In this document: positions 1-64,000 of the stretch, in pieces
Numbering within the stretch: position 1 is the first letter of the stretch
Layout: each line of letters begins with the position of its first letter
DNA from: Stegostoma tigrinum
Taxonomy: Eukaryota
Assembly (NCBI RefSeq): GCF_030684315.1
Contig: NC_081358.1
Location: forward strand, 55,748,942 to 55,812,941
Direction of reading: 5' to 3'
DNA length: 64,000 bases
The notes under the pieces: model-generated
What the model saw: the letters and a program-made list of their open reading frames with translations, nothing else
Told to the model about the DNA's origin: nothing
Databases searched by the model: none
Program-made: the position numbers and the translations under genes

Positions 1-2084
1 CTGGACAGTTGCTGCAACTGAAGGAAGGAGCTGTCATTCTAGGTTAAGGTCCGTCGGTGAAACAGTTTTTGGTAATGCTGAATATTGACCAGCAGAAAAC
101 CCCTCACACAGGAGTGGACACAAGTCATCATTACATTGCATGTGTGAACAGGTGCATATGTTAGTCCCTTCCCAGAGTCTTTAGAAAAGTAAATATACAC
201 ATACAAAGGCACCAACCAGCCACTGAGATTTATTCATTAATGTATCCAGGAAAGTGAATTATAGACTAAATTCATGCCATGTGGGTATCATAGGCTGGGC
301 TAGTATTTATCGTCCATTTCTAAGTGCCCTTGAGAATCTTGCAGAATTGCTTTAGGTTAAGGATGTTGATCACAATACACATCAGGTCAGATAGGCCTCT
401 AGATACATTGTAATGATAATCATTAACAACAAAGACTTTTATCTTAGGAGTGTCTGGTTGATTACCAGCACTGGCATAGCACTGTAAAAGTGAATGCCCA
501 TTTTGTAGACAACTGTCATAGTACTTTCATCTTAAGACATCCTCGGTGGCTGGCTATCCGATGAGGAAGTCTAACTGAGTTCTAGGAATCTCAAAAATGA
601 TGTGTTGAATATTGGATAATAATGCTACTTCAAACATTAATTAGACGCCATTCTACTGTGATCCATGATGTGCTGGCGTGTATGAGTCAGTGGTCGTGAG
701 TGGGTTGAATACAGAAGATGAGAAGTCTATCGTTAACTGAGGAAACTTAGCAAGATGAATCCATTATTCTCCATGAGATCCTTTATATTTCAACAATGGA
801 TCCTTACCCTGCTAACCTCTTTACAAGAAATAAGACCTCGAAGTCATGAAGTCCTTTTCCTGTGCATTTCTGCCCTATTTTTAAACAGAAATATAGTGCA
901 CAGTTTTACATCTGATCCACATCTGCATGACTGTTCCTTTTTGATGCTGCTCCATGCTAGTAAGTGGTCACCCATTTAGAAATTTTAGATATATTTTTCC
1001 CAATATTAGAATGCTGCAGTCCTTAAACCACTGAAATATTGATAGATATTTTTCCCCTAAAACCGGGGTTCTGGATAACTGGAGTCTTTTTGCTGTAGTT
1101 TGTCCTGAATGACAAATGACAGAGGAAGTTGTAACTTTTAAATTCTCATCTGTGCGTTAAATACAGCCATGCTTTCATCTCTCCTTTATTTTGTAACCTC
1201 CTCCATAACCATTCGGAGATCTCTGTCCTGCATCATTCTGGGTACTTGCACACCTCCAAACTCCTTTAACCATTCATTAACTATCTGTATTGTCTCATCA
1301 TGCACTAAGCTTTGAAAAGGCATTGGCAATCATGGACCACTGCATCGGTCCAGCATAATGCCTGGTGAGGTTTTGCAATAATTTGCCATATCTTATTGGC
1401 TGAGCATCTCTTCAGTATTTGTTGCCAGAAATTGGTGTCACTTGGATCGATTTGCAGGATGATACTCAACCTGTGTGGCCATTATCGACTCACCCTGTTT
1501 GGCTATGTTAGAGATATATCTTCTTTGGCTATTGAGCCCACGAGGTTTTTGTTCAAAGGTAGGGATGACAGTACTGCACCACACAACGTTCACTGCCCAA
1601 GTGACTGAGGGAATCCTGCCATCCCATCTAATCCGATTCAATGTCTCTAGCTCTGTAAATCTCTTTCCTCTATTAAATAGCTTCTTTAAAAATCACGTTT
1701 CTCGTGAATTTGTCCTAATGTAGCTGAGTGTCAAACTTAATCTGATAACACTGCTGCAAAGCACCTTGGGACATTTCACAAGGTTAAACATGTTGTTCAA
1801 ATGTATGCTGTTTTTTAATATATGGAGGCACTGTAGCTTGCAACAATATACATCTCTACTGTCTTTTCCAATGCAATGTAACAATGGAAAATCTAACCTT
1901 ATATTGCTTAATATATTTTATAATTATCTGACCATGTGAAAATGAGAGCTTTTCCTAATAAGTTAGTTTGTTAGTATTATTTAATTTCAAAATAACAGCG
2001 CACAGGTCAGCCAAAAATAATAACCACGATGTAAAGAATAGAAAGTATAGTCCATTAACAAATATCTTCCCATTATCATAGATG

Positions 2085-2190
2085 ACCCTCATTATGTGTC
2101 AGTAGTGTCCTTACCTCTGGACTAGGAGGCCTGAATTGAAATCCATACCTGCTCTAGAAATGCATAGTAACCTCTGAATAGAAATATTTA
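2085..2190 (+). mobile_element. Short (~110 bp) tRNA-head SINE-like repeat, degenerate
   Basis: gtagtgtccttacctctggactaggaggcctgaattgaaatcc resembles a tRNA head with A/B boxes. Similar copies occur at ~8515-8640, ~20075-20190 and, on the minus strand, ~53620-53730. Confidence 0.45.
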
Positions 2191-2217
2191 TCTGATGTCT
2201 GTGTAAGTTATTTTCCA

Positions 2218-2413
2218 CATACACACAAAGTTGCCGGAAAAGCTCAGCAAGACTGGCAGCATCTGTGAACCCAGTTCTGAGGAAGGGTCACTGGACCCAA
2301 AACGTTAACTCTGTTTTTCCCTTCATAGATGCTGCCAGTCCTGCTGAGCTTTTCCAGCAACTTTGTTTTTGTTCCTGATTTACAGCATCCTCAGTTTATT
2401 CGGTTTGTGTTAG
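2218..2413 (+). mobile_element. Non-autonomous PLE terminal-repeat mini-element (family D) with inverted arms and a hammerhead motif
   Basis: A ~45-bp arm (acaaagttgccggaaaagctcagcaagactggcagcatctgtgaa, ~2225-2269) is the near reverse complement of ~2323-2366. TSD gttattttcca at 2207-2217 and 2414-2424. The downstream gatgctgcc..ctgctgag..ccagca motif is shared with the family A pLTR. Confidence 0.75.
2273..2310 (+). ncRNA. Minimal type I hammerhead ribozyme-like motif (G12 mutated to A)
   Basis: agtt-CTGAGGA-a-GGGTC actg GACCC-AAAA-CGTT-aact: stem I AGUU/AACU, 5-bp stem II, ACGU palindrome in place of stem III. Confidence 0.65.
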
Positions 2414-3124
2414 GTTATTTTCCAAATCAAACTGTTCAGAAACATCATTTCACACCTCTGGTAGTAGGTGAGGTTTTGAATCCAGATGTCCCTGGATGAG
2501 AAGTAAATTCAATATGGCAAACTAGAAAGGCCCATCCTCTCCCCGAACCCATAACAGTTCAGCAAACATCTTTACTGTATTAAGATGGTTAGTTAACATA
2601 GTATGCTTAGTAATGATTGAACTGTGCACAGCATTGCAAATTTACTTCTTCTTTACCCATGGAGCAAGTAACAACTTGTGCACACAACTCTTCTGAAGGG
2701 CGTCAAAAGTTTATATATTTTTTAATCATAGAATTGTCAGGCTTTATTTAAAGTACATATAAGTTAGCTTGTTTTGGTGAGAAGGTGAAATCAAAAGTAC
2801 GGTCCAGATTTTGGAAATGTTGGAATGGTCCCTGATATTACATTTATAAATGGTTAGCATGGCCTGATATTAGCATTCTTGCCAGATTCCCTGTATCTCC
2901 TGTTTTCACAGGCAGATAATGAGCATGCTCTCTGTACCCCTGGGTTGACTTGCTTGGCTCTATTAAGATGTTAGACAACACCAATGCCCAATAAAATTTT
3001 GTGGATTTCAGCTGGTTTCTTCACGATGTGATTCATTGTTCTTTGCAAGTGCAGCAGGTAATGAAGAAGGCAAATGGAATACTGTCCTTCATTGCCAGGA
3101 ATTTGAAAATTGGATGGCTTTGCT

Positions 3125-3672
3125 GCAGCTATGTAGGGTAATGGTGAGGACATATATGGAATATTATGTACAGTTTTGTTCTTCTTACTTAAGAAATGAT
3201 GTACTGGCACTGGGGGTAGAGACGAGGTTCATGAGGTTGATTCTGGAATGAGAGGATTGACTTATGAGGAGAGATTGAGTAGGGTGGGACTACACGCCTT
3301 GGAATTTAGAAGAATGAAGGGGGATCTTACAGAAATATATAAAATTATAAATGGAATAGATAGGATAGAAGCAGGGAGATTGTTTCCACTGGCAGATGGA
3401 ACTAGAACTGGGGGGCATAGCCTCAAAATAAAGGGAAGCAGATGTAGGACTGAGTTCAGGAGGAACTTCTTCACCCAAAGCGTGTGAATCTGTGGAATTC
3501 TCTGCCTAGTGAAGCATGTGAGGCTACCTTGTTGAATGTTTTTAGGGCAAAGATAGATCAATTTTTGAACAGTAAAGGAATTAAAGGTTATGGTGAGCAG
3601 GCAGGTAAGTGGAGCAGAGTCCACAAAAAGATCAACTAATGTCTTATTGAATAGAGGGAGTGATTCAAAGGT
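3125..3672 (+). mobile_element. CR1-clade LINE, 3' fragment (end of ORF2 plus 3' UTR), degenerate
   Basis: ORF 3248-3487 GLTYEERLSRVGLHALEFRRMKGDL..TGGHSLKI..RRNFFTQ is the typical CR1 ORF2 C-terminus. Confidence 0.85.
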
Positions 3673-4218
3673 CATAGCATTTCTTCGTCGCTGCCTCCTT
3701 GTCCATCACTGTCTCCAAATAAGTCCCTTTACCGTGCTTGCCAGCTCATGGTTCTTCCATATCTATCACCCACCCTCAGCTATTCTGCAAAAATATCAAT
3801 CAAACAGAGTGTAAAAGTTGCAAAAATAGCGGCATCAATACTTCACAACTCTCAATCTTGATGAAGTAAACATTGCAATACTGATCAAAGGCAATGCAGA
3901 AACAACAGCTTACAACTACAAAAGGTGTCAATCAAACAAAGTCAACTGTACTCTTCCTGTGTCACAAAATGCACCCACTCATATCTGTTTTATGAGACTA
4001 AGCTCTCAGTCACATTTTTACGTTTTTACAAGCAGTTTTCTTAGTTTAGTATAAGGTGTGTGAATTTGTTTTTTTTTGACAGTTTCACACTTGCTGTTGT
4101 TGCTACCATGTTTATAGGTTGTTTACACACTGAGTGATTGGGGAATGGAAAGGATGTGGCTTTGCAAGGAAGGTATGAGGGCCATGGGGGTAGGTGGGGA
4201 CAGGGATTAGCATCAGTT

Positions 4219-5110
4219 GACATAGAACATAGAACATTACAGCGCAATACAGGCCCTTTGGCTCTCGATGTTGTGCTGACCTGTGAAACCAATCTGAAGC
4301 CCATCTAACCTACACTATTCCATTATCATCCATATGTTTATCCAATGACCATTTAAATGCTCTTAAAGTTGGTGAGTCTACTACTGTTGCAGGCAGGACA
4401 TTTCACGCCCTTACTACTCTCTGAGTAAAGAACCTATCTGTAACATCTGTTTTATATCTATCACCCCTCAATTTAAAACTATATCCCCTCGAGCTAGCCA
4501 TCACCATTTGAGGAAAAAGGCTCTCACTGTCTACACTATCTAATCCTCTGATCATCTTGTATGTCTCTATTAAGTCACCTCTTCTCTCTAATGAAAAATG
4601 CCTCAAGTTCCTCAGCCTTTCCTCGTAAGGTCTTCCCTCCATACCAGGCAACATCCTGGTAAATCTCCTCTGCACCCTTTCCAATGCTTCCACATCCTTC
4701 CTAAAATGCCGTGACCAGAAATTGTAGGCAATACTCCAAGTGTGGCTGCACCAGAGTTTTGTACAGCTGCAACATGATCTCACGGCTCTGAAACTCATAC
4801 CCTCTACTAATAAAACCTAACACACCGTACACCTTCCTAACAACCCTATCGACGTGGGTGGCAACTTTCAGGGATCTACGCATATGGACAGAGATCTCTC
4901 TGCTCATCCACGCTACCAAGAATCTTAACATTAGCCCAGTACTCTGTATTCCTGTTACTCCTTCCGAAGTGAATCACCGCACACTTTTCCGTATTAAGAT
5001 CCATTTGCCACCTCTCAGCCCAGCTCTGCAGCTTATCTAGGTCCCTCTAAAACCTGCAACATTCTTCCACACTATCCACAACTCCACTGGCTTTAGTGTC
5101 ATCTGCAAAT
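4219..5110 (-). mobile_element. CR1-clade LINE, 3' fragment
   Basis: ORFs 4701-4931 and 4403-4798 (LYKTLVQPHLEYC, ALERVQRRFTRMLPG, FFTQRVV); FADD codons at ~5098-5109 on the minus strand; simple-repeat tail (catagaa)n at ~4219-4235. Confidence 0.9.
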
Positions 5111-5224
5111 AGAGATGGCATTGGTACTGAGTGGAGGGGGTAGTGGTGAGGGATAAGTTACAAAGGGTTTAAAATATTGAGATTCTAATCAAGAATAAGA
5201 AAACTGATCATGCATTATATAAAG

Positions 5225-5525
5225 GCAATTGAGATCAAATGAAGGTGAGGGGACAGTTTTAAAAAGGACATGAGGGGGCAACCTTTTTACACAGAGAGTG
5301 TTTTGCGTGTAGAATGAACTACCAGAGGAAGTATTGGATACAGGTACAGTTATAACATTTAACAGACATTTGGATAAGCACATGAACATGAAAGGTTTGG
5401 AGGGATATGGGCCAAACGCAGGCAAGGGGGACTAAGTTAGTTTTGGAACATGGTCAGCATGGATTAGTTGGATTGAAGGGTTTGTTTCCATTGCCGAATG
5501 ACTCTATGGCTCTATGACTCTATGA
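5225..5525 (+). mobile_element. CR1-clade LINE 3' end with (actctatg)n tail
   Basis: ggggcaacctttttacacagagagtg (GNLFTQRV), a CR1-type 3' UTR and a terminal gactctatggctctatgactctatga repeat. Confidence 0.8.
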
Positions 5526-6245
5526 ATGAAAGGATATGGGGCAAAAGTGAGGACAGGCTATTGACTTGGATAATTAACCATGACCATAACTATTAGCAGA
5601 ATCAGCTCAAATGGCTGAATAATCTTGTCTTGCTCCTGTTTAAAATATCACTGTAAAATATCACAATACAACTAGGATAATGTCCTAAAGGTTTGAGATG
5701 GGCCTTCTAGACCTGTATTGCGGCATTTAACCATTCTCTGCTACCAGCACCCCATAGCTCCCTCTCCTCATCTTCAAAACTGCCAACTTCCCTTTTCTGA
5801 GTTTGGCAGATCTGATCTATTATTTTCTCCTTCTTGCTTCACAGCAAAAATGTTGCCATCCAGGGGGTTTCCCACAGATTGCTATGATTCATACATGCTT
5901 TTGAACACTGAAACAGACACTAGAACGTTTTGTTAATTAAAAATAACTTGTGTGGAGTCTGTTCACCCACTGAAGCTGTGAGGCTTGCAGGTTGACTGAG
6001 AATCTTTAAAATAATTTTTTACTGTGTTGGCGAAGTTGTGACAAAACATGCAAGAAAATCTCCCAATCATGCTTCAGAAGCCCCCTTCAAACCTAGGATG
6101 CCATTTTTGTTTGTTCCAGATAAAATGGTAGGCATTGGAAGACATGAGCCCAATTGTTACCCACCAAACTGTCATGTTGTCCTTTTTTTGAGCTCAGTGG
6201 GTAATTTAATTTAAAAGCAATTTGAAGCTATCAGTCCTTCGTGTT

Positions 6246-7935
6246 AGAGATAATGGGAACTGCGGATGCTGGAGAATCCAAGATAACAAAGTGTGAAGCT
6301 GGACAAACACAGTAGGCCAAGCAGCATCTCAGGAGCACAAAAGCTGACATTTCGGGCCTAGTCCCTTCATCAGCGAGGGGGATGGGGAGAGGGTTCTGGA
6401 ATAAATAGGGAGAGAGGGGGAGGTGGACCGAAGATGGAGAAAAAAGAAGATAGGTGGAGAGGAGAGTATAGGTGGGGAGATAGGGAGGGGATAAGTCAGT
6501 CCAGGGAAGACGGACAGGTCAAGGAGGTGGGATGAGGTTAGTAGGTAGGAAATGGAGGTGCGACTTGAGGTGGGAGGAAGGGAAGGGTGAGAGGAAGAAC
6601 AGGTTAGGGAGGCAGAGACAGGCTGGGCTGGTTTTGGGAGGCAGTGGGGGGAGGGGATGAGCTGGGCTGGTTGTGTGATGCCGTGGGGGGAGGGGACGAA
6701 CTGGGCTGGTTTTGGGATGTGGTGGGGGAAGGCGAGATTTTGAAGCTGGTGAAGTCCACATGGATTCCATTGGGCTGCAGGGTTCCCAAGCGGAATATGA
6801 GTTGCTGTTCCTGCAACCTTCGGGTGGCATCATTGTGGCACTGCAGGAGGCCCATGATGGACATGTCATCTAAAGAATGGGAGGGGGAGTTAAAATGGTT
6901 CGTGACTGGGAGGTGCAGTTGTTTATTGCGAAACGAGCGGAGGTTTTCTGAAAAGCAGTCCCCAAGCCTCCGCTTGGTTTCCCCAATGTAGAGGAAGCCA
7001 CACCAGGTACAGTAGATACAGTATACCACATTGGCAGATGTGCAGGTGAACATCTGCTTAATATGGAAAGTCATCTTGGGGCCTGGGATGGGGGTGAGGG
7101 AGGAGGTGTGGGGGCAAGTGTAGCACTTCCTGCGGTTGCAGGGGAAGGTGCTGGGTGTGGTGGGGTTGGAGGGGAGTGTGGAGCGAACAAGGGAGTCACA
7201 GAGAGAGTGGTCTCTCCGGAAGGCAGACAAAGGTGGGAATGGAAAAATGTCTTGGGTGGTGGGGTCGGATTGTAGATGGCGGAAGTGTTGGAGGATGATG
7301 CGTTGTATCCGGAGGTTGGTGGGGTGGTGTGTGAGAACGAGGGGGATCCTCTTGGGGCGGTTGTGGCAGGGGTGGGGTGAGAGGGATGTGTTGCAGGAAA
7401 TGCGGGAGACGCAGTCAAGGGCGTTCTCGATCACAGCGGGGGGAAAGTTGCGGTTCTTGAAGAACATGGACATCTGGGATGTGCGGGAGTGGAATGCCTC
7501 ATCCTAGGAGCAGATGCTGCGGAGGCGGAGGAATTGGGAATAGGGGATGGAATTTTTGCAGGAGGGTGGGTGGGAGGAGGTGTATTCTAGGTAGCTGTGG
7601 GAGTCGGTGGGCTTGAAATGGACATTAGTTTCTAGCTGGTTACCTGAGATGGAGACTGAGAGGTCCAGGAAGGTGAGGGATGTGTTGGTGATGGCCCAGG
7701 TGAACTTGAGGTTGGGGCGGAAGGTGTTGGTGAAGTGGATGAACTGTTCAAGCTCCTCTGGGGAGCAAGAGGTGGCGCTGATACAGTCATCAATGTAACG
7801 GAGGAGGAGGTGGGGTTTGGGGCCTGTGTAGGTGCAGAAGAGGGACTGTTCCATGTAACCTACAAAGAGGCAGGCATAGCTTGGGCCCATGCGAGTACCC
7901 ATTGGCCACCCCCTTTGTCTCTAGGAAGTGGGAGG
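6246..7935 (-). mobile_element. Penelope-like element, family A (Neptune-like), 5'-truncated: partial RT, GIY-YIG and pLTR with tail
   Basis: ORF 7504-7902 (MGTRMGPSYACLF, RYIDD) and ORF 6604-7473 (CNRRKCYTC linker, NVVYCIYC..YIGETKRRL) are separated by an in-frame stop. TSD gtccttcgtgtt 6234-6245 / gtccttagtgtt 7936-7947. Hammerhead motif at 6346-6373. Confidence 0.95.
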
Positions 7936-8277
7936 GTCCTTAGTGTTGCTTTGATGCCCTTTTCAGTGCCTGGCTTTAACTCCTTTAGGAAAACCCTGAC
8001 TTGTGCTGAAAGGCTTCTGTAATGCCACATTAGTATCCCTGTGTTTAAGCTATCTGATCTGATTTCAAATACTGGCTACTCCAGAAATGTTATATTTAAA
8101 CAGGTTGATCAAAGATGTCTGCGTTGGTGGTGCCCTTATTTTTCACCTAGTAAGACCTGCCTTTGAGATGAATTGTAACAGCTTGGCATAAAAGTAACTA
8201 TTGTTGCTTAAGATCTAGTCTTGGCCATTTATCTATTGACTAGGTGATCTAGGAAAATCAAGTGCTTAGTATAAGCA

Positions 8278-8492
8278 GAGATAATGGGAACTGCAGATGC
8301 TGGAGAATCCAAGATAATAAAATGTGAGGCTGGATGAACACAGCAGGCCGAGAAGCATCTCAGGAGCACAAAAGCTGACGTTTCGGGCCTAGACCCGTCA
8401 TCAGAGAGGGTCTAGGCCCGAAACGTCAGCTTTTGTGCTCCTGAGATGCTGCTTTGCCTGCTGTGTTCATCCAGCCTCACATTTTATTACAT
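8278..8492. mobile_element. Palindromic PLE-pLTR mini-element (family A) with hammerhead motif
   Basis: Left arm is the reverse-complemented pLTR end with tail; right arm (~8407-8489) is the same pLTR end in forward orientation. Perfect 15-bp TSD tgcttagtataagca at 8263-8277 and 8493-8507. Confidence 0.9.
8377..8404 (-). ncRNA. Minimal type I hammerhead ribozyme motif, core intact
   Basis: Minus strand reads CTGATGA-c-GGGTCTAGGCCC-GAAA-CGTC, with all core nucleotides and a GUC cleavage triplet. Confidence 0.75.
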
Positions 8493-8719
8493 TGCTTAGT
8501 ATAAGCATATGTAATAGGGCTCTTCTGGCACTGTCGCAGTATTCATACCTTTGGACTAGAAGGCCTGTATGTAAGTCCCACTTGCTTTTGGAAGGTGTGT
8601 AGTAACATCCCTGAACAAATTGATTAGAAAATATCAATGTTAAGATTGTGGGGCTCTTGTGGCCCAATGGTAGTGTCCTTGCCTTAAAATCAGTAAGCCC
8701 AACTTTCATTTATTTAGTA

Positions 8720-10110
8720 TCTCACCCATTTCTTGTGATTCCACACATAGACAAGTTAACTGACCTTTAAGGGGCCTTATTCTCTCCCTGGTTACTTTTT
8801 TGCCCCTAATATACTTGCAGACTCTCTGGATTCTCCTTTAACTTATCTGCCAAAGTTATCTAATGTCCCCCTTTGCCCTCCTGACTTCCCTCTTCAGTAA
8901 CTCCTACACCGTTTATACTCCTGAAGGGATTCACTTGAACCCAGCTACCTTTACCTGTCAAGAGCCTTATATTTCTAGTCATCCAAAGCTCTCAACTCCT
9001 CCCAGCCTTGAACTTCACACTATTAGGAACACATTGGCTTTAAAGCTTGTTATCTCACTTTTGAAAGACTTCCACTTGCCAGCTGTCTCTTCACCTATGA
9101 ACAACCTATCCCAATCAACTTCTGAAAGTTTCTGTCTAATACTATCAAAACTGGCCTTACCCCACTTTAGATCTTTAACTTGGAGACTGGACCTATCCTT
9201 TCCCATGACTAATTTGAAATTAATAGAATTATGGTCACTGATCCCAAAGTGCTCCACATTAACACCTCCGTCACTCGCCCTGCCTTTTCCCCAAGAGGTG
9301 GTCAAGTTTTGCCCCGATCTAGTAGGGCCATCTACATATTAATTGAGAAAAATTTTCTGAACACATTTAACAAATTCCTCCCTGTCCAAGCTCTTTACAC
9401 AATAGCAGTCCCAGTCTATGCTTGGAAAGTTAAAATCCCCTATTACAATCCAGTACAAACCTATTATTCTTACAGATATCTGTGATCTCCTCACATATTT
9501 CCCACTGATTATTGGAGGGGTGTATAGCAGAATCCTGTCAATTGATCACCCACTTCTTATTTCTCAGTTCTACCCATATAGCTTCACTGAATGATCCCCA
9601 CGAATATTGACTCTAAGTACAGCCATGTTGATTTCCCTAGTCAAAAATTCCACTCCCTTCCTCCCTTGCTTCCCCTTCTATACTTCCTATAGCATCTGTA
9701 TCCTGGAACAATGTGCTGTTGGTCCTGTCCTTCTCTCAGCCATGTTTCTGTAAAGCTATGATATCCTGGTGCCAGGTTCCCATCCATGACCTGAGTTCAT
9801 CTGCTTTACCTGTTAGGCCCTTGAAATAAATGCAGTCTAATTCAAAAGCATTGTTCCCTGTCATGCTCTTGTATGCCTTGTCTATTTAACTTGCTGTCTA
9901 TAATGACTGTATTACCCTCGACCTTCTCTTTTGTCTCACTACTGTTTAGGGTCCCACTCCTGCCAGACTAGTTTAAATCTTCTGATTAGTTCTGGCAAAT
10001 CTCCCTTCCAGTGTATTGGTTCCCCGTCCAATTCAGGTACAACCTGTTTCCCTTGCACAGGTCATCTCTGTCCCAGAGGAGATCCCAATGATCCAAAAAT
10101 TTGAATTTGT
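8720..10110 (-). mobile_element. CR1-clade LINE internal relic (end of ORF1 esterase-like region plus AP endonuclease region)
   Basis: ORF 9015-9305 EHFGISDHNSINFKL..KWGKASFDSIRQKLSEVDW carries the APE SDH motif. Minus strand near 10000-10100 reads FLDHWDLLW, like CR1 ORF1 SGNH C-termini. Confidence 0.75.
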
Positions 10111-10883
10111 GTTTTAAATCATGGATCACAACATTTACAAGCAGTTACAGTCAAAAGACTGACAAAATATCAAAAACTACAGGCATGCAAAAATCTGAAA
10201 GAAATATTGGGGAAGTTTTTTGAATCCTTGGAATTGCTTTGGTCGAAGTAAGACTGAACAAACTGGTGATTTGAACTCTGCACGTCCTGAATGTAGTGTC
10301 ATACTATGTTGGAGAGCACATTGAGTTGGCTGAGAAGGCATCCTAAGCAGTTGCATTCCAAGTGAAAATCCCTTTTCCCTCAAAAATAGTACATGAGAAT
10401 TTTGCACCATTGGCTTCAACCAGTCGCCGCAGTTTCCCTGGCCACTTAGAGTCAATGTGCTGCAAATTGGTGACCCTAATAAAAAAGACTTATCCAACTG
10501 TGAGTTGCTGATTTTTTTTTGGTGCAATGATAAATAGAAATCTTAAATGGTCTCCCCTAAAAGATGAAAAATCAATTAAAAATTGAGTCAGGGATTGACA
10601 ATATTGTTTTAGGTAAAAGCATAGAATGATGTGAATGAAAGGACTAAGGATACAGATCAGCCAATGATTTGAGTGCATGACCACAAATTGAAATGGCATC
10701 TTCCTCCTATCCACTAATGGACAGATATCTGAACAGTGTTTTACTCATGCCAGAACTATGCTCACAAAATGCTCACATAATTGTGCAAGAAATACATATA
10801 AGCAGTTTGTGCATATTAATAATCTGCCATTTGAGGTACAGTGCACAGACATCCGCATATAAAACTGGGTTCACTTGGGATAA

Positions 10884-12022
10884 GAGATAATGGGAACTGA
10901 AGATGCTGGAGAATCCAAGATAGCAAAGTGTGAACACAGCAGGCCAAGCAGCATCTTAGGAGCACAAAAGCTGACATTTCAGGCTGAGACCCTTCATCAG
11001 AAAAGGGGAATGGGGAGAGGGTTCTGAAATAAATAGGGAGAGAGGGGGAGGCGGGCTGAAGATAGATAGAGGAGAAGATAGGTGCAGAGGAGAGTATGGG
11101 TGGGGAGGTAGGGAGGGGATAGGTCAGTCCGGGGAGGACGGACAGGTCAAGGGGGTGAGATGAGGTTAGTAGGTAGAAAATGGAGGTGCAGCTTGAGGTG
11201 GGAGGAGGGGATACGTGAGAGGAAGAACAGGTTAGGCAGGCGGGGACGAGCTGGGCTGGTTTTGGGATGCAGTGGGAGGAGGGGAGATTTTGAAGCTGGT
11301 GAAATCCACATTGATACCATGGGGCTGCAGGGTTCCCTAGCGGAATATGAGTTGCTGTTCCTGCATCCGCTGTACATGGTGTGGCTGCCTCTACATTGGG
11401 AAAACCAAGCGGAGGCTTGGGGGCCGCTTTGCAGAAAACCTACGCTCGGTTCGCAATAAACAACTGCACCTCCAGATGCGAACCATTTCAACTCCCCTTC
11501 CTATTACTTAGACGACATGTCCATCCTGAGCCTTCTGCAGTGCCATAATGATGCCAGCCATAGGTTGCAGGAACAGCAACTCATATTCCACTTGGGAACC
11601 CTGCAGCCCAATGGTATCAATGTGGATTTCACAAGCTTCAAAATCTCCCCTCCCCCTACTGCATCCCAAAACCAGCCCAGCTCGTCCCCGCCTGCCTAAC
11701 CATTTCTTCCTCTCACCTATCCCCTCCTCCCACCTCAAGCCGCACCTCCGTTTCCTACCTACTAACCTCAACCAGCCCCCTTGACCTGTCCGTCCTCCCC
11801 GGACTGACCAATCCCCTCCCTACCTCCCCACCCATACTCTCCTCTGCACCTATCTTCTCCTCTATCTACCTTCAGTCCGCACCCCCCCCTCCCTATTTAT
11901 TTCAGAATCCTCTCCCAATCCCCCTTTTCTGATGAAGGGTCTAGGCCCAAAACGTCAGCCTTTGTGCTCCTAAGATACTGCTTGGCCTGCTGTGTTCATC
12001 CAGCCCCACACTTTGTTGTCTG
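10884..12022. mobile_element. Fold-back (head-to-head) PLE family A insertion: two 3' fragments in opposite orientation
   Basis: 10884-11365 is the minus-strand 3' end with tail; 11361-12021 is the plus-strand GIY-YIG fragment plus pLTR. The junction shares ctgca. Imperfect TSD cttgggataa 10874-10883 / cttggggtaa 12023-12032. Hammerhead motifs at 10973-11000 (-) and 11929-11956 (+). Confidence 0.92.
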
Positions 12023-14420
12023 CTTGGGGTAATTTTGTTTCTGAGCAATGGTATAAAGTGGAAGGTATTGATTTACAGGGCCGGTTATGTATCTCTCCTG
12101 ATTTTGCTTCTATGGGGTTAACAAGGAACAAAGTTAAGGAGTGGGATGTCATGAACAGTAAAATTGTACATTGGGATCATTGTACAATATCACCCAATGC
12201 CAATAAACACATATTAATGGTGGAAACATGACTAAGTAAAACGATATTCAAAGAAAAAGCTGAATTATGGGACAAAATCTATGTTTTGTCACAGTGTTTG
12301 CTAATAATTTGGAATCATTCATCATGCGAGTGTAGGTGCATCCTTGAGTGCAGATAGTTTTACATATATAGGCAGTCACATTCATATTACCGATAGGAAA
12401 AAGTGTATGTTCCAGTTAGAAGCAAAATATATGTTTCCATTTTGAATAATTCATCATAATGTTATATTGAAATAAGCCTTTAAATAACAGCCTTTATTAA
12501 AAATATTTTCTGCTGATGTTAATCTTGCTTCCTGACATCATAAATTTGGCCAAATTTATTTTAGCAATGAAGGCAATAAAGGGAAAAAAAATTGTTTCAC
12601 AAAACACATACCATCTGATCATCAGCCTGAACTGGAGAGAAGACAACAAGAGATTTTCGTCTCAGTTTTTCACAACCATTAATAATACATGACTTTCAGA
12701 ACAAGGCAGAAGATCAGTCAAAAACAACAGCACTGACACACTGAAGCTCCACATGTCAGGGTCTTAAAATGTCAAAATGACAAGTAATACAATTTAAACA
12801 TGGCATATTTTTCATATAGTTTGCTGCAGTGTGACAAAGGAATGTGGTCCCATTAAGGTGTTGCAACAAACACAAGCTATTACCTTAGGAACAACATCTT
12901 TAAATCTTTTGTGTTACATGTTTTGATTTATTCGCAGCTGTATGCATTTTGACAGCAAAAAATATTAAGTGAATGCTTTGTTATAGTTCAAGATGTATAA
13001 AATTACCATTGTGTTTTATTTAGAAATTTAGCCTTTATTCAATGACATCATCCTAGTGGCATCAGTCTTCCAAAATAAGCATATTTGAGGCAGAGATGTA
13101 ATGTGACGTAAAACAACTATAAAACCCACTTTTATTATTATTATAACTTAAGAACAGGAGTTTTCAACAAAAATCTGTTCAATTATACAGTTCCACGATT
13201 ATGTGATGTATTCCTGCTGCCATGCCATTTTGAAGGTCTAAGTTTACCCAATAAAACCAGGACCAAATAAACCAGCTGAATCCCTTGGCCCATGATGCTT
13301 CCAGTGTAAACATTGTCACATCAAATAAACCTGGCTGTATTAGTGCAATCATAATACTCCAAGCTTCATAATTTTAATCATACACATTTAAATATATGCA
13401 AGCAAATGGACTCCTTTATAGAATGTAAGTGAATATATGCTTTTACAAAATATAATGCAGATTATATAAGACACACTTTTGCAAACTCAGGAAAAAAGAA
13501 AACTGCTATTTTAAACTACTATTAACATCGATATTCCTGAAATGACTAGATTTCAAGAGTTAATGATTAGTGAAGTACAGAACTGACCTGCTTGAACATT
13601 TGAAGGATTAATTGTTTCAACAGTGAATTTAGAGATCTTTAATTTGTCGTTTATTTATTCCTTGTATATTTGGTCAATCAAATATGAATTCAGTGCTGAG
13701 GGGTACAGAAGGTCTTTAAGTAAGGTTTAAGCAAGAAGGAAAGCCTCTAGCCCAAAAGGTGAGTTGAAAGAGATAATAGGTGCAGATGCAGTTCAAGATG
13801 TCTGTCCTTTTCTTTCTCTTCTCCTTTTTAATTTTTTTTTCTCTCTATGTTTCTTTTTTTCTTTCTCCTCAACTAGGTCCTGAACTCCCGGACTCAGCAT
13901 GAGCTCGGCGAGGCATTCTTCCAGCCTGGCATGGGAGTCTTTCAGCTTGGCCTGTGCTATAAGCAGCCTGTGCTGGTCTCTCCGTGACCTGTGGCAGTCT
14001 TGCTGCCCAGTGTGTCAGCTGGTGATGACAGCGGGGCCCAGCACGCACCCAGCAATTGGAGGCTATGAGTGGGTCCTATCTGGTCATATTCCAGAGGCAG
14101 CAGGAGGAGATCAGAGATGGTGACTTCAGTGGCAGTAGCAGCGGTGATGGCATCATGGCTCATGCGGGAAGAACAAGTGATGAAGGAGGTTTCCTGGTAT
14201 CTGTGGTGGCATTGATGAGAAAGTGGAAGTCTCCCAGACACTAAGCTGAGTGGAGGAGTTTGGGGCCCCAGCATGGTTAAGCACTCAAGAAAGACTGTTG
14301 AACTTTTAACTTTATGTCTTTATTTTTCTAGCTTATATTAAGTAGTCATAATGCGTATGTGCCAATGTTGGACTGGCGTGGGTAAAGTCAGAAGTCACAA
14401 GACAAAGAGGTTATTTGAAA

Positions 14421-14457
14421 TCACAAGCTTTCAGAGCATAGCCCCTTTGTCAGGTGA
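14421..14457 (-). ncRNA. Hammerhead-like motif of family B (core CUGACAA, G8 mutated)
   Basis: tcac-CTGACAA-a-GGGGC tat GCTCT-GAAA-GCTT-gtga: stem I UCAC/GUGA and an AGCU palindrome. Second copy at 16644-16680 (+). Confidence 0.6.
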
Positions 14458-15415
14458 AGTGAGAAACATGCACACAGACACAGCATTTATGGACAGAGAG
14501 ATCAAGGGCATAGAGATCAAAAGATCAAACAAATGGTGTGAATGGAGTGTCGAATAGTAAGTCTGAGCAGGTAATCTGAAGTTTTAGATGACATGAGTAA
14601 AGTGTCAACAACTGAGTAACAAGCAAAGGGGTGGCCTATAATTTGATTAATTGAGGCAGAGAGATAAGTACAAAAGAACAAAAATAAGGTGGTGCTGGAG
14701 ACAAAGTAAATGACTGGAATAACATGACAAGTATAAGAGTTGCATGCCGAGGGTCTAACCAAAGTAATAAGTAATCAAAAACTGCACAAACTAATTAATG
14801 TAGAGAGATTATGACAATGTATCCAGGTGATGGTGACAATGCAGGACAGTAAGGAAGATGTTACAGATACAGAATTGTGGTGGTGTCACATACAATGTAA
14901 CATGAACCCAAGATCATGTTTGCGGCCGCCTTCATGGGTACAGAACATGGCTATCAGTTTCTGTTCAGTGATTCTGCTTTGTTGTGTATCTTGAAGTCCA
15001 TCTTGGAGGATGCTTACCTAAAGATTGGGGGCTGAATGCCCTTAACCACCGAAGTGTTTCCTGACTGTGAGGGACCATCCCTGTCTGGTAATTGTTGTGC
15101 AATGTCCATTCATCCATTGTCATAGTGTCTACATGCTCTTGCTAATATACCATGTCCTGGTAGACCCTGGCCTGCAGGGTATAAGATAAACAACATTGGC
15201 CATGTCACATGAGTATCTGCCATGTATGGGGTAGGTGGTGTTCCTATATGTGACGATAGTATCCATGTTGATGATCTAACATGTCTTGCAGAGGTTGCCA
15301 TGGCAGAGTTGTGGGGAGTTGTGGTCAATGTTCTCCTGAAGGCTGGATAGTTTGTTGTGAATGATGGTCTGTTTAAGGTTTTGTGGTTGTTTGAAGGTGA
15401 AAAGTCGAGGCTTGA

Positions 15416-15990
15416 TAAGACCATAAGACATATGAGTGGAAGTAAGGTCATTCGGCCCATCAAGTCCACTCTTCCATTTAAATCATGGCTGATGGGCATT
15501 TCAACTCCACTTCCCTGCACTCTCCCCGTAGCCCTTGATTCCTTGTGAGATCAAGAATTTGTCGATCACTGCCTTGAAGGCATCTAATGTCCTGGCCTCC
15601 ACTGCACTCCGTGGCAACAAATTCCACAAGCCCACCACTCTCTGGCTGAAGAAATGTCATCTCATTTCCGTTTTAAATTTACCCCGTCTAATTTTAAGGC
15701 TGTGCCCACGGGTCCTAGTCTCCCCGCCTGACGGAAACAACTTCCCAGCGTCCACCCCTTCTAAGCCATACATTATCTCGTAAGTTTCTATTAGATCTCC
15801 CCTCAACCTTCTAAACTCTAATGAGTACAATCCCAGGATCCTTAGCCATTCATCATATGTTAAACCTACCATTCCAGGGATCATTCGTGTGAATCTCCGC
15901 TGGACACGCTCCAGGGCTAGTATGTCCTTCCTGAGGTGTAGGGCCCAAAATTGGACACAGTATTCTAAATGGGGCCTAACTAGAGCTTTG
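15416..15990 (-). mobile_element. CR1-clade LINE 3' fragment inserted into the family B PLE
   Basis: ORF 15657-15884 GLTYDEWLRILGLYSLEFRRLRGDLIE..TRTRGHSLKIR; (cataaga) tail at ~15416-15430; PLE sequence resumes on both sides. Confidence 0.9.
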
Positions 15991-17344
15991 GTGATTTTGG
16001 TAAGATGCTCACCATCATTGATGACATGTTGAAGGCTGCAAAGGATATGGTGTAGTCTCTATGCTCTGGGGAAAAACTGGACGATGAAGGGCACTCTATC
16101 GGTCATATCCAATCGCTGCCTTCTGAGGAGGTCATTGCGGTGTTTTGCTGTGGTCACAACAGAACTGGCAATCGATGAGTTGAGCATCACATCCCTTTCT
16201 TATGAGAGCGTGGTTCAAAATTTTTAGAAGACTTTGGTTTCTTGTCGCGCTACATTTGACCCCACCACACTGCTCTGTATCTGTAAAATCTTCCTTACTG
16301 TCCTGTTTTGTACAGTTTTGGATTACTTATTATTTTGGTTAGACTGTTGGTATGTGACCCTTATACCTATCATGTTAATCCAGCCATTTGGTTTGTTTCT
16401 TGCACCACCTTATTTTTAATTGTTCGTTATTTTCTCTCTCTCGCTCTCATTTAATTGGATTATAGATCATCCCTTTACTTGTTATACAGTCATTGACACT
16501 TTACTCACACTATCTAACACTTCGAATCAACTTCAAGGACTTAATATTTGATAGGCCACTCACACCATTTGTATAGTCTTTTGATCTCTGTGCTCTTAGT
16601 CTTTCTGCCCATAAATTCTGTGTTTGTGCACTTCTCTCTCATTTCACCTGACAAAGGGGCTATGCTCTGAAAACCTGTGATTTCAAATAAACCTGTTGGA
16701 CTACAAATTGGTGTCACGTGTCCTCTGGCTTCATATTAAGTAGGACTTTGACGTTAACTATTACCTGATTTCTTCAGTTTTCTGTTTATTCTATGAAGAC
16801 CTGTAATACTTAGCTTTTTAGCTTTGTTTCTCTCTTTTACTACTTTGTACCTTAGTTTTTTATACCTAGGTAACTTTGCACCTAAGATGGTGATGGTGCT
16901 GTGCATGGTGACATTGTACAATTTTCTCTGTACTCCTTGTACATCTCTACTTGAGTTCATATGATAATAAAATCTAAGTCTAGATCTAAATCTCAATCAA
17001 AAGGCCATCCAGCAGTGTGCCCAGCGACAGAGTGAAGTCATAAACCATAACGTGGCACAAATGAAGGGAAAATAGCCAATTGGCAAACAGCATTGGTGAA
17101 TATTTCTAGTCTTTCAATTAAAGTCAGGTCTTCAGATGGTGGTTGTGTCTCTTGTCTTTTATTCTTCTAATTTTATTCAGAATTGCTTGTTAAATATATG
17201 ATTGATACTGGCATAAACAAAAAATTACAACAAAAAGTGTAAGGAGTGGGAGGTTCAAGTGATACTAGCATAATTTGTAAAAATACAATATAATAGTAGG
17301 CCAGATGCTGCATTGCTACTAATCCTACTTAGTTCATTGGTCAT

Positions 17345-18575
17345 CTTTTGCTGTGTTATAATATTTTCCAATCCTTGAACAAATGGGATAGATATAGGGG
17401 AATTGAATGGAAACTATTTGGATTTCCAAAAGCATTCAATAAAATACCATTTGTCGACCTACTTAGTAGAATACAATCACATGCTGTGAGGATAGTATAT
17501 TTACATGGATAGAGGCTTGGTGAACAAATAAAAATCAAAGAATTAGGAAAAGTGAGGCATTTTCAAGACGACAATCTATAACTAATGGTGTGCCACAGGG
17601 ATTAGCACTGAGGCAGCAATTATATACAATCTATATTGATGAGAGGAGTGAATGTATTGTCACCAAGTTTGTAGATGACACAAAATCACGTGAGAATGTA
17701 AAAAATAAGGATGCCACAAAAAGTCTGCAAATGGATACAGACTAATTGTGCAGACAAAAACTTTGCAGGTGGAGTATGATATGGGAAATGTGAGGTTGTG
17801 CACTTTGAATGGAAGAATAGAAGAGCTCAACATTATTTAAACTGAGAAAGGCTAAAGAAAGCTACAAAACAGAGGGATTTGCTCGTCTTCATGCAAAAAT
17901 GACAAAAAAACTAGCATTCAAGCTCAGCAGGAAATAGGGAAGGCAAATGGAATGTTGGCCTTTATTTCAAGGAGAATGGAATGTAAAAGCAAGAGGTTTT
18001 GCTAAAACTATACAAGGCACTATACAGGCCGTACTAAAATAATGTGAACAGTTTTGGGCTTCTTCTCAAAGAAAGGATATACTAGCATTGGAAACAGTCC
18101 AGAGAAGGTTCATTTGGCTGCTACCACAAATGGAGGGACTTTCTATGGAGACAGACTTTCTATGGGTAGATTGGGCCTGTACTCATTGGAGATGAGAAGA
18201 ATGAGAGGTGGCCGTATGAAACATATGAGTCTTTGGGGATTTGATATAATAGATGTTGAGAGATTATTTCCCCTTGTGAGAGTCTAGAATCAGAGAACAT
18301 AATTCCAGAGTGTAGAGCCACCCTTTAAAGACAGCGATGAGGGGGAATTTCTTCTTGCATAGGTTTTTGCAGCCGTGGAATTATGTACCACAGAGGGCTG
18401 TTGAGGCTGTGTCAGTGCATCTTTGCAACCTGAGACAGACAGATTTTTCAAACCAGTAAGGGAATCGAGGGTTATGGGAAAAAAAAACAGTAAAGTGGTT
18501 TTGAGGATTATCAGATCAGCCACGATCACATTGAAAGGTGAAACAGTTTTGGTGGGTTGAATGCCCTACTTCTGT
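17345..18575 (+). mobile_element. CR1-clade LINE, degenerate RT through 3' end
   Basis: YLDFQKAF (~17415), GVPQG (~17588), KFVDDTK (~17665), LGLYSLEMRRMRG (ORF 18054-18287), CR1-type 3' UTR. Confidence 0.85.
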
Positions 18576-18591
18576 TTTTCTAAAAAAAAAC

Positions 18592-18940
18592 TCATGGAAT
18601 GTAAGTATCATTGGCTGGGCAGCATTTACCTCTAATTGCACCTTGTCCAGAGCGGCTTGGTAGGGCTAGTTCAGAGTCAACTCTCTTGCTGTGGATTTTG
18701 AACCACATTTGAACCTGATTTATTTCCCCAAATGGCATTTGCAAACCTGGATAGGTTTGTCATCAATCAACACAGTTGCCATTACGGCAGCTGTTTTTCA
18801 CATTCTAGACTTTTATTGGATTCAAATTTCACCAGCTGGTGTAAAACAATACAAACTCATGTACCCAGAGCATTAAACTGGTGTTCAGGGTTACAAGTCC
18901 AGTAAATCAGTAACATTAACACTACGTCATTCCCATCCCC
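18592..18940 (-). mobile_element. tRNA-head SINE with L2-type 3' tail, degenerate
   Basis: Minus strand begins ggggatgggaatgacgtagtgttaatgttactg..ctggacttgtaacc and ends in aaatgctgcccagccaatgatacttacattccatga. Related copies at ~27500-27800, ~38085-38280 and ~58080-58370. Confidence 0.55.
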
Positions 18941-19929
18941 ATGTCACTATGCCTACCTTTTATGGTCTTAAACTACACTTTAAATAGAAATGTTACAACT
19001 ATTCAGATAAAAATCAGTAGAAATACATGGGAAATGTTTTGATTTTTGAAACATTTAGTCCTGAAAGGCTACATATATAACACTGACACATACCATACCA
19101 TGGTCTTAACCATACCACGACCTGTAATCTATAATTTTGCTGAATAAAGATATGATGATCGGTAACTACTGAGGAAGTGATTGAGGCAAGTATTACTCAT
19201 TGTTACCAGAAATTTCAGTTTTTACAGTGTTGCGTTTTCAAATGGAAATAATGTCTGGGATTGACATAGAGGGTGGTACACTATGACAAGTCGATCATGT
19301 CCAGCCTGTGCCCATCTGAAAATGCTCATCTAACTAAAGGTTTGTAAGTCCCATCAGTTCCACTGCCTATCAGTTGGGCTGAAGCCCCAGTTTGGTAAAT
19401 GGAAGACCGAATACCAAAACTGAAGGGAATGGACTCTACTGAGAGTTGTGACCCGATATTATTCAAACGTAGAAGCGATTTAATTAGTTAATAACACAGC
19501 ATTAAAAACAATTCAACTCCTTGTTATCTTCTTGCTGTTTCACATGAACATCTGGGTCTTTACTCATAAACCTCCAAATCAAATGATTGAGAATAGACAG
19601 TTCATTCGGAACTCAATACAGACATGATGGGTTATGTTTAGTGGCATTCTGTGATTCTGTTTCCACAAAGAGAACTTTCATGGATCAAAGTGGAGAGCTC
19701 ACTGTCTCTTTGCTGTGCCACATTCAACTTAGCCTAGGTATCAAAGTGTAAGGTGCCCAGTCATGCTGTATTGAGCTAGTTCAGACTTTGCAGTCATTCA
19801 CTTAAGCATTATGCCTTCTTGCTCATCCACTGTATGTTGGGTCATTCAATGTATCTAGAATTAAACTGAAAGAATTTCAGCCTTTAGTGGTTAGTCTATA
19901 TTTCTAAATTCAATTCATGAGCTAGGGAC

Positions 19930-20070
19930 CGAGTCGATTACTTATGGTTCCTTGAGTGCTACAGATTCAGATAATAGATTATTAAGTCAGCCACAGAGAA
20001 TCCACTGGGATTTAATCTTGCATCATGTAGCAATTCAGAGCCATTTTACTCGCAGGTATAATGTGCTCAC
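19930..20070. repeat. Diverged direct repeat, copy 1 (copy 2 at ~21365-21500)
   Basis: Colinear anchors tccttga..cagat/cagac..aatag..agtcagcca..agaatccact.ggat..tcatgtagca in both copies. Confidence 0.7.
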
Positions 20071-20536
20071 TCTTGGGAGCCCTCTTATGACACAGAGGTA
20101 GTCCCTACCTCTGGACCAGTAAGCCCATATTCAAGTCCCACCTGCTCCAGAGGTGTGTAGTAACATCTCTGGACAGGTTGATGAGAAAAGTAGATTAAAT
20201 TTAAAAAAGAAACACGCTCAACCCTTCCACTGGTTCAAATTAATTTGTCACAATGACAGCTGAAAATTTTTCTCCCTTTTTCTTGCTCAACATACCTCAA
20301 AGACAATCCTAGCTAAAAGGTATGTTGGCGAAACAACCAAGAACTCAAGCATATCTATTAACTTCATCACTACTGAGGATGCCAGCCAATAAGCAAATAA
20401 GTAAAAAAACAGCTTTAGCCACAGGTCAAAAATCATCCTACACCACCAAGACTCTGAGGACTTTAAAAAAATGTGTAGATTTTATTTTTCCCGTCTGTCC
20501 TGGACATTCTCCCTTTTAAACTTATTATCTCAGCTT

Positions 20537-21295
20537 GTGTATGTGCTTTATGTTGCATTTTTATTATTTATTTTCAGGCTTAATAGGTATCAAAGTTCCT
20601 CCTTCACTCAAGAAAACTTCATAATTAGCTCTTTCATTTTGATCTAGTTCACTACATCTTTACTTGACATGTTTTTGCAACCAACCAAGAGAGGGTTCAA
20701 AAGAGGGAAGATGAATCATTCTTTCTCACCTGGCCATCTTACACACTTTATCTTTTTGAGGGCTGCTGCTTAAGATAGAACAGCATATAATTATTTTCCT
20801 TAGTGAGCTGCCTTGTGAAATTCTGTAGATACCTCCAATTCACTGGTCTGCTGTAAATGAGGCTTGATGGTGGGTCCTTGCATCCAGTTGATCGATTAAT
20901 GTGCACCAATTTCTGGTCCTTAATTTCGAATTCCTTGATGTTTTAGTTCTGTAAGGCACTGTGAATCCATTTAGATCTTTCTCTACTTCTGTCCTTTTAT
21001 CAGATTTTGTTAGTACTGGCAGTACATATTCTGAAGATGAACTGAACAAGGGAATATAAAACACATGATTTATAGGACCATCGGGATTATATAGAAGATA
21101 TCAATATTATACCATTACTAAATCACAGTGAGATGTGAAGGCCATTGATCTCACTGGAACAAGCAGCCACAGTAACAGCTCAATGCAGCCAATCCTATAA
21201 AGTTGCCTTTGGTGAGTCTACACAGTACGCAACAAATCAATAGTTAAAGGAACAGTACTCCCATCTTTCTATGAAAACAAATGAATTTAAAGAAC
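20537..21295. repeat. Diverged direct repeat, copy 1 (copy 2 at ~24031-24632)
   Basis: Shared colinear anchors ttttcagg, tccttcactcaagaaaa, taattagc, ttcatttt, ttgacat, gcatc.agttg, accaatttct, ggccat..atctcac.ggaa, agctcaatgcag, caacaaatcaata.ttaaag. Confidence 0.8.
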
Positions 21296-21819
21296 AAAGC
21301 CCAGTGTAACCACTTAATATGTTACTGAATATCACACAGCATTACTGAAGGATATTGTTATGCATATCTATGTCTCCTTGAATACTGCAGACTTGGACAA
21401 TAGTTCGCTGAGTCAGCCATAAAGAATCCACTTGGATCCCATCACTTATCATGTAGCACATAGGAACCACTTAACCCCCAAATAAAGCATGGTCATTCCT
21501 TCCATTGGTCTCAAGAATTGAACAAATAATCAGACATAAGAAATTGATCAGCATGGCTTTGAAATGTTTGAGAAACAGCATGTATCAGAAACCCTTCCTG
21601 GTGGCAGTGAGAAAGTAGCCACGAAATATGTTTATTATCTGTCACCATTCTCCTGACTATACTAAAAATATACCCAATCAAATGGGCCGCACCAACTACT
21701 TGCTTACTGTCCAATCAAAATATGACCTGAATGCTTAAAACAAGTGTTTGTATATTTATCCCCTGAGTGATTAGAGTGCCAATCACTTTGATATTTCAAC
21801 TCTTTCCATTGTTAGGAAT

Positions 21820-22480
21820 ACACAGAAATTGGATCAGGAGGAGGTCATTTTGTCCTTTGAACCTGCTTCGTAATTTATAATGTTCATGGCTAATCTTTCA
21901 ACACAACAGACTGTTCTGCTTTTCCCCCATATGCTTTGATTCCTTTTGCCCCTAGTGCTATATCCAAGTCCTTCTTGAAATCATACACTTTTTTGAACTT
22001 GATTGGTTTCAGAGGTAGTGAATCCCATAGGTTCACCACTCTCTGGATAAAAAAATTTTTCCTTGCCTCAGTCCTAAAATAGTTTACCTTAGGCTGAGAC
22101 ATCTGGTTCTGGACTTCACGGCCATTGGGAACGTCCTTCATGCATATAGCCTATATGTAGTGCTGTAAGAATATTATGGACTTCAGTGAGATCCCCTCCC
22201 TCATTCTTCTGAACTCCAGTGAGTATAATACCAACCAATTTACCCTTTCCTCACCCATTCCCTTCCAAATTGGGAATTAGCCTGATATACTTTTGCTGCA
22301 CTCCCTACTTTGCTACAACATACTTCCTAAGATAAAGAGGCCAAAACTGCACACAATATTCCAGATGTGACCTCATCCAGACCCTGTATGATTGCAGAAA
22401 GACAACCCTCCTCTGATACTTGAAATGCCTCACTGTGAAGGCCAACACACTATTCACCTTCTTTACTGTCTGTTGCACCT
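21820..22480 (-). mobile_element. CR1-clade LINE 3' fragment, degenerate
   Basis: ORF 21890-22141 FRTEARKNFFIQRVVNLWDSLP..FKKDLDIAL; upstream HIWNIVCSF-like remnant of the HLEYCVQFW motif. Confidence 0.8.
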
Positions 22481-24030
22481 ACAATATTGATCATGTATGT
22501 AAATAAAGTATCAAACAAATTACCTCAAAGTCCTATTGCATCCAAATGCACTGCTCTGGGGTTTCCTTATATCTCAAACCTAAACACATCACTGGCATTA
22601 TTTAATTATGATTGAAAGAATAGCAAGCATACCTTGTTTAATGCTGTCCTTTGGATGAAGCAACAAAGTATGTTCTTATAAAATTCCATTAAGGTAGCCA
22701 TAATCTATGAGCTTATTTATACAAGGGATGATGGTAGATCAGGCAACATTACCTCATGTGAAAAAAGTGATTCACAGTAATTGAAATAAAGTTTTGAATA
22801 GGTTTATTCCTTTTGTTTCATATGATTTATGTGATTTGTTAAAAGCAAGAAGCCTTTAATATTATTTTCAAACTGGGTGGAGCCTATGCACAAAGTCCTG
22901 AATATTGTGGCAACAAACCTAAATAAAGAAGCCAAGAGAATGCTACTGAAATAACTGATGTAATTGAATACTGTACAATGCACTGGCATCTACTGTCTAA
23001 CTATTTAAAAACTCATTATTTCCATTTGCTGCAATAAAGACTTGTTTTGATTTCAATTAACATTCTTTATGCCACCCACTTATAGCAATTTTCATAGTGA
23101 TTTTGATAAACATGGCTATTATATCATGCCCAATACACCGTGGAGCACATCTTGGGAATGATATTGACATTGAATAAGTCTTCATATCTTTCTGTAATTA
23201 AATCTACATGATGTAGTCATATACCTGACTTTATGAAAAATAACAGCAATGGGTATTATCAAAAAAAGCAGTAAAAGTAGGGTTTATTGAGAGTTTTTGC
23301 AGGGTCTGACCATGAAATTTGAAGTGAGAATCTGATTTTAAGGAATTTGATTTTCATGGTTTACAACTTTGGAATGCAAACTCTTGTTTCATTTTTCTGG
23401 ATTTAAAGCAGCTTCATAAGTCCAAGTGCTAACTGCAGATGCAATGCTATATATTTCGGGTCAGTTAAAGAGCTGATTTAGCTGTCTGATCATTAGTTCT
23501 GAATTAATAAACTAAGTCCTTGGGCTCAGAAATCCAGTGAGCCAGCATCGATTTTTTTCATGCAGAAAATGATCACAGAAATGCCCACTAAGGTAGCATT
23601 TTCTTTTCACGCACATTCTGAGCTAGAAGTTGGAAGTTGAACTGGGCTATACTAATACACGCATTAAAAAAATGACCAGTGCCTGTGTTTGAAACATGTG
23701 TCGATAAAGATATCTAAAGCCTATTAGAGGAGTAGCAAATTTGTGGCAAGAAGAGCTGCAAGTTTCTCTTACTCTTTTTTCATCATAACCTTGAAGACAA
23801 CACCCAGTTAAAAAGTAAACAGGAGAAGTTCATTGAGACTTCAGAAATATCTACAAGCTCCACCATTGTTGAGGATGCAAGTCAATAATTACACAACTAT
23901 GTTCTCAGTTTAGAAAAAATGTAATATCTGCAGGATACTAAGGGCTTCTTAAAATGTGTCAGATGTAAACTTCTTAAAAAAATTGATTTTCCTAACTCTG
24001 GCAGACAATGATCCATTTAAACTTATTACC

Positions 24031-24632
24031 TGTGTTTGTGTCTTATGTTGTTATTTTTTTCAGGGTGTAGATGTAACAAAATTCCTCATTCCTTCACTCA
24101 AGAAAATGTTGTAATTAGCCCCTTCATTTTAATAGAATTAATGGCATCTTTAGTTGACATATGATATAGCTGCCTGCTAAAAGAAATGAAAATATTGATT
24201 TACTTTTAAAAGACGAGAGTAGAATCCCTATTCCTCATGTGATCACTAACACACACTTTAGCTGGGATTGAATAGCATAAAATTATATTGCCTGGTGACA
24301 TGCTGTAGGTGTCTGCTGCTCACTAGTCTGAAATAAATGTGACCCAATATTAGGTCCCTGCATCTAGTTGGTTGACAAGTGTGAACCAATTTCTAGACCT
24401 CAATTTCAAGTTCTATGAGGCCCTAAAAAGCATCAATACAGCACTGTTGCTAAATTGTACTGAAATGTAATGGCCATCAATCTCACAGGAAAGAAATGCC
24501 AATAACAAATAGCTCAATGCAGGTAGCCCCTATAAAGCAGCTTTTTAGTGACTTTACACAGAATTCAACAAATCAATAATTAAAGTGATAGTGTTAGCAT
24601 TCCTATGAACAGAACAAATAGATGAAAAGAAC
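24031..24632. repeat. Diverged direct repeat, copy 2 of 20537-21295 (internal deletion relative to copy 1)
   Basis: Same anchors as 20537-21295; lacks a counterpart of roughly 20945-21100. Confidence 0.8.
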
Positions 24633-24924
24633 TATAGGATTAATATTCTTTTTGTTGGCTTAGTCTGAAATGTGTTGAGCTTTTGGATGGATTTCTGCCA
24701 CATGGTCTAGAGAGTTCTCTTGTTTTATCTTACCAAACCAACCTCATTTAATATCTCTGGCCCTATAGTCTCCTTCACTCCTGATTCTGGCCCACCTTAC
24801 CATCCCAAGAGCAATTTGTCACTCCACGGATACCCTAGAATTCATTGACAACTCTTCACTCGCATCACCTTTAAAAACCCATTGAATACCCAGACCTGCA
24901 TGACTCCTGATACTTTCCACAGGC

Positions 24925-25130
24925 ATGGCAGAAAGGGAGAAATCAGTGCCATACTTTGCAGGCCGAGATCAGGAGGTCCTGTTGGATGGGTTGGTACAAG
25001 ATGGAGTGTACAATGTCAGACCATGCCAGCCTGATCTTGAGGTTGCCACTTTGGTCAGTACAACCTGAGCTATCTGAAGAAATGCCCACAATGTAGGAAG
25101 AAGGCTAATGTCCTTCTCCACTCTGCCAGT
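24925..25130 (+). pseudogene. Decayed Myb/SANT-like DNA-binding exon, PIF/Harbinger ORF2 type
   Basis: MAEREKSVPYFAGRDQEVLLDGLVQ..(frameshift)..LEVATLVSTT*AI*RNA..CRKKANVLLHSAS matches the F..D.EVLL..W.EVA..VS..R...QCRKK.N.L pattern. Followed by a gtaagt donor at 25131. Confidence 0.7.
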
Positions 25131-27499
25131 GTAAGTGCCATTATCTTCTTCCTAATACCTCACTCTCATTCTATCTCTTGCCATTGTACTCACCTCCTAC
25201 TAAGGCTCAAGTCCTACCACTCTCGCTATTGCCTGCAGCATCTTCCCTACTTACTCTCACTTGCCCCAACCCTGATGTCATTTCTAAATGTCCTCTGCCC
25301 AGCCTACACACTCACTTGGGACATCTCCATATTTGCATCAAAAGCTCTCATCTCCCTTAATAAACAAAGAAACAGAGAAAATACCTTCCTTTCTCTCATT
25401 TCAAGATGCAATCATCCCCGTTGGGTTGAAAGAATTATGACAGATTATGTGCTGTCCGAAATGCGGCTCATTACATCCTAACTAGTACGCATACTGACAC
25501 TAATCACTCTGAATGGGTGAAAGTGAACCTGTATAAGCCCTTGGGCTTAACTGGTTGGACACCCCTGACTGAAGCCATTTCCCCTGACATGACTGATGCC
25601 ATGATGAGCTTGCTTCCTTATTAGATGTGCTAAAAGACATAACAAGTCTAAAGTAATTTGAGCTTTGTATCTCTGCTAGCTGATGGTCAAAGAACAAAAA
25701 GACAAAGCAATGTAAGGCAGTGCCTGGTGAATTTAGTGCATCAGTTGCTCCAAATGACCTTTATGTTGGACACTTGGGCACCAACATCTCAGGACTCATT
25801 CCATCAGCCACATGCACCCTATATATAGAGACTTTGACACCTCAATGTGTCAGGCTCAATGACAGTCATGGCACATCTTCAATCTGTTCACAGAAAGTTT
25901 CTGCACTTCAATACTGCACTGCAGATTGCATCAAGAATTGTATTTGTAATGCTGCAACAAGGATACTGTGTGCTTGTGTACTCTTGCTTTGAGTGGCATA
26001 GAATTAGAATTGTGGTAAACAATTGTTGGCCGAGGGAACTCTTCAGGACACTCTCAAAATATTTATACTATTGCTCTACATATGTAGAGTTCACACATAC
26101 GAAGCTTTGATTTTACAAATTTTTTTCCCGCATTTCTCCTACAGTAAGGAAAAGGAAGGAGTTAGTTAGATGATGTAAGTGTCACCATGAAACTGTAGGG
26201 AATAGGAAGATGTTACTCATGTTTTCATGTAATCACAACATAGGCAAGGAGTGTGGGGCAGGGGCAGATGGTAAGAAGAAGCTCCAATTTTGCGCAGTCA
26301 TGTGCAGTTCTCCCCCTGGCTTCAGCTCGCCCACAGCTTTAGCCATCATCATGTAAATCACAGAATGACATCTGGTCACAAGTCATAAGCTAAGACCTTT
26401 TCCTACTTATTTCATTATACACTTATATTCCTCTCTCTCCCTTGTATGTATCTAGCTCCCTCTTAACTGCAGTCAAGCTACATATTCTAATAATCCTTGT
26501 GTTGCAGGCAACAGTGAGAGTTGTAGAATATGAGCCTTGGTAAGAGGTAGATGCATTTTTACCATTTCATTGAGTAAATCCTTGCTTTAAACACTACAGT
26601 AGAAATCGATGGGAGATTGCAATTGTAATGCTGAGCTATTCTTTTATAGAATACTTTCATATACAGAATATTCTTTTTATTTAATTTGCTATTATCGCAG
26701 GAACTGTGAACTATTCCCTTGAGAATTCTAAACTGATTAAAAGGAAGATAAGTTACAGCTCCTTAAATATCCTGAGATAAATCACATTAGTCTGTGCCAA
26801 TTCAAAAACACCCTAGCTCACCTAGGGTACTGCAGACAACTGAATGAAAAGTTTTTACTGAATTAAAATTGACAAATTTCCTGTTGCAGTTGTGAGGTGT
26901 GGGAGATGGTGGTGGGTGTGGTAGTGGTGGGGCAAGGAGGGAAGGGGAAAGGGAGACAGTGGCTTTAAACTCCTTTGTTCTCATTTTCCATTTGAACTAA
27001 ATTTGCTCCAGAGTAGAACCCATGAGAAATTCTTCAGGAGCAGTTGCACCTCATGCCCATGGTGAAAACACAATTGTGATCACACTTTTCTGGAGTTCAG
27101 GCACAGGGATTCAATGCTGTAACCTGGATGACAAATTGCCAAACATAAGGTGTGGTTTGTGCATTCACATTCTGCTCACTGTTCAAAATCTTGAATAAAT
27201 ATCAAAAGAAGTTTTCAGGGTATGTATTTTGTAGACATCAGACCCCTTTTTATCCAAACAAGGAAGCTTTGTACCATAAATCTCTCCTTTATGTTTCCAT
27301 GTTTTGCCCAGTTGGTGTTGAATTTCAATCAGTCTAAAATCAGCATTAGAATGATAAATTTAGTATGTAAGGCAACACACTGCTATTTTAGACCCCTGAT
27401 GGTTTTTAATATTAGTTCTGAAGGATTTCAGGAATATGCTTTATTTATTCTTTCACTAGCAAAGCTAGTGTTTGTTTTCTATCTAGCATTGGACTTAAA

Positions 27500-27955
27500 T
27501 TCAGTGATTTGCAAGGCCATTTTAAAGTCAATCTCCATGCTGTGGGTGTGGAGTCTCAAAAGGGCTAGAGCAGGTATAGATAGCAAATTTTCACTCCTGA
27601 AGGTCTGTAGTGAACCAGATGAAGTTTTACAAAACTTGGGAATAGTAGCCATGGCACCATTGCTGACACAAAGCTGTATTCTAGGCTTATTCATTTAAAT
27701 TTTAATATCTGCCATGGTGGCATTTGAAACCACATGCTGAGAACTTTAACCCAACTGCTGGATATAGCACAGCAATTTTCACTATACCACACGTTCACAA
27801 ATGCCCCTTAGAAAATGAAACTGTGGGCCACCCCTGCAGGTAATTCCAGACCTTCAGCAATGTGGTTGATTCTTATCCAATCTCTAGGCAATTAAGTATG
27901 GGAAGTAGTTGCTGGTCCAGTCAGCAAAGCCCGCTACGATGAATGAATAAAAACA
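27500..27955. mobile_element. tRNA-head SINE (minus, ~27500-27800) plus L2-type 3' tail (plus, ~27860-27955)
   Basis: Similar to 18592-18940; tail ggcaattaagtatggg..gctggtccagtcagcaaagcccgctacgatgaatgaataaaa. Confidence 0.5.
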
Positions 27956-28440
27956 AATTTTCTCAGTTTCCCAATACCGATGACAGCGATAGAAACCTTT
28001 CACATTTACCTTGGCAGGGGTATTGTCCAGATTTCAGTAGAAGCCGAACTGAAGGATAGGGATCCAGACTCTGCTAACTTTAATTGTAAAAGGCTGAAGC
28101 AATCACTGGGTTTTTAGTACGCTGTCAGAGATAAATCATAGACAAGCAAGGAATGATAGATAGCCTACAGTTTTGTTTGATTATCTCTGGGGATCATGGA
28201 GAGTTTGAATTCTTTTGTTCCAAAAAGAACTTCTCTAGCATTGTTATTTCCTCAAATTTAACCACAGAAAGCTATTAAGGATGTTGAAAATATTCTTGAG
28301 GAAATACAAGCACATTTATATAACTTTTCTTTCTGATATTTTATTGGAGATATTACCTCATTTAAAACAAAATGTGTTGTATTTTGAACAGATTTATTTC
28401 AAAAAAAACAGCTTTGGTACATATATATGTATTAAACATA

Positions 28441-28792
28441 AGGGAATATGTTGGCTGAGTGGCTGGAACAGCTGCTGCATAGCACCAGGGACTTCAGTTC
28501 AATTCCACCCTTGAGCATCTGTCTGGGTGGAGTTTGCACTCCTCATTTCTGTGTGGGTTTCTTCTGACTGCTCTGGTTTTATCCTACAGTCCAAAGGTGT
28601 GCAAGTTGGGTGGATTGGCCATGCTAAATTGCCCATAGTGCTCAGGGATGTGTAGGTTAGGTGTAAAAGCTACGGGAACTGTCCTGTTACAGGAAAAAGG
28701 TAGGGAGGTAGGTCTGGTTGGGATGCTCTTCAGAGGATTGGTGTGGACCTGTTGGGCCAAATGGCCTGTTTCTGCATTGTGTGGTTTCTATG
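28441..28792 (+). mobile_element. V-SINE/HE1-like SINE, degenerate
   Basis: tRNA-like head, central gtggagtttgcac..tgtgtgggtttcttc..gctctggtttt..ctacagtccaaag..ggattggccatgctaaattgccc domain, CR1-derived tail gggccaaatggcctgtttctgcattgt. Confidence 0.85.
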
Positions 28793-31700
28793 AAAACTAT
28801 TCCATATGTATCAGTGATATTTTAAAAAATACATTTATCAAAGATGGTTGAGATAATAATGTGACTGGACTTTAGCAGTACCCTTCAAGAATTTTCACTG
28901 AAGTCAAAGTCAGCTGGGCAACCAATACATCATGTACATCTTGTTGGGCCTGGAATACTAACTACTGTGAAATAAACTGCCACAAGACATACTGCCTCCA
29001 GGGAAAACCCAAACACAAAAGAATTATGAATTAGCTCTGTAAGGAGATGTGATAATAACTCTCTACTTAACCTCTGAAATGAGCCACAGGCAGTCATGTA
29101 TCTACAAAGTAAATATTTGTCTCAATGGTAACTATTTTGGCCTCTACCCTTTTGAAGAAAGTTTGGCTATGGGCAAATTGGATAGAAAGCAACTGTTGCA
29201 CAGAGCATAGTGGATTCTGGAATACACTGCCTGGGACAGCAGTTGAGATGGGAAACCTCACAAACTTTAAAAGCTTGTGATGAACACCAAACAAGTCCTG
29301 ACACTCATGGCTATGGGCCTCCAGCTAGAAATTAGGATAGAGTAGCTTTGTCAGTGCAGATCTAATTGCAATAGGTTCTCTCCCACATTGTGTGATTCTA
29401 TGATTTGATCAAGTAGTTTTCTGATACACCCTTGTTGATTAAGGTTGCACCACTGATATTTGTGCAGAGCCCTTGAATCCAAGTGCACATTGAACTTAAC
29501 GGAATTTATACGTGAGAGGGTGGAAGAGACATTTGGCATGGCAAGAGGATTCTCATGGGTAGTGATGGTGGGATGAAGTGTCATGCATTCAAAGATACTT
29601 TCCTCAATCTTTAACTTAAAATAGAAAATCTCTGCTTATTTTATGTTACAAGTGCTCAGAGTAAAGAAAGGGACAAGTCTGTGTCTTCCTGAGATCATTT
29701 AAGTTTGAGATATTTCAATCATTTTCAAAATCTATTGTTTACATGAACTCATCTTCCTTTAAAACTTCCAATGTTTCTATGTAATTTTTCTCAAATTTCT
29801 TCCAGCTGAGTGATCACAATTTAATAATATGAACAATAATTTGTAATTTATTTATAAAGCCAATGCTGCAGTCCCAAATCAGAAGTCAGTGGCCATTTTA
29901 TGAGCAGACCTAACTCAATTGCAGCAGTCTACTTAAAACAGTGCTTCACATGATTATTCTCATAATGAGAAATTGCACATAAAGTGTGTTTTAATAATGA
30001 ATTTAAGATAAACAGGCATTTACTCACAGATAGAAGTAAGATGGCTGTGCCTGTTTCTCTTTGCACAATGTGTCTATTCTTTTATACCTTTGCCCTAGCA
30101 TAGAGGGGACCGCTGAAATTTGCTTACTCTGAGCATGTCTTGGGCTGACACTCATTCATTTAACAGCTCACATTATTTTGTGGATTACTTGGAAAGTCTA
30201 GTCAGACCAAAGAAGTCCTTAGTCCCCTGTCTGAGAAACACTACTTCTGCTAACTCAGATGTTATACTCGCCAGTTGTAATCAGTATGAAAATGGAAGTA
30301 ATGGACTTGAAGAGTGAGCATGACATGTAAGTGATGAACATGAAAGTTTGAATTCACTCCACAGAGTGTAGGAAACAGGAGCTAGGTTTGTTTCTTAAAA
30401 GATCACCTCTTGAGGGGGACTAAAGTTAAAACTTGCAAGTGGTGTCAGCCTTCAGTTAGCATGGAGATGACTTTCTGCTGCAACTAAGGCTCCTGAAGCC
30501 AATCTATGTGGTGAATCTACTTTGACTTGGGATAGATGAATCCTCAACTGGCAACAGAACAAATATTCAATGCTGTACATAATTTACAAAGCTTCTTTTT
30601 TATTTTGTTGAAAGAGTATACTGAAAATTCATACACATAGTCAATCATACTTCAGGATTGACGGTCACCTGACCTTCATAGATTGGAAATGATAATTTCC
30701 AAAAGAAAACTTGAAACTTTTGGCCTTGCACCCCTCAGAACTGGAATGCAAGAAAACTAAATTTTGAAAGGGAACAGCAATTTATACAACGTAGGATGAG
30801 AGTACTAATTAGTTCGCACAGAAATGCAGAAGGAACTATCAATCGTCTTGACTATTGACTTATGCCTTGTCAGTATTAGAGAATTTTTGGGAACCCAGTA
30901 AGTATAGAATATCCAGCCTCTGACTTCCTCTGGAGCACTAATTATTTGCTTGGTCTAGTTTTGTTGCTGGTCAGTGATGATCTAAGAATGTTGATGATAG
31001 GGTGGAATTGAGCAATGTTGTTGCCTGTGAGAATTAGTGTATGCTCTAAAGGAGTTGATTAGACTTTCTGTTGCTGGAGGTAGTCATTGACTAGTAGTTG
31101 CATAGCCAGATATAACTCTCTAATTGTCAAAGCAGAGCTTGGATGTTGTCCTGGTCTGCATATATGTGAGAATGAATTTCTTCATCTTTGAGAAATTATT
31201 AATGAGCTGAATCTCTGTTCAATCACCAGTAACCGTCACATAGAAGCCTTACAATGCTGAAGGACACCATTTGTCAATAATGCCGGCACCCAGCACTGTC
31301 TTTATGGTAAATTAATAGTTGTCTGGTTTTATCATTGAAAATTGAGCTTTCAAACTTTAACTTGATGTACACTGTGTCAAATTTAGCAATCTCTTCAAAA
31401 ACCCCCAGGTGCTGAAGGTCAACGGACTGTTTGCCTTTGATCAGCCTTGATTGATAGTTCATGCAGCTCATGAGTTGGGATAAATATATCGTGATCATAT
31501 AGCAATCAGAAGAGGAGAGAATCAGCAAAGTGCGATGAGTATTTTGCACATTTTTTGGATATCCAAACTGACATAGTAGTGACAGTTAACAATACAAAAG
31601 GAGTATGAGTTTCAGAGCTTAGGAGGCCTTACTTAATTCAAATATAATATAAGTTCATTAGCTGCTGTTTTAGTGTGTTGGTGGGCTTGTGGGCTACCCA

Positions 31701-32096
31701 GTAGAGCAAACAGCCAATGGGGAACTTCAAACCAGCGTCTACAGGAAAACAACACATACGGACCAAATACTGAACTACAGGAGCAACCATCGCAACACCC
31801 ACAAACGAAGCTGCATTAGAACATTATTCCAATGAGCCACCACACACTGCAGCACAGAGGAACTACGCAGAGCAGAGGAAAATCACCTATACAGCGTATT
31901 CAAAAAGAATGGGTACCCTATGAACACAGTCCGCCGATTCCTCAGCAATAAACCCAAACAAACAGACAAAACGGGCTCAGAAACCATAACCACTTTCACC
32001 TACATCAAAGACATTTCCGAAATGACTGCCAAACGACTCTGACCTCTTGGCATCAGGGTAGCCCACAAACCCATCAACACACTAAAACAGCAGCTA

Positions 32097-32558
32097 ATGA
32101 ACTTAAAAGACCCTATACAGACAATAAACAAAACAAATGTCATCTACAAAATACCTTGCAAGAACTGTGACAAACACTACGTTGGACAAACTGGCAGAAA
32201 GATAGCCACCAGGATACATGAACATCAACTAGCCGCAAAACGACATGACCCACTATCACTCATATCCTTACATACAGATGAGGAAGGACACCACTTTGAT
32301 TGGGACAACACATCCATCCTAGGACAAGCCAAACAGAGACGCGCACGAGAATTCCTAGAAGCATGGCATTCCAACCGGAACTCCATCAGCAAACACATTG
32401 GCTCCAAATCAATCTACCATCCCCTGAGAAAAAGAACAGGAAATGACATCACCAACGCAGGAAATGACATTACCAACCCAAGGAAACCTAACCAGATAAA
32501 TAGAAAGCGGGACATAACACCAGCGCTTCGTCGGAGGCTCACTGATGATGTTACCTAG
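32097..32558 (+). pseudogene. GIY-YIG endonuclease domain of family C PLE (fragment of a truncated polyprotein)
   Basis: NVIYKIPCKNCDKHYVGQTGRKIATRIHEH..H..EEGHHFDW..REFLEAWHS; no Neptune-type Cys linker before the domain. Confidence 0.88.
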
Positions 32559-32578
32559 AATGGTGACGAATCGTCTGA
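32539..32578 (+). ncRNA. Minimal hammerhead-like motif of family C (GAAA mutated to GAAT)
   Basis: tca-CTGATGA-t-GTTACC tagaat GGTGAC-GAAT-CGTC-tga: stem I UCA/UGA, 6-bp stem II, GUC triplet. Confidence 0.7.
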
Positions 32579-33842
32579 AAACTAACCTTCTAGCTCAGCG
32601 AGCAAACTCACATCCAGAACCTCAACCTGAGCTACAAATCTTCTCAAAACTCACCCAACAAGGTGTTAGATGCTCTATGTACAAAATGGCGGACAAATCC
32701 AACTCAGCCAGTGACCACGTGCTTAACCTCCTCTTGATTATCTGTGAAATGTTTGAAAGAATCATCAATGATGCTATCAGACAGCACTTGCAAAGGAAGA
32801 ACCTGCTTGCTGTCACTCTGTTTGGGTTTTGTTAGGGCCATTTAACTACTTATCTCAACAGAGGCCTGGGAATTAATGAGATTACTAAATACTAATAGTA
32901 AACAGTCATGTTCTAATATGTATTTATGGGCCATTTGGCGTGGTTGGGAGGTGTAATCTAGGGCAGGTGTGGTACTCAGTGTTCAGGGAGTATTTGGGTG
33001 ATTGGGTGTGTAGTTTGGATAGTTTAGGGGTAGTCAATGTGTTGGAGTGAGTGGTTGGGAATATGTTCTAGGATTACCTACAAGTCAGATTAGTTTTATT
33101 CATCTAAACTTTTCTGGAGAACTGTGTGTTCGGTAATGCTGTTGCTATGTTAGGAATACAGATCTACTTGCAATAATTGAAGATGTGGTGCCGGCAACTC
33201 TATGAAACAATGAAGGGATGATCAATATCCATAAATTCAGGACATAGTCAAGAAGAACTTGCCTGGTTCTGAGATCAAGGATACTACAAAAATGTTTGCT
33301 TTAACAGGGCTGTGTGAAGGAGATAAATGAGATTGTAGGTTTTTGGATCTTACAGTGGAGCGAGTCATTGTTTCAAAAGGAATAATGTCCTCTGCAAGGG
33401 AAATTTGAGACAAAGTGACCTTCAGGTTAAAGGGACTTTCAGATCTCACACTGTCAAGACAGATTCAAAGTCAATTATCTTCAAACAGTAAATCTACCAA
33501 AAACTTGCATGTCTGAACAGAACACATTCTGGGACAGCAGTGAAACATCCAGAGCACCAGAATTTGGCAATGCAGTCCAGATAAATTGTGCATAATAAAA
33601 TGAGAAGTCAGTCATGTTTCACAGTTCCTCATCAGGAATAGTACAGAGGTAACTGCTAAACAAAATGATAAAAGTGATAAATGATAAATGAAAAATGATA
33701 AAACCAGATCATCCCCAAGGGACTACAGTCTACATTTCAGCCTTCCCAATTCGGCCCCAACCGTGACCACCTCTACACCCAGAATATTCAGACCCTTCAG
33801 AAGCGTTTCTCCCTGCGAGTCCTGAAACGGACACTCGCAGCC

Positions 33843-36728
33843 ATGCGCCGGCACCTCCAGGCACTGAAATCCAGCCTGACCCAGCTCAGAGCCTCCCTCT
33901 CCCAGACCTGCAAAGGACCTCTGCTGTTTTTAATCCTCCGCAGGATCCACAGACTGAACACCCAGTTCCACTCAGCTTTACTGGACACCAAAAATCGTAA
34001 GTACAACAAACTCACTGGCCCCTGCCACCCACCAGAGGATTCCTGCACCTCCCAAATCCCGAGTCTGTCCCTGCCCCTCCCCCACCATGCACCCGCCACC
34101 ATTGACCATGAGGACACGGCCGGAGAACCCACCGATGACGTCACGTCCGCCTCCGCCAGCCACACCACTTCCAGGACCGCTGCTGCAGTCATCACCTCCA
34201 CTTCCAGTTACAACACCTCACACACCACCCTCCCCGCAGCTGCTGCCGCCCACCCCGATGCTCCAACTGCCCTGCCCACGGCCGACGCCGACGGAACCCC
34301 GCCCACGCCCGACACAGACAGAACCCCGCCCACAGCCGACGACCTCATCGCTCCGCCCACAACCTCCACAGCCGGCAACCCCAGAGAAGACAGCCACACT
34401 GAGCCCTGCCGCATCTTCACCATCCCCCCAGACCTCCCACTGACTGAGGACGAACAGTCAGTCCTAAGGAAGTGGCTCACCTTTGTCCCCCTACAACCAC
34501 ACATCAACGAATACCAGTCACGATTGGACATAGAGCAGTTTTTCCGCCGTCTTCGCCTCCATGCCTACTTCTTCAACCGGGAGCTTAACCCTCCCTCCAC
34601 TGACCCCTTCAACCGCTTCCAACACAAGTCCTCCTCCTGGACACCACCTCCAGGCCTCCTACCCTCCCTCGATCTCTTCATCTCCAACTGCCATCGAGAC
34701 ATTAACCACCTCAACCTCTCCACCCCTCTCACCCACTCCAACCTCTCCCCCGCAGAACGGGCAGCCCTCAGTTACCTCCGCTCCAACCCCAACCTCACCA
34801 TCAAACCCGCAGACAAGGGTGGCGCAGTGGTAGTATGGCGCACTGACCTCTACATCGCCGAGGCCAGACGCCAACTCTCCGATACCACCTCCTACCGCCC
34901 CCTCGATCATGACCCCACACCCGAGCACCAAACCATCATCTCCAACACCATTCATGATCTCATCACATCAGGGGACCTCCCACCCACAGCCTCCAACCTC
35001 ATTGTTCCCCAACCCCGCACGGCCCGTTTCTATCTCCTTCCCAAAATCCACAAACCTGCCTGCCCTGGTCGACACATCGTCTCAGCCTGCTCCTGCCCCA
35101 CCGAACTCATCTCCACCTATCTGGACTCCATTTTCTCCCCTTTGGTCCAGGAACTCCCTACCTACGTCCGTGACACCACCCACACCCTCCAACTCCTCCA
35201 GGACTTCCAATTCCCTGGCCCCCAACACCTCATTTTCACCATAGACGTCCAGTCCCTATGCACCTGCATTCCGCATGCAGATGGCCTCAAGGCCCTCCGC
35301 TTCTTCCTGTCCCGCAGGCCCGACCAGTCCCCCTCCACCGACACCCTCATCCGCCTAGCCGAACTCGTCCTCAACCTCAACAACTTCTCTTTTGACACCT
35401 CCCACTTCCTACAGACAAAGGGGGAGGCCATGGGCACCCGCATGGGCCCCAGCTATGCCTGCCTCTTTGTAGGTTACGTGGAACAGTCCCTCTTCCACAC
35501 CTACACAGGCCCCAAACCCCACCTCTTCCTCCGTTACATTGATGACTGTATCGGCGCCGCCTCTTGCTCCCCAGAGGAGCTCGAACAGTTCATCCACTTC
35601 ACCAACACCTTCCACCCCAACCTTCAGTTCACCTGGGCCATCTCCAACACATCCCTCACCTTCCTGGTCCTCTCAGTCTCCATCTCAGGCAACCAGCTTG
35701 TAACTGATGTCCATTTCAAGCCCACCGACTCCCACAGCTACCTAGAATACACCTCCTCCCACCCACCCTCCTGCAAAAATTCCATCCCCTATTCCCAATT
35801 CCTCCGCCTCCGCCGCATCTGCTCCCACGATAAGACATTCCACTCCCGCACATCCCAGATGACCAAGTTCTTCAAGGACTGCAACTTTTCCCCCACAGTG
35901 ATCGAGAATGCCCTTGACTGCGTCTCCCGCATTTCCCACAACATATCCCTCACACCCCGCCCCTGCCACAACCGCCCAAAGAGGATCCCCCTCGCTCTCA
36001 CACACCACCGCACCAACCTCCGGATACAATGCATCATCCTCCGACACTTCCGCCATCTACAATCCGACCCCACCACCCAAGACATTTTTCCAACCCCACC
36101 CCTGTCTGCTTTCCGGAGAGACCACTCTCTCCGTGACTCCCTTGTTCGCTCCACACTGCCCTCCAACCCCACCACACCCGGCACCTTCCCCTGCAACCGC
36201 AGGAAATGCTACACTTGCCCCCACACCTCCTCCCTCACCCCTATCCCAGGCCCCAAGATGACATTCCACATTAAGCAGAGGTTCACCTGCACATCTGCCA
36301 ATGTGGTATACTGCATCCACTGTACCCGGTGTGGCTTCCTCCACATTGGGGAAACCAAGCGGAGGCTTGGAGACCGCTTTGCAGAACACCTCCGCTCAGT
36401 TTGCAACAAACAACTGCACCTCCCAGTCGCAAACCATTTCCACTCCCCCTCCCATTCTTTAGATGACATGTCCATCATGGGCCTCCTGCAGTGCCACAAT
36501 GATGCCACCCGTAGGTTGCAGGAACAGCAACTCATATTCCGCCTGGGAACCCTGCAGCCTAATGGTATCAATGTGGACTTCACTGGTTTCAAAATCTCTC
36601 CTTCCCCAACTGCATCCCTAAACCAGCCCAGTTCGTCCCCTCCCCCCACTGCACCACACAACCAGCCCAGCTCTTCCCCTCCACCCACTGCATCCCAAAA
36701 CCAGTCCAACATGTCTCTGCCTCCCTAA
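33843..36728 (+). CDS. PLE polyprotein: reverse transcriptase plus Cys-rich linker plus GIY-YIG endonuclease (961 aa from the first Met; frame is open ~47 codons further upstream)
   Basis: KPADKGGAVV, FYLLPKIHK, DVQSL, AMGTRMGPSYACLF, RYIDD, HFKPTD, CNRRKCYTC, NVVYCIHC..HIGETKRRLGDRFAEH, RRLQEQQLI, PNGIN. Confidence 0.93.
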   Translation: MRRHLQALKSSLTQLRASLSQTCKGPLLFLILRRIHRLNTQFHSALLDTKNRKYNKLTGPCHPPEDSCTSQIPSLSLPLPHHAPATIDHEDTAGEPTDDVTSASASHTTSRTAAAVITSTSSYNTSHTTLPAAAAAHPDAPTALPTADADGTPPTPDTDRTPPTADDLIAPPTTSTAGNPREDSHTEPCRIFTIPPDLPLTEDEQSVLRKWLTFVPLQPHINEYQSRLDIEQFFRRLRLHAYFFNRELNPPSTDPFNRFQHKSSSWTPPPGLLPSLDLFISNCHRDINHLNLSTPLTHSNLSPAERAALSYLRSNPNLTIKPADKGGAVVVWRTDLYIAEARRQLSDTTSYRPLDHDPTPEHQTIISNTIHDLITSGDLPPTASNLIVPQPRTARFYLLPKIHKPACPGRHIVSACSCPTELISTYLDSIFSPLVQELPTYVRDTTHTLQLLQDFQFPGPQHLIFTIDVQSLCTCIPHADGLKALRFFLSRRPDQSPSTDTLIRLAELVLNLNNFSFDTSHFLQTKGEAMGTRMGPSYACLFVGYVEQSLFHTYTGPKPHLFLRYIDDCIGAASCSPEELEQFIHFTNTFHPNLQFTWAISNTSLTFLVLSVSISGNQLVTDVHFKPTDSHSYLEYTSSHPPSCKNSIPYSQFLRLRRICSHDKTFHSRTSQMTKFFKDCNFSPTVIENALDCVSRISHNISLTPRPCHNRPKRIPLALTHHRTNLRIQCIILRHFRHLQSDPTTQDIFPTPPLSAFRRDHSLRDSLVRSTLPSNPTTPGTFPCNRRKCYTCPHTSSLTPIPGPKMTFHIKQRFTCTSANVVYCIHCTRCGFLHIGETKRRLGDRFAEHLRSVCNKQLHLPVANHFHSPSHSLDDMSIMGLLQCHNDATRRLQEQQLIFRLGTLQPNGINVDFTGFKISPSPTASLNQPSSSPPPTAPHNQPSSSPPPTASQNQSNMSLPP
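36603..36725 (+). repeat. 39-bp in-frame tandem repeat (~3 units) at the PLE ORF C-terminus
   Basis: Encodes PTASLNQPSSSPP-PTAPHNQPSSSPP-PTASQNQ; also 3 units in the 6.6-kb copy, 1 unit in the 11.6- and 42.8-kb copies. Confidence 0.85.
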
Positions 36729-36950
36729 CCCGTTCTTCCTCTCACCCATCCCTTCCTCCCACCCCAAGCCGCACCCCCATCTACCTACTAACCTCATCCC
36801 ACCTCCTTGACCTGTCCGTCTTCCCTGGACTGACCTATCCCCTCCCTACCTCCCCACCTATACTCTCTCCACCTATCTTCTTTACTCTCCATCTTCGGTC
36901 CGCCTCCCCCTCTCTTCCTATTTATTCCAGAACCCTCACCCCATCCCCCT

Positions 36951-36982
36951 CTCTGATGAAGGGTCTAGGCCCAAAACGTCAG
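36951..36982 (+). ncRNA. Minimal hammerhead-like motif of family A (G12 mutated to A)
   Basis: ct-CTGATGA-a-GGGTCTAGGCCC-AAAA-CGTC-ag; sibling copies have GAAA here. Confidence 0.7.
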
Positions 36983-39900
36983 CTTTTGTGCTCCTGAGAT
37001 GCTGCTGGGCCTGCTGTGTTCATCCAGCCTCACATTTTATTATCTATGATAAAAGTGATACATAGCTTTTAATGTTAAAGGCAACTAAGTTAATTTGCAA
37101 ATCGTGGATGATTCCAGTGACCTTACTGGGAAACTTATTTCTTTCATTCTCCATGCAATCGTTGCTGAGGTTTGAGTAGTTGTCATGAGTGAAGTAGGTT
37201 GAAATGACATTGTATGATAGCATAATTTTTATAATTGAATCAGCTCTTGATTGATCCAAGTTCTCTAACCAACTGCATGAAAGACTACAGTCAGCCCATT
37301 CCAATGTCTTATGCTAAAACAAAGATACAAAGTGAGACAGGGATAATGAGAAGATTTGAAAGAGGCTCCGATGGGCTGCTTAAATTGTGAGCAAGTCTAC
37401 TGAATAAAGAATGACATAATTTCTCACCTCCTTTCATCCAAAAGGCATTCATTCGCAGAATGATTCTACATCTGACACCTACTAATAATCAGGCAGCTTT
37501 CTGTTCCTGAGTAACATTATATTCAAAACAGAGTGCAATTTCTGGTACCAATACCATTTGTTTTTTGTCTTTTGTCCGCAGACTACTTTTAGTGTTCTTG
37601 GAGCTCGAAAATAGTGTTTGTAGCATGTGTGCATACTTGTCTGCAGCAATATGACATTGATGCAGATAGTACAATGCATGCAGTTAATGCCCATCAGCGA
37701 TGTGCAGACCACATAGATCATATCATCTGACTTAATACCAGTGTTAGATTTTGGAGCTCAACATTCTAATTGAGAGCCACTCTTAACCTTGTTTAGTTGC
37801 ACATGCTCTAAGCAGCAGGAGGACTCCTCTCCAGTGTTGTTTAAAGAGATTGTCAACTAAATACAGCAAGTCGTTGGTCAATTTCTCCTGGCTGCTGATA
37901 GAACTGTCCTCATATCTTGCACAGACACAGCTATCTCGTGTAGGGTCTAAGATCTCTCTCTTGACATATTCATTTAGATTGGTGTTTTCTTTATCATTGA
38001 TGTCAGAGTCCTGTGATCAATTATTTCACCATGATTTACATGAGCCTCATTATATCTTAAGGATTTCCTCTCCTAAATAACTTCAACAAATCATGGGGGT
38101 ATTTATGTTAATTGGTAACAGTTTTCATGTTCACCATTACAGAGACAGCTTTATGCTCCAGATTTATTGCTTGAATTTAAATTCTATCATTTGCCAAAGA
38201 TGGATTTGAACCCGTGTCCTAAGACCATTATTGCGTATCTTTGGATTAATGGTCCAATGACATTACCAATGTCTTCCCTATATACTAGCAATATATTGCC
38301 ATGTGAAAACTATTCTTGATCAGTACCTGAGTGCTAACTGTGAAACTTCATGTTTGAATAGCTTTAAATTATGGCAAGCACTGTACAATTGCATTCTGAA
38401 ACCAAATTTCTAACTAAAAATGTTTTCTTAGCACAGCTGCCACTTAGTATCTATGTTCGTCCTTTATCCCCCCTCAAGAAAACTTAAAAAATATCCCCTT
38501 TTATATATACCTTAACTATTTTTCCTTTAATCCAGTGAAGATCTTATCAGATAAATGGGGAATTCATATTTTATCAGACATGGAGTGGCTTCCCCTTCAT
38601 TAAGCTGAGTGATCATCAACTCTCATTTATTCTGCTTTGGAGAAAGTGACAGCCAGCCTGGAAAAGGCTTTTTCCTCCGATTAACTGAATGTGCCCTGCA
38701 ATATAATCTTGCCTATTTGTTCTGCGGCAATTACTGACAACTGAGATGACTTCCACCATGCACAAGATAATTTAAGCCAGCTAGTACTGTTTCATATATA
38801 CTTTCCCAGGGCAGGAAAGAGCTGCTGCAAATTGCAGTATAATTCAATAAAGGAAAAGTGATCTGCTAGGTTTGCAAAACAATGTTGCTTAATTTCCCAA
38901 GAAAGTACAGCTTTGTTTTTTGTTTCAAGAAGGTGAATAACTTTATAAACATTCCCATTTGTGTTTCATTTGTGTGCCTGAGCTTTTGCTGAGCCAACGA
39001 AAACAGTTGAGGGTAATTAGAGTTTCCTGTGCAAGTGACTCAATGAGTGTTTGGGGTCAGTTAGCTCCCATGATGCCAACAGCAACCTATTTGCACAGCG
39101 ACAAACAAACAAACAAACAGTCTGTGGAGACAAGTAGTACACTTAGATCACTGTGTGCAAATAACGCTGGCACACAATAAAATTGCAGACAGCTCATAGA
39201 ATGGGTGCTAGTTTCACACTAAAGTGATTGCTGTACATAGCCAGAGCTATCCATGCTGGGTCATATGCAAGTTTTAATGGTTTTGTTCTGTCTCAACTGG
39301 AACAATTACACTCCAGGCCAAATGACAATGGCAGGTCATAGTACACAGATGCATCTCTCCAAACATCCACCTTTCCAAAGTGTCTGCTATAAATGGTATG
39401 TTTGTAATTATTCATGGCAGATCTCTGGAATATGCTATTCTTGGAGTGGTATTTCTGCTATGGAATGTCATTCAAATTGTGCAAATACATTGGGTGCAAA
39501 TGCAACTTGTTGTTCCATATTTTATCTGGCAAGATAACTTCATTGCTGCCATCATAATGTGTCAGCAGTGGTGTTATCATCGCTAGTCGTTTGATGCAAG
39601 TAAAAATGCCTCTTTTTCTGTATCTCAGTGCCACTAAACATCTTGTGACCTGGTGTGAAAGTTTACACAAATTAGCAAGAACTTTACTGGGTAGTTTGAA
39701 AATCCAAATATCATTACGTTGCTTTTATATCTGCTTTTTGCTGCATCTCTGCGACAAATCTCACCTTGTCAAGATGAGAGCACACTCTTATATATTGGCT
39801 TCAATCATTTTCAGTTGCATCTATATCTTCAAGTTTTACTTTGTGTTTGTTACGTGAGCTATTTCTAGTAGCCTCACTAGATTCTGATCGTGGTTCTGCG

Positions 39901-41269
39901 ATGGTTTCTTCCATCATATCTTCAGATCCATACAGTAGTAGTTCCTCCATGATCATGCCCACTCTAGGAGGATCACTAAAGATGTTGTTTTGCCTGGGGT
40001 AGTGAGAATGCCAAATGACAAGCTACCATCTGGACTCCAACTTCATTTGCCAGTATCCATCCACCATAGTCAGTGTCTAACAGAAGACTGAACTAAGAAG
40101 ACTACCGAGGCTCAGTAAGATCTCTCAGAGAATGGGAAAAATACTATTATTATCACTTTTTAGTTCTCAGGCCCAGGCTTTATTTGGGAAAGTCATAGAA
40201 AAGGATGGAGACTGCTTATTAGAGAATCACAGGTGAGAAATCATAGTGGGAAACTCAATAAGCAGTACAAAGAAATGACAGTGGCATATTACATAATTTA
40301 AAAGCCTTTAAAAAACAAAGAAAACAAGGAAGCACTCAGTTATAAGATGTAAAACTTTCAAGGCACAAGTGACAAGCCAATGTAAACAACCGACCAGATA
40401 GCACATATGAGGAGTCAGTGTCAGTGCTATGGAAGAAGGAAGTCTCATAGGCATTAACAGAGCCCAGCTATTAAAAAATAATGTAAGAGCTGTAAAATGA
40501 CAAGACACTTCAGGAAGATATGTAAAAGTAGGATGTAGTTACAGAGTAACAAGAAGCCAAAATGGCTACAAAAATGTTAATTGTTGCCCTTTCATTAGCA
40601 AAATGTCTATTCTTTGATATCCAATGCATTCCAAGGTGAATATCACAAAGAACTGTAGATGCTGGAGATCTGAAATACGCAAATACATAAACAGTGGAGG
40701 ATTGGTGAACAAGCACAACACTACTGATATGACACCCGAGTTTATGGCCATTCCCAACCTCATCCTCCTCATCCCCATCCTGCTGGGGGCTTTAAAATTC
40801 TGAGACCTTTTAACCTGTGACCTTTTGTTGCAGGGGAACATGACCCACAACAATAAGCAGCAGTACCATAATACGTCCAGATCCTCAGAGAAGTGATCAT
40901 TCTGGCAGTAATGGGAAAGCCCTGACAAGCAATGATGGAAGACACAATAAGCAGGATTTCTACATTTGTAGCATACCTTTATTTTAATCTCTTCCTCACC
41001 GTACATAGCTTGCATGTCGGGGATGATTCCACGAAACAGCCTATCCTCTCTGCTCTTTCTCACACCAATTTGCATTCTCCAATGGCCATATAAGGCCAGA
41101 ATAATGAGTATCTACGCAGCCTGACAGTCAAACAGAAACAAGTCAAATACACAGGCATGTAAGCACAAAAACACAGATTATAAAACTTAGATAGTGCGTT
41201 CAGCTTAACAAATCTATTTTGCCACTTACTCTCCACAGATACAAATAACTTTAAGCACATTTATTTGAA

Positions 41270-41535
41270 CATGGTGGCTCAGTAATTAGTGCACATTATC
41301 CCTTTGTCTCTGTCTGTTGCTTGGTTTCCTCCCACACTCCAAGGATGCACAGGTTAGATGGATTGGCCATGCTAAATTTCCCATTGTGTCCAGGGATGCC
41401 TGAGGTAGGTGGATTAGCCATGAGAAATGGAGGGTTACAGGGTTGAGGTGGGTCTGGGTGTTGCCCTTTGGAAGGTTGGAATGGACTTGATGGGCCAAAT
41501 GGTCTGCTTCCATACTTTAGAGATTGTATGATCTA
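41270..41535 (+). mobile_element. V-SINE/HE1-like SINE, internally deleted
   Basis: atggtggctcagtaattag head, ggtttcctcccacactccaaggatg..ggattggccatgctaaatt core, gatgggccaaatggtctgcttcc tail. Confidence 0.85.
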
Positions 41536-41599
41536 CCCCGTTCCCACAGAACATTTTCTGGTGACACTTGAAAAACATTTATAAAATACACACACTATC

Positions 41600-41805
41600 A
41601 CAACAAGAAGCTGCATTTATGTACAATCTTTAAGATAGAAAAGTATTCCAATGTGTACTGATGCAATGGGATGATAGGCCAAAGGACTGGAATTTGATAG
41701 TGTTGCTTGAGGGAAGAATGTTGGCCAGTAAGTGGATCATATACATTCACCTAAGCAGGAAGCAAGTTTCAACAGATAATTCAATAATGCAGCAGTCTTT
41801 AGAAA
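41600..41805 (-). mobile_element. DeuSINE-like relic
   Basis: Plus strand gcatttatgtacaatcttt (L2-type tail, reversed) and ttgagggaagaatgttggccag..ggatcatatacattcacctaagcag resemble the reversed Deu domain. Confidence 0.45.
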
Positions 41806-42448
41806 GACATATAACTTAATGGGCTGAAATTCATTTTGGTCAATATCACAAAATGACTGTCAATGAATCAATAACCTACCCGAATAGCATCATAATCATG
41901 GGAAGGATATTTAAGTGGCTTTGCTATTGCTATTTTCAACTGACTGTCAAAGAAAAAAAATTATCACTCCTGTACCAAATGCAGCTCCATATATACACAA
42001 GTTGCATAAGGTAATGACTCTGAAAGCATTAATGCTGAAAACTATATGAAGCTTCACCCAACTCCTGGGATACAGCGGTAAATGTTGTGAATAAAAGGAC
42101 AAGTTTTGGCTATTGATATTACTCTTTTGTTGAGTGAATTTCTCCCTTGTTTCTTCAAATAGATGCATTTGGGACAGGACAGACTTGGAATTTTGAATGG
42201 AAAAATTGCCAACAGTTAAGTGGTTAATTTTGAAGAAGTCTACCACCTGTTAAATCTGTTCAGACGGTAATTGAACACATTGACAATGTTTACCTGACTG
42301 TTGCAACTTTGATTTTTATCCTGCAATAAGCTACGTCTTGTTTAAGACTCTTTTCTTGTTTGAGAAATGGTCTCTTCTGAGACCATTTAAATCTCAGTCA
42401 AAAGTTCAGGCTAGTAATAACTACCTATCCAACCACATGTTGGCAGTG

Positions 42449-45302
42449 ATAACAAAGTGTGGAGCTGGATGAACACAGCAGGCCAAGCAGCATCTCAGGA
42501 GCACAAAAGCTGACGTTTCGGGCCTAGACCCATCAGAGAGGGGGATGGGGTGAGGGTTCTGGAATAAATGAGGAGAGAGGGGGAGGTGGACCGAAGATGG
42601 AGAGAAAAGAAGATAGGTGGAGAGGAGAGTATAGGTGGGGAGATAGGGAGGGGATAGGTCAGTCCAGGGAAGACGGACAGGTCAAGGAGGTGGGATAAGG
42701 TTAGTAGGTAGGAAATGGAGGTGCAGCTTGGGGTGGGAAGAAGGGATGGGTGAGAGGAAGAACGGGTTAGGGAGGCAGAGACAGGCTGGGCTGGTTTTGG
42801 GATGCAGTGGGGGGAGGGGAGATTTTGAAGCTGGTGAAGTCCACATTGATACCATTGGGCTGCAGGGTTCCCAAGCGGAATATGAGTTGCTGTTCTTGCA
42901 ACCTTCGGGTGGCATCCTTGTGGCACTGCAGGAGGCCCATGATGGACATGTCGTCTAAAGAATGGGAGGGGGAGTTAAAATGGTTCGCGACTGGGAGGTG
43001 CAGTTGTTTATTGCGAACCGAGCGGAGGTGTTCTGCAAAGAGGCCCCCAAGCCTCCGCTTGGTTTCCCCAATGTAGAGGAAGCCACACCGGGTACAATGG
43101 ATACAGTATACCACATTGGCAGATGTGCAGGTGAACATCTGCTTAATATGGAAAGTCATCTTGGGGCCTGGGATGGTGGTGAGGGAGGAGGTGTGGGGGC
43201 AAGTGTAGCACTTCCTGTGGTTGCAGGGGAAGGTGGCGGGTGTGGTGGGGTTGGAGGGCAGTGTGGAGCGAACAAGGGAGTCACGGAGAGAGTGGTCTCT
43301 CTGGAAGGCAGACAAGGGTGGAGATGGAAAAATGTCTTGTGTGGTAGGGTCGGATTGTAGATGGCGGAAGTGTCGGAGGATAATGCGTTGTATCCGGAGG
43401 TTGGTGGGGTGGTGTGTGAGAATGAGGGGAGTCCTCTTTGGGCGGTTGTGGCGGGGGCAGGGTGTGAGGGATGTGTTGTGGGAAATTCGGGAGACGCAGT
43501 CAAGGGCGTTCTCGACCACTGTGGGGGGAAAGTTGCGGTCCTTGAAGAACTTGGACATCTGGGATATGCGGGAGTGGAATGCCTCATCCTGGGAGCAGAT
43601 GCGGCGGAGACGGAGGAATTAAGAATAGGGGATGGAATTTTTGCAGGAGGGTGGGTTTGAGGATGTGTATTCTAGGTAGCTGTGGGAGTTGGTAGGCTTG
43701 AAATGAACATCAGTTACAAGCTGGTTGCCTGAGATGGAGACTCAGAGGTCCAGGAAGGTGAGGAATGTGTTGGAGACGTCCCAGGTGAACTTGAGGTTGG
43801 GATGGAAGGTGTTGGTGAAGTGGATGAACTGTTTGAGCTCCTCTGGGGAGCAAGAGGCGGCGCTGATACAGTCATCAATGTAACAGAGGAAGAGGTGGTG
43901 TTTGGGGCCTGTGTAGGTGCGGAAGAAGGACTGTTCCACGTAACCTACAAAGAGGCAGGCATAGCTGGGGCCCATGCGGGTGCCCATGGCCACCCCCTTT
44001 GTCTGTAGGAAGTGGGAGGAATCGAAAGAGAAGTTGTTGAGGGTGAGGACGAGTTCGGCTAGGCGGATGTGGGTGTCGGTGGAGGGGGATTGGTCAGGCC
44101 TGCGGGACAGGAAGAAGCGGAGGGCCTTGAGGCCATCTGCATGAGCAATACAGGTGTATAGGGACTGGATGTCCATGATGAAAATGAGGTGTTGGAGGCC
44201 AGGGAATTGGAAGTCCTGGAGGAGGTGGAGGGCGTGGGTGGTGTCACGGATGTAGGTAGAGAGTTCCTGGACCAAAGGGGAGAAAATAGAGTCCAGATAG
44301 GTGGAGATGAGTTCGGTGGGCAGGAACAGGCTGAGACAATGGGTCGACCAGGGCAGGCAGGTTTGTGGATTTTGGGAAGGAGATAGAAATGGGCTGTACG
44401 GGGTTGGGGAACAATGAGGTTGGAGGCTGTGGGTGGGAGGTCCCCTGAGGTGATGAGGTCATAAATGGTGTTGGAGATGATGGTTTGGTACTCGGGGATG
44501 GGGTCATGATCAAGGGGGTGGCCGGAGGAGGTGTCGTAGAGTTGCCGTTTGGCCTCGGTGATGTAGAGGTCAGTGCGCCATACTACCAGTGCGCCACCCT
44601 TGTCTGCGGGTTTGATGGTGAGGTTGGGGTTGGAGCGGAGGGAGCGGAGGGCTGCCCGTTCTGCGGGGGAGAGGTTGGAGTGGGTGAAAGGGGTGGAGAG
44701 GTTGAGGTGGTTAATGTCTCGACGGCAGTTGGAGATGAAGAGGTCGATGGAGGGTAGTAGGCCTGGAGGTGGTGTCCACGAGGAAGACTTGTGTTGGAGG
44801 CAGGTGAAGGGGTCAGTGGAGGGAGGGTTAGGCTCCTGGTTGAAGTAGTAAGCGTGGAGGTGAAGGCGGCGGAAAAACTGCTGTATGTCCAAACGTGACT
44901 GGTATTCATTGATGTGTGGTTGTAGGGGGACAAAGGTGAGCCCCTTGCTTGGGACTGACCATTCATCCTCAGTCAGTGGGAGGTCTGCGGGGATGGTGAA
45001 GATTCGGCAGGGCTCAGTGTGGCTGTCTACTCTGGGGTTGCTGGCTGTGGAGGTTATGCGTCAGAGATAATGGGAACCGCAGATGCTGGAGAATCCGAGA
45101 TAACAAAGTGTGGAGCTGGATGAACACAACAGGCCAAGCAGCTTCTCAGGAGCACAAAAGCTGACGTTTCGGGCCTAGACCCTTCATCAGAGAGGGGGAT
45201 GGGGTCAGGGTTCTGGAATAAATAGGGAGAGATGGGGAGGTGGACCGAAGATGGAGAGAAAAGAAGATAGGTGGACCGAAGATGGAGACAAAAGAAGATA
45301 GG
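42449..45302 (-). mobile_element. Penelope-like element, family A, partial tandem: truncated upstream pLTR with tail (45061-45302), 5'-truncated ORF, 3' pLTR
   Basis: ORFs 44059-44892 (KPADKGG, PKIHK, GRPIVS), 43742-44275 (GVAMG, CYIDD) and 42767-43558 (GIY-YIG) are broken by a frameshift and stops. Candidate TSD tggcagtg at 42441-42448 and 45303-45310. Confidence 0.95.
45161..45192 (-). ncRNA. Minimal type I hammerhead ribozyme motif, core intact
   Basis: ct-CTGATGA-a-GGGTCTAGGCCC-GAAA-CGTC-ag on the minus strand; the partner motif at ~42512-42536 has a 3-nt deletion in the core. Confidence 0.78.
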
Positions 45303-45469
45303 TGGCAGTGTTTGACATTTCATGCTCGTACGACAGTCTAAAGAGTGGCAAAGAAACAGAGAAACATACTGGCACATCCAAAACATATATAAGCCATTCT
45401 TCTATTGCTTTAGCTTTACTTTGTCAACAGCAGCTTTATATACACTGAAATGCAGAAATATAGACACAC

Positions 45470-46680
45470 ACAAACATATGAATAAAGAACAAGAGTAGAT
45501 CACTTGCCCCTTGAGCCTGCTCAGCCATTCAATAAGATCATAGCTGCTCTGATTTTAACCTCAACTCTACATTCCTATATACCCCCGATAATCTTTCACC
45601 CTTTATTAAGATTAGATTCCCTACAGTGTGGAAACAGGCCCTTCGGCCTAACAAGTTCACACCGCCTCTTGAAGCATCTCACCCAGACACATCCTCCTAT
45701 GACCCACACACCCCTGAGCACGACGGGCAATTTTAGCATGGCCAATCCACCTAGCCTGCAAATCTTTGGACTGTGGGAGGAAACTGGAGCACCTGGAGGA
45801 AACCCACGCAGACATGGGGAGAATGTGCAAACTCCACACAGACAGTCACCCGAGGCTGGAATCAAATCCAGGTCCCTGGTGCTGTAGGGCTGCAGTGCTA
45901 ACCAATGAGCCACCGTGCTGCCCAAAGATTTGATCTAACTCTGCCTTAAAATAATCAAATATTTTGCATTCACTGCCTTATAAGGGCAGGAATTCTAAAG
46001 ACATGCAATCCTCTGAGAGAAAAAAATGCTGTCTCATCTCTCTTTTAAATGGATACCTCTTTTTTTTAAAGCTATGACCCTAGCTCTAGATTTTCCCACA
46101 AGACGAAACATCTTTCAACATTTACCTGGGTCAAATCCCCTCAGGATCTTACGTATCAATTAAGTCACTGCTGACTCTTGTAAATTCCAGAGGATACAGT
46201 CCCAGCCTGTCTAGCCTTTCCTTCTAAGGCAATCTGGTCTCTACAGGTATTAGTCTAGAATCTTAGCTGAACTGCTTTCAATGTATTAACATCCTTCCCT
46301 AAGTATAGTGCCCAGTACAATATACAGTACTCAAGATGCAGTCTCACCGATGCCCTGTATGACTGAAACATGAGCTCTCTACTCTTGCATTTAATTTCTT
46401 GCATAACAAACTATAGCACTATTAGCTTTCCTGATTACGTGCTGTGCCTACGTATAATCCTTTTGTGATTTATGTACTAGGAGAGCCAGACCTCTCTGCA
46501 TCCCAGGAATTTGTAACTCCTAACCACTTAGATAATATATTTCATTTTTATTTTTTCTGACAAAATGGAGAATTTCATAATTTCCTACACAGTATGCCAG
46601 ATTTTTGTCCATTCATTTAACCTGCTGATATTGCTATATATGCTGCTGTGTCTTCTTTACAACTCACTTTCCTACCTAAG
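45470..46680 (-). mobile_element. CR1-clade LINE 3' part, degenerate, interrupted by a SINE
   Basis: Reversed CR1 3' UTR (gcccttgagcctgctcagccattcaataagatcatagct) and reversed HLEYCI/LVRLH motifs near 46320-46355. Confidence 0.75.
45614..45923 (-). mobile_element. Full-length V-SINE/HE1-like SINE
   Basis: Head gggcagcacggtggctcattggttagcactgc (A box) ..gatttgattcc (B box), V-domain, tail ..ccacactgtagggaatctaatct. Short TSD aagatt at 45608-45613 and 45925-45930. Confidence 0.92.
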
Positions 46681-48349
46681 ACACAGAACCACATGTGAAA
46701 ATATATGGGAACATAGATAGGTCACCACATGGGCATACATTTAAAGTCATTTCAAGGGCAGCAGCTGGTTTCTTGTTCTGTCCTAAAGTGTGCAGAGCAT
46801 AATAAATGTGCAGTATCAGAATCTGCAGTAAGATTATCTTCTGGCTTTAGGGCAATAAGAGCTAGTAAAGTGTTCTTGGTAAATTACTGAATATTACAAC
46901 ATTGGTTCTTCAGGCACATTTCCAAAGCAGGCACATTGTCTAGAGAACTTGAAGGATGGTTTAGTGTAATTACATGGTAATATCTGTCAAGTCTTTTCTG
47001 AACAAAAGCAACCTATTCTGTTTTGTTACTAGACTTGTATACAATACTACACCAGTGCTCATCATCAGTAGAGGATATTTGAGCTGTTCTGAAAAATGTA
47101 GGGTAAAGCTTCAATTGCAAGTAATAACAATCAATGCCTTGCAGGAGCAATGCCAGAATCTGATCATTTCACTGCAATCTTTAAAAAAAAGCCCACTGAT
47201 AAAATATGAAATGATTCACATTGTCTAGGATGATGTTGTTCTGCCACCTCAAAGGAAAAAAGTAATTGTGTTATTGACTGTTATCTTTGACAAGTGATAT
47301 TACTGTATTTTAAATGCATGAACTGTGCCTTTATAGTTGGATACTGCACTTTCAAATGTAAAACAGTACGGCAGACTGGGCATTAAGAGTTGATTAAATG
47401 ATTTTGAAATTCCTCTTGTGATGCTCACCATGCTTGTAATGGCTGCTGGTGGTTCAGAGTAATTTGTGAAATCTGAAATCTGAAGTCATTTCTGCTAATC
47501 AGGTTAAGGCTGACAGAATGAATCACAATATAACATTAAGAGATAAAATACTGTCAAAACCACCCCACACTCCACCCACATTGGACATTATGAATTAAAT
47601 ATAAGAGAGTAGTAATCACCTTTGCTCTTGAGAGTATTGCCACTGGCTTTCTTAATCATGGAACTATTAACAATGTTTTATTTTTCAAGGAACAATTAGC
47701 ATATGTCCCCTATAAATAGTTCAAGTACACCAGGACCATTTCACCTCATTTCACAAATAAAAGCATTTTGATAACGTCCACACACATATAGATGAGGGAG
47801 GCAGCAGTCCTAAACTAAACAATTTAACATTTATGACATATAATTTATTTGTGATGTTTTATTAAAATCCTTAAGAGGCAATAGGACGGTAACGATATTC
47901 TCTGTCTTCAGTCATTCAATAAATGTCAATCTTCTGTTCTTATAGATCCACAAGTATTTATTTAACATCTGCTTATTCATTTAAAACTTTGACTTGCGGA
48001 AAATACACAAGAATGGAAGTTCCTTCTGTGCAGCTTTTAATATGCCTGCTGTGTTTTGTCTCATGATCTGCTCTGCCCATTTGTCAATTAACTCTAGATG
48101 TTGCAGATACTCTCTTAAGATCAGGGTGTGTATTTACTAATGCTGATTTTAGCTGGGTGGAGGGATGTGAGGTGGGGGTGTGTAGTGAATTCAGTAATTC
48201 TTATTCATGTATATATGACATGACCATACAAAACAGCAATATCTCAGGGTATGCATCTTGCATTCTCAAGGCATTTTCCAAAGATCTATTTGATATTGCT
48301 TTTCAGGGTAGCATTTTATGCCTGTAACCTACTGACAGTAAACGTGTTA

Positions 48350-49062
48350 CATTTCCTTGACTTGAATGAAAATTGAATGATGGTGTTCTGAAGTATTTGT
48401 TGCCCTTGTCCTTCTAGGTTGTTGAATCCACTGATATGGAAGGAGCCGTGGTGAGTTGCGACAGTGAATCTTGTTGGTAATATACAGTGTGTGTGGGTGG
48501 TGGAGGGAGTAAATAGTGAAGGTATTGGATGGATTGCTGGTCAGGCAGGCTGCTTTGTCCAGGAAGATATTGAATGATGTTGTAATTGCACACATTTAGG
48601 TAAGTAGAGAATATACCATTACATTTCTGACTTATGGCTTGCAGATGGTTGATTGGCACCACATCCACAAGCATCCATTCCCTTCTTCACCAACACTCAG
48701 TAGCAGCAGTGTGTACCATCAATAAGTTTCACTGCAGAAATTCAAAGATTCTTGGACAGCAGCTTTCAAATCCAATACCACTTCTGTTTAGAAGAACAGG
48801 GCTACAGATACATGGGAACACCATCATCTACAAGCATCCCTCTTAGCCATTCAACTTATTGACTGAAAGTACATCACCATTCCTTCACTGTTGCTGGGTC
48901 AAAATTCTGGAATTCCTCTTCTCAGGGCATCATGGGTCTTCCTATATCACATGGACTATAGCAGTTCAAGAAAGCAGTCCACCACCATTTTCTCAATGAC
49001 AACTAAGTACGGGCAATAAATGCTAGCTCAGCCAGTAATGCCCACATTCTATGAGTGAAAAA
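48350..49062. mobile_element. L2-clade LINE 3' fragments in inverted arrangement (minus ~48350-48640, plus ~48645-49062)
   Basis: Both parts encode IQ..AACL/IHSLLHQHSVAAVCTINKFHCRNS-like text; the plus part ends in gggcaataaatgctagctcagccagtaatgcccacattctatgagtgaaaaaa. Confidence 0.7.
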
Positions 49063-52000
49063 ATATTATTGAGGTTCCAAAATGAGGAGTGCTGATTGTA
49101 GATTACTACACAAATTTCAAACTTATTTTCCCTCTCAAATGCTGTTTGTTCTTCAAGGTTACTTGCAGTACATCCATGCTCTTGGCAGTTATTCCAGATG
49201 CACCAATATAGCATCAACTCATCTGGAATTTTTGGTTCTTTAGCCATGGTATCTGGTCAGATAAGATAATAACACTCCCATTTGTTTCCAGCTTAAAAAT
49301 ACCAGAACTCCCTTTAACTGATAAAAGAAACCTGTTTGGTTGGGATCACACAAGTCCCCCTTGTGAATACCTCTGTTAGCTGTTCTACAGGAGTCTCCTG
49401 ACCGTATTTAGCTTTTACATGTGTAGCGCCCTCCTTTTTTTTGCTACTCTGTTGCTGTCTTCTCCTTCTGTGCACCTTGTGAAAGTGGCCTTTCAAATGT
49501 AGCATTATCTTGTCATGGATGTTCATTGTCTCTACTGTAAGACTTTAACTTCCTTAGCTGCTGACACTAATTTTTCTCATTTGTTATTGGCTTATTATTG
49601 GTGTTGGTTTGCTCTTTGCCTCTTAGATTGTTCATAACTTATAAGGTGAATAGAGTTTGTCGCTTTTCCGTGTCAGGGATGTTCTTCTCCTCTTAGGATC
49701 TGCCTGTATATCTTTCTGGTTTCAGTTTTCACCACAATTTAAATACTTTTCTTCAATGTTAAATCTTCCTTAGACTAAAAGAAATTTGATCAAGATTCAT
49801 CAAGGATTCCAACCATAATTCTAACTCTAATCAATTCTGATGTCAAAGATGTCAGATTTTTCCATTAGTCTGTTGATGTCATGAGTCAAATTGTTCACGA
49901 GTCCACTGGAAACTAAATTTTTCAGTCAGATTTTACTCTTTCAAGTAATCATAAAAGGTTTTTAAAATTTTCAGCAAAATATTTGTACTTTCTTTACTAT
50001 TTTGGCAATTAAGACATCATCCCCTACAGTACCAATTTAACACATTACTGTGTGAACTTGTTGAGTTACAGACTAAGTGTTTAAGTTTTAGGCAATTCAG
50101 TATCTTAAGAACTGTCTCCTCTAAGATGGCCAATCCTGTGCTGTGTTCGGTCCATCATGAAAATTTACTTGGAAATATTTCTATTTCCACTTATTCTTTA
50201 ATGCAGTTAATTATTCTTAACCTTGTTTTAATGTTGTTTTTATTCTCTTTTCTAAGCACATTTATGGGTAATACCCACGTCTAACTGAATATTAATGGAG
50301 TACTGGACCCTGGTGGCCTCATAAGTAAGCTTGATTAGCCTTTACTGATCCCATCTGACAGTAGAGAAAAGTCAGATCCCAATGTGACAACTGACTTATT
50401 AGACTATAAACTTTATTTTTCTCTGTTTACTGTAGAAGAGTGACTGAACAAATTCACAGGAGGCTATCAATGTACATTTAACAAGGGAATATAGAAGTTA
50501 TTCCACAAAACAGAGAAAAACACAAGCTATATTACATTTTACAAAACCTATTAGAATTTATTCATTACAAATTTCAGAAAGATTCAACCCTTGTATCTCA
50601 ACAATAACTTTGCAGACGCTCAAATCTTAATGAAGAGTCATCATCATCTCCATGGTAAATTTGCTTGTTCTGATAAGCTGATAACTCAGCTCAATATCAT
50701 TACTGGACATAAGAAGTATAAACTTATACTTTCAACACGCTTGTAGGCTGTTTTCTTCTCTGACACTTCCACAGCCTTCTACTTCAAAAGTTTTTTTTCT
50801 ATGCAACTTCCTTTCTGCCTTGACTGTTTAGGAGATTACTAGGTTAACTGCCCCTTTGCTGTTATGAACCTTTTCTCTTTGAATCAACATGTTTCTGTCT
50901 GAATCAATGTGTTTCTATTTGAATGAACTTGCTTATGCCTAATTGAACTTACTCTTGGGCCCTTTCTGTCCCTTACTCTCCATCTTTGAGAGTTGTTAAA
51001 CTCAAGTAAGCAAGGCATTAGCAAGTGGCCTAGATAAGTAACATACTATTTTTGTTTTATTAAAAGTCACATGATTTCTCAGAAATACCGTTTTTTAACT
51101 CACTGTTCAAAATAACTTACTGATCTTTAAAGGTAGAAAGAAAATCAATTCTTCCCCACTTTACAGCCAAAGTTCCTGAACAATAGTAATGCATTCAGAG
51201 TCTTTACCTGAATCTCCACCAACAATCTATTAGCAATCTCTAAGTCCCATGCAATCTCTGCACAAAGTGTTTAAACATCCAAAAAATTAATAAAATAATT
51301 GCAACTGAAATTTTATGTGCTGTATTGAATAGAGAGCTTTCAACATTTTCAGTAGCTGGTATCAATATACATAATGATCTTACACACAGGGCTGTGGATG
51401 ATCCTTGTCAACATGTACCGAATCATATTCAGCTGCTTCACCAATAGCCTTCCCTCCATCATAAAGTCAGAAGCAGGGACATCTGCTAAAAATTGCTTCA
51501 TGTTCAACACCATTTGCAATTCTTCAGATATTTAAGTACCCCATGTCCAAATGCAGCAAGACCTGGATAATAACCAGGCTTGGGTTGAAAAGTAGCAATT
51601 AACTTTCATACCACAAATATCAGGTAATTGGATCAAGTGGATTTTGTTCCAGCATCTCTAATTTGCAGTTGATCCTGATTACCAACCAGAAATGACATTG
51701 ATGGCACTGACAAGGAAGGAGTGGAGAAAAGAAGCAGATGAAAGGGAATTCTATGTCACCAGCAGCAGTTAATGGAGCAAGAAACAACAGTCCTGGGCAG
51801 GAACTGCAATCTGCATTTCTCATTAATCTGAGTTTGTTGAAAGGAAAATAAATGAGTATTGTTTTCTGCAGGTCTTTCCTTGCTGATATACATGCTGTTT
51901 TGAAAAGCTGAGAACACAGGCAATCTGAAAATGTAAAGTTCCATGCAGCGCATTAACTTTGCAGACATCCATCGTTTAAGTACACTCATTATTTAAATAT

Positions 52001-54171
52001 ATACAAATATACTTGGAAAACTAATTGATACGTCTCTTTTGTTGCATTTAAGATCTTAATCTCCAGCATATTCATAGAAATTTTTATTGACCTCAGTCTC
52101 CATAAACTGACAAAATATCATGCAGCATCTTTGATATGTCTGCTGAATTTTACAGGTAGAGCACATTTGTATGCTTATGATATGGAGCTGCTTTAATGTT
52201 TGCTGCAGGTTATCATTAAGCAACTCAATTTGAACTGCTTACAACACATTAAACAGAACCATGCGACTGTTGATTCACAACAAATTATGGTAAATTAGCT
52301 TGATAATATGACTGATTAGAACACGCTTTGCAATATAAATATATTAATCACTCCTCAATCTAAAAAGCACCAAGTCTTCAAAGTGAGCAATTACTTTATT
52401 TCTCAAGAGAAGCTGTTCTAATTATGAGTCAGGGAGATGATACTAATTATGTACAATGTAAATACCAAGTCTCAGATCAGTGTACATAATCACTTTATTT
52501 GTAATTTAGAAATGTACTGCGTGACAGTTTTTAAAAAAATCCTTTTCTTTTGTACATCACGTAGTCCAACTTGTCCATTTTATGAGAAGCTGTAAAATGA
52601 GACTAACAGGAGATATAGAGTCAGATTAATATATTCAAATACAAAAGGTCTTGTTGTGCAGTGAATTATTAACCCTTAAAGGTACCTTTGAATGATTGCA
52701 GTAATTTTTCCAGCAATTGCTTTATCTGTCAAAGCCAGGAGACACTTATTAGATGCTTTAGGTGCTCACAGAGGATGGTAAGAAATATGTCCAAGCACAA
52801 AATCACAATTAAACAGCAGCAGATTTAAAAAGAGGTGAATTTTTCCTTTAGTAATTGAGTAAAACAAGGATTAGCCACTCAACAATTTATTCCCCTATTG
52901 AAGTCAATTGTAAAACAATCTGGTTGCCCATTTCCAATTTTGTGTTAGTTTCATCATCAACATCACATCTGAGCTAAAGTTGAATCAAGCAGATGCAGCC
53001 TCCATTGGCATTTTACATTTTTTTGGCATATATTCATGAAAACACTTGTTTGCCCCTTTGGGACATACAGGGGAAGTGGAAGGATGCTCAGACTTAGCTT
53101 ATCAATACATTCTACTGCAATACGAAGCTCACCTTCTGTGACCATTGGTTCTTGGCATGGGACTTGAATCCTGAACTCCTGGCCCAGAGTTAAAGATGCC
53201 ACGACTGCACCAAAAATCATCCTACGGCATTTTGTATTACAATGAAGTTCACCTTCAGGAGATTTATTACAATTCAAGCCTGTCTGGGTTGGATTGGACA
53301 TTTGCAGCAACCAGTTGTGAGAGGGCACCAGTTGTATTTTTGAGGCCTGAGCCTCATTCACATTGGGCTGGTGAGGGGCCCAAATAAATCCAGATTATTT
53401 TTGACATGGGAGAGAATGCCCACAAAATTAATTTCCGTTTACCTCTGCCAAAGTTCAAAAAATTAATTGCCACTGAAATTGTCCAAAGCATGCACAGGGT
53501 GAGGCACTCCAACCTAAAATGGCAATTATGTAGTAAGATCAAGATTTTCAAAATGCCAAGGGCCTGGTGCCTAGATCAAAAGGATACTTTTGGGTGTCTT
53601 ACTCCTGTTCTGTAATCATTATTTTAAATCAACCTGTTCAGATGGGTTATGACACAGCTCCAAGGCAGATGTGACTTGATATTCTGGTCCAGAAGTAGGG
53701 AAGCCACAATCATACCTCAAGGCCATCTCACTGTAATGGTGTCCAAAGGACTAGGCTTAACAAAGCAATACAGACACTCATCCCATTTTGAGACTGGTTT
53801 CTCATTGTTGATGGTAGGTTCAGCAAAAAGAGATTTCACAGCTCCCCAGAGCTCTTCATAATATCACAGAGAAACTGCAAAAGCAATTGAGCTACGTGCC
53901 CCATTGCCTCTGACAAGACCTAGTTCAGGAATTGAAAGCTAATTAATAGAGAAATAATAGGAAAGAGTAATTGTTAATTAATCACACTCATTTCAGAACT
54001 GAATCTTGTCTTTTTTTACCGCTCTGCAAACATTTACTTTGTTCTATGGTTTCTAATGGTAGGCCAGCTCATAATTACTGCAAGGTTACTAATACATTCA
54101 TGAGGTAAACCTCTTGGTCCTGACCATAGCAAGGTTTGTCCTTGTTCAATTTGGAAATGACACCGGAGGGC

Positions 54172-54280
54172 TCAGTTCTGAAAGAGAGTCATATTGAACT
54201 TGAAACATTAACTCTGTTTCTCTCTACATAGATGGCACCAGAACTGTTGAGTTTCTCCAGAAATTTCTGATTTTATTCTA
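54172..54280 (+). mobile_element. Family D-like pLTR fragment with decayed hammerhead motif
   Basis: cagttCTGAAAG..gagtcatattgaactt GAAA CATT aactctg..gatggcaccagaactgttgagtttctccag, homologous to 2272-2400. Confidence 0.55.
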
Positions 54281-54299
54281 AAATTATCTATCTGTGCTA

Positions 54300-55725
54300 G
54301 GCCTTATAGAAATATTGAAATTTAGAGGCAAGTGTAGAGGCATTTAGCCCCTCAAGTTTGCTCCACCGCCAGTTGAAGTCATGATTGTTTTGTGACAAAA
54401 CTCCATGTGGCTGTCTCTGCTTCATATCTTCTGATACCTCTAGCTAACAAAAAAAAACTATCAAATCTTAGTGTTAAGTTAACAATAGGCCCAGCCATTG
54501 ATAGAAGAGAGGTCCAAACCTTACTGCCCTGTGCATGAAGTAATGTCTCCTAATGTCACTCTTAAAAAGTGTGACTCTAGTTCTTAGGCCATGCTCCTAC
54601 ACATTGATTGTCCAACAAGCAATAATAGGTTCTACTCTATCCAGCCTGGCCAATATTTTGAAAGCTACAATCAAGTACCACCTCCTTTAACTTAAACTTC
54701 AAAGTTATTTTTCATACATTCACAGAATGTAGATATTGCTGACTAGACCAGTTTTGCAGGAAATAAAATCTTACTTTGTGGAAACTTCTTCTTAATTTAT
54801 TCCATTCAGTCCAGGTATCCTGATCAATTTGTGCTATGCTCCCTGTAAGGCTGATATAACCTTCTTAGTGAGTGGTACCCAGAACTGTTCACACTGTTCA
54901 AAGTGTAATCAAGCTAGAACTTTGTAAAGATTATGCACAGTTCTCATTCCTCGTGAGAGAAAATGGGAACTGCAGATGCTAGAGAATTCAAGATAACAAA
55001 GTGTGAAGCTGGATGAACACAGCAGGCCAAGCAGCATCTTAGGAGTGCAAAAGCTGATGTTTCGTGCTTAGACCCTTCATCAGAGAGGTTTCTGGTAACT
55101 TTATTTTGGATATAATGGCCAGGATTCCATTAGATATTTTGATTATTTCTGTACCTGTTTACAACATTTTAGTATTCTATGCACCTGAACCTTCAAGTCC
55201 ATTTGGACTCTCATTGTGTTTAGTATTTCAAAGTTTATGCTGAAAATTAAAGTTCATTGTGGATGGGTAGCATATTAGTAGAGACAGAAATTGGCTGGAT
55301 AGCAGAAAACAGAGAGTACATGTAGTTGAGTCTTAGACTGATCAGCAAGATGCAATGAATGTAGTTCGATAGGATTCTGTGTTGGGGCCTCAACTTTTTG
55401 CAACAACATCAATGACTTGTGCTACACTAAATTTGCAGGTGTGACGATGCCAGGCAGGTAAGTATGTTACAAAGAATAGAGTAGGAGGTTGCAGATAGTT
55501 ATAGTTAAGTTAAGTGAGTAGGAGAACACTGGCAGATGAAGCATACTGTGAGAAAAGAAGAAAGTGGTCACTTTGGCCCAAAGAATGAAAAAGCAAGGTA
55601 ATACTTAAATGGAGAATGATCGCAGAATTCTGGGGCACAGAAGGAATTAATTAAAGTGCATGAGTCATAAAATGTTAGTATACAGGTACAACACTTAATC
55701 AAGAAGGCTAATAGGATGTCAATGA
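54300..55725. mobile_element. Degenerate CR1-clade LINE pieces (minus ~54300-55230, plus ~55250-55725)
   Basis: Reversed CR1 3' UTR at ~54330-54450; plus-strand *DSVLGPQLF..INDL..KFAG remnants of RT motifs at ~55370-55440. Confidence 0.6.
54956..55087 (-). mobile_element. Solo family A pLTR end (hammerhead through tail) inserted in a CR1 relic
   Basis: gagagaaaatgggaactgcagatgct..gacccttcatcagagag; starts just 5' of CTGATGA on the minus strand. Confidence 0.88.
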
Positions 55726-56007
55726 ATTTTGTATGGAAGGACTTGGTATTTGATTTGAACCCAGATCCTTGTGAGTCACAAGTGGGTGTGCTACTAAATG
55801 AATCACAACTGATACTTAAAAATACTTAATGCTGCTTGCTTTGGCAGTCTTGCAGTCCACAAACTCCTATATCCTGCCACCCAATCTGCTCTGCCTTATC
55901 TTTATTTTGATTTTTATGTCTACTTTTGTTTGTAAGTTCTCTTTTTCAGCACATTAGTCTTCAATAAATATCAATACCTATGGCAAAAGCTCTCACTTAA
56001 ATTCAAA

Positions 56008-56272
56008 TGATTAGATTAGATTAGATTAGATTCCCTACAGTGTGGAAACAGGCCCGTCGGCCCAACAGGTCTACACCGCCTCTTGGAGCATCCCACCCGC
56101 ACCCATCCCCCTATAACCCACACACCCCTGAACACTACAGGCAATTTAGCATGGCCAATCCACCTAGTCTGCACATCTTTGGCCTGTGGGAGGAAACCGG
56201 AGCACCCGGAGAAAACCCACGCAGACACGGGGAGAATGTGCAAACTCCACACAGACAGTTACCCGAGGCTGG
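56008..56272 (-). mobile_element. 5'-truncated V-SINE/HE1-like SINE with (aatct)n tail
   Basis: Highly similar to 45614-45860; tail gattagattagattagattagatt at 56009-56032. Confidence 0.92.
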
Positions 56273-58544
56273 TAGACAGAAAATGGTAGACAGAATTTTA
56301 TCCTGATATGTACCCTTCAGTACTTCACAGAGACATTTTACATACATCTAACTTTTACACTCTATTCACCAGGTTCTAGCTTTTCAATCACTCTTTATGT
56401 CAGCAGGTGCTGCTCACCCAGAGTTGACAGACAAAGAAAGAATGGAAAGATTGTGGTAAGTGTTGCAAACAAGGTCAAAAAACTTAAATCCAACACAATC
56501 CTAATATGAGCACATATCAGAAATTCTATTGCAGAAGTCACCACACCTTTTTTTCGACTTTCATTTGTTTCCATTCTGTGGCCCACAAGTCAGCTGAGCT
56601 GAGCACCATATTTGAATTCCTATGATGCACTAATCACAAGGGAACACAAATTTGTGAAGACTTTTTAGGCCTGTGGTCACATAGTTTGAAGCATAAAATT
56701 GCACTTGTCCCTCGGGCACTTACAAGAAGGATCGTCGTCCCTTGGAGGTACTTTCTGCTTCTTAGTAGTATTAAGGGCATTTTGGAATTTTTTTTGAATG
56801 AATTGTGTGACTGGCCTCTCTACCTTTAGGACATGTATAAACTGATGAAGATGGGAAACAAAAATGTACAACTCAATTTGCACAGGAATATAGCTCAAGG
56901 TTTGCAGAAAGTTAGACATTGGATAACGTACATTTGTGGACTTCAGATTTATATTATCTGGATTCCAAAATGATAAGTGGGTCAACATTTTCAAGCATTA
57001 AAACACTCAGAGGCTGCATGTATACCATCTGAGGTATCAATTTGAAATTCTGTTGCATCCAGCATAGGTGAGATTGCTGAAGTTGAAACTGTAACAAGAT
57101 AAAGATCAATCATGTTTGAGTACCTGATTAAAAGTGCAATATACAGTACTTCATGACACAGCAGCCATGCCATCAAAGTATGTCACTGTCTAAAGCCCCA
57201 GCTGTCAGACAAAATTCTAGCATTTACATATCTCTCCAATGTCATTTTTCCCCTTGTGATTGGACTGCTATCTCTTGCTGCTGTGGTCTTGCTCAGTTGA
57301 GTAGGTTGGACAGTATGAGTCATGAACTCCTTCACGGTCACTATCAATCCCAGTCTTGTTAAAAGCTAACAGTGTATACACATCTGTGGTACTGGATTTG
57401 TCTTGTCAAATTCTCTAATCTTGGCCCCTGTCTCTGTGAGAAGGGCTGTGACCTGTCTAATTTTGAAATGGATGTATGTGAAATTTCTGGAAACTGCTGG
57501 TGAACCAAAAATCTATTGTCTGTTACTTGAAAGAGAAGGCTACTTCTTTATGAGAATAACAGCAAGTCATGTCGCACCTTTAGTAGAATCACAAAACCCA
57601 AAGTGTTTCACAGAAACATTATGAAGCAAAATTTGATACTGAATTATATGAAAAGGATTTCAGTAAAATGACCAAAAATTGGTCAAACAGATAGTTTTAA
57701 GGAGTAGAGAAAGTAAAGGACTGTAAGGTTTAGGAGCCAATTACTGGGCTTTGAGTAATGGTCTGAATTTGCCCTCTGGGTATCAATTTTAGAATTGGTT
57801 TTGATTGCCTTGGATTTCAGATATCTTTTTGTCAACTTCCTCACTGTCCCTTCACTGAAGCATGGGAGCAAGTTATGCAGGAGTAGGCCAGAATTATGAT
57901 AATGGGGGTCAAGAGCAGACACTGACAACTGCAGTGCCAGAACCAAAACAAAGGCCATAGCAACTGTTACCTTCTCCAAAGCCTTGTGTCATTCCACAGG
58001 GTACAGACGATCAATAAGGAGTTTCAATGTGAAGGAGGCAATACCCCAAACTCAGGGTAATTTATTTTCTTTTTTCTTTCTTAGTTGTCATTGGGGAGGC
58101 CTGTCATTGTTGCCTATCACTTATTACCATTAAACTGAATGTTATGCTCGGCTATTTCAGAGGGCAGTTTAGAGCTAATGATGTCGATGTGGGTCTGGAG
58201 TCCTGTGTAGACCAGACTGGGTAAGGGTAGCCAATATCCTTCCCTAAAAAACATAAGTGACCACATGGGTTGTTAGAGCAACTGATGATTTGACCCTGTC
58301 TCCTTAGAGTATTAGCAGTTGCCTCAGGATTACTAGCCCAGTGACATTATCAATATGCCATCATCTCCCAAACTTAGTGGAGAATAAACACTAATGGGAA
58401 AACTTCCTCAGTAGCACAGCAAATGTACCTCATGATGTTCAGGTTTGAAGCATAAGTCATTGATATATTGCCTTTAGTTAAAATGGAGCAAGGTATAATA
58501 GTAGAGAGGGTTTGTGAAAACTATACAAGGCACTAGTCAGACCA

Positions 58545-58638
58545 CAAACAAAAACAAAATTTACTGGAGAACTCAGCAGTATCTATGGAAAGAAATCAGA
58601 GTTAACATTTCAAGCCAGTGACCTTTCTTCAGAACAGC
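58545..58638 (-). mobile_element. Family D-like pLTR fragment with hammerhead motif
   Basis: Minus strand gtt-CTGAAGA-aaggtcactggctt-GAAA-TGTT-aactctg..gatactgctgagttctccag. Confidence 0.6.
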
Positions 58639-60269
58639 AGTCAGAAAGTAGCTGGAAAACAATTTTAGGTCCCCTTTACTCTTACTTTCTTCAGTACCTG
58701 CTTCATTTCCTCCAGCTCCTTACTTAGCTTCACCTTCTCCCAGTCTCTATCTTGTAGCTGCTCCATGCAGCTGGATAATGCTGTAGCCTTGCTGAGGTTT
58801 AAAGCATGTTTCCCTTCAAATTTCTGTGCACCACCCAATATTTCGGCCTTGTGGGTCCTGGATCTGATAACTGCACATTGCAATATTCGACCTACCTGGG
58901 CCACTTCTTATATAGGTTTATTTTTAGTGCTCTGGGAACTGTACTAATTCTCCTTTTTATTTTCAGTGCGCTACTCTCTCTCTCTCTCTATCAGTATCTC
59001 TCATGGGTGCCTGAAACCATAATAGCTGCTTTTTATGCTCTTCTGTAACTCTAGGTCTCCAATCCTACTCTATCTTCTCTGTATCTTTGTGGGCCTTCAA
59101 CTTCAATATCTGGATTCTTGCTACTTCATGGGTCCTCTAAGCCTGTATTTGGCTTGCATGCCTCAATTTTCTGTGGGCCCCTGACTCTGTACTAGCCTAT
59201 GTTAGGTTTCTTTTTCTGTGAGTCCTCACCCTGGACTAACTTTAGCTGTTTATGCTCCTCACATTACAAGTACTTGGTTTATAGCCAATCACTGTTTGGA
59301 AACCTTCACCCTCTTTCATTGGCTTGAATCCTGGCTATCACATGGAGTAGCCGCCATGTTAATTCAGGCTCAGGCTGGATGTCTGAGAGTTCAAGTTTTG
59401 TGGGGTTAACTTCAGAGATTATACAAATGCTTCTAGCCTAAGCTCACCAAGAGGCAACAATCTTGTCCATGATTTGAACACTTCAACCAGTATACCCGAG
59501 TACTCTTGTTGGTGAAGTGGATAAAGGGACAGAATTATGTTTGCCATTCAGCTTAATTTTATCGGACAAAATATTTCATGTTAAAAATATCATGTGAGCA
59601 TTTCCCAAATTCCCACAAAATTTAGTGTCTATCTAGCTCCATCCATTTGAGAAATGGTATTACCCACAACGATACACATATTTGAGCTGGGCTTTTGGAA
59701 TCTCCTTCCTCTCTGACGTAGGGCTGACTTTCTTCTATGAAGTTGGGCCTTGCAGGTCAAGGTGGATCTTCTCCTAAGGTTTTGTGGGTTGCTGAACCAT
59801 CTTCTGCCATGAGTCTTGCTGCGAGCCTTTGCTGAGGGGGTGGCTTCCAGGTGTGTGTTTTATCCCCTTCACCCTAGACATTCCAGAATGGTCTGTGGCA
59901 TTTGGCTGATGGGTCATGACGGGGTTCAAAGCACCCAATGGTGTCACTCTGATACCCTTCACTGCTGCTATGCTGGGGAGATGTAAAGTGCATATCCTCA
60001 GGCGCTGGCTAGAAGTCAAAGCGCCAGAACATCTGATGAATATTTATCAAATATAGAGCCCTCAGGCTGATTGCAACTAGTGCCCCCTGAACTTCTGTTA
60101 TGTATCTGACCTTGGTTTCTACTGTTCTCTGTGGCCAATGGATGTTGCGCTTCTGTTCCATTTTTTTGGTCCATTTTTTATCAGGCCTGATTTCTCCAGC
60201 TTTGGGTCAATTTAGAATGTCCAAATTTGGTGCCATCATCACTTGGCCACAGAAGAAAGAGAGTTAACC

Positions 60270-60890
60270 TTATTAAACATGGAAAATTCTTATGCGAATT
60301 GACAGGTTAGATGCACAAATGTTGTTTCCCCTTATGAGAAATTTTAACATCAGAGGTTGTAGTCATAGAGTAAATAGTTACACATTTAGGACGGAGATGA
60401 GGAGGAACTTCTTGTCTCAAAGGTTTGTGAATCCATGTAGTTTTGTTTTACTGTGAAGGGCTCTTGCGGCTGTATCATTAAATATATTCAAGACAAAGAC
60501 AGGCAGATTTTTAATCACGGGTTATAGAAAAAAGTCAGGAAAGTAGAGTTGAGGATTATGAGATCAATCATAATTTCATTGAATGGCAGAGCAGATTTAA
60601 TGGACTGAATGGAGAGAGAGATAATGGGAACTACAGATGCTGGAGCATCTGAGATAACAAAGTGTGAAGCTGGATGAACACAGCAGGCCAAGCAGCATCT
60701 TAGGAGCACAAAAGCTGACATTTCAGGTCTCGACCCTTCATCAGAGGCTCTGATGAAGGGTCTAGGCCCGAAATGTTAGCTTTTGTGTTCCTAAGATGCT
60801 GCTTGGCCTGCTGTGTTCATCCAGCTTCACACTTTGTTATCTCTTGAGGGACTGAATGACCTACTTTGCTCCTATGTCATATGGTCCTAC
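60270..60890 (+). mobile_element. CR1-clade LINE 3' end interrupted by a palindromic PLE mini-element
   Basis: tttaggacggagatgaggaggaacttcttgtctcaaagg (FRTEMRRNFLSQR); the UTR resumes after 60848 as ggactgaatgacctactttgctcctatgtcatatggtcct. Confidence 0.85.
60612..60848. mobile_element. Palindromic PLE-pLTR mini-element with two oppositely oriented hammerhead motifs
   Basis: 96-bp arms 60651-60746 and 60748-60843 around a single central G (tcatcagag-g-ctctgatga); tail only on the left; TSD ggactgaatg at 60602-60611 and 60849-60858. Confidence 0.92.
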
Positions 60891-60934
60891 ATCTGCAACC
60901 TACTGGAAAAAGTTTTTCTTCCATTTGCAGCATG

Positions 60935-61910
60935 TGACATTTCCAGTAATTGTCACGGTCATCACAGCTTTTGACTCTGGCTCTATCCAGGGGCCTGCTG
61001 ATTATATCTGTTGGATTGCATCTCTGAAGTCACAGATGCATTGTTTTCCAATGCTGCCAATGATATCCATTTTACCATCGATAGCCCAGTCAGAGAATAA
61101 AGGCTATCGGTTTCATTGTAGTGTCTGTAATCACACAGTGTCAGGGCACATACCAATCCAATCAGATCAACCTGGAGTCTTCACCAAACACAATGGAATC
61201 GTTTTCAATAATATTCAGCTGGCTACCACAAAATGATCATGAATGCTTATGTTTAGATCCCTAGGGAGCCAGCGGAATTCATTCATTCTCTGACAAACAC
61301 AATCACCAACACAATAAGAGACAAGAATTCTGAAGAACCAGGTCTGAATCTCTGTCCTGATGGCATCTCTTTTTATGGAGGTAAACATCAGCATGAGTCA
61401 CTGAAATATCGCAGACTAGAGATGGATCACTCCAATCTTCCTCCATGGCTGCACACTGCCTCTGCAAATGCTGACAGTTTCATACATATTTCCTATTGCT
61501 GCTCTACAAGATCCCTTACCATAAATGACTCCAAAAGCTCAGCAGCTATGCCCAACTGAGCTGAACTTGGAATGTCCTGTCCCGTTTGATAGTACAGATA
61601 GAAATTACCCTGTTCACATGTGATGTGTCTGTATTCCCACAGTGTCAGGGCACACACCAATCCAATCAGATCAACCTGGAGTCTTCACCAAACACAACAA
61701 AATTGTTTCCAATAATATTCAGCTGGCCACCACAAACATATCATGAATGTTTAAGTTTAGGTCCTCGGGAGCTGCCGGAATACTTTCATTCTCTGACAAA
61801 CATAATCACCAACACAATAATAGATGTGCAACTCATCATGTGCCAATCAGATATTTTGTCTGTTGTACCCATCTGGGTTCCAAGCGTAATGTATTTTATT
61901 CTGGAGAGTG
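60935..61910 (+). pseudogene. Decayed PIF/Harbinger (HARBI1-like) DDE transposase with internal duplication
   Basis: Pieces FPVIVTVITAFDSGSIQG, CISEVTDALFSNAANDIHF, HIPIQSDQPGVFTKHNGIVFNNIQL, RSLGSQRNSFIL and IIDVQLIMCQSDILSVV..YFILES follow the Harbinger order LPV..GSFQ / EVTDALF / HV.I..F.NRKG.HS.NVQL / PGS.HDSFIL. Many frameshifts. Confidence 0.7.
61133..61822 (+). repeat. ~185-bp direct duplication (~61133-61320 and ~61638-61822)
   Basis: cacagtgtcagggcaca.accaatccaatcagatcaacctggagtcttcaccaaacacaa..aatcaccaacacaataa present twice. Confidence 0.92.
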
Positions 61911-62480
61911 CGTTCATCAGCCATGTGTCAATGGAAAGAACCTGTGCATGGTGAAGGTCATGAGTTAGTGTTAACTTGAAGGAATGGTATAAACTGAACA
62001 TATCATGGTATTTAAACACTTGTGCCACAAGTCAACATGAAAGAAAATTACAGCAATGTGATATCTAATGCTGTCACTTGTTCTTTGAGCTACCATCTCT
62101 TCAGCACCAATACCTAGTGTCAGTGGAACGCACTGCCGATCTCCAACACTTCCACCTCTACTACCGTCCAGGAGGCAATTTCTGCAGCTTATCTGCATCT
62201 CCGCGCTGTTATCCTCACAATTCTCCTGCAAAGAGAGAAATGTGTGAGTTATGAGTGGAACAATTGAGTTGTTTGCTGGGAGAAAATCAGTATGGCTGTG
62301 AGGGATGGATACAGTAATGTAAGAAGGCAAATGTTTGTGTAAATGTTGTATGTTCATAGGGAGACTTGGGGAGATTCATGGAGGGGGAGGAATGTGTGAA
62401 ATTATGAGGTAAGTTTGGCAATGTTATACTTGGGAACGGAGTCAGAGATGGATGAATGCCAAGTGAAAGTAGTATGGTAC

Positions 62481-62702
62481 TTGCTTCTAATGAAGCTGTG
62501 GGAACTTTTCCAGCATTGATGCCAGGATTTGAACATCACTTTCCTGCCACTCACAGTCTCCGCCACTTCCAGCCAGGTGTCTCCTTCCTCGGGCTGCTCT
62601 TTTGCCCCCGTCTATAAGAAAGATGACATTTCCTCTCGGCCAGTAGGCTCTTCAGATTCAGAGAACTCAGTCAGCGGCAGCTTTCCCACATGTTTGGTCC
62701 AT
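62481..62702 (-). pseudogene. Decayed Myb/SANT-like exon of the Harbinger element
   Basis: MDQTCGKAAAD*..TWLEVAETVSGRKVMFKSWHQCWKSSHSFIRSK (W.EVA..VS..W.QC.K pattern); tataaa ~50 bp upstream at 62749-62754 (-); candidate next exon after ttgcag at ~62226. Confidence 0.7.
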
Positions 62703-64000
62703 CCTCTTGCTTGCAGATTGTTTCAGCACTAAGCTCCTCCTGCAGCCATTTATACCCCTGCAGTGGAGTGGTTCCATTCAATACAGAGCCTTAATTGATA
62801 AGAGTGTAGATTATCATTATGCCTCCAATCTGTGACAGCCCAGGAAACCGTGAGAGTGAGTTATTACTGTCCTGGTTGTGTTAAAGAGCCATAGTAAAAA
62901 TCTGGTCCTGCAGCAGTCAGGAATCCTACCCATTCTGGGATGCCGGGCTGACTGCACATTTGATTCAGTAAATATCCATTTGATGACCTTGGTCTTCTCT
63001 CATAATCAATTGGAGGGAAATTCTGCTAATCTAGTACTGGAAAAATAGTATAATCATTTAGCAGTAGTAGATGAGTCAAAAGAAGTAATGGTGAGGTAAA
63101 ACTATGTGTTTTCAATATTTACTTAAATACCAATGCTTCTGACACCATGTCAATTATGGGGAACACTTCAGTGAGAAGTAAGAGTCAACCAAGAAGAGAT
63201 TCTTGGAGAACACAAGAGGATAATAGTGCAAGAGTGGAACAGAACTCATTGCAGGTGATTGTATGGAATAGATAGATAGAAATGGAAGCATGCCTGAGAA
63301 GCCAATTGTACATGAAAGCAATTGAAGGATATTGGTGTGATCACTCCCGTCATAGGTAGAGAAGGCAAGGAGAGACAGTTTACATTTATCGCAGACAGAG
63401 TGGGCATTATCTGTAATTTTGATATAGACTGTACAGACAGAAATTTAATTGGAAAGTCTCAGACACAGATATTGGGAAAGATGGACTGAGAGTCAATATA
63501 TATGTTTTCACCACTGGCAGAGATAGTATTGAGGCTGTATTGCTGTACTCCTCCTACTCCCCTACCTCCCCAGTCTGTGATACAGCCTCCTGTTTAGTTT
63601 TTGTCTTGGTAGAAAGGGACAACCTGACTGTGATCACAATGCCACAGTCCTGCATACAGGATGAACTTAATGTGTTCGATTAGCACCATTAACACGTTAA
63701 AATAAAAGATGTTGATTATTGCTAAGGTCTTTAAGACTAAATTTTGAATTCTTATTATGTATTCATTGCCTATCTGATAGAGCTCCTTGGATTCTCTATT
63801 AGACTTAACTTTCATTCATTATATGTAAAGAATTTCAACAGTGACAGTCTCAAAGATAAGTGACAGGCTTGCTGAAATCTCCACAGCTACTTTCTTCCCA
63901 CCTCCTGTTAAACATGATTGCTTCTATTTCTCCTCCTCCATACATGGAACAGAATAACTATCCAGTTGCAATTAATGCCTTATTTGATATTATTATTTTG

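Follow-up and report, generated by a model that had tools for sequence, protein, structure and literature searches.

A palindrome with a hammerhead core on each strand is probably a very short inverted PLE insertion from a shark

Among insertions of Penelope-like elements (PLEs), 5′-truncated copies inverted head to head are reported as the commonest form, with TSDs of 8–10 bp (PMC3846280), and a one-sided tail of 30–40 bp combined with an inverted truncated copy is presented as the standard arrangement (PMC8557442, PMC8969392). In the anole, the PLE protein is described as nicking and extending both target strands and as initiating reverse transcription from two internal positions, which bound the tail; the hammerhead is protein-assisted, and its cleavage is dispensable for TPRT (PMC11167929). 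Single minimal PLE hammerheads are reported not to cleave and to cleave weakly as tandem dimers, and in Schistosoma Cercyon dual minimal hammerheads lie on opposite strands, 100–700 bp apart (Cervera and de la Pena 2014, PMC4209133). Non-LTR retrozymes are described as ORF-less, pLTR-derived elements with type I hammerheads and long TSDs (PMC7229834; Li et al. 2026, 10.64898/2026.07.22.740005), built as direct tandems whose same-strand hammerheads give circles (Cervera and de la Pena 2020). Here we set against these systems a palindromic insertion at 60.6 kb in a 64-kb stretch of DNA, the whole of which is referred to below as the window.

The insertion comprises 237 bp enclosed by a 10-bp exact direct repeat (60602–60611 and 60849–60858, + strand). 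A shared 10-mer was found in 3 of ~20,000 random pairs of 20-nt flanks from the window. The insertion breaks an older repeat and, because the second copy of that host repeat (18195–18563) continues across the target site, we regard the direct repeat as a real TSD. From the left TSD copy, four extra bases that reflect GA slippage (60612–60615) lead to a 35-nt PLE tail (60616–60650, − strand), which is followed by the left arm (60651–60746, − strand), a single central G that is absent from the native pLTR (60747, + strand), the right arm (60748–60843, + strand) and five further extra bases (60844–60848). The arms are 96 nt each and 95% complementary, with five mismatches and 1 nt between them, and both begin 2 nt upstream of CUGAUGA; the fold has a z-score of −23.5, and 0 of 200 shuffles were equally stable. 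A CUGAUGA..GAAA core begins at 60750 on the + strand (60750–60777) and at 60744 on the − strand (60717–60744). An earlier note on this DNA had described the insertion, TSD, arms, central G and paired cores, all of which are borne out; it had missed that the element as a whole is asymmetric, the tail being present on the left arm only. An assembly artefact was rejected as the main reading, as 84–87% of sampled words from 60400–61050 (two samples) were present in four runs, a figure for the interval as a whole rather than for the junction; one of the two samples may be the source. All five mismatches between the arms (60706–60788) fall within the 41 nt nearest the centre, and two left-arm mismatches make the middle of helix II fully Watson–Crick, which could mean a different template RNA. 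Just to the right of the palindrome lies a 200-bp direct duplication, 88% identical (61121–61321 and 61625–61824).

The arms match nine further arms in the window at 89–95%, or 91–95% when compared with the ends of those arms, together forming what we call family A. One of these nine terminates a 3.3-kb copy (33690–37045, + strand, 15-bp TSD) in which a 1008-codon open frame (33702–36728) is followed by a tailless pLTR without GAAA. The frame carries an RT motif, YIDD (residue 612), a Cys motif in the linker (residue 831) and a GIY-YIG-type nuclease motif (residue 881). Its best named relatives among 1417 matches are from Stegostoma (92%), Rhincodon (86%) and Chiloscyllium (74%); three relatives that were scanned (51–74% identical) all matched RVT_1, and two of them matched GIY-YIG. 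A Pfam profile search of the ORF itself and a PDB sequence search with it each returned no match. Because a matching arm ends a copy with RT and GIY-YIG motifs, and because relatives of the ORF match both domains, we identify the arms from sequence as pLTR ends of an endonuclease-positive (EN+) PLE of a carpet-shark-like genome, in agreement with the earlier note, which had favoured a PLE-derived origin over a DNA-transposon MITE. The Cys-rich RT–EN linker points to Neptune or Nematis, both of which are described as having a Zn-finger-like RT–EN linker (Craig et al. 2021, PMC8557442). The frame is near intact, and the copy lacks an upstream pLTR.

Compared with published EN+ PLE insertions (PMC3846280, PMC8557442), the 60.6-kb element is alike in its inverted truncated copy, one-sided tail, variable TSD, palindromic junction and pLTR hammerhead. 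It combines a source with RT and C-terminal GIY-YIG, head-to-head truncation, a one-sided 35-nt tail and a TSD whose length varies among copies; it differs in that its arms are cut to the last 96 and 131 nt of the pLTR, the ORF is lost and the junction lies at the 5′ edge of the hammerhead. The palindrome is thus a very short case of a known PLE insertion structure. The two cores also resemble the minimal hammerheads of metazoan PLEs as described in PMC4209133, sharing the extra base between A9 and G10.1, the absence of a helix III of their own, remnants of the palindromic 15.2–16.2 positions, a short helix I and pairing on opposite strands. They differ from the Cercyon pairs in lying 5 nt rather than 100–700 bp apart, in belonging to a shark family and in that both copies are decayed. 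A search of the literature, covering main texts of largely open-access papers, found no short palindromic PLE stubs in sharks.

Other insertions in the window follow the same pattern. Six of the 11 family A arms end with the tail and five end ~35 nt earlier, and in all three inverted family A insertions (8277–8489, 10883–12021 and 60616–60843) a tailed arm is paired with a tailless one. TSDs of 8–15 bp flank seven of the eight insertions examined (the 33-kb one was judged by eye), and none was found at the eighth, 54955–55094. The second short inverted insertion (8277–8489) has a 4-nt microhomology at its junction (8407–8410) and carries a single core, on the − strand, its + arm beginning downstream of CUGAUGA; the longer one (10883–12021) joins a tailed arm of 486 nt to a tailless arm of 661 nt and has a core on each strand. 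A further short inverted insertion (2218–2413, 11-bp TSD) belongs to a second PLE-like family, family B, which is ~70% alike to family A; its inverted piece is ~50 nt and its only core is on the + arm. Of the two places that the earlier note had listed as related structures (2218–2413 and 8278–8492), neither is therefore a double hammerhead. Three family B ends (2270–2413, 54173–54278 and 58547–58635) share sequence only from ~5–7 nt upstream of the core, a putative boundary like the family A hot spot discussed below; the window has no long family B copy.

The three inverted family A copies have three different centres: a 4-nt microhomology that removes one CUGAUGA, a junction 368–568 nt upstream, and the symmetric G. 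No second element with the 60.6-kb centre occurs in the 64-kb window. Across 81 shared columns, the 60.6-kb arms differ from one another at five and the 8.3-kb arms at three, and between the two elements there are 8–10 differences; because each arm resembles its own partner more than it does the arms of the other element, the two short palindromes appear, in this small sample, to derive from different source subfamilies. The resemblance within a pair is not exclusive. The 8.3-kb arms are as close to the long 37-kb copy (three differences) as to one another, copy 10 differs from the left 60.6-kb arm at five columns, the same number that separates this arm from its partner, and the arms of 10883–12021, which differ at 8 of ~71 columns, are no closer than unrelated copies.

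A survey of public contigs places these arm ends in a genome-wide setting. Contigs from 4 of 23 runs (X1, X2, X12 and X15, from three organisms) were aligned to positions 45050–45272 of a native tailed arm (45063–45301, − strand), which heads a direct partial tandem (42448–45301). On this reference the sense strand is the − strand, CUGAUGA starts at 45190 and the cleavage site separates 45163 from 45162. In X1, where 136,831 contigs were aligned, the loose ends that lead the 24 of 892 rows listed are the tailed positions 45061 and 45063, with 983 and 646 contigs, and the tailless positions 45097 and 45098, with 926 and 620; the former pair corresponds to the outer end of the left 60.6-kb arm and the latter to that of the right. 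Within the same 24 rows, a 5′ boundary at 45191, 1 nt upstream of CUGAUGA, is marked by 759 contigs with long, unlike flanks. The same boundary is found in 765 contigs of X2 and in 163 of X12, which is from another organism; it is not among the six loose-end rows listed for X15. Summed contig depth is ~four-fold lower upstream of 45191 in all four runs, a measure that does not equal copy number and is affected by private mismatches of the reference arm upstream of this point. Within the window, 5 of the 11 family A arms begin within 11 nt of CUGAUGA.

From these sequences, the commonest 5′ boundary of family A appears to be the 5′ edge of the hammerhead, 1–6 nt upstream of CUGAUGA, and not the cleavage site. 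The range is given because the loose consensus fits a subfamily that begins a few bases further up, and such a subfamily may account for part of the 45191 count. Eight of the 12 best junction rows (of 128) lie at 45188–45194, and all eight begin with C on the + strand, that is, with a G before the sense 5′ end; these eight rows represent six distinct junctions, and the kind of joint is unstated. Behind 45191 the loose-end consensus begins with A rather than C, so that the cap base is not in the majority there. In L1 and SVA, an untemplated 5′ G has been ascribed to copying of the cap (PMC3287187), and the boundary and extra G in family A likewise suggest run-off of reverse transcription at a capped 5′ end. 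A literature search found no 5′ hot spot at a hammerhead edge, a point on which the supplements of PMC4209133 and PMC11167929 may bear. In 3 of the 12 junction rows listed (of 128), the sense side starts exactly at the cleavage site, 45162, which hints weakly at self-cleavage of some templates.

The joints in the 15 rows listed, of 55, are of mixed kinds. Judged by piece length, which sets their orientation, head-to-head joints have unequal arms and 2–6 contigs each; those listed (45092/45194, 45106/45191 and probably 45117/45182, with 3–6 contigs each) are heterogeneous. The symmetric joint is not among these 15 of 55 rows, nor among the 12 of 128 junction rows and the 24 of 892 loose-end rows listed, which is evidence in neither direction; contigs assembled from word graphs collapse palindromes, and some joints went uncounted. 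The commonest inverted joints listed are tail to tail, linking the tailed end (45061–45063) to the opposite-strand tailless end (45098–45100) with 16–39 contigs in each row of the two runs from organism A; published work describes head to head as the usual form. Direct tandems also occur: a 94-nt pLTR unit (45191 to 45098) is repeated head to tail in 22–23 contigs, and there is a tandem of a ~41-nt hammerhead-only unit (45192 to 45152/45153), in which the extra G would extend helix I. Both are possible retrozyme seeds. Scans for the sequence pattern gave 0 and 0 hits in metagenome contigs, 0 in viral contigs and 0 in prokaryote genomes.

We are highly confident that the 60.6-kb palindrome is a de novo inverted PLE stub, formed either by two-sided priming or by fold-back. 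As to the route, our preference, held with somewhat better than even confidence, is for a minimal inverted shark PLE insertion that arose in one event by two-sided TPRT. The GIY-YIG nuclease would nick both target strands ~10 bp apart, and the RT would prime once at each of two internal start sites separated by 35 nt. Both cDNAs would then halt at the 5′ edge of the hammerhead, probably at the end of a capped RNA just upstream of CUGAUGA, with stalling of the RT at structure about equally likely. The two cDNA ends would be joined, one of them retaining a cap-copied base, and the central G at 60747, which matches the recurrent extra base in contig junctions, is possibly this reverse-transcribed cap base. 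Consistent with such a scheme, one arm stops at the tailed end of the family, the other at the tailless end, and both start at the 5′ hot spot; recurrent two-sided priming, one of the two options raised in the earlier note, is the one favoured here. The scheme also agrees with work on the anole element Poseidon PAc (Frangieh et al. 2024, PMC11167929), in which two RT starts downstream of the hammerhead delimit the tail and both strands are nicked and extended. Family A differs from Poseidon PAc in its Cys-rich RT–EN linker of Neptune/Nematis type, and neither a 5′ boundary hot spot nor an inverted product appears in the main text of PMC11167929.

Several observations weigh against this scheme. 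Its cap step draws on six junctions, and the 5′ end would itself be read from genomic copies; the 8277–8489 junction fits fold-back well; and two-sided priming has to accommodate the arms of 10883–12021, which resemble one another no more than unrelated copies do. In D. virilis the start site is placed in the pLTR, 46 nt ahead of an intron that ends at the hammerhead (PMC2377424, PMC4209133). A start at the hammerhead edge would thus be specific to the family, because the D. virilis start lies well upstream of both intron and hammerhead.

The main alternative, which we consider a real but lesser possibility, is that a single cDNA stopped at the hammerhead edge and then folded back to copy itself, or self-primed on an antisense template, after which the nuclease cut the second arm short of the tail; the product would again be a de novo dead end. 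Palindromic inverted junctions have been read as self-priming by Arkhipova et al. 2013 (PMC3846280), and the tail has been ascribed to nuclease resolution by Craig et al. 2021 (PMC8557442). The microhomology at the 8277–8489 junction could be used in this way, and three minority variants are common to both 60.6-kb arms. At 60747, however, the loop would be 1 nt and microhomology is absent, and fold-back from such a loop would by our reasoning be impossible without several untemplated bases. The second arm, moreover, ends where single tailless insertions with their own TSD end (33690–37045), as a second priming predicts, and the tail equals the span between the two RT start sites described in vitro (PMC11167929).

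Far less probable, in our judgment, is that the symmetric palindrome constitutes a non-autonomous family whose members the PLE RT copies in full, the template being a rod-like RNA in which both polarities carry a functional hammerhead. Its near-perfect symmetry and the core on both strands invite such an interpretation, and non-autonomous pLTR derivatives, the retrozymes, are described (10.64898/2026.07.22.740005). The junction also gives the + core (60750–60777) a helix I of 8 bp compared with 2 bp in the native pLTR, which could be a hint of selection, and folding predictions for an RNA that starts ~10 nt before this core put the penalty for the hammerhead fold at only 0.9 kcal/mol. An RNA starting near the centre carries one arm only, however, and could not copy the palindrome. 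When the entire element is transcribed by read-through, the antisense arm comes first, placing an antisense copy upstream of each core on the same molecule; there, the hammerhead-compatible fold is predicted to cost 43.6 (+) or 43.5 (−) kcal/mol, and the mean unpaired probability of CUGAUGA is 0.001. Each strand has one core without a same-strand partner, whereas minimal PLE hammerheads are reported to be inactive as single motifs and to need tandem dimers (PMC4209133). Compared with a minimal type I hammerhead, core and helix II are present and the 15.2–16.2 palindrome used for dimers has decayed in both arms. C15.2 and C17 are changed to U on the + strand; on the − strand, helix I is broken at its third pair and 10.1–11.1 is a G-U wobble. 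The helix III self-dimer, at −3.1 kcal/mol in the native form, is predicted at +1.2 and +0.2 kcal/mol in the two arms. Rfam hammerhead models find no match in the palindrome, and two weak matches to MIR9486 (38 bits, where the gathering score is 100) are taken as generic hairpin matches. In our preferred scheme the palindrome is predicted to be a dead end without two-way ribozyme activity, the hammerheads being carried along with the pLTR.

The genomic evidence is also unfavourable to a palindrome family. Both outer ends lie at RT start sites, of which copying from read-through RNA would fix only one; the lack of a second copy of the centre in 64 kb, the three centres among three inverted copies and the arm variants argue against a single family, and the head-to-head contig joints (among 15 of 55 rows) are heterogeneous. 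The novel, self-propagating ambisense ribozyme system envisaged in the earlier note thus finds no support, the arrangement being the usual PLE insertion form and opposite-strand hammerhead pairs having been described since 2014 (PMC4209133). Nor can identical centres serve, as had been suggested, to diagnose propagation, because the 5′ hot spot would rebuild near-identical centres de novo. A hybrid history, to which we give slightly less credence still, would have the stub made first by capped run-off and since turned into a family of its own, with a viroid-like rod RNA, bearing one hammerhead per polarity, that the PLE protein opens and copies in full, and with the central G kept because it completes helix I.

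That the element is a genuine MITE, mobilised by a DNA transposase, can be practically dismissed: the element is short and ORF-less with inverted arms and a TSD, but the inverted repeat stops short of the left terminus at the unpaired 35-nt tail, TSD length varies from 8 to 15 bp across copies, and the arms correspond to the 3′ end of an element whose ORF encodes an RT and not a transposase. Membership among the non-LTR retrozymes was likewise rejected, as each strand of the palindrome has a single core and the pair is inverted, in contrast to the two or more same-strand hammerheads, directly repeated, that define a retrozyme.

What is new here is that the commonest 5′ boundary of family A lies directly before CUGAUGA and in many cases has an additional G. 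If boundaries do concentrate at the edge of the hammerhead and carry a G copied from the cap, then the start of the PLE transcript can be mapped from genomic copies, which would represent a run-off product resembling a strong stop. If true, run-off would account in a single step for solo pLTRs, for short tandems (retrozyme seeds) and for short palindromes, and it would bear on the formation of PLE tandem and inverted structures, which Craig et al. 2021 (PMC8557442) call undefined. PLE stubs of this kind resemble MITEs or miRNA hairpins, which calls for caution in annotation. Two further sequences in the window are related. One is an inverted insertion of another hammerhead-bearing family (14411–16720), with arms of ~380 nt that are 79% alike and of which one is ~33 nt longer at its outer end. 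The other is a third PLE-like fragment (31650–31699 and 32043–32650), which has a GIY-YIG-type frame, a hammerhead-like core at 32542 and, upstream, a 50-nt inverted internal piece.
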